Positions 1-64,000 of a stretch of DNA of 64,000 nt are shown here, in pieces (position 1 is the first letter of the stretch; every line of letters starts with the position of its first letter). The notes under the pieces are model-generated. The model saw nothing but the letters and a program-made list of their open reading frames with translations, was not told the DNA's origin and searched no databases. Both the position numbers and the translations under genes were made by a program. The DNA lies in the NCBI GenBank assembly GCA_964016885.1, contig OZ024743.1:365242001-365306000 (forward strand). Direction: 5' to 3'. Source of the DNA: Eledone cirrhosa. Lineage: Eukaryota.

Positions 1-150
1 TGGAATATTTAAATGCAAGAAGCAAAGAACATTTCAATGATACGAAAGATTTCCTGGTGGAAGTTCAGGTGTACTCCGGGTTGGTGTCCAGTTTCGGAGT
101 GAAAATCCAATTAGAAAATCCAACGAATTGTGAGAGGTCGACGTAAGCGT

Positions 151-235
<85 letters not shown>

Positions 236-319
236 AAAGGTACACAGGAATAACAACACAATCGGTACAGTATATGGAAGGGAGATATTAGGTTAACGCT
301 TGAAATAACGGGAAGAGGG

Positions 320-355
320 TCTTAACATTTCGGACGCTAGTCCTTCATCAGAAGA
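320..355 (-). ncRNA. Minimal type I hammerhead motif (copy 1)
   Basis: Minus strand TCTT-CTGATGA-a-GGAC tagc GTCC-GAAA-TGTT-AAGA: stem I TCTT/AAGA, stem II GGAC/GTCC, loopless stem III. Confidence 0.7.
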
Positions 356-663
356 AAGAATGAGAAATAAGATAGATTGAGGGGACGGGTGGGTTGGATA
401 GAAAAGATTTGAGATTGGGCATATTGAAGTTACTAGGGTGGGAGTGAAAAGTAGACGGGTGGAAAGAAGGTGGTGTAAGAAGATTGTAGTAGAGGAAAAG
501 TGGTAGAGAGTCGTGGAATATTTAAATGCAAGAAGCAAAGAACATTTCAATGATACGAAAGATTTCCTGGTGGAAGTTCAGGTGTACTCCGGGTTGGTGT
601 CCAGTTTCGGAGTGAAAATCCAATTAGAAAATCCAACGAATTGTGAGAGGTCGACGTAAGCGT

Positions 664-732
<69 letters not shown>

Positions 733-816
733 AAAGGTACACAGGAATAACAACACAATCGGTACAGTATATGGAAGGGAGATATTAGGTTAACGCTTGA
801 AATAACGGGAAGAGGG

Positions 817-852
817 TCTTAACATTTCGGACGCTAGTCCTTCATCAGAAGA
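817..852 (-). ncRNA. Minimal type I hammerhead motif (copy 2)
   Basis: Identical to 320-355. Confidence 0.7.
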
Positions 853-1381
853 AAGAATGAGAAATAAGATAGATTGAGGGGACGGGTGGGTTGGATAGAA
901 AAGATTTGAGATTGGGCATATTGAAGTTACTAGGGTGGGAGTGAAAAGTAGACGGGTGGAAAGAAGGTGGTGTAAGAAGATTGTAGTAGAGGAAAAGTGG
1001 TAGAGAGTCGTGGAATATTTAAATGCAAGAAGCAAAGAACATTTCAATGATACGAAAGATTTCCATGCTTGCCGAATGCAGAGACACATCTTCCACGGCA
1101 GCATAACAACAAAGGCAAACTATATTTACATGCAAACTTCCTGTCTGTTAAAAACGTATTGAATAATCGTTGAAAAACGACCTTTCTCTACTTTCGAAAT
1201 GTGTATAACAGGATGATGTAATGAAATAAAACAATGTTGAATATGTGATATCATCACTCATCCTATTCTTAATATATATATATACGAGCGAAACTTGCTA
1301 ATATTATTATGTCTAGCTAGTATTCCCCCAATATATGTTTTGGTAATAGATAAACTATGTTTATATATACACATATATATA

Positions 1382-1523
<142 letters not shown>

Positions 1524-1849
1524 CGTGTCTCTGTGTGTGTCACTGTCTCTGTGTAAAGAGAAACATTGGTGAAGAGAGCGGGGGAAGTGAGAAAAGAAGA
1601 CTGTTTTTATCAATTAAACAATTAAATACAGGTGTTTAAAGCAGTCTATATATACACTGAGTAAATATTTACTCTGCCTATAAAACAGTTTTCACCAAAA
1701 TTAATTTCCGGTGAACTAAGAAATTCCCTTCTTATCTAAAAGAAAACAATAAAAGAATGTGGAGTTCCATATAATAATAATTGTTTTCTACTTTAGCACA
1801 AGGCCAGCAATTATCTCAGTGCATTACTGGTACTTTATTTTAGGAACCC

Positions 1850-3970
1850 TATATATCTGAAACCACCCAATTCGCCAAGGGTCCCTTCTTTCCAAACCCT
1901 CCAGCCTGCAGGTACATGCTTAGAATAGGTTCATTCACTCGGGTCATCTTCGCTCAGTTAAGCCACCTTTTAACAAATGTACTGGGGAGTAGCACTTCCC
2001 TCTCCACCCCCACTTCCTTTTCCAAGTGGATCTTGAAAAAGTTGATGAGTACTTGGCCGAAGATGAAGTGTTTGTTTTCAGTCCTTTCAGTGGCGTCAAC
2101 CACACAACCTCTTCCGCTACACCCACCAGACAGCGAAACTGCGTTCCCTTCCCGGCCCAAACAAAGCGATGGGATAATCTTCATGATGTAGTAGGCCGAT
2201 AAACGGATCTGTCCTACACGCGATAATAGTTGTTCGACAAACTCCCCAAGTCAGCAATTCCCCGACTCTGGGCGAATGTGTAGAACGGTTTCATAGTTCA
2301 ACGCGCGTCTCGGGCAGCTCCGTCTGATCGCACTTCAATGCCTGTAGAGTTTATCTCGAAATGGCAATTCTACCGAGGAACACAGCCGAATCAGGGATTT
2401 CTCCGGCTGCCGAGCTGCAAATCCGTCGATTTATCCGGGTTGAATTTTGCTCCCATCAACTTTTCATATTCTTCTAAGAAATTACCGACAACCTGAATTT
2501 CCGAAGTGTTCAATACCGTTCGCATATGCCAACAGAGCCCTCCCACTCCCTGTTCGAGCGGGATACCCTGTAACAGCTCTAGATTCCCCAGTAGAGGCTC
2601 TTGAGTCAACACATAGAGAGTGGGGGGGGGGGATGGCGACAGGGCTTCCTTGATGGACCGATCACGTCATTTGAAACTGTTCCGATAGGTGGCCATTTAC
2701 TCTAACCACCAAGTAGATGTCACTGTGCATTGTAGCGATCTAGCTTCTGAATACAAGATCAAAACCGGCTGATTTGTGATCAGCCTCCAGGTACCGATGG
2801 TCGACTCTATCAAAAGCTTTCGATTGATCTAAACTGATCAGAGCCCCACCAAAGACAGTTCTATTTCCTACCATCTCTATTATGTTGTATTGCATGAGGT
2901 GGAGGTTGTCTTGTATGGTACTACGTCTCCCCAACCAGATTCTTGACGACGAACGCCAACCTCGTTGCGAGCACATTGGCCAAAATGGAAAACCCTGTGT
3001 TGAGTGGAGTTTCACCTCCAGGAGGTTGCTGCGTCCTTCTGGGATAGCGCAGGATAGTATCTACCAGATATTAACCTTCGGTAGGATCCCTGAGATCTTG
3101 ACACAGTTTGGGTGGTGGTGTTGTTGGTGTTGTTGTGGGTGTATCTGTATTTGTTTTGTGTGTGGTGTCTGTTGTTTGTGTTTTTATTTTTTGATTCTTT
3201 GTTGGCTGGTTGATCAAAGAAGAAAATGTTTACTTACCCTCCGGGTGCTTTGCTACAAGACGGCGGGGTCTCTGTGTCATTTTCGGAAGTTTATGCGTTT
3301 GTGTCTATGTGTGTATTTCTTTGGGGAGAGAGAGAGAGTGGGAGTGTTCTCCTCATTTTCTGTCTTAGTTGCTGTTGGTGGTGTTTTAGCTGCTGTTGCT
3401 GTTGTTGGTGGTATTTTGCTTCAACTGTTGGTGCCGCGGTTGTTTGTCCCGACACTGGTTTGACAGCAGTTTTGGGGGGTTGCTGCCTCCTGCATTTTTG
3501 AGCTGAGTGCAGAAGGCTCGCAGATGTGTTGCTTCGTCGCAGACGAAGTGCGTGACATCCTGCTTTCAGCGACCGCTTGTATCGCGGACTCATCCTAAAG
3601 GCGAACATGGTCCGGCATGATCTTGAACTCGTCCAGTTTGATTTGGAGAAGAATCTCCAAATCCATCTCGGACTATTCTTCTTTTGACGTTTTTCTTGCG
3701 TCTGAGGGTATCATCAGTACCCACCTCGATCATGCATCTCAAGAGCCACTATCAGTTCAATCTTGGCGGGATTCTGGGAATGCGGACCTTCACTATTCTT
3801 CTACTCATGTGGGAGGGGTACATGATAATGCGGTCCGTTCTACAGGGGACACTGAGTGTTTTATGGCGAGAGTCTCAGTTTCGAACAGTACCAAGATGGT
3901 GCTGAACTCTCTGACCCATGCTATGTGCTCTACGCCTTCTCTGATGCATTTCAGTGCAGCCTCCACTTGA
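1850..3970 (-). mobile_element. Degenerate, internally deleted Tx1/L1-type LINE
   Basis: ORF fragments DNLHLMQYNI..ALISLDQSKAFDRVDHRYL, EPLLGNLELLQGIPLE and INFFKIHL..EREVL match the LINE at 42396-47878. An ORF1-like region lies at ~3100-3970. Confidence 0.85.
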
Positions 3971-4273
3971 GATTATTATGAATGGTAAGAGCATTTTCTA
4001 TTTTTAACCAAGTGAATTCAATTGAATCCTGGCCTCTTGAAAACCACTTCCACCTTAACCACCACACCTTTGTAAAGAACACATATATATATAGGAAAAG
4101 TTTGACAGAAAATTAATTTATTTTCAAACTGCTCACAGAATATATGAACAAAATATTTGATATTTAATATGATTGTTATACCAATTGAAACGGGTTATAA
4201 TTAATGCTACAATTATAAAATTATTCACTTTTTAACAATAACCTTTGTTTAGTATGGAACTTTACCCCTTTTC

Positions 4274-4335
<62 letters not shown>

Positions 4336-4390
4336 CATCTGTATATATATATAAATTACACAATTATCAAAGTTATGTTCAAATCATTTA

Positions 4391-4440
4391 ATTGCTGACA
4401 ATCGTTTCTTCCAAGCGTTCGTTTGGAATCATCGGAGCAT
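4391..4440 (-). ncRNA. Hammerhead motif, CCGAUGA core, GUC site
   Basis: TGCT-CCGATGA-TTCCAAAC gaac GCTTGGAA-GAAAC gatt GTC-AGCA. Confidence 0.7.
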
Positions 4441-4599
4441 TAGCAATGTTTGTACATATAATTAACCTCCTATTCAACTGAACAATCATATAGATACATA
4501 TATATTGGTGTTGTGAACAATAGTTTCGTATTTACAGGGTGGAATGGATGCGACATATATTATACGAGAATTGTACAATAATTCAAATTAAAATTAAGT

Positions 4600-6787
4600 T
4601 AAGAACATAGGCTACAAAAAACATCGTAATAGAAACAACACCTTCTTAAACAACCTTAACTCCACTATTAAAGGATTTAATAAAAAAAAATTCTAGTACA
4701 TGCAGATAAAACTAATAATATATATAGCTTAGATTACGATACATATAGAAAATTTATATATAAAGAACTACATAGGAGCTATAAGAAAACTACTATTAAA
4801 ACCTAGAAGATATAAATATAAAAGGCCGTAGTATAGTGTGTAAATTAGGACTTCAGAGACATACACAGCCATACACCCCTAACCCCCCAAGATTCTCTCT
4901 GAAGGACTATAAAGAAGACTTCATTAGTAAACCTTCGATAAGACTAATTTACCCTTCCAAATCTGACATTGGTATTTTCAGCAAGAAAATATTAGATATA
5001 ATCATCCCACAGATTAAGCACAAAATATATCTTAACTAGTGGGGCAATACAGGTGGAGTTATTGAATGGTTCAAGGATATTAAAGAGAATAAAAATATAA
5101 AATGTATACAATTTGATATCAATTCATACTACACCTCTATTTCCCCTATCCTATTAAATAAGGCATTAACAATAGTGACCTGACTAGATCAATAGTGACC
5201 TGACTAGATCTCAAATTGATATCATCCTTGCGGGCCGAAAAACCATAATTACATTTGAAGATCAATTATGGACCCGCAAGGATATACATAACAACTTTGA
5301 CAACTATGGGATCTAGTGACTCGGCGCAGATCACTGATTTGGTGGGCCTATATCTACTAAATGAAATTCATGAGAACCTACCCTGCCTCAATGGTGGTTT
5401 ATACCGCGATGATGCACTACTCCTTATAGACTATAAAACATTTTATATAAAAAGAACTAGGAAACAATTACATAAAATTTTCAAAAACTTCAACTTAAGC
5501 ATCACCTTAGATAAAAACACTAAAACCGTTAACTTCCTTGATGCTACCCTTTGCCTTGACTCTAAAATATATACACCCTTTCATAAACCAAACGAAAAAC
5601 TAATTTATGAGGATACCAACTCTAACCACCCTAAATCCATATTAAATTCAATTACAAAGGAATATCTAATAGAATCTCTAATCTATCATTTAACGAAACC
5701 ATATTTAACAATAATCCCTAATACTATAATGAGGCCTTAGCTAAATCAGGCCATAAAAATGAGATTGAAATTCTACCTATAAAATCACATAGTTACAACA
5801 TTATTTCTCACAATATGGCCATGAGGAAAATAATAAAAGTACTTGCCACACTAACTCTAATACGAAGGGTAATATCAAACTTAACTCGCACCAAAATAAA
5901 CACCACAATAATAATATAAACAGAAATACAAATACCCCCCAAAACATTACAAAAAACAAAAATAGAAGAAGAACTAATACATTCTTCAATCCCCCTTTCA
6001 ATCTAAACGTCTCTACCAACTTGCCTAAGGCTTTCTTCTCAATCCTAGAAAAAGACTTCCCAACCGGCCACAAATAACATAATCTTATCAATACCATTAA
6101 AATCTCTCTTACTCTACCACACCTAACATCGCATACCATATAGCTAGTAGTAATAAAAGGAAGATTAATAATTATTTCCAACTAATTAAAACACAACAGG
6201 GGGTAAACTTACAGAACAACATAGTACCTGTAAATCCTAGTAGCAATAATAATAATGGTAATAACACTAATGAAATCAATAACAATAGGAACGACAACCA
6301 TTAATACCCTAATGCTATCCTTAGCAACCAGACTTCTACATAACATAATAACCGGCAAGCAAACAACCAGAATAACTGTAACTGTAGAATAATGGAACTT
6401 GCCCCTTAGGTAAACATTGCTTAATCAAAGACATCATTTACTCATGCACGGTCAACACAAACAACTCTTCTAAAACATATATTGGCTCAACTTCGAACTG
6501 CTTCAAGATGAGATACAACTCGCACCTCCACTCTTTCAAAAATCACAATCGAGCCAACTCCACTTCTTTATCTAGCTACACTCTCTGAAAACTAGGAATA
6601 GACCATATACACTTCAATGGGAAGTAGTAGGTAGGGCCGCATCGTATAAAGTGTGTAAACTCTGTTTTCTAGAGACCCGTACTATAATCTTTTCGAAACT
6701 AGACCTCCTAAATAGAAAATCAGAGGTATTTTCCTCATGCCAGCACCACTACCGACACTCGTTCCATAACTTTAAACCTAGCTGCTA
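4600..6787 (+). pseudogene. Frameshifted PLE RT plus GIY-YIG endonuclease ORF
   Basis: ORFs 4836-5039 and 5255-5740 plus manually translated EN motifs; multiple stops and frameshifts. Confidence 0.85.
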
Positions 6788-8087
6788 GTATATAACAATG
6801 TCAGATTTGAATTCCTCACCACCATTAACACTTCACCTCTAGGACTTATTAGCCCCCACAGCAACACAATCTTTGATCAGCTCTTTCCTCTACATAACTC
6901 CTATTTATCTCAAACCTTATACTCTATAATAACTATTAGAAATAAACATAAAGTTACCATCTTTTAATATAACTACTATAGCTTACTTATATTATATACA
7001 GTAATGGATATATAATATGTAGAGACATTTAATGTAATATGTGATAATAAATTATATATACATTTATAATTAAATATATAAATTAATAGCATTGTATATA
7101 AGGGATTAACTTTTAACATAATATAATGTATATTAATAACACAAGAGATTTAACTAATTGGACCTGTAAACAGCTATACATTTTTCCATAACTTATATCT
7201 TGTCTAGTAATGGATAGATAACAATGTAATGAGACCTTTAATGTATTATATGAAAATAGACTGTATTTAAAATTAAATATAAATAAATAACATTATATAG
7301 AAGGGATTCACGTATAACAAAATATAATGTATATTAGAGCAAAGAATTTAAATAATTGATACTTTCCTATATAATTTAATTTAATTTAATTAGCTAGTTA
7401 CGTCCCGTTACGCATTAGCTCCTCTTAATTTTGGATCTCATACTCACTTCCGGAAATTAAACCGTTAGAAAAAATCGGTGTAGAACGACTCTAATCCATG
7501 GATAAGAATACAATAAGACCAATTTACAATCCATTGCTATAACTAACTAAAAACATTCAATATAAACATTAACTAAAATATAATTTAACATATGTAATGG
7601 AAAAGATAACAATAACTTTGATACTCTCAACACATACACATTTAAACCCTACAGAAACTACCATCACATTACATCCACCATAATTTTAATATAATAGCAC
7701 CTTTGCTTGATATGCTTGTATACCTCTGTTATTTTATGTGATTCCTTTACCATACAGTATTTATTAATACCTAATACCTTTGCTTTTTTCCTTCATATAT
7801 ATGACTAACGCATGTGCACTCTCTACACGCTTGCATATGTACTGCTAGTGTCCTCATTCTTCCTCAAGGCCTCTTTAATTATTAGACTATTCCCTTGTAT
7901 TATCTGTCGCATGTATTCCACTCTCTGCTTTTACTTTTAATTTGAATTATTGTACAATTCTCGTATAATATATGTCGCATCCATTCCAGCCTGTAAATAC
8001 GAAACTGTTGTTCACAACATCAATATATATGTATCTATATGATTGTTCAGTTGAATAGGAGGTTAATTATATGTACAAACATTGCTA

Positions 8088-8137
8088 ATGCTCCGATGAT
8101 TCCAAACGAAAGTTTGGAAGAAACGATTATCAGCAAT
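8088..8137 (+). ncRNA. Hammerhead motif, CCGAUGA core, in 3' pLTR
   Basis: TGCT-CCGATGA-TTCCAAAC gaaa GTTTGGAA-GAAAC gatt ATC-AGCA; perfect 8-bp stem II. Confidence 0.65.
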
Positions 8138-8572
8138 AAAATGATTTGAACATGACTTTGATAATTGTGTAATTTATATTCCTGATCTGTAGAACACCTG
8201 ATGTTCTTACATTGAGCTATTTCTCTTACTGGTAATAAGGTAGTAATAAATTACTGACCTTTCCTGTTTATAGTTGTTTATAGTATATACATAACTATAA
8301 ATAGTATCATTATATATATATATATAAATGAAAAAGGAGGTCAACAAGGGGAAAAAAGCAATACAGTAAAATGTTCATATATATTAATTTAACGCTAGAT
8401 ATAGTAGGAAATGTATCTTAACTTTTCGTTCGTTAGTCCTTCATTGGAAGATGGAATGAGAGATAGAAGAAGAAGTAGAACATTAGACGAGATTATAAGA
8501 TATATAGAAAAAGAAATGGAGTGAGGGTGTGACATAGTGTGGGAGAAAGTGGCTTCAGCCTATTATAAGATA

Positions 8573-9108
8573 GTAGCAGAAAAAACCCACCCTTCGGGAG
8601 GTTTTCTGCTAGCATGTGTAGTGTGTATATTGATATTATACGCAGGTATATATACATGTAGATATGATACATCAAATAAAATCGTAATTGACAATATCAA
8701 CAGAAATAGAACGAAGACTGCATTACACTGTCTTATGTAATCAGTAACGTATTCCATGATACATTAAAAAAAGACGATATTATATATAAACTGCATTAGG
8801 AGAAAATTAGTATGTTTATTTAAGTGATCGCCACCGGAAGTGTTGACATCAAACACTCTCTCTTTCTATATTTATGGTAGTTGAAGTGGTGGTGGTGGTG
8901 GCAACGATATACCGGAAGTGCAACTTTGAAAAGAAGTCAATTATAAATTATTTATTTTTACGAAATTATTTTTGATTACGAAATTTAGTAGATAAATTAT
9001 GTAATATTCATTCATTATTTATTCAAAGTAATCCAACTTATTTTACTAACGGGATAAAAAAAATAAACCGTACGCAGTCCCGCAGACCTTCCTTTATTAT
9101 AGTTTAGA
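8573..9108 (-). mobile_element. Non-autonomous Helitron
   Basis: Minus strand starts A|TCTAAACTATAATAAAG and ends with a hairpin followed by CTAC (CTAG in the sibling) then T. Homologous to 63192-63650. Confidence 0.7.
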
Positions 9109-9268
9109 TTGCAATAAAATGGTTTACACAGTAATTTACATGTGAAATTAAATTCTCTAAATGTGTTTTCTGATTTAATAAAACACCTCTGGTAATTGCA
9201 GGAATCTGTTCAGAAAATGACAAATCAATGGAAATAAAGATTGCATTATCAACTTCTGGTGGTGATTT

Positions 9269-9643
9269 TAGTAGTAGTCGTAGAAGTAGTAGTAATAGTC
9301 GTAGCAGTAGTAGCAGTAGTAGAAGTAGTAGCAGTAGCAGCAGCAGCAGTAGTAGTAGTAGTAGTAGTAGTAGAAGTAGCAGTAGTAGTAATAGTAGTAG
9401 TAGTAGTAGTAGCAGTAGTATTAGTAGTAGTAGTAGTAGTAGTAGTGGCAGCAACAACAGTAGTAGTAGTAGTAGTAGTAGTAGTAGCAGTAGCAGCAGC
9501 TGTAGTAGTAGTAGTAGCAGTAGTAGTAGTAGTAGTAGCAGCAGTAGTAGCAGCAGTAGTAGTAGTAGTAGCAGCAGTAGGAGTAATAATAGTAGCAGTA
9601 GTAGGAGCAGTAGTAGTAGTAGTAGCAGTAGTAGTAATAATAA
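9269..9643. repeat. (TAG/CAG)n microsatellite
   Basis: Read directly; explains the poly-S/V/L/T ORFs. Confidence 0.95.
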
Positions 9644-10810
9644 TTTCATCTATTGGCCACAAGGGCCGACATATAGAGGACAATACAAAAGACTGGGACA
9701 GTGGGGGTTTACATATACAACGTGTAAACAATATAAATAACAATAACAAAGTAACAAGAAAAAGTACAACAAGAAAAATTCCCCAATAGGAGGGATAACC
9801 ACCAAGGGTTCGTTCAGGTACCCCACCAATCCTAAACGACCCGACGCTTCAAGAGCACCATGGAAGGGCACCCCTCTCCTCTTCAAATTTACCCACCTAC
9901 AGGCGCATGACCAGTGAAGGCCCACTCACACGGGGCATTCTTGCCACATTCACCCACCTTTCAGCAAATGTACTGGGGGGAAGCACCTCTCTCTCCACAC
10001 TCAACTTCCTTTCCAAGTCAAACTTGAAAAAGTTGATGAGGGATTGGCCGAAGAGAAAAGTGTCTGTCTTCAGTCCTTTCAACCTGGTCCACCATACAAC
10101 CTCTTTCGCTACTGCCACCAGGCAGAGGAAAATTTCCTGCCCTTCCTGGTCAAAAGAAGGCGGCGGATCGATCTTCACTATGGACTCGGCCGATACCCGG
10201 ATCCGTTCTACACGCGACAACAGCTGTTCGACATAACTCCACAAGTCAGTAATGCACGGACACTGGACGAGTGCGTGCAGAACGGTTTCGTCGCTCTGCG
10301 CGCATCTTGGGCAGGTCCGTCTGACAGCACTTCCGTGCCTGTAGAGTTTATCTCGATTGGCAGTGCCCCCCGGTAGCACTGCCAAGCGAGGGATTTTTGG
10401 AAATTATCCATCGTCCCCGGCTCGAAAGTCCTCCGGATCAGACTGGTTGGTTCGACTTCGTCGACTTCCAGAACCTCTACGAGTTCGTCGTCGCACTTTC
10501 CCACCACTATTCCTCTATAGAACTCGTGAGTCGAAGTTCCACTGACCGCATTGCCCGCCTGGTGGAGGGCAGTGAGTGCCTGTAAACATTTCAGATGCCA
10601 GTCACCCAGTCTCGGTCTCTTCTTGACCCAGGACTGCAGCTCAGTCAAAGAAACGAGCTGCGGAAAGCCCCATCTGACAAACGGCGACATAACATGTTCA
10701 CCGTTTAGGCGGAATATCTGGAGATACCGCAACCACAGCGCATGTCTGCGCATCGTTAGCCACGGCATGCCCAGCCCTACACGTAGAGGGTGCTGGCAGC
10801 AGATGGCGCA
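9644..10810 (-). mobile_element. 5'-truncated Tx1/L1-type LINE (ORF2 C-terminus and 3' UTR) inserted in (TAG)n
   Basis: ORFs 10208-10768 and 9897-10385 (CPRCAQSDETVLHALVQC zinc knuckle) are homologous to 40330-41163 and 47020-47478. Confidence 0.9.
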
Positions 10811-10964
10811 GTAGTAGTAGTAATAATAGTAGACGTAGTAGCAGTAGTAGTAATAGTAATAGTAGTAGCAGTAGTAGTAGTAGCAGCAGTAGTAGTAGTA
10901 GTAGTAGTAGCAGCAGCAGTAGTAGTAATAGTAGTTGTTGTTGTAGAGTGTAGTTGTTACTGTT

Positions 10965-13900
10965 GCAGTAGTAGAATGTAGTTGTTACTGGTGTTGTAGT
11001 AGTAGAGTGTAGTTGTTACTGGTGTTGTAGTAGTAGAGTGTAGTTGTTACTGGTGTTGTAGTAGTAGAATGTAGTTGTTACTGTTGTAGTAGTAGAGTGT
11101 AGTTGTTACTGGTGTTGTAGTAGTGGAGTGTAGTTGTTACTGTAGTAGTAGTAGAGTGTAGTTGTTACTGTTGTAGTAGTAGTAGAGTGTAGTTGTTACT
11201 GTAGTAGTAGTAGAGTGTAGTTGTTACTGTTGTAGTAGTAGAGTGTAGTTGTTACTGTTGTAGTAGTAGAGTGTAGTTGTTACTGTTGTTGTAGTAGTAG
11301 AGTGTAGTTGTTACTGTTGTAGTAGTAGAGTGTAGTTGTTACTGTTGTTGTAGTAGTAGAGTGTAGTTGTTACTGTTGTAGTAGTAGTAGAGTGTAGCTG
11401 TTACTGTTGTAGTAGTAGAGTGTAGTTGTTACTGTTGTAGTAGTAGAGTGTAGTTGTTACTGTTGTAGTAGTAGAGTGTAGTTGTTACTGTTGTTGTAGT
11501 AGAGTGTAGTTGTTACTGTTGTAGTAGTAGTAGAGTGTAGCTGTTACTGTTGTAGTAGTAGAGTGTAGTTGTTACTGTTGTAGTAGTAGAGTGTAGTTGT
11601 TACTGTTGTTGTAGTAGAGTGTAGTTGTTACTGTTGTAGTAGTAGTAGAGTGTAGTTGTTACTGTAGTAGTAGTAGAGTGTAGTTGTTACTGTTGTAGTA
11701 GTAGAGTGTAGTTGTTACTGTTGTAGTAGTAGAGTGTAGTTGTTACTGTTGTAGTAGTAGTAGAGTGTAGTTGTTACTGTTGTAGTAGTAGAGTGTAGTT
11801 GTTACTGTTGTAGTAGTAGTAGAGTGTAGTTGTTACTGTTGTAGTAGTAGAGTGTAGTTGTTACTGTTGTTGTAGTAGTAGAGTGTAGTTGTTACTGTTG
11901 TAGTAGTAGTAGAGTGTAGCTGTTACTGTTGTAGTAGTAGAGTGTAGTTGTTACTGTTGTAGTAGTAGAGTGTAGTTGTTACTGTTGTAGTAGTAGAGTG
12001 TAGTTGTTACTGTTGTAGTAGTAGTAGAGTGTAGTTGTTACTGTTGTACTAGTAGAGTGTAGTTGTTACTGTTGTAGTAGTAGTAGAGTGTAGTTGTTAC
12101 TGTTGTACTAGTAGAGTGTAGTTGTTACTGTTGTAGTAGTAGAGTGTAGTTGTTACTGGTGTTGTAGTAGTAGAGTGTAGTTGTTACTGTTGTAGTAGTA
12201 GAGTGTAGTTGTTACTGTTGTAGTAGTAGAGTGTAGTTGTTACTGTTGTAGTAGTAGAGTATAGTTGTTACTGTTGTAGTAGTAGAGTGTAGTTGTTACT
12301 GTTGTAGTAGTATTAGAGTGTAGTTGTTACTGTTGTTGTAGTAGTAGAGTGTAGTTGTTACTGTTGTAGTAGTAGAGTGTAGTTGTTACTGTTGTAGTAG
12401 TAGAGTGTAGTTGTTACTGTTGTAGTAGTAGTAAAGTGTAGTTGTTACTGTTGTAGTAGTAGAGTGTAGTTGTTACTGTTGTAGTAGTAGAGTGTAGTTG
12501 TTACTGTTGTAGTATTAGAGTGTAGTTGTTACTGTTGTTGTAGTAGTAGAGTGTAGTTGTTACTGTTGTAGTAGTAGAGTGTAGTTGTTACTGTTGTAGT
12601 AGTAGAGTGTAGTTGTTACTGGTGTTGTAGTAGAGTGTAGTTGTTACTGTTGTAGTAGTAGAGTGTAGTTGTTACTGTTGTTGTAGTAGAGTGTAGTTGT
12701 TACTGTTGCAGTAGTAGAGTGTAGTTGTTACTGTTGTTGTAGTAGTAGAGTGTAGTTGTTACTGGTGTTGTAGTAGAGTGTAGTTGTTACTGTTGTAGTA
12801 GTAGAGTGTAGTTGTTACTGTTGTTGTAGTAGAGTGTAGTTGTTACTGTTGCAGTAGTAGAGTGTAGTTGTTACTGTTGTTGTAGTAGTAGAGTGTAGTT
12901 GTTACTGTTGTAGTAGTAGAGTGTAGTTGTTACTGTTGTAGTATTAGAGTGTAGTTGTTACTGTTGTTGTAGTAGTAGAGTGTAGTTGTTACTGTTGTAG
13001 TAGTAGAGTGTAGTTGTTACTGTTGTAGTAGTAGAGTGTAGTTGTTACTGGTGTTGTAGTAGAGTGTAGTTGTTACTGTTGTAGTAGTAGAGTGTAGTTG
13101 TTACTGTTGTTGTAGTAGAGTGTAGTTGTTACTGTTGCAGTAGTAGAGTGTAGTTGTTACTGTTGTAGTAGTAGAGTGTAGTTGTTACTGGTGTTGTAGT
13201 AGAGTGTAGTTGTTACTGTTGTTGTAGTAGAGTGTAGTTGTTACTGTTGTTGTAGTAGAGTGTAGTTGTTACTGTTGCAGTAGTAGAGTGTAGTTGTTAC
13301 TGTTGTAGTAGTAGAGTGTAGTTGTTACTGTTGTAGTAGTAGAGTGTAGTTGTTACTGGTGTTGTAGTAGAGTGTAGTTGTTACTGTTGTAGTAGTAGAG
13401 TGTAGTTGTTACTGTTGTTGTAGTAGTAGAGTGTAGTCGTTACTGTTGTTGTAGTAGAGTGTAGTTGTTACTGTTGTAGTAGTAGAGTGTAGTTGTTACT
13501 GTTGTTGTAGTAGAGTGTAGTTGTTACTGGTGTTGTAGTAGATTGTAGTTGTTACTGTTGTTGTAGTAGAGTGTAGTTGTTACTGTTGTAGTAGTAGAGT
13601 GTAGTCGTTACTGTTGTAGTAGTAGAGTGTAGTTGTTACTGTTGCAGTAGTAGAGTGTAGTTGTTACTGTTGTAGTAGTAGAGTGTAGTCGTTACTGTTG
13701 TAGTAGTAGAGTGTAGTTGTTACTGTTGTAGTAGTAGAGTGTAGTTGTTACTGTTGTTGTAGTAGAGTGTAGTTTTTACTGTTGTAGTAGTAGAGTGTAG
13801 TTGTTACTGTTGTAGTAGTAGAGTGTAGTTGTTACTGTTGCAGTAGTAGAGTGTAGTTGTTACTGTTGTAGTAGTAGAGTGTAGTTGTTACTGTTGTAGT

Positions 13901-16900
13901 AGTAGAGTGTAGTCGTTACTGTTGTAGTAGTAGAGTGTAGTTGTTACTGTTGTAGTAGTAGAGTGTAGTTGTTACTGTTGTTGTAGTAGAGTGTAGTTGT
14001 TACTGTTGCAGTAGTAGAGTGTAGTTGTTACTGTTGTAGTAGTAGAGTGTAGTCGTTACTGTTGTAGTAGTAGAGTGTAGTTGTTACTGTTGTAGTAGTA
14101 GAGTGTAGTTGTTACTGTTGTTGTAGTAGAGTGTAGTTGTTACTGTTGTAGTAGTAGAGTGTAGTTGTTACTGTTGTTGTAGTAGTAGAGTGTAGTTGTT
14201 ACTGTTGTAGTAGTAGAGTGTAGTTGTTACTGTTGTTGTAGTAGAGTGTAGTTGTTACTGTTGTTGTAGTAGATTGTAGTTGTTACTGTTGCAGTAGTAG
14301 AGTGTAGTTGTTACTGTTGTTGTAGTAGAGTGTAGTTGTTACTGTTGTAGTAGTAGAGTGTAGTTGTTACTGGTGTTGTAGTAGATTGTAGTTGTTACTG
14401 TTGCAGTAGTAGAGTGTAGTTGTTACTGTTGTAGTAGTAGAGTGTAGTTGTTACTGTTGTTGTAGTAGAGTGTAGTTGTTACTGTTGTTGTAGTAGAGTG
14501 TAGTTGTTACTGTTGCAGTAGTAGAGTGTAGTTGTTACTGTTGTAGTAGTAGAGTGTAGTTGTTACTGTTGTTGTAGTAGAGTGTAGTTGTTACTGTTGC
14601 AGTAGTAGAGTGTAGTTGTTACTGTTGTAGTAGTAGAGTGTAGTTGTTGCTGGTGTTGTAGTAGAGTGTAGTTGTTACTGTTGCAGTAGTAGAGTGTAGT
14701 TGTTACTGTTGTAGTAGTAGAGTGTAGTTGTTACTGTTGTAGTAAAGTGTAGTTGTTACTGTTGTAGTAGTAGAGTGTAGTTGTTACTGGTGTTGTAGTA
14801 GAGTGTAGTTGTTACTGTTGTTGAAGTACTACAGTGTAGTTGTTACTGTTGTAGTAGTAGAGTGTAGTTGTAACTGGTGTTGTAGTAGAGTGTAGTTGTT
14901 ACTGGTGTTGTAGTAGAGTGTAGTTGTTACTGTTGTTGTAGTAGTAGAGTGTAGTTGTTACTGTTGTAGTAGTAGAGTGTAGTTGTTACTGTTGTTGTAG
15001 TAGAGTGTAGTTGTTACTGTTGTTGTAGTAGAGTGTAGTTGTTACTGTTGTTGTAGTAGTAGAGTGTAGTTGTTACTGTTGTAGTAGTAGAGTGTAGTTG
15101 TTACTGTTGTTGTAGTAGAGTGTAGTTGTTACTGTTGTTGTAGTAGTAGAGTGTAGTTGTTACTGTTGTAGTAGTAGAGTGTAGTTGTTACTGGTGTTGT
15201 AGTAGAGTGTAGTTGTTACTGTTGTTGTTGTAGTAGAGTGTAGTTGTTACTGTTGTAGTAGTAGAATGTAGTTGTTACTGTTGTTGTAGTAGAGTGTAGT
15301 TGTTACTGTTGTTGTAGTAGTAGAGTGTAGTTGTTTCTGTTGTAGTAGTAGAGTGTAGTTGTTACTGGTGTTGTAGTAGAGTGTAGTTGTTACTGTTGTT
15401 GTAGTAGTAGAGTGTAGTTGTTACTGTTGTAGTAGTAGAGTGTAGTTATTACTGGTGTTGTAGTAGAGTGTAGTTGTTACTGTTGTTGTAGTAGAGTGTA
15501 GTTGTTACTGTTGTTGTAGTAGTAGAGTGTAGTTGTTACTGTTGTAGTAGTAGAGTGTAGTTGTTACTGGTGTTGTAGTAGAGTGTAGTTGTTACTGTTG
15601 TTGTAGTAGTAGAGTGTAGTTGTTACTGGTGTTGTAGTAGAGTGTAGTTGTTACTGTTGTAGTAGTAGAGTGTAGTTGTTACTGTTGTAGTAGTAGAGTG
15701 TAGTTGTTACTGTTGTAGTAGTAGAGTGTAGTTGTTACTGTTGTTGTAGTAGTAGAGTGTAGTTGTTACTGTTGTAGTAGTAGAGTGTAGTTGTTACTGT
15801 TGTAGTAGTAGAGTGTAGTTGTTACTGTTGTAGTAGTAGAGTGTAGTTGTTACTGTTGTTGTAGTAGTAGAGTGTAGTTGTTACTGTTGTAGTAGTAGAG
15901 TGTAGTTGTTACTGTTGTAGTAGTAGAGTGTAGTTGTTACTGTTGTAGTAGTAGAGTGTAGTTGTTACTGTTGTAGTAGTAGAGTGTAGTTGTACTGGTG
16001 TTGTAGTAGAGTGTAGTTGTTACTGTTGTTGTAGTAGTAGAGTGTAGTTGTTACTGGTGTTGTAGTAGAGTGTAGTTGTTACTGTTGTAGTAGTAGAGTG
16101 TAGTTGTTACTGTTGTAGTAGTAGTAGAGTGTAGTTGTTACTGTTGTAGTAGTAGAGTGTAGTTGTTACTGTTGTTGTAGTAGAGTGTAGTTGTTACTGT
16201 TGTAGTAGTAGAGTGTAGTTGTTACTGTTGTAGTAGTAGAGTGTAGTTGTTACTGTTGTAGTAGTAGAGTGTAGTTGTTACTGTTGTAGTAGTAGAGTGT
16301 AGTTGTTATTGTTGTAGTAGTAGTAGAGTGTAGTTGTTACTGTTGTAGTAGTAGAGTGTAGTTGTTACTGGTGTTGTAGTAGAGTGTAGTTGTTACTGTT
16401 GTTGTAGTAGAGTGTAGTTGTTACTGTTGTTGTAGTAGAGTGTAGTTGTTACTGTTGTAGTAGTAGAGTGTAGTTGTTACTGTTGTAGTAGTAGAGTGTA
16501 GTTGTTACTGTTGTAGTAGTAGAGTGTAGTTGTTACTGTTGTAGTAGTAGAGTGTAGTTGTTACTGTTGTTGTAGTAGTAGAATGTAGTCGTTACTGGTG
16601 TTGTAGTAGAGTGTAGTTGTTACTGTTGTTGTAGTAGTAGAGTGTAGTTGTTACTGTTGTAGTAGTAGAGTGTAGTTGTTACTGTTGTTGTAGTAGAGTG
16701 TAGTTGTTACTGTTGTAGTAGTAGAGTGTAGTTGTTACTGTTGTTGTAGTAGAGTGTAGTAGTTACTGTTGTAGTAATAGAGTGTAGTTGTTACTGGTGT
16801 TGTAGTAGAGTGTAGTTGTTACTGTTGTTGTAGTAGTAGAGTGTAGTTGTTACTGTTGTAGTAGTAGAGTGTAGTTGTTACTGGTGTTGTAGTAGAGTGT

Positions 16901-19900
16901 AGTTGTTACTGTTGTTGTAGTAGTAGAGTGTAGTTGTTACTGTTGTAGTAGTAGAGTGTAGTTGTTACTGTTGTTGTAGTAGAGTGTAGTTGTTACTGTT
17001 GTAGTAGTAGAGTGTAGTTGTTACTGTTGTTGTAGTAGAGTGTAGTAGTTACTGTTGTAGTAGTAGAGTGTAGTTGTTACTGTTGTAGTAGTAGAGTGTA
17101 GTTGTTACTGTTGTTGTAGTAGAGTGTAGTTGTTACTGTTGTTGTAGTAGAGTGTAGTTGTTACTGTTGTAGTAGTAGAGTGTAGGTGTTACTGTTATAG
17201 TAGTAGAGTGTAGTTGTTACTGTTGTTGTAGTAGTAGAGTGTAGTTGTTACTGTTGTTGTAGTAGAGTGTAGTAGTTACTGTTGTAGTAGTAGAGTGTAG
17301 TTGTTACTGTTGTTGTAGTAGTAGAGTGTAGTTGTTACTGTTGTTGTAGTAGAGTGTAGTAGTTACTGTTGTAGTAGTAGAGTGTAGTTGTTACTGTTGT
17401 AGTAGTAGAGTGTAGTTGTTACTGTTGTTGTAGTAGTAGAGTGTAGTTGTTACTGTTGTTGTAGTAGAGTGTAGTAGTTACTGTTGTAGTAGTAGAGTGT
17501 AGTTGTTACTGTTGTAGTAGTAGAGTGTAGTTGTTACTGTTGTTGTAGTAGTAGAGTGTAGTTGTTACTGTTGTAGTAGTAGAGTGTAGTTGTTAATGTT
17601 GTAGTAGTAGAGTGTAGTTGTTACTGTTGTTGTAGTAGAGTGTAGTAGTTACTGTTGTAGTAGTAGAGTGTAGTTGTTACTGTTGTAGTAGTAGAGTGTA
17701 GTTGTTACTGTTGTTGTAGTAGTAGAGTGTAGTTGTTACTGTTGTAGTAGTAGAGTGTAGTTGTTACTGTTGTAGTAGTAGAGTGTAGTTGTTACTGTTG
17801 TTGTAGTAGAGTGTAGTTGTTACTGTTGTAGTAGTAGAGTGTAGTTGTTACTGTTGTTGTAGTAGAGTGTAGTAGTTACTGTTGTAGTAGTAGAGTGTAG
17901 TTGTTACTGTTGTAGTAGTAGAGTGTAGTTGTTACTGTTGTTGTAGTAGTAGAGTGTAGTTGTTACTGGTGTTGTAGTAGAGTGTAGTTGTTACTGTTGT
18001 AGTAGTAGAGTGTAGTTGTTACTGTTGTTGTAGTAGAGTGTAGTTGTTACTGTTGTTGTAGTAGAGTGTAGTTGTTACAGTTGTAGTAGTAGAGTGTAGT
18101 TGTTACTGTTGTTGTAGTAGAGTGTAGTTGTTACTGTTGTAGTAGTAGAATGTAGTTGTTACTGGTGTTGTAGTAGTAGAGTGTAGTTGTTACTGTTGTT
18201 GTAGTAGTAGAGTGTAGTTGTTACTGTTGTAGTAGTAGAGTGTAGTTGTTACTGTTGTAGTAGTAGAGTGTAGTTGTTACTGTTGTTGAAGTAGTAGAGT
18301 GTAGTTGTTACTGTTGTAGTAGTAGAGTGTAGTTGTTACTGTTGTAGTAGTAGAGTGTAGTTGTTACTGTTGTTGTAGTAGAGTGTAGTTGTTACTGTTG
18401 TTGTAGTAGAGTGTAGTTGTTACTGTTGTTGTAGTAGAGTGTAGTTGTTACTGTTGTTGTAGTAGAGTGTAGTTGTTACAGTTGTAGTAGTAGAGTGTAG
18501 TTGTTACTGTTGTAGTAGTAGAGTGTAGTTGTTACTGTTGTAGTAGTAGAGTGTAGTTGTTACTGTTGTAGTAGTAGAGTGTAGTTGTTACTGGTGTTGT
18601 AGTAGAGTGTAGTTGTTACTGTTGTTGTAGTAGAGTGTAGTTGTTACTGTTGTAGTAGTATAGTGTAGTTGTTACTGTTGTTGTAGTAGTAGAGTGTAGT
18701 TGTTACTGTTGTAGTAGTAGAGTGTAGTTGTTACTGTTGTTGTAGTAGAGTGTAGTTGTTACTGTTGTAGTAGTAGAGTGTAGTTGTTACTGTTGTAGTA
18801 GTAGAGTTTAGTTGTTACTGTGATAGTAGTAGAGTGTAGTTGTTACTGTTGTAGTAGTAGAGTGTAGTTGTTACCAGTGTTGTAGTAGAGTGTAGTTGTT
18901 ACTGTTGTAGTAGTAGAGTGTAGTTGTTACTGGTGTTGTAGTAGAGTGTAGTTGTTACTGTTGTAGTAGTAGAGTGTAGTTGTTACTGTTGTTGTAGTAG
19001 AGTGTAGTTGTTACTGTTGTTGTAGTAGAGTGTAGTTGTTACTGTTGTTGTAGTAGAGTGTAGTTGTTACTGTTGTAGTAGTAGAGTGTAGTTGTTACTG
19101 TTGTAGTAGTAGAGTGTAGTTGTTACTGTTGTTGTAGTAGTAGAGTGTAGTTGTTACTGGTGTTGTAGTAGAGTGTAGTTGTTACTGTTGTTGTAGTAGT
19201 AGAGTGTAGTTGTTACTGTTGTTGTAGTAGTAGAGTGTAGTTGTTACTGGTGTTGTAGTAGAGTGTAGTTGTTACTGTTGTTGTAGTAGTAGAGTGTAGA
19301 TGTTACTGGTGTTGTAGTAGAGTGTAGTTGTTACTGGTGTTGTAGTAGAGTGTAGTTGTTACTGGTGTTGTAGTAGAGTGTAGTTGTTACTGTTGTTGTA
19401 GTAGAGTGTAGTTGTTACTGGTGTTGTAGTAGAGTGTAGTTGTTACTGTTGTAGTAGTAGAGTGTAGTTGTTACTGTTGTTGTAGTAGAGTGTAGTTGTT
19501 ACTGGTGTTGTAGTAGAGTGTAGTTGTTACTGTTGTTGTAGTAGAGTGTAGTTGTTACTGTTGTAGTACTAGAGTGTAGTTGTTACTGTTGTAGTAGTAG
19601 AGTGTAGTTGTTACTATTGTTGTAGTAGTAGAGTGTAGTTGTTACTGTTGTAGTAGTAGAGTGTAGTTGTTACTGTTGTAGTAGTAGAGTGTAGTTGTTA
19701 CTGTTGTAGTAGTAGAGTGTAGTTGTTACTGTTGTAGTAGTAGAGTGTAGTTGTTACTGTTGTAGTAGTAGAGTGTAGTTGTTACTGTTGTAGTAGTAGT
19801 AGAGTGTAGTTGTTACTGTTGTAGTAGTAGAGTGTAGTTGTTACTGTTGTTGTAGTAGAGTGTAGTTGTTACTGTTGTAGTAGTAGAGTGTAGTTGTTAC

Positions 19901-21816
19901 TGTTGTAGTAGTAGTAGAGTGTAGTTGTTACTGGTGTTGTAGTAGAGTGTAGTTGTTACTGTTGTTGTAGTAGAGTGTAGTTTTTACTGTTGTAGTAGTA
20001 GAGTGTAGTTGTTACTGTTGTAGTAGTAGAGTGTAGTTGTTACTGTTGCAGTAGTAGAGTGTAGTTGTTACTGTTGTAGTAGTAGAGTGTAGTTGTTCCT
20101 GTTGTAGTAGTAGAGTGTAGTTGTTACTGTTGTTGTAGTAGTAGAGTGTAGTTGTTACTGGTGTTGTAGTAGAGTGTAGTTGTTACTGTTGCAGTAGTAG
20201 TGTGTAGTTGTTACTGTTGTAGTAGTAGAGTGTAGTTGTTACTGTTGTTGTAGTAGAGTGTAGTTGTTACTGTTGTTGTAGTAGTAGATTGTAGTTGTTA
20301 CTGTTGTTGTAGTAGAGTGTAGTTGTTACTGTTGTTGTAGTAGTAGAGTGTAGTTGTTACTGTTGTTGTAGTAGAGTGTAGTTATTACTGTTGTTGTTGT
20401 AGTAGAGTGTAGTTGTTACTGTTGTTGTTGTAGTAGAGTGTAGTTGTTACTGTTGTTGTAGTAGAGTGTAGTTGTTACTGTTGTAGTTGTAGTAGAGTGT
20501 AGTTGTTACTGTTGTTGTAGTAGAGTGTAGTTGTTACTGTTGTTGTAGTAGTAGAGTGTAGTTGTTACTGGTGTTGTAGTAGAGTGTAGTTGTTACTGGT
20601 GTTGTAGTAGAGTGTAGTTGTTACTGTTGTAGTAGTAGAGTGTAGTTGTTACTGTTGTAGTAGTAGAGTGTAGTTGTTACTGTTGTAGTAGTAGTAGAGT
20701 GTAGTTGTTACTGGTGTTGTAGTAGAGTGTAGTTGTTACTGTTGTTGTAGTAGTAGAGTGTAGTTGTTACTGTTGTTGTAGTAGAATGTAGTTGTTACTG
20801 TTGTTGTAGTAGAGTGTAGTTGTTACTGTTGTAGTAGTAGAGTGTAGTTGTTACTGTTGTTGTAGTAGAGTGTAGTTGTTACTGTTGTAGTAGTAGAGTG
20901 TAGTTGTTACTGTTGTAGTAGTAGTAGAGTGTAGTTGTTACTGTTGTTGTAGTAGTAGAGTGTAGTTGTTACTGTTGTAGTAGTAGAGTGTAGTTGTTAC
21001 TGTTGTTGTAGTAGTAGAGTGTAGTTGTTACTGTTGTAGTAGTAGAGTGTAGTTGTTACTGTTGTAGTAGTAGAGTGTAGTTGTTACTGTTGTTGTAGTA
21101 GTAGAGTGTAGTTGTTACTGTTGTTGTAGTAGAGTGTAGTTGTTACTGTTGTTGTAGTAGTAGAGTGTAGTTGTTACTGTTGTAGTAGTAGAGTGTAGTT
21201 GTTACTGTTGTTGTAGTAGTAGAGTGTAGTTGTTACTGTTGTAGTAGTAGAGTGTAGTTGTTACTGTTGTTGTAGTAGTAGAGTGTAGTTGTTACTGTTG
21301 TAGTAGTAGAGTGTAGTTGTTACTGTTGTTGTAGTAGTAGAGTGTAGTTGTTACTGTTGTAGTAGTAGAGTGTAGTTGTTACTGTTGTAGTAGTAGAGTG
21401 TAGTTGTTACTGTTGTTGTAGTAGTAGAGTGTAGTTGTTACTGTTGTAGTAGTAGAGTGTAGTTGTTACTGTTGTTGTAGTAGTAGAGTGTAGTTGTTAC
21501 TGTTGTAGTAGTAGAGTGTAGTTGTTACTGTTGTAGTAGTAGAGTGTAGTTGTTACTGTTGTTGTAGTAGTAGAGTGTAGTTGTTACTGTTGTTGTAGTA
21601 GAGTGTAGTTGTTACTGTTGTAGTAGTAGAGTGTAGTTGTTACTGTTGTTGTAGTAGAGTGTAGTTGTTACTGTTGTAGTAGTAGAGTGTAGTTGTTACT
21701 GTTGTAGTAGTAGAGTGTAGTTGTTACTGTTGTAGTAGTAGAGTGTAGTTGTTACTGTTGTAGTACTAGAGTGTAGTTGTTACTGTTGTAGTAGTAGAGT
21801 GTAGTTGTTACTGTTG
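10965..21816. repeat. Minisatellite, 28-bp unit GAGTGTAGTTGTTACTGTTGTAGTAGTA with 31-bp (+1 triplet) variants, ~10.9 kb
   Basis: Period counted directly (e.g. 13681 to 13709). Confidence 0.97.
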
Positions 21817-21849
21817 CTGTGGGTATCTATTGCTATTGATTTCTGAAAC

Positions 21850-24800
21850 TGCTGTTGATGTCGTCTGTTATGTTGCTGATAATGTCGTCTGTTATGTTGC
21901 TGTTGATGTCGTCTGTTATGTTGCTGTTGATGTCGTCTGTTATGTTGCTGATGTGTCGTCTGTTATGTCGCTGTTGATGTCGTCTGTTATGTTGCTGTTG
22001 ATGTCGTCTGTTATGTTGCTGTTGATGTCGTCTGTTATGTTGCTGTTGATGTCGTCTGTTATGTTGCTGTTGATGTCGTCTGTTATGTTGCTGTTGATGT
22101 CGTCTGTTATGTTGCTGTTGATGTCGTCTGTTATGTTGCTGTTGTTTTCGTCTGTTATGTTGCTGTTGATGTCGTCTGTTATGTTGCTGTTGATGTCGTC
22201 TGTTATGTTGCTGTTGATGTCGTCTGTTATGTTGCTGTTGATGTCGTCTGTTATGTTGCTGTTGATGTCGTCTGTTATGTTGCTGTTGATGTCGTCTGTT
22301 ATGTTGCTGTTGATGTCGTCTGTTATGTTGCTGTTGATGTCGTCTGTTATGTTGCTGTTGATGTCGTCTGTTATGTTGCTGTTGATGTCGTCTGTTATGT
22401 TGCTGTTGATGTCGCCTGTTATGTTGCTGTCGAAGTCGTCTGTTATGTTGCTGTCGATGTCGTCTGTTATGTTGCTGTTGATGTCGTCTGTTATGTTGCT
22501 GTCGAAGTCATCTGTTATGTTGCTGTTGATGTCGTCTGTTATGTCGCTGTTGATGTCGTCTGTTATGTTGCTGTTGATGTCGTCTGTTATGTTGCTGTTG
22601 ATGTCGTCTGTTATGTTGCTGTTGATGTCGTCTGTTATGTTGCTGATGATGTCGTCTGTTATGTTGCTGTTGATGTCGTCTGTTATGTTGCTGTTGATGT
22701 CGTCTGTTATGTTGCTGTTGATGTCGTCTGTTATGTTGCTGTTGATGTCGTCTGTTATGTTGCTGTTGATGTCGTCTGTTATGTTGCTGTTGATGTCGTC
22801 TGTTATGTTGCTGTTGATGTCGTCTGTTATGTTGCTGATGATGTCGTCTGTTATGTTGCTGTTGTTGTCGTCTGTTATGTTGCTGTTGATGTCGTCTGTT
22901 ATGTTGCTGTTGATGTCGTCTGTTATGTTGCTGTTGATGTCGTCTGTTATGTTGCTGTTGATGTCGTCTGTTATGTTGCTGTTGATGTCGTCTTTTATGT
23001 TGCTGTTGATGTCGTCTGTTATGTTGCTGTTGATGTCGTCTGTTATGTTGCTGATGATGTCGTCTGTTATGTTGCTGTCGAAGTCGTCTGTTATGTTGCT
23101 GTTGATGTCGTCTGTTATGTTGCTGTTGATGTCGTCTGTTATGTTGCTGTTGATGTCGTCTGTTATGTTGCTGTTGATGTCGTCTGTTATGTTGCTGTTG
23201 ATGTCGTCTGTTATGTTGCTGTTGATGTCGTCTGTTATGTTGCTGTTGATGTCGTCTGTTATGTTGCTGTTGATGTCGTCTGTTATGTTGCTGTTGATGT
23301 CGTCTGTTATGTTGCTGTTGATGTCGTCTGTTATGTTGCTGATGTTGTCGTCTGTTATATTGCTGTTGATGTCGTCTGTTATGTTGCTGTTGATGTCGTC
23401 TGTTATGTTGCTGTTGATGTCGTTTGTTATGTTGCCGTTGATGTCGTCTGTTATGTTGCTGTTGATGTCGTCTGTTATGTTGCTGATGGTGTCGTCTGTT
23501 ATGTTGCTGTCGAAGTCGTCTGTTATGTTACTGTTGATGTCGTCTGTTATGTTGCTGTTGATGTCGTCTGTTATGTTGCTGTTGATGTCGTCTGTTATGT
23601 TGCTGTTGATGTCGTCTGTTATGTTGCTGTTGATGTCGTCTGTTATGTTGCTGTTGATGTCGTCTGTTATGTTGCTGTTGATGTCGTCTGTTATGTTGCT
23701 GTTGATGTCGTCTGTTATGTTGCTGTTGATGTCGTCTGCTATGTTGCTGTTGATGTCGTCTGTTATGTTGCTGCTGATGTCGTCTGTTATGTTGCTGTTG
23801 ATGTCGTCTGTTATGTTGCTGTTGATGTCGTCTGTTATGTTGCTGTTGATGTCGTCTGTTATGTTGCTGTTGATGTCGTCTGTTATGTTGCTGTTGATGT
23901 CGTCTGTTATGTTGCTGTTGATGTCGTCTGTTATGTTGCTGATGTGTCGTCTGTTATGTCGCTGTTGATGTCGTCTGTTATGTTGCTGTTGATGTCGTCT
24001 GTTATGTTGCTGATGATGTCGTCTGTTATGTTGCTGTTGATGTCGTCTGTAATGTTGCTGTTGATGTCGTCTGTTATGTTGCTGTTGATGTCGTCTGTTA
24101 TGTTGCTGTTGATGTCGTCTGTTATGTTGCTGTTGATGTCGTCTGTTATGTTGCTGTTGATGTCGTCTGTTATGTTGCTGTTGATGTCGTCTGTTATGTT
24201 GCTGTTGATGTCGTCTGTTATGTTGTTGTTGATGTCGTCTGTTATGTTGCTGTTGATGTCGTCTGTTATGTTGCTGTTGATGTCGTCTGTTATGTTGCTG
24301 ATGATGTCGTCTGTTATGTTGCTGCTGATGTCGTCTGTTATGTTGCTGATGATGTCGTCTGTTATGTTGCTGTTGATGTCGTCTGTTATGTTGCTGTTGA
24401 TGTCGTCTGTTATGTTGCTGTTGATGTCGTCTGTTATGTTGCTGTTGATGTCGTCTGTTATGTTGCTGTTGATGTCGTCTGTTATGTTGCTGTTGATGTC
24501 GTCTGTTATGTTGCTGTTGATGTCGTCTATTATGTTGCTGTTGATGTCGTCTGTTATGTTGTTGTTTATGTCGTCTGTTATGTTGCTGTTGATGTCGTCT
24601 GTTATGTTGCTGTTGATGTCGTCTGTTATGTTGCTGTCGAAGTCGTCTGTTATGTTGCTGTTGATGTCGTCTGTTATGTTGCTGTTGATGTCGTCTGTTA
24701 TGTTGCTGTTGATGTCGTCTGTTATGTTGCTGTTGATGTCGTCTGTTATGTTGCTGTTGATGTCGTCTGTTATGTTGTTGTTGATGTCGTCTGTTATGTT

Positions 24801-25062
24801 GCTGTTGATGTCGTCTGTTATGTTGCTGATGATGTCGTCTGTTATGTTGCTGTCGAAGTCGTCTGTTATGTTGCTGATGATGTCGTCTGTTATGTTGCTG
24901 TTGATGTCGTCTGTTATGTTGCTGTTGATGTCGTCTGTTATGTTGCTGTTGATGTCGTCTGTTATGTTGCTGTTGATGTCGTCTGTTATGTTGCTGTTGA
25001 TGTCGTCTGTTATGTTGCTGTTGATGTCGTCTGTTATGTTGCTGTTGATGACGTCTGTTGAT
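21850..25062. repeat. Minisatellite, 24-bp unit TGTTATGTTGCTGTTGATGTCGTC, ~130 copies
   Basis: Read directly; produces the 8-aa repeat ORFs. Confidence 0.97.
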
Positions 25063-26175
25063 GTAGTTGAGTGTAATTGTTGATGTTGCTACTGATGTGG
25101 GTATTCGTACTGTAGTTGCTGAAGTTATCATTGATGTTATTGCTGTTGTTGTTGCTGAAGATGTTGATGCTACTGATTCTGCCTTTGATGCTGTTGCTCA
25201 CAGTGTGGCAGTTGTTGCATATTTACACACATATTTAAATATAGATGTAATTACACTTACGTACGCACACACATATGTCATATACATGCTTACACACGCA
25301 CATAAGCTCATGCATGCACGCACACATCGATACATATACACATTAACAGCACACAAGTGCATTTTACGCTCAAGCGTAGTGTTAACCCTAACACAACCGA
25401 AATTAAACAAACAATAAATATAAACAGCTATTAGGAAGGAAATCTATGATTTCTCTAAAGCCCCACAATACCCTACGGACCGCATCCCTTGATAATGGAT
25501 GCTAAATCCCCAAATATTTGGAATTATAAAGTAACTTTCAGTCATTCTTTTGTTTATTTTTTTATTTTCCCTTCTTATCCGACATTTTGCCTTCTAGCTC
25601 ACCACTCGCAATCCCCTTCCGAATTGCTACCTTGGTAATTCTGACCCACTTGCATTGTACGACTTTCTTAACAAACCCACTTTTCATTTTCATAAGTAAC
25701 TAGATATTATCTTCAATATATTTACGTGTAATTAAATAATATATATACAATATAGATAATATATATATAATACATATATGTATACATAGGCAGAGGAAAG
25801 AGAGAAAGAAAATGAGATAGGGAGAAAGACAGAGAAAGAGATGCATATAACTAACTACTAAGAAGCAATGTTCTGTTTCCACTTAAAAACCCACCCACAC
25901 ATCTGTGTGGTAAAGAGGGTGTAAGAGGGTGTAAGAGGGTAGCTATTGGCGTGCTATTTCTAGTAGAAATAGTAGGTGGTAGTTAGGTAAAACTACTGAA
26001 GGTAGTAGGTAGTTGTGTGGGTGTGGGTGGGGTAATTTACTTTGCTAATACATAAGATACATTTACATATGTTGATATGCGGTTAGTTTTCTTCTGTATT
26101 CTTACTTTACTTCACTCTGAGTTTATGTTTGCACGTCTGCCGGATGGTGCGCATATAAGTGTTTATGGTTGTGTG

Positions 26176-26237
<62 letters not shown>

Positions 26238-26308
26238 CTGAAGTAAAAGTTAAGTGGGAATGTCCAAGAGCAAGAGCACCCAGTCCATAGGACGAGTTTA
26301 GTATAAAT

Positions 26309-27457
26309 AATTACAACAGTGACATAAATAGGTACTCAAGTTTCGTTGGGTTCTGGGCCCCAATTCATTCAGCCTATCATGAGAAAAATAGAAACATGGC
26401 CGCCTATCGTTGATTGTGCTTCCCCTATAGGAATATAACAAAAGAGTTTACGCAGGGGCAGGCAATTTAGAAAAAAAGTATAGGAAAAGGGGTTATTTAA
26501 AAAAAAATAGGGTAAGATCAAGGAAGGTAACTCTTGAGAGATCTTCATTTCCCTATTGGCCATAAATACCGAAAGATATTTAATCGCCATACAATAAAAA
26601 TAGGATACTATTGCACCAACAATGTAAAAGCCTATATCACCGGCAAACACAGAAGTCCTCCACCGTACGGATGCTCATGTAGAAGACCTGAAACATGTCC
26701 ACTAAACCAACAGTACAACACTCCGGCAGTGATATACCAAGCAGAGGTTCCGTCCACCAACCAGAACCACCAAACTGAACCCTGGACCTATGTAGGTATG
26801 TCCGAGAGCCGGTTTAAAAACCGGTTCCTGAATCACGAAACAAAATTCAGATATCCTGATAAAAAAACATACCACACAGCTCGCAAACCACGTATAAGAC
26901 CTTAAGAACAATGGCACTCCCTTTTCCATCAGATGGCGTATTTTGGAAAGATCTACCGCCTACGTAAATGGGTCGATATTTTGTCGAATTTGTAATTCCG
27001 AAAAATGGTGGATACTCTCACAATTAGCTTCGGATAAGCACTACCTCAACACACGACTCGATTGCTTTGGTGGTTGTCCCCATGTGAAGAAATATATTTT
27101 GGATAAATGACTTAGGCCTGACTAACAGGTCCAGAAGTATCTTTCTATTTACTGACTATATTGTTATTCAGTGAAATTGGATCTTTGGAGTCAACCAGAA
27201 GAAATTATTGTGCTTCTATTTTCATTCAAAATTCACTGTGGTCTCTCAAGAGTTACCTCCCTTGATCTTACCCTATTTTTTTAAAATAACCCCCTTTCCT
27301 ATACTTTTTTCTAAATTATCTGCCTCTGTGTAAACTCTTTTGTTATATTCCTATAGGGAAAGCACAATCAACCATAGGCGGCCATGTTTTTATTTTTCTC
27401 ATGACATGCCCAGAACTCAATGAAACTTGATTACTTGTTTAAATCACTGTTGTAATT
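26309..27457 (+). mobile_element. PLE 3' fragment (GIY-YIG endonuclease) flanked by inverted pLTR copies (26309-26541 and 27242-27457)
   Basis: ORF 26534-26905 reads CSCRRPETCPL..VIYQA..YVGMSESRFKNRFLNH. The ends are reverse-complementary. Confidence 0.88.
26328..26377 (-). ncRNA. Hammerhead motif with CUGAAUGA core variant
   Basis: ATAGG-CTGAATGA-aTTGGG gcccagaa CCCAAc-GAAAC ttga GTA-CCTAT. Confidence 0.6.
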
Positions 27458-28223
27458 AAATATATATATATATATATATATTAGGTATAGGATTATCCAA
27501 GATGTAGTGATGGTTAATAACTACACTGGATATGGTTGACGTACGGTAAGAGGTTACTCTACGAGTTATGGAAGAATTGTTCAAGAAACTTAGTTCCTGA
27601 TCCTTCAGTATTCCGGAGTGTATATAAAGAATGAATAATAACAGGTAGACATCATAAAAAGGTAGTTTATTCCGTGTGCTTACAAGTGTTTTCACGGTGG
27701 TACTGCAGCCTAGTTCCGCTACGTGCAAATTCACAAGTATTTGCAGAACTCGAATATCCAATGCTGTGACCACTGTTTCCTCAGAGCAGAATGGTAAATA
27801 TACAATGTAAAAACCCTTAAGTGGGGTTGTTGGGGAAGATAGAGTGGAACAGGAAGAGAGAAAAGTAGGGAAGAAGGAGAGAGAAGGAAAGATATGCAGG
27901 GGTTGGAGAAGTAGGAGAGAGTGGCTTGTAGATATCTTAATCAAAATGCTATGGTAGGGGTTTTATTAGTTACTTTTGGAGAGATGCGTAGATAGTTGAG
28001 GTCGGAATTATTTATTGCCCCAGAGGGCAGGTTCATAAATGTTGAGAGGGAGGTAGGTCAAAGGTGAGAGAGAGAGAGAGTGTAATGGATGTAGAGAGAT
28101 ATATATATAGGTAGAGAGGGGACAGATAAATATGTGTGGTGAGTGAACTTTTGGTATTGTAGTAGTATTCTAGGAGTTGTACTGAGTTACCATGTATAGT
28201 GATAAGCAGTGTATTGTCTTGTA

Positions 28224-28396
28224 GTGTGGGGGGGAAGAGAAGGTTGTTAGCTAGAAAGTGGTGTTGTAGTTACGGGTTCGAATGTTAAGTTATTTTATAA
28301 TAATGTTAAGTTATTTTATACTATAAAATAACTTAACATTCGAACCCGTAACTACAACACCACTTTCTAGCTAACAACCTTCTCTTCCCCCCACAC
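28224..28396. repeat. Fold-back inverted repeat (~75-bp arms) abutting a PLE 5' end
   Basis: 28224-28299 is the reverse complement of 28322-28396; a 19-bp duplication sits in the spacer. Confidence 0.95.
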
Positions 28397-30059
28397 AGGA
28401 GCAGCCATTGGTGTTAGCATTGCAGGTGACATAGCTAACTTATTCATGGTATGGTGGGACAGTAGACTTAAACTTAAACTTAAAGAACAATTAGAAGACC
28501 CCTTAACCATGATAATGTACTCCCGCTACGTTGATGATATAAACATCGTAGTTAAGACACCCCCACTAGAGAACAGTCAGGAACTAGAGAAAAACACAAT
28601 GGAAAGCATCCAGCAAATAGCTAACTCCATCCACCAGAGCATTAGAGTTACTATAGACTACCCAAGTAAACACCCCAACCATCGATTACCTGTACTAGAC
28701 ACAGAGCTCTGGTTAGATACCATTAATAACAAAAAACAAATCCTCCATTCCCATTATGCCAAACCCATGACTTCCAAACATCTGATCCACCGAAACTCGG
28801 CCGTTTCGGACCATACCAAAATCAACATACTGATTGCGGATTTGGTACGGGTGATGAGAAACGTGTCCCGCATGTGCAACCCCGAAGAACTAGAGAGACA
28901 CATACAACACTTCATCCACCGTATGCAGTTCTCTGGCTACAATCAGAGAGATAAAATCAGAGTGTATAGAGGAGCCAGAACCAAATGGGAAAAAATGGTA
29001 AATAATGACATAAATGGGACCTGCCCCTTGTATAGGAGCAAATTTTGGAATAGAATAGAAAGAACTAGGAACAAGGCTAATAGAATAAACTCATGGTGTG
29101 ATAGCAATAAATACCAGAGTGTAATGTTCATCGATACAACCCCTAGAGGTGAATTAGCTTACAAATTTAGAAGGGCCCTAGATAAACATAAACTCAATAT
29201 TAAGATAGTAGAAAGACCAGGTACCTCCCTAAAAACACTTATTAGCAAGACATACCCTTTTCAAAGACCCTCATGTATAGATAAGAAATGTATAACCTGT
29301 AAAATAAGCCCCCATATTAACTGTAAAACTAGAAATGTAGTGTATAGCATAAGATGTACTGAAGGACAATGTAGAGACAAAAAATATAGTGTACATAGGT
29401 GAGACAGCTCGTAGTGTAGGGGAACGGATAAATGAACACTGGCGAGACCTTCAAGATAGTAAAGAATCATCTGTACTCTACCAACATGCTAAAATAGAAC
29501 ACAAGGGTAAATTAGAGAACATAGAAATAAAAATAGAATCTACACACAGAAAAGACGCAATGTTTAGACAAATCACAGAGGCAATAAACATAAAAGAATT
29601 ACAATCAAAATTAAATAGAAAATATGAGTGGAACAGCAACATCACAACTTACAATTAAGGACAAAATGAAAACACACACATACATAGAACAAACAACCAA
29701 CCAACAACATGTAAATAAACAAATAAATAAATGAACATAAACACACACAGACACCCGGATGTGGCGCATGCGCAGACTGAGCACACAACACACACACAGA
29801 AACAAAATGGCGTAGGACAGAACAAAGAAAAGGAGAGGCACAAAAATAAAGAAAGGAATCCCCAGTCACTGAAGAGGTCACAGAGTGTGTGACGAAAGAA
29901 CTATGACAATATATAAACAACTATCTGGTTGTGGAACCAACCAACCAACCAGAAATTTATAAATTTATAAATTTATTATAAATTTATTATAATAAATTGA
30001 AGTGAAACAACTGGTGCGTGTGTTTCTTATTGGCAACATGACCCTCCCAAAGTATAACA

Positions 30060-30060
<1 letters not shown>
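28397..30060 (+). mobile_element. 5'-truncated PLE (RT plus GIY-YIG) with HHR-bearing 3' pLTR, ending at (TA)n
   Basis: GAAIG..IANLFMVWWD, YSRYVDDI, LPVLD, a Cys-rich linker, then NVVYSIRC..YIGETARSVGERINEH. One frameshift in an A-run at ~29380. Confidence 0.9.
29865..29907 (+). ncRNA. Minimal hammerhead motif
   Basis: GTCA-CTGAAGA-g-GTCACA gagtg TGTGAC-GAAAG aa CTA-TGAC. Confidence 0.75.
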
Positions 30061-30094
<34 letters not shown>

Positions 30095-30351
30095 CGTGTG
30101 CGTGTGTGTGTGTGTGGGAGGGGGGGGGGTTATAGTTTTGTGTGTTTGTTTATGTGCGACTGAATCTTTTAGTATAACTGAACACTGAAGACCAGTGAAT
30201 ATATTTTAAAGGCAATCTAAATCCAAAGTTAAAATTGATAGACATAAACATTATTAAGGTATATCTTAATTTAAATAGCTTGCGTATATCTACTGATTGT
30301 TAAATCTTATTTAAAAGAATCTAAGAAATTATATATATATATACGTGATAT

Positions 30352-31234
30352 ATATAAATTTAGCGAGAATCGCATTTCGGCGAGTAGAAATTAGCGAAAC
30401 GCAACTTCCCATTTGTGTTGGCAAGCGCTCAATGGATACGAAGATACAAGAGCAATAAACATAAGATAACAAGGCCATACAAAACTGAGACGATGGTTAA
30501 GAAGCCATTAACCACCTAAGCCAAGCGAGCAAGCTAAAGCGGGTCAAACAAAATAAGATATGATTGAAATATTTACCCGGAGTCCCGGAAATGAGGGTAA
30601 AATCCGATATAGGGTTTCTGCGACACCTAAATCAATAATACTGTCTGCTTAAAAAAATATATAATAAGCTTTTGGTAAGATGATCGAACAAAGATATCGC
30701 TTTCACAACAGGTATTGTTCTGCGCGAGGATTTTACAGTGTTTTGAAAACACATGTGAACTCCAAAGGGGAGAAAATCCATAGTTTGGCGAATGAATTCA
30801 GTATGTGTAGTCATTGCAAAAATTTGCAAAAACATCACAAAACGAATTAAGCTCTCGATCGAGTAGTTTTTTAAATAAACTTAAGCGATTAATCAGTCAA
30901 TAGAATTAACTAAAAAAATCAAAAAATCAATTGGTTAATTGCTAGACTTGGAAGATTAATACAAATATAAATTTAGCGAGAATCGCATTTCGGCGAGTAG
31001 AAATTAGCGAAACTCAACTTCCGATTTGTGTTGGCAAGCGCTCAATGGATATGAAGATACCAGAGCTATAAACATAAGTTAAAAAGGTCATACAAAACTG
31101 AGACGATGGTTAAGAAGCCATTAACCACCTAAGCCAAAAAAGCGAGCGAGCTAAGCGGGTCAAACAAAATAAGATATGATTAAAATATTTACCCCGACCC
31201 CGGAAATGATGGTAAAATCCGATATAGGGTTTCT
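30352..31234. repeat. ~270-bp direct repeats (30352-30619 and 30965-31234), 613 bp apart; unclassified
   Basis: ATATAAATTTAGCGAGAATCGC...GATATAGGGTTTCT occurs twice with scattered differences. Confidence 0.9.
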
Positions 31235-32699
31235 TTTATGTCATTTTGTGAAATGGAAATAACTGAAAAAGGCATTGAAACAGAATGATGCCTTGTAATG
31301 GCTAAATGGGAACTAACATATTTAAAAGTGAGAATCCCGAAATTAAAACTTATTATAATTAAATCTACACCCGTATCGCGGAGAGAATAAAAACGTTAAC
31401 TTTTAGGATTAATACTTGTTCAAACTCATTGAATATGGAATATGTAGTGTGTGTGATAGTGATGGTGGTATTGGGGGAGATGAGTTTGATATCTTAAGAT
31501 CTGGAAAATATTGGTAAAAATTTGGTTGGAGTTGTCATTTATTAAAGATAAGACACACACCACTGCTTGTACTTATTCAATTGCTAATTATAACATATTT
31601 CAGAGTTGTTTTCCTTGTCTTCTTTGATCAGAATTATTGATAAAATATAACATTTTTCGCTTTACAGCTGGTGTAATTTTTTTAATTAATTCAAAATCTT
31701 TTGGGGCTGTATGTACATTATGCATGTTATCCCCCACTTAACTATATGGTTTTCACGCAGAAAGCATCCGTCGGTAATTTCTCTTAGATATTTGTTTAAT
31801 GCTTTTTAATTTGATATCATCATTCTCCGAGTTCAAGCTTTGCCAAGCTACTCTTTGCTTTTCAACATTACGGGCATAAATACTCAAAGTGGCGAAGAGT
31901 TAAAGCGTCAGACAAAATGTCAACTTTGCTTTTCATCGTTCCGGAGTCGATAAAAAAAGTACCTGACTAGGGAGATAGACTAGTGGAGTCATTAGAGCGT
32001 ATCATGGATTGCCTTACGATATTTGTTCCGGCTTTTTGTGTTTTGAATTAAAAATCCTCTGTGGCCCACATAGGTGGTAGACTTAATCCGTCACCAGGTT
32101 TAATACCTGAACAGTCTCTTATATACCGAATTACTATTTAACGGAGCCCATCCTATTGCAATTATTTGGTCTAGGTGTCGAGCATACCTTTCCCTCTTCC
32201 TCCCACCTAGCTTGGAAGCCCTGTCCTTTCTCTTGACTAAAAAGAACTCAACTCCAAAAAGAAGCAGACCTTTATGCAAAAATTTACAAACATGTACACT
32301 CGTACAATGAACAGGTAAAAACGGGTGCTGCTTGACTGTCATGTATAGATGTCTACGTGTAAAAATACCCAGGAGTCGAGTCAATCAATTTATATCTTCA
32401 CTAATCAAAATTCATATTGGCTCTATTAAACACAAACGCAACAGATTCTAATCTCATTTGAGTTTTTCAAATAACGAATAACCAATGTTACTGTCGCTGT
32501 GTCTCTAGGTAATGCGTGTTTTTCATAGATGGGTTCCCTTATATAAATATTAACTGCTTAGAATAACGTGAATGGCGAGTGAAACATTGTATAGGAAAAT
32601 ATCGTTCTTACATATAATGTTGTATATTCCTGAAGGCCTTGTGCCGAATGTAGAAACCATATTTCTAAAGTGCTGCTAGAGCTTCAATTAGTTTTAATC

Positions 32700-32850
32700 G
32701 GCGGCAAATTGGCAGAGCCGTTAGAAAGTCAGATAGAATGCTTTGCGGTATTAATTTCGGTTCTCTGCTGACTTCAAATCTCGCTGAGGTCAACTTTGCC
32801 TTCCATCCTTTCGAGGTCGATACAAAAAGTACCAGTCTAATACTGGGTTC
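32700..32850 (+). mobile_element. tRNA-derived SINE (octopus-type)
   Basis: A-box-like TGGCAGAGCCGTTAG, B-box-like TTCAAATC, and the core GAGGTCAACTTTGCCTT(T)CATCCTTTCG shared by many copies. Confidence 0.75.
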
Positions 32851-33289
32851 GATTCTTTCTCTCTCTCACTTTGTATCCTACTCTGAAAGAAATCTGCTGT
32901 ACTCAGGCTAGGATAGGGATGGGTTCTGCCAGGCTTAAAATGCCGATAAAACGTCGTTTGTCAATATGGTGTCCTACGACTCAATCAGGAGTTACGGGTT
33001 CTAAAAATAAACCAAGAAAGTGCCAATCCGTCGCAGATTTATTTTTCCAGGTTTAGAACACGAGGGTGTAAGTCTCTACATGTATTTTTGTTTTAAGTAA
33101 ATTCCTATAGTTTTATTTAATATATTTCTGCTGACAGGCATGTTATAACATGCCTGTCATCATCGTTCTAGATTGATAATTTATCAAGATTCCGACTTAA
33201 AACAACATTTCTATATCCTTGTTATTGTTAGTGTTGATATTTAATGTTAGATCTGCATTGATATAGCCTTCTGCAACAAACTGTATTCT

Positions 33290-33374
<85 letters not shown>

Positions 33375-33596
33375 CACACTCAAACACAAACACACACACA
33401 CACACACACATTTAATATTGTGGTAGATTAGCAGAATCGGTAGACCATCAATACAAATGCTCTGCAGTAATTATGATAGTTACTGCTCTTAAAGTTTGTG
33501 ACGTTGTGCCAACGTTAGAAATCAATACATCCTTAGTCTTATAAAAAATGTGCCTGTGTATATATTTCGTCATCAACAGGGAGGAAACGTTAAATC

Positions 33597-33718
33597 TTTG
33601 TTCTGAATTCAAATCCCGCCGAGGGTAACTTTGCATTTTATCTTTACGGGGTGGATAAAATAAAGTACCAGTAATACACTGGGGTAATTGCTGGCCTTGT
33701 GCCAAAAGTAGAAACAAT
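33597..33718 (+). mobile_element. SINE fragment, same family
   Basis: TTCAAATCCCGCCGAGG..GATAAAATAAAGTACCAG..AATTGCTGGCCTTGTGCC. Confidence 0.75.
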
Positions 33719-34181
33719 TATACTAAAGCAAACAGTGAAGTGAAAAATGTTATTTATCAATAAATGCAATCAAGATAGATGCTGTCTTTATTAACGCTAT
33801 GAGTGCATTAGTACATTTCAATAGATTCCAAATTGCTTGTTTGTCCTCCCACTACTCGTTTCGTTTTTTTTTTATTTTGTAAAGTGGTTGTAAAGTCGTT
33901 CCAAGTGACATACCTCTTGATGTTATTAATGTTGACCATTTTTATTAATAAAAATTCCTTTTACTTTCTGATGACGTCATTATGGCGCAGTTAAGTTTTC
34001 ACGAAACGACGTCATAGATATAAAAAGATAAAGTTATGCCATTGGAGATGATGGCGTCGTTAGAATGTTATCCGAAATAATGACCGGATGATGTCAAGCT
34101 GTTCATTTTGATAGTAATTCTTAGAAAATAATTGCTTCAGTCCACACACTGATAAGAAAAAAGAAAAGAAATAACAATAGC

Positions 34182-34288
34182 TACTACTACTACTACTACT
34201 ACCGCCACAAACCACCACCACCACCACCACCACCACCACCACCACCACCACCACTACCACTACTACTACTACCACCACCACCACCGCC

Positions 34289-34365
<77 letters not shown>

Positions 34366-34441
34366 CACCACCACTACTACTACTATCACCACCACCACCA
34401 CCACCACCACCACCACCACCACCACCACCACCACCACCACC

Positions 34442-34475
<34 letters not shown>

Positions 34476-34503
34476 TTACTACTACTACTACTACCACCAC
34501 TAG

Positions 34504-34578
<75 letters not shown>

Positions 34579-34606
34579 CCCCACCACCACTACCACTACC
34601 ACCACC

Positions 34607-34669
<63 letters not shown>

Positions 34670-34700
34670 GATGATGATGATGATGATGATGATGATGACG
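34182..34700. repeat. (TAC)n/(CAC)n/(GAT)n compound microsatellite
   Basis: Read directly. Confidence 0.95.
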
Positions 34701-34811
34701 ATATTTGTCGGAAGTAAATTGGCGATTATAAAACATTTAATATTACCGTTCAGGATCCAACATATTGTAAAAAAATTTACAAAACGCGTAGTTAAAATAC
34801 ATACTCACATA

Positions 34812-35234
34812 CACAAGCATGCCTTTTGAAGTGTTCCAAAAAGCGGGGCAGGGCCAATTTTCTTTAACCATCCTTGGAAACTCTTTGAGATAGTACCTAG
34901 TGCGCCTATAACAATCGGGATCACTTTGACTTCATGGCAGTTCCAAATCCTTTTTACCTCCCACTTTAAGTCCTGGTATCAGTTAATTTTCTCCCTCTCC
35001 TTCTCTAGCACTCTCGTGTCAAATGGGCAGGCCACATCCACAATCAGGCACGATCTTTTTCCTTGTCCAAAACCACCAGGTCAGGTCTATTGTGTTCCAG
35101 TTTCTTGTCCGTCTGTATCCTAAAATCCCACAGCACCTTCACCTGATCGTTTTCTATCACCGACTCTGGCTTATGCTCATACCACTTCTCAGAATGTGGT
35201 AAATTGTTTACTTTGCATAGGTGCCAGTGGATCA
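34812..35234 (-). mobile_element. R4/Dong-type RLE LINE 3' fragment
   Basis: HWHLCK..WYEHKPE..LWDFRIQTDKKLEHNRPD; closely similar to 41590-42012. Confidence 0.85.
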
Positions 35235-35289
<55 letters not shown>

Positions 35290-36272
35290 AGTTGCATTTA
35301 TCTTGCTTTATGTTCATACGAGTTATCACCAAGTCACAACCAGTGACCTCAAGAGACAACAAGGTCCGCCATGTTCAAGAAAGAACATACATATTCACAC
35401 ATGCATCTTTAGTGTTTAGACTTGTGATGTACTTATATTGACAGAATCTTCCTTAGTATATGGGCAGTTCCCATTAGTACTATCTTTTGTATTTCTCCTA
35501 TACGCGGATTTCCTGGGATTTGCGATATGTAATCATTAGACCCCTTAGGTATCATTCCCAGAGCGCCTACAACCACTGGTATTGTTTTAGTTCTCAATTT
35601 CCACATTTTTCCAATTTCTATCTCCAGGTCCTTATACTTGCTCAATTTTTCAAATGTTTTTATAGATACATTCTTGTCTATTGGAACAGACATATCAATT
35701 AGCAGGCATACCCTCTTTTTAAAGTCTTTCAATATTATATCAGGTCTGTTTGCATCTATTTTTCGGTCTGTTTGGATGCTAAAGTTCCACAAGATTGAGA
35801 TGTGATCTTTTTCAAGTATGGGACGTGGTTGATGCTCCCACCAATTCTTTTGATGGGGCAGGTCAAAATGCTTACACATTATCCAATGTATGTATTGTGC
35901 AGCTCTGTCATGCCTGTTTAGGTATTCGGTTGGAGCTATAGGACTGCACATTGAAATTATATGGTCAATGGTCTCTGGTTGTTTTTTGCATACACGGCAT
36001 AATGGGCTGCACCCATTTTTTATTATGTTGGCTTGGTAATTTTTTGTTGACAGACACTGATCTTGTGCCGATATAATCAGTCCTTCAGTCTCCGATTTCA
36101 GTCCAGAGGATGCCAACCACTGATGGGTTAAAGTTTTGTCAACATCAGGATTGTTAGCTCGCTCTGGGTATTTTCCATACAGAGGCTTTTCTTGCCATTT
36201 CTTAGCCAGTTTCTGTAGCAGTTCTTTCTTTGCAGTTACTTTTACCTGCTTTGCTTTTTCTGTGTTTTCCAT
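35290..36272 (-). mobile_element. R4/Dong-type RLE LINE 3' fragment with uninterrupted ORF (35433-36281), between (ATT)n tracts
   Basis: CCHC knuckle CRVC..ETIDHIISMC, RHD, and RPD..D..P..EK..KY restriction-like endonuclease motif. Confidence 0.88.
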
Positions 36273-36277
36273 TATTA

Positions 36278-36327
<50 letters not shown>

Positions 36328-39300
36328 GGCGACCTACGTAGTAAATCGTATTATCCTGAGCTCCGCAAAGGTTTGTTATTTTCAGTTGTTTAAAATTGCC
36401 ATTTATGGAAATGTTTTATTGTTAACTGTATATAAGTGTACATACATTGTTTTCTGAAAAGGACACTCAAAAAGATGGGGGCCTTAGAGCCCAAAATTTA
36501 AACTTTTATAATTATCAAACAAAAGTTTTTCTTTGAAAAAAATCATCACAAACTAACACCTCACACCGACACCACCATTGTAAATATTACTACGTTTGCC
36601 AACACTAAAAATATAAGCAGTAGCAATATTTTAAATTTGTCTCAGGCAGACATTCATTTCCCGCCATTACCAATGACTGCAGGTGTTGAAGCCGCCACCC
36701 CACCACCACAGCGACAACAGAAACAAAAGAAAAAAATAAATTATCTCGTGATATCGAAATGAATTCACCCAACTGACGCCACCACCACCACAACAGAAAC
36801 TAAAATTAACAATAACAAAAATAACGATAACAACAGCAACAATGAAATTAAGAAAACCACCCTGTCTTTTGCCAGAGTAGCAAAAAAGTGCGAAGTATTC
36901 CAGGTAACTCAGGAGGAATTAGAAGAAGCCAAAAGAATGGTAAAGAAAGATGGGTACAGGGTCAGCCTCACCCCCCCCCCCCACACACCTAATAAAATGG
37001 AGCATCGGCGCCTATGCACCGTGTCTTATCGGACGATTAACATAAAATCGCGCCGAGTGGAACGGGCATCCGAGTCCCAAATCCCAAAGGCTTTGGGACA
37101 TGTGTGGGCAAAAAAACCCCACATCAGACGTGGGCAGAAATATGGAACCGTGGACGTGTTCTTTGAAACACCACAGGAGACCAGAGAACACTCCATGGCC
37201 CCATTAAGAAGTGACGACTTCACACTCGTCCCAAGCTATTGTGGCCAGAGACTCGTGAAGATCAGAGTGGCCCACGTTCCACCGGCCATCGAAATTCCCT
37301 GGCTAATGGCTGCCGTCCTCGCCGGCATCGAAGCCAACACCAAGATAATCGAAATAGCGAAAGAAAACCAGGAGATCTGGGATGGAGCTCCTGATCCAAG
37401 CGGACCAAAAAAGCATTGAGGAGATCCCAGAGGTAATAGACCTCACTGACGGCAGCCACCTCACCGTAATCGTCGAGGGCAGAAGGCCTAGGTGTGTTGT
37501 TTGTGGTGAAGGAACCCACCTAAGGGCTTTCTGCCCTCAGGCTAAAAGTTTGAGACCACCTCTCTTACCCACCCCAGTGACTCAACCATCAACACCACAA
37601 GCAGCAGAAATGGCAGCAACAACTGTAGCCTCAACAAAAGAAGCAACTGTAACAACAACAACCCCAGCAACAGTAGCAAAACCAACACCACCACCACCCA
37701 ACGCGCCAGAACTAGCACCAACGCCTACACCATCCACCACGCCACAACCAAAACCAACGCCTGTGGAGGATTTTCCACTCCCCGACCTATCGCAACTGGA
37801 GACAGATTGTGACGACGAGGAGTGGGAAACGGTATCAGGAAAAAAGAAAAAAAAGAAAAAGAAACCAAAAAAGAAAAAATCCCTCCAAAAACAAAATACA
37901 GAGGGAAACAAATAAACTATCAAACAAAAAAGTTAGGACAGATATGCCACCATCCACACCAGCATCACCAACCCCATCACCACAAACACCAACACCATCA
38001 CCATCATTAACCCCAACACCACCATCACCAACAACACAGAAGTCACCAAAAAGCGAAACAGAAACAAACCCACAACAAACGCAAACAAAAAACAAAATAA
38101 CCAAAACGATACACACTACACAGCATTAAATTTGAACAACAACCAATTATTACACTACATCCAACACAACATCAGCATCACAGAAAAAGACTACACAACA
38201 ACCCAAAAGTTCACACCACCTCCACACATACAAATCATTCGCATCACACAGAAAACGTACACGACACTAAAACAAAAATTCCCCAAAGACATCGGAGACT
38301 TCCGACAAGCACTCTCCAGGAGGATTTATAAGGACATCCTTCCGGAGAAGGCCACAAGCAGTGAAAAGGATGGAGAAACCATCCTTCCTCTACGAGGAGT
38401 AAGGTAAGTGGTCTTTCCCATCTTTTCAACTCCATTTCAACATGACCTCACTCAAAACAGGCAGCATAAATGCGCGTGGCTTGGGGTCGTCATGGAAGCA
38501 GGGCCAACTGCTCACCGACCTCAGGTCACTAAACATCAGCGAGACCAGAATCTCCGAAGCACGGGCCTTCGCACCGATCTTCGGCGGCTACGATGTGTAC
38601 GCATCTCCCAGCCGTCCTGGATCGGGGGGAGGAGTTGCTGTGCTTTTTCGGAGAGGTTTGGATCTCGCCATACGGGCCATCTTCCTGGACCCAGAAGGTA
38701 AGTTGGTGGTGCTGGACGTGACCAGCGGAGACGGGCAAGCTTTCAGGCTAGTGGCCGTCTATGCCCCAGCAGGAGCAGGGCGGCTTGATGTCTTCCGGCG
38801 TCGGGAGACCTTTCTTGTAACGTCCCGCTCTTTAGTGTTAGTGGGCGACTGGAACGGGATCTTAGATGCACGCTGGGACTGTGTGGGATTAGCGGATAGG
38901 AGAGGAGGGTGCAAGAGCCTTACCAACCAGCTCAGGCGTTTAGAACTGTCTGACAGGTACCGATTGGATTTTCCGAATGTGCCAATGTGGACTTGGACAA
39001 ATCGCATACGGTCATCCAATCATATCTAGATAGAGTACTTTGTAGGGAAATAGATAGGTCTAGCATAGGCTGTCTACAATTCAAGATAGTCAGCTACACG
39101 GACTAAAATTTCGTGATCTGTGTGCTTGACTTAGATAGGCTTCATAGACGAGGACGCGGCTACTGGAAGCTAAACGCGTCCTTACCAGCGCGCAAGGCCT
39201 ACAGAGACCGGATTAGCGAATTAGTTAAGCGGGCGTTGAGAGGGGGCCATCGTCAACAACAAGTGGTGGTTTGCTCTGAAAAGAGCGATTAGAATAGAGT

Positions 39301-41418
39301 CCATTAGGTTTAGTAAGGCTTTAGCAATAGAGAAAAATAGAGCAGAGGGAGAACTAGTTAGAAAATTAGACGAGGCGCTTAGCAAAGGCATTGCGACCGA
39401 CGTGCTTGCGGCGAAATTGGCCCTTGACCAATTCTTCAATGCAAAGCACGAAGGCTGCGTTGTCAGAGCTAGGGTGCGTGCTCTCAGACACGAGGGGACG
39501 AAAGCCGTTCAATGGGCCCGAGTGGCGGAGGCGCGTCGTGGAAACAAAGCCACGATCCGGTCTTTGGTGGACCACGACGGGCGCATGCTACTCGATCCCG
39601 GGCAAATGTGTGAAGCTTTTCAGCGACACTTCGCACAGCTGTTCGGGGGCAGCGGCGGGCCGGATCGAGGGATGGACTTTAGTGTCTACTTCGACCGACT
39701 GCCGCGGCTCTCGGCCACTGAGGCGGAGTGTTGCGAAAAGCCGATAACAGCCGCTGAAGTACGGGAGGCAATGACTGGCTGCACAAGGGGTAAATCGCCT
39801 GGTTTGGATGGTCTGCCCTATGAACTTTACGTACAGATGCCAGACTTGTTCGGAGGCCTCTTAGCGGACGTCTACTGCAACTGGCAACAGAACGGGAGAA
39901 TTCCCAGCTCCGTGAGCCGAGGAGCTGTGGCGCTGCTGAGAAAGGATCCGAAGAAGGGGGATAACATAGATAATTTCAGGCCCATAACTCTGCTAAACAC
40001 AGTTCAAGATTTTGGCCAAGCTGCTAGCAAAGAGGTTGTCGCTTATCGTTGGTGGTCTGGTGGGAGAGGCGCAGACATGCGCCATTCCCGACAGATCCAT
40101 CCACGACAACCTCTACCTCATGCGATACATCGTAGAGAGGGTAGCTAGGGAACCTGGCACGGGTGGGTCCTTGATCAATTTAGATCAGTCGAAAGCTTTC
40201 GATAGGGTCGAACATCGTTACCTAGCGGCAGTCCTGAGGGCGGCTTGCTTTGGGCCCGTCTTCAGAGGCTGGATCGCTGCCATGCACAGCGATATCTGCT
40301 CTGTGGTGAGAGTGAACGGTCACCTTTCAGGCTACGACATCTCCACTTCTTCCTCGACGGTGATCAGGTGTGGTCGCCGTTTGCTAGACGCGTCTTTCCC
40401 CAGCTCGTCTCCTTGACGGAGCTGCAGTCCTGGGTCAAGCGAAGACCGAGAGGGAGCGCTTGGAGACTGGAATGTCTTCAGGCGCTCACAGCCCTCGACC
40501 AATCGGGCAATGTGATCGGTGGAAACTCCACCTTGACGTTCTATAGAGGATTAGTGGACGGGAAGAGTGACGACGTACTTGGAGAAACTCTAGGCGTCGA
40601 CGAAAATCAACTAGCCAATCTCTTCGGAAGAACTTTCAGGCCGGGGCCTATGGACAACTTCCAGAAATCCCTGGCCTAGCAGTGCTACCGAGGAGCTTTG
40701 CCAGTTTGGGATAAACTCTACAGGCATGAGGTGCCGTCAACCGGGCATGTCCGAGATGCGCGCAGAGCGACGAAACCGTCCTGCACGCACTCGTCCAGTG
40801 TCCGAGCATTGCTGACTTGTGGATTTATGTCGAACACCTGCTGTCACGTGTAGGACGGATCTAGCTATCAGCTGAATTCATCGTGAGGATTGCTCTGCCC
40901 CCTTCCTTTAGCCGGGAAGGGCAAGCAGTTTTTATCTGTCTGGTGGCCATGGCGAAAGAGATAGTATGGTGGACACGTTTGAAAGGGCTGAAGACGAGCA
41001 CTTACCTCTTCGGTGATGCCTTGATTAACTTTTTCAAATTTCATTTGAAAAGGAAAATCAGGGTAGAGAGGGAAGTGCTCTCTTCCCAGCATTTTGTTGA
41101 AAGATGGGTGAGAGAAGCAAGTATGGCCCGAGTGAATGGGCTTACTCTGAGTATGTGTCTGTAAATTAAAGGTGGAAAACTGGGAGAGGGCACTTGCCCT
41201 GGTGGTCAGGGTCACTGTGGCCTTTTAATGGGCTTTCTCCACAAATGTTGATCGGAAGTCTCACCCCTATTGTGGAATTTTTCATTTTTATTTTTTTGTT
41301 ACATCCTTTGTTTTTTTTTGTTTTTTACACGCAGAAATGCCAATTTGTACCGCCCCGTATTGTCCTGTACTGCCCTTAATGTCTACTTTATGTAAACTCT
41401 TGTGTTTAATAAAGAAAG

Positions 41419-41420
<2 letters not shown>
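36328..41420 (+). mobile_element. Near full-length Tx1/L1-type LINE (ORF1 with CCHC; ORF2 APE-RT-zinc knuckle) with ~0.7 kb RT deletion at ~40330
   Basis: ORF1 RPRCVVCGEGTHLRAFCP; ORF2 starts at 38442 (INARGL, VAVYAP, GDWN, SPGLDGLP, DQSKAFDRV). AATAAA at ~41408, then (TTA)n. YADD segment missing relative to the sibling. Confidence 0.92.
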
Positions 41421-41451
<31 letters not shown>

Positions 41452-41472
41452 CATTATTATTATTATTGTTAT

Positions 41473-42305
41473 TCCTTGAATCTCAGTCATTGATGTTGGT
41501 TAACTGGAAAGTCCGTTGGATTGAATATCAAGCCACTACCTGCAGCCTCAGATATTCAGGACGTATCGGAGGGTTCTTGCTGTTCCAAGCAAGCATGCCT
41601 TTTGAAGCGTTCCAAAAAGCGTGAAGGGGCCGATTTTCTTTAACCATCCCTGGAAACTTTTGGAGATAGTCCCCAGTGCGCCTGTGACAATCGGGATCAC
41701 TTTGACTTCATGGCAGTTCCAAATCCTTTTCACCTCCCACTTTAGGTCCTGGTATCGGTTAATTTTCTCCCTCTCCTTCTCTTGCACTCTCGTGTCGAAC
41801 GGGCAGGCCACATCCACAATCAGGCACGATCTTTTTTCTTTGTCCACAACCACCAGGTCAGGTCTATTGTGTTCCAGTTTTTTGTCCGTCTGTATCCTAA
41901 AATCCCACAGCACCTTCACCTGATTGTTCTCCATCACCGCCTCTGGCCTATGCTCATACCATTTCTCAGAATGTGGTAGATTGTTTACTTTGCACAGGTG
42001 CCAGTGGATCACCCTGCCCATCACATCGTGTCTCCAGCCCTTATAGTGGGTCTGGGCTAGGTGTTTACACTCGGACACAATGTGAGCCACAGTCTCCTCT
42101 CTCTCTCCACAGATCCTGCACAGTGGGCTGGCCTCCTCCTTGTAGATATGGTGCTTCAACCACTTCGTTTTGAGGGCCTGCTCTTGCGCAGCCATTAGCA
42201 TTCCTTCTGTAGCCTTTTTGAGGTCTCCTCTTCTCAACCAGTTCCATGTCTGTGGATCTCTAAATTCAGTTTTCTCAAAGAAGGTACTATGAAGGGGTTT
42301 TCCCT
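41473..42305 (-). mobile_element. R4/Dong-type RLE LINE 3' fragment
   Basis: ORF 41548-42237: CRIC..ETVAHIVSEC, RHD, RPDLVV..DVACP..EKINRY. (ATT)n on both sides. Confidence 0.88.
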
Positions 42306-42326
42306 TAAGGCTGCTCTTCCTCCTTG

Positions 42327-42380
<54 letters not shown>

Positions 42381-42395
42381 ATTATTAATATTATT

Positions 42396-45300
42396 GGTCT
42401 GTTCGGACGTCCTTTTGGTTCGCTCCCAGTAGGTCGCTTTATTTGCCTGTTAAAATTATTTGTTGTTAAATATTTCTTGTTGTGTAAGGGATATAAGCCC
42501 TTAGACTTTGCCCTGTGAAGGGGAAAGTATAATATTTGGACCTTTTGGCCCAAATATTTGAACTTTTTTTTACATGTTAAAAAATTTACGGAGAAAAAAA
42601 AACATGGCTGAGCCACGCCCCCAGCGATATGTCTGCTGTCGTGCGACAACGACGTAGAACTTGAGAGGAGCGCTACAGCGAAATTAACAGACATTGATAA
42701 CACAAACACCACCACAAATAATGTAAACAAAGACACCAATGATACCAAGGAGAACTCTAATTTTGAAAAAAATGACATTAACAGCGACAACGAAAATACA
42801 GATAACAAAAAAAAAATAATAACAAATGCAACAACAATATCAACACCACTAACATGAAAACAAATAGCGACAACACCAACAGCAACAATACCAACTGCAC
42901 CGAGAACAACGGCGGCACCAAAGACAACAATGATAACAGCGACAGTGATAACAACAACACCAACAAGAACAACGACAACGACAACAACACCCCCAACGAA
43001 ACAAGAAGAACACTTTCGCTGCGGCAGCAGCAAAAAAGAGGCCATGCTTCAACATGGACCTCTCAAACAAAGATGAAAAGTTGGCTCAGGCCTGGAAGCT
43101 CATCAAGCAAGAGCAAACCTGGGCCAACTTAACTGTCCCGGTAGAAGCTATTGAGGCAGTGGAGCGCAGAACGGTGCATTATAGATGCATCTCAGCACAA
43201 ACCAAAGGGCAGCTTTAATCCCACAAGAAGAGGTCGAAGTCGCGCTGAGGTGCATCAGAGAAGACACTGAATATATAGAGAGGGGCAGACAGTACGGCAC
43301 CATTTCGGTGTTGTTCAAGTCAGAAGCCCTCGCTATGAAACACGCTATGACTCCTTGCAAAACCAGCAAGGTCATAATGTACCCCTCCCACATGGGAAAA
43401 AGAACGGTCCGTCTCCGCATTCCCAGAATCCCACCAGGACTTGACATGTGGTGGCTTCTGGGATGTGTGATTGTGGAGGGGACGGATACCGTCCCTATAG
43501 AAGTGACCAGAACGGCCAGAGAGGACTGGTCCGGGGTTCACCTGGAGATCCTTCTCCAGATCAGGCCCGAGAATGTGAAGACAATCCCGGACCACATCCG
43601 CCTTCAGATTGGGACGGTCATTCACATTATGACCGAAGGCAAAAGGCCGCAGTGTTTTGTTTGTGGGGAAAAAACCCAATTGCGAGCCTTCTGCCCTCAA
43701 CTGCTGAAAGAGACAAGGGGTCGAAAGGCTCCACTGCTGCCGACGCCGGGGCGAGGACCACAACCAACACCAGCACCGGCAAAACCACCAACAACAACAC
43801 CAATAGAAAGACCACCACCAATATTGACCACCCAGGGGGGAACGAGGAAAGCGGTCAAATTCCCCCTCCCCGCAAAAATACACACACCAATAAAACCATA
43901 AACATACATACAGACACACTTACAGACCCCCTCATCTACCAATAGTGAAGATGAGGGAAAACCCAAATCCCCCAAAATACAAAAAAGGAAACACAAAAAG
44001 AAAAAGAAAACTCAACAAGGCACAAAATCACCCACAATAAAAAACGCAGACACCACCCACGCAAACATCTCTCCAATAACACCAACATCAACACCACCAT
44101 CACCATCACCAGAATCCCCCAAACGCAAACAACCTAAACAGACGCAAGAACAAATATACACACAAACATCCAAAACATACAAAACTTCGGGCTCGTCAGG
44201 AGGGCCAACAAGGAACTGATAGCCCTCGTAGCACGAATTGAAAATATACAAAAAGAGGGGGAAATTTTTAAATCGAGCACATTTCGCGTGCCGGAAGATT
44301 TGGTTCTGGTGCGAATGTCGATCGAATTATACAAAGAAATAAGAGACAGCTTTCCTCGGGACGTGGGAACCCCGAACGTAAAACCAACTTCAAGACTTTT
44401 AAAGGGGTTCCCAAAAGAAACCCTACCAACTATGGAGGTCGAACAACCCGACCTTCACAAGAGCCCGGAAGGTAAGTAAACCTTTCCTCTCTCTCTTTTT
44501 AACCTGCCAATATGGCCGTATTAAGAGTAGGATGTTTAAATGTTCGAGGTCTGGAATCGTCCTGGAAGCAGGGTCACCTGCTCAATGACCTCAGGTCTCT
44601 AGAAATGGATGTAATTGCCGTCAGCGAGACCAGGATTTCCGACACACGCGCACTAGCCCCCATTTTCGACGACTATCAGATCTTTGCATCTGTTAGCCGG
44701 CCAGGAATGGGAGGCGGGGTGGCAGTGCTGTTTAGGAAAGGCCTGGATCTCGAGGTAAGGTCGATCTTCCGGGACCCGGACGGGAAGTTGGTGGTCCTGA
44801 ACGTGAACAATAACGAAGGTGGTGCCTTTAGACTTGTGGCCGTCTATGCTCCTACTGGGGCAGGACGGCCGGACTTCTTTAGACGCCTGGAAGCCTTTCT
44901 GGGCACGTCTCGCCCTTTACTGTTAGCGGGGGACTGGAACGGCATCTTAGACGCACGCTGGGACTGTGTGGGAGTATCCGATAGGAGCGTGGGGTGCAAA
45001 AGCCTCAATAACCTGATCAGACAGTTCCAACTGTCTGACAGGTACCGACTAGATTTCCCTAATGCGCCAGTGTGGACCTGGGCTAACCGCATAGGGTCAT
45101 CTAGATCGTATATAGACAGGATATTAATTAGGAAAATAGACGGAAATAGTGTAAGCTGTCCACGTTTTGAAAGGGTCGCCTATTCAGATCACAAGTTTGA
45201 GATCTGTATGGTCGACCTAGATAAGACGCGTAGGTTAGGACCTGGTTACTGGAAGCTAAACATGTCATTCCGGCACGTAAGGCTTACAGGGACCAGGTCA

Positions 45301-47878
45301 ACAATTTAGTTAAGAAAAAGTTGACAGGGGGAGTCGTCAACAATAGATGGTGGGGGGCTCTCAAAAGAGAGATTAGAGTAATGTCGATAGAGTTTAGCAA
45401 AGAAGTAGCGTTAGAGAAAAATAGAAAGGAGGGGGAGTTGGTAGATAAGTTAGACGAGGCTATTGGTAATGGCATTGCAACTGACGTGCAAGAATGGCAT
45501 TAGACCATTTCTTCAATGCGAAACACGAAGGTTGCATTGTCAGAGTTAAGGCGCGTGCTCCGAGAAACGAGGGAACCAAAGCTGTTCGATGGGCCCGCGT
45601 GGCGGAGGCGCAGCGTGGTAATAAAACCACGATTCGGTCTTTGACGGACCGAGACGGTCACGAGCTGAGCGATTCCAAGCGGATGTGTGAGGCCTTTCGC
45701 CAACATTTTGCTCGGTTGTTCGGGGGAAGTGGCGGGTCAGAGATGGTGGCGGACTTCGGTCCCTACCTCGAAGGCTTGCCGCAACTCTCGACGGCTGACA
45801 CTGGGCGCTGCGAAAGGCCAATTACTTCAGCCGAGATTCAGGATGCACTTGTCGGCTGCATGAGGCGCAAGTCATCCGGTTTGGATGGTCTGCCCTACGA
45901 GATTTACGTAAATATGCCAGACTTGTTCTCCAATCTCCTCGAAGCCCTCTACTGCAACTGGCAGCAAAACGGGAGTATTCCCAGTTCTGTGAGCCGGGGC
46001 GTAGTGACGCTAATAAGGAAAGACGAGAACAAGAGGGACACATTAGACAATTTCAGGTCCATAACTCTGCTCAACACAGAGTTTAAGATTTTGGCCAGGG
46101 TGTTAGCGAAGAGGTTGGCGCTTGTCGTCGGGGATATGTTTGGGGAGGCGCAAACTTGCGCAATCCCAACCAGGTCCATACACGACAATCTCCACCTAAT
46201 GAGATACATCATAGAGAGGGTAGGGTGTAAACCTGGTTCGGTGGGGCTCTGATCAATTTAGATCAATCGAAAGCATTCGATAGGGTCGACCATCGGTACC
46301 TGGAGGCTATACTCAAGGCGGCTGGCTTCGGCCCCGTCTTCAGAAGCTGGATCGCTGCAATGCACAGCGGCACCTGCTCGATGGTCAAAATTAATGGCCA
46401 CCTCTCGGAACCGTTTCAGGTCTCCCGATCGGTCCGTCAAGGGTGCCCTCTCTCCTCCATTCTGTACGTATTGACTCTCGAACCTTTACTGCGGAAGCTG
46501 GAGCTGTTGCAGGGCATCCCGCTCGAACCGGGACGCGGAAAGGCTGTGTCGGCTTATGCGGACGACATCACCGTGATGGTGTCGGACACCTCAGAAATCG
46601 AGGTGGTCGGCAACTTATTGGAGGAATATGAAAGGTTGACGGGAGCAAAACTTAACCCGGAAAAGTCGGTGGGCTTGCAACTCGGCACCTGGAGAGGCAG
46701 GTCCATGCCGTCCAACAGCGTCGTTAGGCGCTGGACGGACGGACCGGTAAAGTTGCTAGGGGTTTGGTTCAGGCCAGACCTCCAGGTGGATAAGAATTGG
46801 GACGAGGTGACGGGCAGGGTAGCAAGCCTCACCCAGAAATGGGCTGGAATGAAGCTATCACTGAAAGGTCAACGGAGGTGGCGAACGCGTACATCGCGTC
46901 CGTCATCTACTACCGTATGACCGTCGTCCCTTGCCCCCGTTCGCACCTCGCCATCTTGGAGCGGCTCATCTTCAAATTCTTGTGGAGGGGTCAGGTTCCG
47001 TTGGTGAGGCGGTCCATCTGCTGCCAACACCCTCTACGTGGAGGGCTGGGCATGCCGTGGCTAATGATGCGCAGACACGCACTGAGGCTGCGGCATCTCC
47101 AGATATTCTGCCTAAACGGTGAACAGGTGTGGTCGCCGTTTGTCAGACGGGCCTTTCCGCAGCTCGTTTCTTTGATTGAGCTGCAGTCCTGGGTCAAGAA
47201 GAGACCGAGACTGGGTGACTGGCATCTGGAATGTTGCCAGGCACTCACTGCCCTCTACCAGGCGGGAAATGCGGTCAGTGGAACTTCCACCCTCGAGTTC
47301 TATAGAGGATTAGTGGTGGGAAAGTGCGACGACAGACACGGAGAGGCTCTGGGAGTCAACGAAGTCGAACTAACGAGTCTGTACCGGAGGACTTTCGAGC
47401 CGGGGACGATGGATAATTTCAAAAAATCCCTCGCTTGGCAGTGTTACCGGGGGGCACTGCCGGTTCGAGATAAATTCTCTGAAAGAGACAAGGGGTCGAA
47501 AGGCTCCACTGCTGCCGACGCCGGGGCGAGGACCACAACCAACACCAGCACCGGCAAAACCACCAACAACAACACCAATAGAAAGACCACCACCAATATT
47601 GACCACCCAGGGGGGAACGAGGAAAGCGGTCAAATTCCCCCTCCCCGCAAAAATACACACACCAATAAAACCATAAACATACATACAGACACACTTACAG
47701 ACCCCTCATCTACCAATAGTGAAGATGAGGGAAAACCCAAATCCCCCAAAATACAAAAAAGGAAACACAAAAAGAAAAAGAAAACTCAACAAGGCACAAA
47801 ATCACCCACAATAAAAAACGCAGACACCACCCACGCAAACATCTCTCCAATAACACCAACATCAACACCACCATCACC
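42396..47878 (+). mobile_element. Tx1/L1-type LINE (ORF1 ~42604-44479, ORF2 from 44512), frameshifted, 3' end replaced by an ORF1 duplicate
   Basis: RPQCFVCGEKTQLRAFCP; APE motifs LNVRGL/GDWN/IDR/SDH; RT motifs SVRQGCPLS and AYADDI. Confidence 0.93.
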
Positions 47879-48196
47879 TCCGTCTTGTCCCGTCTATTGA
47901 AGAACTTATCGAAAGGAATCGTTGTCCAGAATATAATTCCTCTTATCTGATGCATCTCTACCTATTCTTAGAAAATGTAGAAATCTCAAAAGCAGAAAAT
48001 GACTCATGTAAACACAGTCGATTGCTATAAATAATACCTTAGGAAATCGGGTAAAAAGTCCCGAGCTGCCATTACGAAGAATCGAACATCATTCCTCTCA
48101 AATTTCGGCTGAACGCTTTGTACCACTGAGCTTCGATATATTTATATATATATATGAGACCCTATATACATTTATACAAAGATGTGTTATGTAATT

Positions 48197-48688
48197 AGAG
48201 TTGTCTCGATTAATCGGTAGATAATCGATATCGGCCATATCAGCTACTTTGCCGATTGATCGTAATCAGTTTAATCAGTTTTGATAATCGATCATTATTG
48301 TTCTATTATTTTTATTGATAGGCAGATATGCGGGAGGAAGAAAACCATAGGTGACAGAGAAATTGGGAAAATGTATTTGATTCAATATCTAGAAATACAC
48401 AAGAAACATATAATGTAAAAACATCAAATTTTCTCCATTTTTAGAGCATAGCCATTTTCTAGCTGCCTAATGTTGGCAACATGCTCTTAATCAATAGTTC
48501 AATAATAATATTTATATATAGAATATTATAATATATTACTTACAATTATTATATTGTGCATTTTCATATCACAATACATAATTATGATATTGATAATCGT
48601 TGGTCGTTTAATTGGTATCAGTCGATTAATCAAGGTCGACTAATCAACAATCGATAATCGGCCAATTTGTTTATCGGTACCTCCTTAT
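48197..48688. mobile_element. Possible old MITE (hAT-like) with subterminal ATCGG/CCGAT/ATCGAT motif clusters
   Basis: Imperfect termini TAGAGTTGTCTCGAT and ATCGGTACCTCCTTA; AT-rich middle; no clear TSD. Confidence 0.4.
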
Positions 48689-48726
48689 AATTAGTTTAGT
48701 GTTTGCATCACAGAGTAAACAAAACT

Positions 48727-48858
<132 letters not shown>

Positions 48859-49302
48859 CTAAAGGCACCTAAAGACCGGGTGTTGTTAAATCACGAGACG
48901 CAATTAATTTACCAGCCAAGAACAATAACTCCGATGGCCTTCAACAGCTTTCATAATCGAAATTTCATTTACAAGCATTTGATCGATCCGAAACTATGAC
49001 AGGTACAGCGGTGAATCTGAAACCATGAACAATGCCATTTGTTGTTGAATATTATTTTTAAAATATTATGTCTTGTACTGGTTCCAGCCAGTAAACACCG
49101 CCCATGCTGGAGCACCACCATGAATACTGCTGCAGCTTCTGTTTTGTTTCGTTTTGGAATTATTGAATAAGAAAATTGGATGTTGTTGCACTCATTTATA
49201 ACTTTGATAACTTTGATAGGTTTCGGCCAGTATTGGCCCAGGCCATATCTAACTTAATAGCACCGTCTTATATTAAGTTTATATGGATTCATCGCGGATT
49301 AA

Positions 49303-49465
49303 TAATTGTTTCTACTTTTGGCACAAGGCCAGCAATTATCATCAGTGCATTACTGGTACCTTATTTTATCAACCCCCGTAAGGATGAAAGGAAAAGTTAA
49401 CCTCGGTATTTGAAAGTAACGTAAAGGGTCGTAACTCTATGCTGAAAAGCATGGTGCCTGACCCT
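49303..49465 (-). mobile_element. SINE copy
   Basis: GGCACAAGGCCAGCAATT..GGATGAAAGGAAAAGTTAACCTCGG. Confidence 0.75.
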
Positions 49466-50092
49466 ATGTTAGAAAGTGATGACATCTACCCCGTGTATAT
49501 TCTCTATTTCTTTCGTAATGTTAACTTTTTCGTCGCACTCTCTTTGACCTGATCATTGATACATTCCCACTGTAGTGGATCAGGTTACAATCAGTGCAAC
49601 GACAATTTCGACACCACAAAATAGGTAGAAGGTAAGTACATATAACAGTTTTTACGGGCGTGCTTTTTAAATGTTTAAAATGCCTCTTCTCCACTGAAAT
49701 TACCTATGTTTTAACATAACTTCAGTCACTTGCTACACAACTACAACTTCATTATCCTTTATTAAGAGCGGTAGTCTTTTCAACCTGAAGCTATATCATT
49801 TACTTCTAGTTCAGGACTAAGATAGAGTTATTCTTGGTACTATGCACCAGTGTCCGGTTTAGAGTTCTTATCATTTTATTTCTATTTTTTTACAAAGATG
49901 AATTTATGTTAAGAAAATTACGAAGGCCAAATAAAGCTGTGTATTTCCTTCCAATTTTGCAATTGAGTTGGGGGATGAATGTTGTGTTTAAGAACAAGGC
50001 TTTAGAAGTTTAGAAACCCTATCAAGTTCCACAGCATTGTACCATAAACACATCATTGCGTTTATCAACAGATAAATTGTAAGTTATGTATA

Positions 50093-50199
<107 letters not shown>

Positions 50200-51410
50200 A
50201 TTCTTTTTTCTTCGAAGATTGACAGGAGATGGGCTGGAAGCCAAACTAAGAGAATACATAACCTATGTATATTATGAAGGAGGTTGATATTATTGGAAGT
50301 GTGAGTAGAGAGATAAGGAGAGGTAGAGCATAAGACACAGGCAGCAATAGGTGAAATGTCTGAAATTGATATTCTTTATTAACTAGCGTCCTATTGTTTT
50401 GTTATTGATGTCTGTATTATTTTTGTTGATATTATATTATTATTGCTACTGTTGGTACTGTAACTGTTGTTATTGTTACTATTGTTGATACTGTAGCTCT
50501 TGTTGTTACTGTTGTTGTTTTGTTAGTGCTATGGTTGAGCTTTTAAGGATTTTGTTTCTCAGAGTTTACAGCCCTTTGAAGTCACTGTTTATCTTCATCA
50601 AGGCAAACAAGATGTATAACCTACAACAGGAATGTTATTAATCAAACACTGCATACTACTGTTGCATTGGATGATTGCAAACATAAAGCCACGAAAATCA
50701 TAGGTTAGCAATAGATTATAGAAAGAAGAAAAAAAGAAAGCGAAAGAAAGAAGGAGAAGGATTTTTGTATAAACGTAAATGTGAGTTACCAAAAATATAT
50801 ATTTATTTCCACCTAATTCTCATTCTCATGTACGTTTATCTAAAGCAAGCCCCTTGAACCATGCATTATAGAAAGAAGACAGCCTTAAAATTTAGTTTGC
50901 GAGGGTAAATACAAGTATTTTAACCATTTTGGTACCAAACCAAACCAAACTACCTCTGGTTCAACGAAATCAAACCAACCATTTTAAAGGGTTTCTATTT
51001 AAATATAAATCTAACAAAATTAGATATAAAAACATATCTTTATGTTACAAACACCAAGTTAATAATGAAATGGTAAATTTTGTAAATCACTCCAAATTCT
51101 TCATTAATTAATTGAAATATGGTACATTTCATTTGGAATATTGTCACGGAAGAGTTAAGGGATTTATATATTACAATGAATACAGTAGCGTATATATAGA
51201 ATGGATTATTTGTAACAAAGCGTGGACGATTATCTTAATGGAGAGAACTCCTCTCTCCTTTGTCATCTTATATCGCAAGACAAAAAAATAACATTTCTGT
51301 TTTTACTCAATGACAGTCCTTGAAAACTTCTGTATGACCTTTTCTTAATCTGAACATTAATCAGAAAGTGCAGTTGTAGATTTTCATTAATGATGATGAT
51401 GATGATGATA

Positions 51411-51960
51411 ATTGTTCCTATTTTTGGCACAAGGCTAGCAATTTGAAGGGAAGGGGAGAGTCGATTAAAGTGACCTCGGTACGTTACTGGTATTTTATTT
51501 TATCGACCCCGTAAGGATGAAAGACAAAGCTAACTTCGGCGGGATTTGAACTTAGAACGTAAAAGGCTATAACTATGTGCTGCAAAGTATGTTGCCCGAG
51601 GCTTTGCCGACACTGCCAATACGCCACCTTTAGTAATAATAATGATTTCTACTTTAGGCACAAGGCCAGCAATTCGTGGGAAGGGAAAAACTGATTATAT
51701 CAATCCTAAGTACTTACCTGGCACTTTATCGATCTCGAAGGGTGAAAGAAAAATTTAACTCAGAACGTAAAACAAACAGAAGCAAATTCTGCAAAGCCTT
51801 GTATCCTACGCTTGAACGATTCTGTCAACCCACCGCCCTTAATATGATGTTTTCTAATTTAGGCACACTGTGATGTCAAGTTGAACTCGGCGGGATTTGA
51901 ACTCGGAATGTAAAGAGCAAACACCACAACGCATTTTTCAGGTGCTCTACTGGTTCGTTG
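51411..51960 (-). mobile_element. Cluster of three SINE copies or fragments
   Basis: GGCACAAGG(C/T)..GCAATT and GGCGGGATTTGAAC motifs at ~51425, ~51657 and ~51890. Confidence 0.7.
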
Positions 51961-52286
51961 GTTCCGAGGATGAGTGTTCCAGATTTTCGACAACCTAATT
52001 TCCCTCAAAATGCTCGGGTCGATTTAAAACAGTAATAAAAGACACTGTCACAAAATAGTAAGCAAAGGAATCAAACCTGGAATCTAATGATGCGAAGCGA
52101 AGTTGTAAACCATTCCGTGATGCTGCGTGCATGATTGTGTAAGTATTCACTATAGAGAAAGCAATCAGAAGAATTCGATTAGCGAAATTAAAAGAGTGAG
52201 GCAAGATTTCGTTTCGGTAAGAAATAAGACAAGACAAATGTAGTTTTACTGAGGAAAGTAATTAAAAACAGGTTTAGCTGATGTCA

Positions 52287-52332
52287 TTTTCGTGACTATT
52301 CCCCATAAGCTTATGGGGAATAGTCACGAAAA
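52287..52332. repeat. Perfect 46-bp spacer-less palindrome
   Basis: TTTTCGTGACTATTCCCCATAAG|CTTATGGGGAATAGTCACGAAAA. Confidence 0.95.
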
Positions 52333-53355
52333 ATATCGTTATCTAAAGTAAGAAACATTATAAAATGTAGGTTATATCAAAGAAACGTATGCCGAATACA
52401 TTTGTTGGACCGCCCCAGAGAGATTTGAACTCAGAAAGTAAAAGGGCATAACCAAAAGCGCAAGCCACTTTGTTCGTCGTTTTACCGAATATTTCATTCA
52501 TGCCTTCACAATATCAACAGAAAGAAAGACTAGGTCTGTTTTGCAAATTCATTCTCTCTTATATATGTGTTTGTGCGGATGTATATAGCTTGTTCTACTA
52601 GTTTATTTGAATACTCAGTTTTTTATTAATATTTTTTACTCTGTAAATTTCATTTTTTAAACCATAAATCAATACAGACAGAAATACAATGCAATAAATA
52701 TAGTGGATACTACAATTACTAAAAGTTTAAAAAACATGCTTAAATTGTATTATATGAATCAAAAGCATACTAAGTATATAGAATACTTTAATAAAAATCT
52801 CATAAAACAGAACACAAAATAGATTGTACCAAATGATCAAGTAACACTAATAATTAAAAAGTTCTTATCAGTAACGAATCACAAGCCTGTATGCCCTCCA
52901 ACAAGCTACTAATGACCAATGCGATTTACAAATTTGATTGCAAAACTGAAACATGTAAAATTCCTGACTCAAACTGATATATAAGTAGAATGCCCTCTAG
53001 TCACCATGCACTTACAACAATGAGCGAGTGCAGTGCACATCATTCAACAGAAAACAAAATGACACAAGAAAAACATCAATAAACACATTAATACCGCACA
53101 CAATTCCCTACAAAATAGACGTTTAATGATGAAAGCGATGCTAAAATGTACACACAGATGAAGTATACATATAAATCGAAAGCGACAGACAGAATTTTAT
53201 AACAGGAATATCGAGGAATGCTGTGTTGCATGAATTCGATGTTGTTTCTCGTTAATCAGTTAATTCAATTAGCAGACAACAAACATTACGCTGTATTTTT
53301 GAACGACTTCAGGTTATTCATGTCGAAAATGCAGGTTTGATGTCATCCCTGTTAC

Positions 53356-53391
<36 letters not shown>

Positions 53392-53408
53392 TTTCGACTC
53401 ATGAATTA

Positions 53409-53554
<146 letters not shown>

Positions 53555-53692
53555 TAAATCTACTACTCAATGGTAGGGTCTAAACCGTATAAAGAACTCA
53601 ATGTAAACCGTATGTAGAAGATGTCGTGAAGCAAAGTTTAAAATACAAAAATGTAATCAACGATATAATTCAAATGGATACAGAGTCAAAAT

Positions 53693-54065
53693 AGAAATAT
53701 TAAAACAATGAAATTAAACACAAAACTGTTAATTCATAGTAAAACTCATTATTTTACGATCGTTTCTGGGGGGTAGTTCCCTGTATGTCCATTCAATTAT
53801 TGATCTATGTAAAACATATTACAAAATATCATAGTAAGAAAAAGATACATACGTCTTCACTACCCGCCGTCTTCAGAAATAATGAAGACGGCGGGTAGTG
53901 AAGACGTATGTATCTTTTTCTTACTATGATATTTTGTAATATGTTTTACATAGATCAATAATTGAATGGACATACAGGGAACTACCCCCCAGAAACGATC
54001 GTAAAATAATGAGTTTTACTATGAATTAACAGTTTTGTGTTTAATTTCATTGTTTTAATATTTCT
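53693..54065. repeat. Long inverted repeat (~183-bp arms, 7-bp spacer) made of pLTR-like sequence
   Basis: 53693-53875 is the reverse complement of 53883-54065. Confidence 0.95.
53747..53884 (-). ncRNA. Hammerhead motif with ~100-nt domain II
   Basis: CATTATTT-CTGAAGA-cGGCGGGTAGT...ACTACCCCCCa-GAAACGATCGTA-AAATAATG; 8-bp stem I, palindromic stem III. Confidence 0.7.
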
Positions 54066-54089
54066 CTCTCTCTCTATATATATATATAG

Positions 54090-54121
<32 letters not shown>

Positions 54122-54769
54122 CTGTGTGTGTCTGTGTGTCTCTGTGTGTGTGTCTGTGTCTCTATGTGTGTGTGTCTGTGTGTGTGTCTGTGTGTGTGTC
54201 TGTCTGTGTGTGTGTCTGTGTGTGCGGTGCATGTGTGTAATTCTTTTTATCTTTTAGCGGCAAATGAGTATACTTTCAAACGTACATCGCATCCATTTTG
54301 GAATTTCTATTTCATAAAACTGACAAGTAGTGTTGGTCCTCACGATAACCTAGAAAATCTTAGAAAGTATTGAAACAAGATAGATATCCCTTTTACATCT
54401 AATTGCTTAGTTCGCTGTAATATCTACGACTAATTTTTCAAATATTTTAAAAACTTTATTTACAGTAGTAAATTGATGTTTATATTATAAAAACAATTTA
54501 ATAGAAAAAGAAAAAAAAATAGATTGAGAAGAAAGAGGGAATGTAAAATAAAAAAATATAAAAAGAAGCGGAAAGGGAAGGGAAAGGCAAGGGCTCTAGT
54601 GTCACAGAAGTATAGCGAGGTGGAATAGGGAGGGGTGATTGGGTTCTGGGTCTAGGGCGCAGCAGTAATGAGGCTGTGCCCCGAGGACAAGACTCCAAAA
54701 GGATTCTTTTGATTTAAAATGTCAAGTTCATTAAACTGAAATTTTGTTTAGGAATGGAAATGGTTTCTA

Positions 54770-55165
54770 AATTTTAAACGCTGTGTCAGTGTTATTGTAT
54801 GGATCAGGTACATGAACCTTGATACAAGTACTTTAGAAGAAACTAGATGGTGCATACACTAAAATACTTAGGGTTGTACAAAATATAAACTGGCATCAAC
54901 GTATTACCAATGAAAGTTTATATGGAATCTTGCCCAAGATAACAACTACAATTGTTTAAAGACAAATCCAATTTCCAGGACATTACAGGGGAAGTAAGCA
55001 AGAAGTTACTATTGTGGAAACTAACTCACGGGAGTCGCAGGAGGAGGAGGCCTGGTCTATCAACTTTCAGTCGATATAGACCTCAGTAAGGAGCAGTTAC
55101 CAGGGGCAATAGAAAATCGTGAATTGTGGAGTGACAATGTCAGGAATGTTCAACCGTGGTCTCAA
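54770..55165 (+). mobile_element. Degenerate RTE-like LINE 3' fragment
   Basis: Manual translation KLDGAYTKILRVVQNINW..TNESLYG resembles KLDGYYTRMLRAALNVS at 62140-62325. Confidence 0.65.
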
Positions 55166-55224
55166 TGATTCGAGATGTAAAAGGTTGCATGCCTATGTGA
55201 TTGTTGATTCCAGTTTGATAAAAG

Positions 55225-55720
55225 AAATTGGGGCTTTTGATGCAAACAGGATCTGAAGATTTCTGTTTTTGAGTTTAGGTAAAATCCTGAATTTCTCACT
55301 TAGGAAGAGCGAGCATTTTTTGCTTCCATTTTTATATGGTGTTGAGTTTTCAAGCACTTTCCATGTGATGACATGGGGGTATTCTTCATTCTTTTAGCTG
55401 CCAGACGGTTTTTACCAGTGCTATAATGGAATGTTAAGATGGCTAAATGAGGAAAGGTGCAGTTAGAAACTTTGATACGGTTCTGTGTCCCATCCATAAA
55501 ATCAAAAATAACTGCAAAGAGCAAAACTGTAATGTTAAATCCATAATTTACGAAAGACATCAAATACACAAACGTTAAGAAGCCAGAAACCTGCGAAAAG
55601 CATGTAGACATGGTCCTAGACCGTTTTAAACAAAGGTTCTACCTGCAACTTTTCGCATTTAGACATCCCGATATGAAAACCACCACACCACTGGCAAAAT
55701 GGTCTGGCTGGTAAAAGAAA
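55225..55720 (-). mobile_element. Degenerate PLE GIY-YIG C-terminal fragment
   Basis: Manual translation VWQLKE..ITWKVLE..PYKNGSKKCSL.LSEK..LNSKTEIFRSCLH resembles the EN ends at ~6600-6780 and ~26900-27100. Confidence 0.6.
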
Positions 55721-55862
55721 TAGGAATAAAGATTGACATCACATTCGTATATATGCAATAAGTTATCTCACTCAAAAGCCTGTAAAAATATACTGTTTGT
55801 CTCGAACATCGATCTACTATATAAAACAAATAACATGATAGCGAACATTACCAAACTTTTAT

Positions 55863-56675
<813 letters not shown>

Positions 56676-56688
56676 ATATATATATATA

Positions 56689-56875
56689 AAACAAAGGAAT
56701 TGTGGTAAGGAACCAGATGGACCATAACGCACCAGAGTACTCAATACTTAGGGTAGTAGAGTGGGAAATAGGAAAAAGTATGACCCCGACGGCAGAGCTC
56801 AAGCCGTTTCTGTATCCAGAAATAGCCGTCGAAACGGCTTGAGCTCTGCTGTCGGGGTCATACTTTTTCCTATAT
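56689..56875. mobile_element. Small hairpin-forming element in (TA)n, copy 1
   Basis: ATAGGAAAAAGTATGACCCCGAC..GCCGTTTC and its reverse complement; sibling at 60658-60852. Confidence 0.8.
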
Positions 56876-57155
56876 ATATATATATATTTCCTATATATAT
56901 ATATATATATGGAAACACAAAGCAGGCTTTGTTTACAAAGAATATATATATGGCCTGAATTCCTTTCAGAGTTCATTGTCACGCGCATGTATTGTTTTTT
57001 TTTTGCGGTAATTCACTTCCTCATTTTTTTAATCAGTTCGAGCACTTCTTTTAGAACTGCTGGACTGGCAACCTGACAGATACCTCAGGCACAGAAAGTG
57101 ATTATCGCTAAATGCTGATGTTGGTTAGATTATCAATATTAGTATTATTGGGGAA

Positions 57156-57282
57156 CCCACTGATGAATTATAGGAGCCCACTTGAATATATATCTATTGA
57201 TGGTATACAAGCTCCTACATAAATTGGTATAATTTCACCCAAATTGTAGGAATCCTATAATGAAACGAGACGTCCGTCTGGG
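57156..57282 (+). ncRNA. Hammerhead motif with ~95-nt branched domain II
   Basis: CCCA-CTGATGA-ATTATAGGA...TCCTATAAT-GAAACG agacgtc CGTC-TGGG. Confidence 0.75.
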
Positions 57283-57458
57283 AAGAGATATATTAGATAT
57301 GTCTCATTTTGAAATAATACAGCCAATTTTCCACGCAATACTTTTAGTTAGCACCCCGAACGCATAATTGGGAATATAATCACTTATTTCCTAATGTTTG
57401 TTGAGTGAGTTGGAATTTGGCCGGAGTATCGCTAAAAAGCTTTCTCCGATATTGTATT

Positions 57459-57512
<54 letters not shown>

Positions 57513-57550
57513 TATTAAATAAATATATTTATGTGCATATATATATATAA

Positions 57551-57590
<40 letters not shown>

Positions 57591-57714
57591 ATGTATATAT
57601 AATGTATTTTGCAATACACTTTATGCTTAATTAAAAGCATTTTGAAGACCGTAAGCTATTGTTTTAAAGTAGTGACAAATTCACTCACTTTGATCTCAGC
57701 AAACAGGGGAGATA

Positions 57715-57758
57715 AGCCGACATGACATGTTTCGCTTTTGTTGAAGCTTATCAAGGCC
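57715..57758 (-). ncRNA. Hammerhead motif, U3-A8 covariant core (unit 1)
   Basis: GGCC-TTGATAA-GCTT caacaa AAGC-GAAACAT gtc ATGTC-GGCT. Confidence 0.7.
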
Positions 57759-58030
57759 AACTACCCCGCCTGTCTACTGAGATCAATGATGTTATATTCT
57801 TATAGAAATCTAGTAAATAATCAGGAGCTGATTATGCAGAGCGGTTGTTGGTCAGGCAGAAATTAAAAATTAGAATTGGAGCTCTGAAATAGTAATATAT
57901 ATATGGATGTATATATAATGTATTTTGCAATACACTTTATGCTTAATTAAAAGCATTTTGAAGACCGTAAGCTATTGTTTTAAAGTAGTGACAAATTCAC
58001 TCACTTTGATCTCAGCAAACAGGGGAGATA

Positions 58031-58074
58031 AGCCGACAACACATGTTTCGCTTTTGTTGAAGCTTATCAAGGCC
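58031..58074 (-). ncRNA. Hammerhead motif, U3-A8 core (unit 2)
   Basis: As unit 1, but stem III is ACA tgtgt TGT. Confidence 0.65.
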
Positions 58075-58542
58075 AACTACCCCGCCTGTCTACTGAGATC
58101 AATGATGTTATATTCTTATAGAAATCTAGTAAATAATCAGGAGCTGATTATGCAGAGCGGTTGTTGGTCAGGCAGAAATTAAAAATTAGAATTGGAGCTC
58201 TGAAATAGTAATATATATATGGATGTATATATAATGTATTTTGCAATACACTTTATGCTTAATTAAAAGCATTTTGAAGACCGTAAGCTATTGTTTTAAA
58301 GTAGTGACAAATAGCTTAGTGAACAATAGCTTACGGTCTTCAAAATTCTTTTAATTAAGCATAAAGTGTATTGCAAAATACATTATATATACATCCATAT
58401 ATATATTACTATTTCAGAGCTCCAATTCTAATTTTTAATTTCTGCCTGACCAACAACCGCTCTGCATAATCAGCTCCTGATTATTTACTAGATTTCTATA
58501 AGAATATAACACCATTGATCTCAGTAGACAGGCGGGGTAGTT

Positions 58543-58586
58543 GGCCTTGATAAGCTTCAACAAAAGCGAAACATGTCATGTCGGCT
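58543..58586 (+). ncRNA. Hammerhead motif, U3-A8 core (inverted unit)
   Basis: Identical to the unit 1 motif. Confidence 0.7.
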
Positions 58587-58746
58587 TATCTCCCCTGTTT
58601 GCTGAGATCAAAGTGAGTGAATTTGTCACTACTTTAAAACAATAGCTTACGGTCTTCAAAATGCTTTTAATTAAGCATAAAGTGTATTGCAAAATACATT
58701 ATATATACATCCATATATATATTACTATTTCAGAGCTCCAATTCTA

Positions 58747-58808
<62 letters not shown>

Positions 58809-58901
58809 GGGGGGGGGGGGCAGAAGGGATATTGAATTTGTTGGTAATTCAACAAATATAAATGTTTATAACTGATTCTGAAGTATAATATTCAATGATA
58901 T

Positions 58902-58952
<51 letters not shown>

Positions 58953-59721
58953 TTAGGCTTGAAGGTTCACCACTGGAAAATTCCGTGTGGTAATAATATG
59001 GAGAGTACTCAACGTAAAGCAGCTCAACCGTCTTCGTTTGTGTAGTTGGTGGTGCGAGTACGGAGTTAAATATTATAATAAAATAACAGGAGGCTGGACT
59101 TGTGTAAATCCGTGAAAGGTTTATTATACTATGATCTTTTCAATGACCGGGTTCCGTATTAATCCGGTGATATCATCAGGTATTTGAAATATAATAAATG
59201 AATGTACCAGATAAAATCCATGGGGCTGAAAATCATAGACCCGAGGACAACCGACCATCTAACATCTTCCACTTTAGCCGGTCGCCCTCAAGTGGTGCCA
59301 ATTCGGCCTACTTAAGGCTATCTGGTGAGGGGGCTAAAGCTTATAGTGTGCTACTAACCTCCCGGTCAAAGAGAAGAAAAACAGAAAGGAAGAAGAAGAA
59401 AAGTCAGTGTTAATGTCATGCTACAAGAAAAAAGACAGAAAGAAAGAGGAAGAAAAGTCAGCATTAATGCCATGCTACAGTCAGGCCAGGAATTGCCGTG
59501 AAAAAAGTTATTCTAAAGGACCCGTATCTTAACAGAGGTATATATTATAACAGAGGTATATATAGTGGGGGTCTACATGGTATAATGTGTGAGCAGAAGA
59601 TTGGAACGTTAAATTTTGTTTAGATTTATAGGATGAAGTTAAAAAAATTAAAGATTAACATTATAAAATTAAAAAATTAGAAATTAAACAGTTTAAAAAA
59701 CTTTTTAAGGTTTTGGGTTGC

Positions 59722-59772
59722 GAGGTTTAGTTAAAGAAAGAGTCTTTTATGAAGAAACTTTATTGTTATTTT

Positions 59773-59846
<74 letters not shown>

Positions 59847-59895
59847 AATAACAATAAAGTTTCTTCATAAAAGACTCTTTCTTTAACTAAACCTC
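59722..59895. repeat. Palindrome centred on (TA)n
   Basis: GAGGTTTAGTTAAAGAAAGAG...(TA)n...CTCTTTCTTTAACTAAACCTC. Confidence 0.95.
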
Positions 59896-60293
59896 TAAAT
59901 CCTTTCACATATTTCACCAGAAAATTCTTTAACCAATTTCCCTCCTTATGTACGATACATAAGATACATAAGATACGTAGTTGATTGATCCATAAATGGT
60001 AAATTTAAGATACAAAATATGTTAGACATTTGCTAATGAAAAGTATAAAGTAATCGGTAGGGGTGGATGAGAATGATGTGAAATAAACATGTTTATAAAA
60101 GGCCTCAACAAGAGAGAACATTCTTAAATTTTATCTGATATATTCATTTCATTCCCAGTTTGTTGTGTACATACCATTAAACCAAACACCGTTGTTTCAT
60201 TGGCTGTGTAGATGCCTTACGTATTCATATATATGTATATGTATATATTTATATGTGTGTGTGTTTGTGTGTGTGTGTTTGTGTGTGTGTGTG

Positions 60294-60346
<53 letters not shown>

Positions 60347-60363
60347 TATATGTACATTTGTAT

Positions 60364-60407
<44 letters not shown>

Positions 60408-60610
60408 CAAGGAAACAAGAAACAAACAAGCTGATGCAATAACATGAAGTGTATTAGTTTCACGCTTGGAAGAAGAAGAATGAGTTACATAGTCAAAGTA
60501 TCGGGCATTTGTCCTTCATCAAGAAAAAAACAAAACAAAAGGAAAAGTGCGAAGAAAATAAAAAAAGTTGTTAAAATTAAAAACTAAAATAAAATAGATA
60601 TATACATACA

Positions 60611-60657
<47 letters not shown>

Positions 60658-60659
<2 letters not shown>

Positions 60660-60852
60660 CAAAGGAATTGTGGTAAGGAACCAGATGGGCCATAACGCAC
60701 AAGAGTACTCAATACTTACGGTAGTAGAGTGGGAAATAGGGAAAAGTATGACCCGATGGCAGAGCTGAAGCCGTTTCGGCGGCTATTTCTGAGTCCAGAA
60801 ATGGCCGTCGAAACGGCTTGAGCTCTGACGTCGGGGTCATACTTTTTCCTAT
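60658..60852. mobile_element. Small hairpin-forming element in (TA)n, copy 2
   Basis: Homologous to 56689-56875, with a longer hairpin (..CGGCTATTTCTG agtc CAGAAATGGCCG..). Confidence 0.8.
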
Positions 60853-60873
60853 ATATATATATATACGCTGTAT

Positions 60874-60910
<37 letters not shown>

Positions 60911-60951
60911 AAAAGCGAAGTAGTTTCAGATGTTCAAGTCCTTTAATAATA

Positions 60952-61141
60952 ATTGTTTCTACATTTGGCACAAGGCCAGCAATTACCCAGTGTATTACTG
61001 GTACTTTATTTTATCGACCCCGAAAGGATGAAAGGCAAAGTTAACCTCGGCGCGATTTGAACTCAGAATGGCAAGGACCGTAACTCTATGCGTCAAAGCA
61101 TGGCGTCCAACCCTCTACCGATACTGCCAATCCTCCGCCAG
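60952..61141 (-). mobile_element. SINE copy (near full length)
   Basis: GGCACAAGGCCAGCAATT..ATCGACCCCGAAAGGATGAAAGGCAAAG..ATTTGAACTCAGAA..CTGCCAATCCTCCGCC. Confidence 0.8.
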
Positions 61142-61156
61142 TCCTTTAATAATAAT

Positions 61157-61230
61157 GCTGTGATATATATTTCAGTGACGACACTGGCCACACTGTTCTG
61201 TGTGCGAGTGTCGTGTCATCATCAGACAGC
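61157..61230 (-). ncRNA. Hammerhead motif with extended stem II
   Basis: GCTGT-CTGATGA-tgacACGACACT..CACAC agaaca GTGTG..AGTGTCGTcact-GAAATATATATC-ACAGC. Confidence 0.7.
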
Positions 61231-61834
61231 TTGTTACATAATAAGGTTATGTTTCCGAAGCAATCAAAATTGGATCGACAAGGGAACGGATGAATTGCGT
61301 GTTCTTGGGTTTTTCATCCGCTCCCTTGTGAGTACCAATTCACCCCCACCGGCCTGCGCAAGCGCATGTCCGAAGGAAGTTGACCATTCTTGAATTGAAT
61401 TGCATCAATGTTTACCCTAATATATATACATATATATACGCTGTATAAAGGATTTAATTATGTATTTAATTATGAAGTCAAACGTTTGCATGTCTAACAA
61501 ATAAGACTGTCCATTTTAGTTATTTTTCTATATTCTATCATACATGATATATACAGCATTTCTATAGTAGTATTCCTTCATACATAGTATCATGGCTTTT
61601 GTTATTGTCTGATGAGAATAAAATACTATCTGAAATGTATCAGGATAATCTGTTTTTCTATGTACTTGAAAGTTTTTACATTTCAATTCGTTATTCATTA
61701 CAAAAATCTTCAAATATACATATACATTCATATATATTAACTGTGCTTGGATTTTCTGTCTCAATACTTGAATACATGTATTGTCTTTCGCATGAATTAA
61801 GATTCTGAAGCATATGCTGTCGCAGCACTTACTA

Positions 61835-63190
61835 CATCATCATCAGGTCGAGTTTGCTCGGCTTTCTACGACACGTTTCCTCCATCCATCTCTGTCTCTC
61901 ATAGCGTTTGCCAGTTCTTCCGCAGTGCATCCAGTATCGTCCTCAAGTTGCTTGACGTATGTCTTCTTGGGACGACCAGCGTTTCTTGTTTCATGAGATG
62001 GACTCCATAACAACACATAACCTGCTATTTCTTCCTTGCTGCGCCAACAGTGGCCAGCAAATCTGAGTCTCTGTCCACGTGTTGACCTGCTGATAGGTGC
62101 TATATTGCCATAGAGATCCTTATTTGTTGGGTGTTCCCTCTAAGACACGTTTAAAGCAGCACGGAGCATACGTGTGTAATAACCGTCTAGCTTTTTCTCC
62201 AGTTTCGACGTTAGCGTCCAAGTGATAGAGCCATAAACAAGCACAGATTCCACAGCAGCTCTGAAGAAATTCCTTTTCAGTTTGGCCGGCAGCTTTGATT
62301 TCCATATTTTTTCCATTGTATTCAATGCTCCTCAGGCTTTTCTCAGTCTGATGTTAACATCATGTTCCGTGGAGGCGATATAGCTACCCAGGTATTTGAA
62401 GTCGTCAACTTGCTTGATTATATCGCCGTTTAGACTTCGCATACCAACTGAGGAGTCTTGGTTCAGGCAAATATATTGTTTTGCCTGCGTTGACATAGAG
62501 TCCGATTTCCCTTGCAACTGATTCGATGCTGTGAAGTAGTGATGTTGCATCCTTAAGGTACAGTAGTCAACGAGGACCGCTAAATCATCCGCATAGTCAG
62601 CATCAGTGATTTTCTGAGCTGCATGGTGTCTACACTTTCGCTTTGTGAAAGTAAAACCAAGCTCTAAGTTTTCGTCCAGGGCTTTTCTCAATAGATAGTC
62701 GAGGCAGATGATAAAAATATATGGTGCAAGAGTATCCACTTGGAGTACTCCTGCAATGATGTCAAAGAAGTTGGTATCTCCATCAGGTGAGCGCACTATT
62801 GCGCGGGTGTGTTTATATAACACCATGATGGCATTTACTGTTTCCTTTGGCAAGCCGTAGGCTAGAAGTATCTCTCTCATCCTCCCACGATGGATAGAAT
62901 CGAATGCTTTTGAAAGTCAATAAACAGGAGAGTTGCTGGGAGGTTTTTGGCTTTTACGCCTTCCAAGATACGCCGAATAGTAAGTATTTGCCCTGATGTT
63001 GATCTGTTGGTGCGGAAGCCCTTTTGGTTTTTTCTCAGCAAGGGGTCAATGACAGGTCTTATTCTGTCAAGCAACATGAGATTGTATATCTTTGCAGCAA
63101 TTGCCATTAGTGTTATGCCACGGTAGTTTTTAGCCATTCCAAGATCGCCCTTGTGGAAAAGGGAGTATACATCCCTCCAGCATTTACTAC
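61835..63190 (-). mobile_element. 5'-truncated RTE-like LINE
   Basis: NYRGITL, NQKGFR, FIDF, GVLQ.DTLAP, DYADDL, FKYLGS; (GAT)n-type tail at ~61835. Confidence 0.88.
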
Positions 63191-63191
63191 A

Positions 63192-63650
63192 CTAGCAGAA
63201 AAACCACCTTTCGGGTGGTTTTCTGCTAGCATGTGTAGTGTGCATATTGATATTATACGCAAATATTTATGCATGTTGATATGATATATCAAATAAAATC
63301 GTAATTGACAATATCCACAGAAATTGAACAAAGTCTGTGTTACACTCTCTTCTGCAATCAGTAAAGTAATCCATGAGACATTTAAAAAAGACGATATTAT
63401 ATATAAACTGCATTAGGAGAAAATTAGCGACGGAAATATATGCGATGTTTTTATAAGTGTTATAATATAACCGGAAGTGTTGACATTTGAAAATTTTAAA
63501 GAAGTGAATATTTAAATAAGCAATAAAATATATTTAATCAAGAGTTACAAAATTTACTTATTCAAAGTAATCCAACTTATTTTACAAACGGGGTAAAAAA
63601 AAATATATTCTGGACGCAGTGCCGCACTCCTTTCTTTATTATAGTTAAGA
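63192..63650 (-). mobile_element. Non-autonomous Helitron
   Basis: Minus strand A|TCTTAACTATAATAAAG ... ACCACC cgaa aGGTGGT hairpin ... CTAG|T; no TSD. Confidence 0.78.
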
Positions 63651-64000
63651 TATGTTCTGCACACTATCCTTACATATATCTAGATGTTTGAATCGAAAAT
63701 GTCTGTTGAATTCGCAATTGCTTGTGTACCTCCCCCCCCATAAACATACTTCTACATACACACACCCACACCCACACATTTACATACACACAAACACATG
63801 TACCCACATATTTACACACACATACACACACATCTACATACACACAAACACATGTACGCACACATTTACATACACACACATACAATAAGCTTCTACATAG
63901 TTTTCGTTTCACAAATCAATGGTCAACGCGAGAAAATAGATGAAGATACGTGCCTAACGCATCACTTAATGCTACTAAACCTGAAAACCCGTGGTTTCCA

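What the first reader, a model, noticed from the sequence alone, without database searches (positions are those of the whole stretch)
53693..54065. Hammerhead with ~100-nt domain II, and a palindrome whose axis falls in the catalytic core
Seen: minus-strand HHR with an 8-bp stem I, CUGAAGA, domain II of ~103 nt (GGCGGGTAGT/ACTACCCCCC plus GTATGT/ACATAC), palindromic stem III ACGATCGT and a GUA site. The inverted arm restarts at TGAAGA (53883), so the mirror copy lacks C3 and the 5' strand of stem I. Established: PLE HHRs are typically minimal with short stem II. Inference: a large-insertion HHR class. A transcript across the locus would form ~180 bp of dsRNA, a possible ADAR or Dicer substrate.
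Basis: partly seen in the sequence, partly recalled or inferred. Interest (0 to 1): 0.72.

Follow-up and report, generated by a model that had tools for sequence, protein, structure and literature searches.

The report
Long-armed hammerhead in Penelope-like palindrome
This DNA palindrome is a dead, back-to-back stub of an abundant Penelope-like jumping gene whose predicted self-cutting RNA motif has a conserved arm about four times longer than in published relatives; the fold-back point likely marks where the element's RNA starts, and the long arm likely hides a splice signal.

Summary
Observation confirmed: 183-bp perfect inverted repeat and a complete type I hammerhead with a 103-nt domain II on the minus strand. 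It is a head-to-head pair of 5'-truncated ends of a Hydra-clade Penelope-like element (PLE) in (TA)n; 551 exact copies of a 32-mer. Sister families (74% protein identity) keep a 97-126-nt domain II, with double-sided changes at 6 of 9 basal pairs; published Hydra hammerheads have 12-26 nt. The axis is not peculiar to this locus: 5' ends pile up at this point in two families (17 of 93 and 24 of 92), with a sharp edge at the A of TCATT (window 53883), likely the RNA start. A GTATGT donor at +32 to +34 is paired inside domain II, and a conserved AG lies 34-35 nt before the ORF's ATG, predicting a 350-415-nt 5'-UTR intron through the ribozyme. Splicing, transcription and cleavage are untested; no spliced copy, no RNA run and no A-to-G hyper-edited copy was found. 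The scan found long-armed Hydra hammerheads and start-site axes before on other DNA. New variant of a known kind.

The parts
53550..53885 (-). Long arm: 5'-truncated 3' end (pseudo-LTR) of a Hydra-clade PLE, from the predicted RNA start to the distal 3' end
   Evidence: Matches the 3' end of ORF-bearing copies L062, L065, L072; ends
53883..54065 (+). Short arm: inverted 5'-truncated copy, starting at U4 of the core and ending at the proximal 3' end
   Evidence: 0 differences to the long arm in 183 nt, nearest other copy 1, median 7
53550..53692 (-). 143-nt tail present on one arm only (distance between two recurrent 3' ends, likely two RT start sites)
   Evidence: RT start sites inferred by analogy with PMC11167929
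53877..53885 (-). Stem I 5' strand; holds TCA(+1)TT, the predicted start at 53883; 53883-53885 shared by both arms
53870..53876 (-). Catalytic core CUGAAGA
53767..53869 (-). Domain II, 103 nt, four stacked helices
53851..53856 (-). AGACGT at +28 to +33 from 53883, DPE-like (this family only)
   Evidence: Penelope DPE RGACGTGY in PMC2377424; not present at this place in sister families
53847..53852 (-). GTATGT, predicted 5' splice donor at +32
   Evidence: splicing untested
53783..53788 (-). ACATAC, partner strand predicted to pair with the donor
53755..53766 (-). GAA, palindromic stem III ACGAUCGU and H17 (GUA site)
53741..53754 (-). Stem I 3' strand (9 nt pair in the window, 14 in intact copies)
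53427..53549 (.). (TA)n target, left flank
54066..54090 (.). (CT)n(AT)n right flank
   Evidence: (CT)n follows the short end in 13 of 101 copies

Best explanation
The locus is a head-to-head pair of 5'-truncated ends of a Hydra-clade Penelope-like retrotransposon inserted in (TA)n, carrying a type I hammerhead with a conserved ~100-nt domain II; its axis likely marks the start of the element's RNA, and the long domain likely masks the donor of a 5'-UTR intron. Shown: family, clade motifs, one-long-one-short ends, the 5'-end hotspot, covariation of the basal helix. Inferred: both ends of a cut (TA)n prime cDNA on unspliced, uncleaved RNA from two internal start sites; one cDNA ran off the RNA 5' end at 53883, the other stopped 8 nt short, and they joined over 1-3 nt of overlap. 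Inferred: RNA starts at TCA(+1)TT inside stem I; spliced RNA loses the 3' half of the hammerhead, both RT start sites and 6-10 upstream ATGs and is translated, while unspliced RNA keeps them and is the template. Predicted: the hammerhead misfolds as a monomer and needs a partner through its palindromic stem III. This copy has no ORF or acceptor and is likely inert.
For: Intact copies continue upstream into an ORF with RWR, DKT, YRDD, CxCx5C and C-terminal GIY-YIG, the Hydra features of PMC8557442 section 11. 39 of 46 pairs long+short. Non-SINE 5' ends within -9..+2 of C3: 17 of 93 (8 exactly at -7) against 42 over the next 117 nt, p = 2e-5; sister family 24 of 92 (7 at -7) against 15, p = 1e-15; only 4 and 5 ends in the 51 nt upstream. 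Basal helix: 6 of 9 pairs change on both sides, 98% of cells paired; slid controls 26-55%. GTATGT at +29 to +35 in 114 of 132 long hammerheads (108 at +32 to +34), in all three groups, while its partner varies among ACATAC, ACATGC, GCATAC, GCATGC, all pairing. In 7 element 5' ends AG lies 34-35 nt before the ATG while its distance from the pLTR end varies 50-122 nt. Precedent: start in the pLTR and 5'-UTR intron in Penelope (PMC2377424) and a 398-bp intron spanning the pLTR boundary in Chlamys-3_cRei. Active monomer fold ~2e-6 from the predicted start, ~1e-2 with 14-bp stem I; active dimer 5-11 kcal/mol below two monomers.
Against: No RNA evidence. Exact spliced-junction patterns gave 0 matches, for a 48-nt intron in this family and for the long intron in the sister families; the long junction of this family was not searched. 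The DPE-like word is absent at +28 in sister families although they share the hotspot. An extra G before +1, expected from a cap, is weak: 9 of 28 against 12 of 71, p = 0.08. The acceptor has a poor pyrimidine tract. Covariation rests on about three lineages, so cells are not independent events; alignment A1 is shifted by 4 nt around the donor between families. Two arms of one pair were counted as two ends. The active dimer is 1.4-5 kcal/mol above the unconstrained dimer fold. No tree was built.
Confidence: 0.68

Rival explanations
1. Same element and ribozyme, but the 5'-end hotspot is the downstream product of 3'-end processing: AATAAA 16-21 nt upstream of C3 directs a cut near TCA|TT and the uncapped downstream RNA is copied.
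For: CAATAAA is kept at this place in all three groups; a CA dinucleotide lies at the hotspot; cap-G signal weak.
Against: The cut would lie only ~9 nt after the hexamer, shorter than the usual 10-30 (recalled); such fragments are normally degraded (recalled); the peak is at the A, not the following T.
Confidence: 0.12
2. The long domain II is a neutral hairpin expansion, kept paired only so that the ribozyme folds; GTATGT and the AG before the ORF are not used for splicing.
For: Domain II in other hammerhead-like hits of my loci spans 9-63 nt in 52 of 55 rows, so length drifts; no spliced copy.
Against: Donor strand constant while its partner varies by G-U wobble; fixed AG-to-ATG spacing; 6-10 upstream ATGs in the unspliced leader.
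Confidence: 0.3
3. The axis is set by DNA: AT-rich microhomology, cDNA fold-back at stem I, or a nuclease hotspot at C|ATTATT (the SINE target).
For: 1-3 nt overlap at the window's junction; a SINE inserts at the same base; a few junctions use stem I homology (L249, L280, L282).
Against: The sister family's TATATATA in domain II is a better match to (TA)n yet draws few ends; sharp upstream edge with a downstream trail; SINE cases keep the upstream element and a duplication and were counted apart.
Confidence: 0.12
4. One reading: the palindrome matters as a dsRNA substrate for ADAR or Dicer, and the ribozyme fixes the axis.
For: 183-bp perfect duplex if transcribed.
Against: No hyper-edited copy in 230; 5' ends at the cut site only 3 and 2 against 1.1 and 0.4 expected (p = 0.09, 0.06); transcription through the locus not shown.
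Confidence: 0.08

Closest known systems
Hydra-clade EN+ Penelope-like elements and their type I hammerheads (Craig et al. 2021, PMC8557442; read: passages, section 11, supplement part 2 with File S2, passages of Files S4, S7 and Fig. S7 text)
   Same: RWK-like, DKT and CxCx5C motifs, no CCHH, (TA)n target, hammerhead in the 3' pLTR with palindromic stem III and an extra base on each side of stem II, inverted 5'-truncated copy and one-sided tail.
   Different: Domain II 97-126 nt against 12-26 nt in the 26 Hydra rows (longest in the whole table about 54 nt, PLE-X1_sMoe); tail 143 nt against 30-40; element about 4 kb against mostly under 3 kb.
Penelope of Drosophila virilis (Schostak et al. 2008, PMC2377424, passages; Cervera and De la Pena 2014, PMC4209133, parts 1-2 of 4)
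   Same: Start site in the pLTR, TATA-less internal promoter with RGACGTGY, 5'-UTR intron touching the hammerhead.
   Different: There the 75-bp intron ends at the 5' end of helix I; here the predicted intron starts inside domain II and would remove the 3' half of the ribozyme. Predicted here, measured there.
Chlamys-3_cRei (PMC8557442 section 10, passage)
   Same: Start in the pLTR and a 398-bp 5'-UTR intron across the pLTR boundary.
   Different: N-terminal EN clade without a canonical hammerhead.
PAc/Poseidon of Anolis in vitro (Frangieh et al. 2024, PMC11167929, parts 1-2 of 4)
   Same: Both strands cut and extended, two internal RT start sites bounding the tail, uncleaved RNA as main template.
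   Different: Minimal, protein-assisted hammerhead overlapping the start codon; short tail.
Metazoan non-LTR retrozymes (bioRxiv 10.64898/2026.07.22.740005, part 1 of 5; PMC7229834, listing only)
   Same: Type I hammerhead, PLE link.
   Different: Tandem non-coding monomers; this is a fragment of an ORF-bearing element.

Membership tests
Hydra-clade PLE | Single ORF, RT then C-terminal GIY-YIG | tested here: met
   813-aa ORF in sister copy L213, broken ORFs in L065/L072; Pfam GIY-YIG E = 0.003, below its cut-off; no Pfam RT hit
Hydra-clade PLE | RWK and DKT motifs | tested here: met
   RRVRWRAY (RWR variant) and HSDKTGN; compared by eye with Hydra rows
Hydra-clade PLE | CxCX5C linker; CCHH absent; CxxC and CxH around the conserved E and N | tested here: met
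   CNCRIKDNCPL; one Cys in the GIY-YIG core; ECGLC..E and LNK..CNH
Hydra-clade PLE | Insertion in (TA)n; hammerhead in pLTR | tested here: met
Hydra-clade PLE | Generally under 3 kb | tested here: not met
   L065 and L072 align over about 3.9 kb; extra length is low-complexity ORF inserts and UTR; the paper states a tendency, not a rule
Hydra-clade PLE | Groups with Hydra in an RT tree | not tested
   No tree built
Type I hammerhead ribozyme | CUGANGA, GAAA, NUH, A15.1-U16.1 | tested here: met
   core columns invariant in A1, but rows were picked by a scanner that requires the core
Type I hammerhead ribozyme | Three helices supported by covariation | tested here: met
   Stem II 6 of 9 pairs double-changed; stem I one real double change (U-A, U-G, C-G); stem III invariant, so uninformative
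Type I hammerhead ribozyme | Stem I-stem II tertiary contact | not tested
   No contact modelled
Type I hammerhead ribozyme | Self-cleavage at the predicted site | not testable with these tools
   Genomic proxy inconclusive: 3 and 2 ends at the site
Penelope-type pLTR promoter with 5'-UTR intron | Start site inside the pLTR | tested here: inconclusive
   5'-end hotspot at TCA|TT in two families; cap-G p = 0.08; no RNA
Penelope-type pLTR promoter with 5'-UTR intron | DPE at +28 to +33 | tested here: inconclusive
   Present in the window's family, absent in sister families
Penelope-type pLTR promoter with 5'-UTR intron | Spliced 5'-UTR intron | tested here: inconclusive
   Donor and acceptor conserved; 0 spliced genomic copies, which intron retention in PLEs also predicts
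Non-LTR retrozyme | Tandem non-coding monomers each with a hammerhead | tested here: not met
   Copies are truncations of an ORF-bearing element
Nematis/Neptune or Naiad PLE | CX2-5CxxC linker and CCHH (N-terminal EN for Naiad) | tested here: not met

The most novel reading that the evidence does not exclude
Domain II is a switch that links splicing, ribozyme and retrotransposition: by pairing the 5' splice donor it holds part of the RNA unspliced, so that one transcript is either spliced into an mRNA without hammerhead and RT start sites, or kept whole as the template. This would give a structural cause for the unexplained intron retention of Penelope-like elements and a role for their hammerheads beyond cutting.
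Probability: 0.25. Interest if true: 0.78.

Novelty: new variant of a known kind. Interest (0 to 1): 0.46.

Why it matters
PLE hammerhead function and PLE intron retention are both called unexplained in PMC8557442. This family puts a predicted start site, a predicted splice donor and the catalytic core within 45 nt, with natural compensatory variants, so single-construct tests of cleavage and splicing are possible. At least 6,563 genomic sites carry this core-plus-stem-I word, and Rfam misses the window's copy, so long-armed hammerheads are likely undercounted. The palindrome itself is ordinary.

Tried and rejected
Nematis clade: my first reading, dropped for Hydra on the motifs. Naiad with a hidden hammerhead: EN is C-terminal. 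A SINE aimed at the hammerhead: a ~200-nt SINE sits at the same base in 7 of 100 and 8 of 100 sampled copies and 430 times genome-wide (28 of 29 distinct loci shown continue as long hammerheads, one has the core only), but its general target is C|ATTAT (16 of 31 junctions); occupancy 430/(430+6,563) = 6% against a rough background of 5-8%, so no enrichment is needed. A 42-54-nt mini-intron inside domain II (GTATGT to TTACATAG): 0 spliced copies, short, not favoured. Cleaved RNA as template: weak, and one of the five ends is a stem-I homology joint, another adjoins a SINE. Both arms from one RNA molecule: arms are closer than the median other copy but rarely closer than the nearest one, undecided. 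Editing: none. RNA runs: no RNA holder listed; contigs of three runs of unknown kind, one sample, showed no splice joint; neither is evidence. RNAalifold's consensus pairs the core (UUUCU/AGAAA) instead of stems I and III. Lunse et al. 2017 is not held; known to me only through PMC6765202 and recall, and it or the unread supplement of PMC4209133 may list long-stem variants. Searches for a printed long-stem-II PLE hammerhead (listings, plus passages of PMC3088659 and PMC6765202) showed none.

Full report
Observation. The inverted repeat is exact: arms 53693-53875 and 53883-54065, 183 nt, 7 nt apart. The minus strand holds a full type I hammerhead: stem I, CUGAAGA at 53876-53870, a 103-nt domain II, GAA, the palindrome ACGAUCGU, A17 at 53755. 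Stem I is 9 bp here. Rfam gives no hit at this place even at E = 1.

What it belongs to. The window lies in a 3.0-Gb genome, likely an octopus according to earlier notes of the scan (not tested). A 32-mer over the cut site has 551 exact matches and the reversed control none. Intact copies continue upstream through a 3' UTR, with a 14-bp stem I, into an ORF ending in a GIY-YIG domain. Near-full copies show RWR, DKT, YRDD, a CxCx5C linker, no CCHH, and CxxC and CxH around the conserved E and N. These are the Hydra-clade features of PMC8557442 section 11 and match its Hydra proteins motif by motif by eye. I built no tree. L072 shows the textbook layout: inverted truncated copy, partial tandem pLTR, ORF, pLTR.

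The palindrome is a standard product. Of 46 head-to-head pairs in my loci, 39 have one long and one short 3' end; in the window the difference is 143 nt. PMC8557442 describes the inverted copy and one-sided tail, and PMC11167929 shows a PLE protein cutting and extending both strands from two internal RNA sites that bound the tail. I infer the same here.

Why the axis falls at the core. I took the first 100 of 191 exact matches of a 40-mer downstream of the cut site (23 of 123 rows dropped as outside that list, the window included, or duplicates) and the first 100 of 4,266 for a sister family. Setting aside 7 and 8 SINE insertions, 17 of 93 and 24 of 92 5' ends fall within -9..+2 of C3, 8 and 7 exactly at -7, against 42 and 15 over the next 117 nt and 4 and 5 over the 51 nt upstream (p = 2e-5 and 1e-15). 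Arms of one pair count twice, and far-upstream ends partly reflect the ruler copy or the extension limit. Position -7 is the A of TCATT and is window 53883, where the two arms meet. A sharp upstream edge with a downstream trail fits a polymerase running off an RNA end. Counting from that A, AGACGT lies at +28 to +33, like the RGACGTGY element of the Penelope promoter. Against: sister families share the peak without that word, and an extra G before +1 is only weakly enriched (9 of 28 against 12 of 71, p = 0.08). Earlier notes of this scan read other palindromes the same way; I took the start-site reading from them and tested it here on two other families.

The long domain II is real. Families with 74% RT identity (278 of 378) keep 97-126 nt (132 hits). 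In a 20-row alignment chosen from 42 representatives of 131 hits, 96.8% of cells pair, 6 of 9 basal pairs change on both sides (G-C to A-U or U-A, with G-U intermediates), and slid controls pair at 26-55%. The changes come from about three lineages, so this is a handful of events. The 26 Hydra rows in File S2 have 12-26 nt and mostly the same extra base on each side of stem II. Other hammerhead-like hits in my loci have 9-63 nt in 52 of 55 rows. The scan has seen long-armed Hydra hammerheads in other genomes.

What the arm may do. GTATGT stands at +29 to +35 in 114 of 132 hits, 108 of them at +32 to +34, after AG in most sister copies; its partner strand varies among four words that all still pair. 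At 7 element 5' ends an AG precedes TTGAGCTC-like sequence 34-35 nt before the ATG, while its distance from the pLTR end varies from 50 to 122 nt; the implied intron is 351, 364 and 415 nt in the three complete cases and the unspliced leaders hold 8, 6 and 10 ATGs (one further row was an unrelated match). Chlamys-3_cRei has a measured 398-bp intron in the like position. Splicing would delete the 3' half of the ribozyme and both RT start sites. No spliced genomic copy was found; PLEs are known to keep introns in their copies, so this neither supports nor refutes. The step is a prediction.

Activity. From the predicted start stem I has 7 A-U pairs and UUUCUG pairs with CAGAAA, so the active monomer has weight ~2e-6; with the 14-bp read-through stem ~1e-2. 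Double-hammerhead dimers are 5-11 kcal/mol below two monomers but 1.4-5 above the free dimer fold. This agrees with weak, dimer-dependent PLE hammerheads (PMC4209133). 5' ends at the cut site are 3 and 2, against 1.1 and 0.4 expected, and whole hammerheads are copied, so uncleaved RNA is the main template.

dsRNA. A read-through transcript would form a 183-bp duplex (-306 kcal/mol) that hides the ribozyme. No transcript is known (one search lists no RNA holder), and none of 230 copies is hyper-edited.

Verdict. Known element clade, known insertion geometry, real and unusually long domain II, with a testable start-site and splice-donor model. New variant of a known kind; interest 0.46.

Noticed in passing
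L014, L033, L058, L140, L208, L220, L321-L350 and others; copies of the SINE also at window 51405-52443: A ~200-nt SINE (134,745 exact 3'-end matches) inserts at C|ATTAT with 3-21-bp duplications; it lands in stem I of these hammerheads 430 times, sometimes twice in a row, leaving a 7-bp stem I. Explained by its general target preference.
   Followed up: yes
window 54066-54075 and 13 of 101 copies: The short 3' end TTTCT is often followed by a (CT)n run before (TA)n, as if the RT slipped and repeated a dinucleotide at initiation.
   Followed up: no
window 57579-58753: 316-bp tandem unit, 2.3 copies plus an inverted copy, with sub-threshold Rfam Hammerhead_HH9 hits at 57698-57768, 58014-58084 and 58533-58603; core reads TTGATAA. 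Probably the retrozyme family of earlier notes e1-8668197 and e1-8664463.
   Followed up: no
window 4690-6782: Broken ORF of another Hydra-like PLE, 38-57% identical to the L213 protein; further pieces at 26546-26851 and 55280-55369.
   Followed up: partly
window 56768-56873, 60736-60852, 28224-28397, 59722-59895, 52287-52332: Five more short palindromes; the first two are related to each other.
   Followed up: no
window 10934-21816 and 21850-25064: Long satellites of 28 nt (380 copies) and 24 nt (134 copies) with strong strand skew.
   Followed up: no
L383, L388, L399, L403, L406; L070, L248, L262; L279: Hammerheads with 26-, 30-32- and 36-nt domain II and palindromic stem III occur in other repeat families of this genome (the 32-nt type downstream of a more distant PLE endonuclease), a size series toward the 100-nt form.
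   Followed up: partly
intact copies, 16-21 nt upstream of C3 (e.g. L062, L214, L378): CAATAAA is kept just upstream of stem I in all three groups; if used, poly(A) RNAs would end before the hammerhead and the RT start sites.
   Followed up: no
window 38467-47897: Several fragments of non-LTR retrotransposon ORFs.
   Followed up: no
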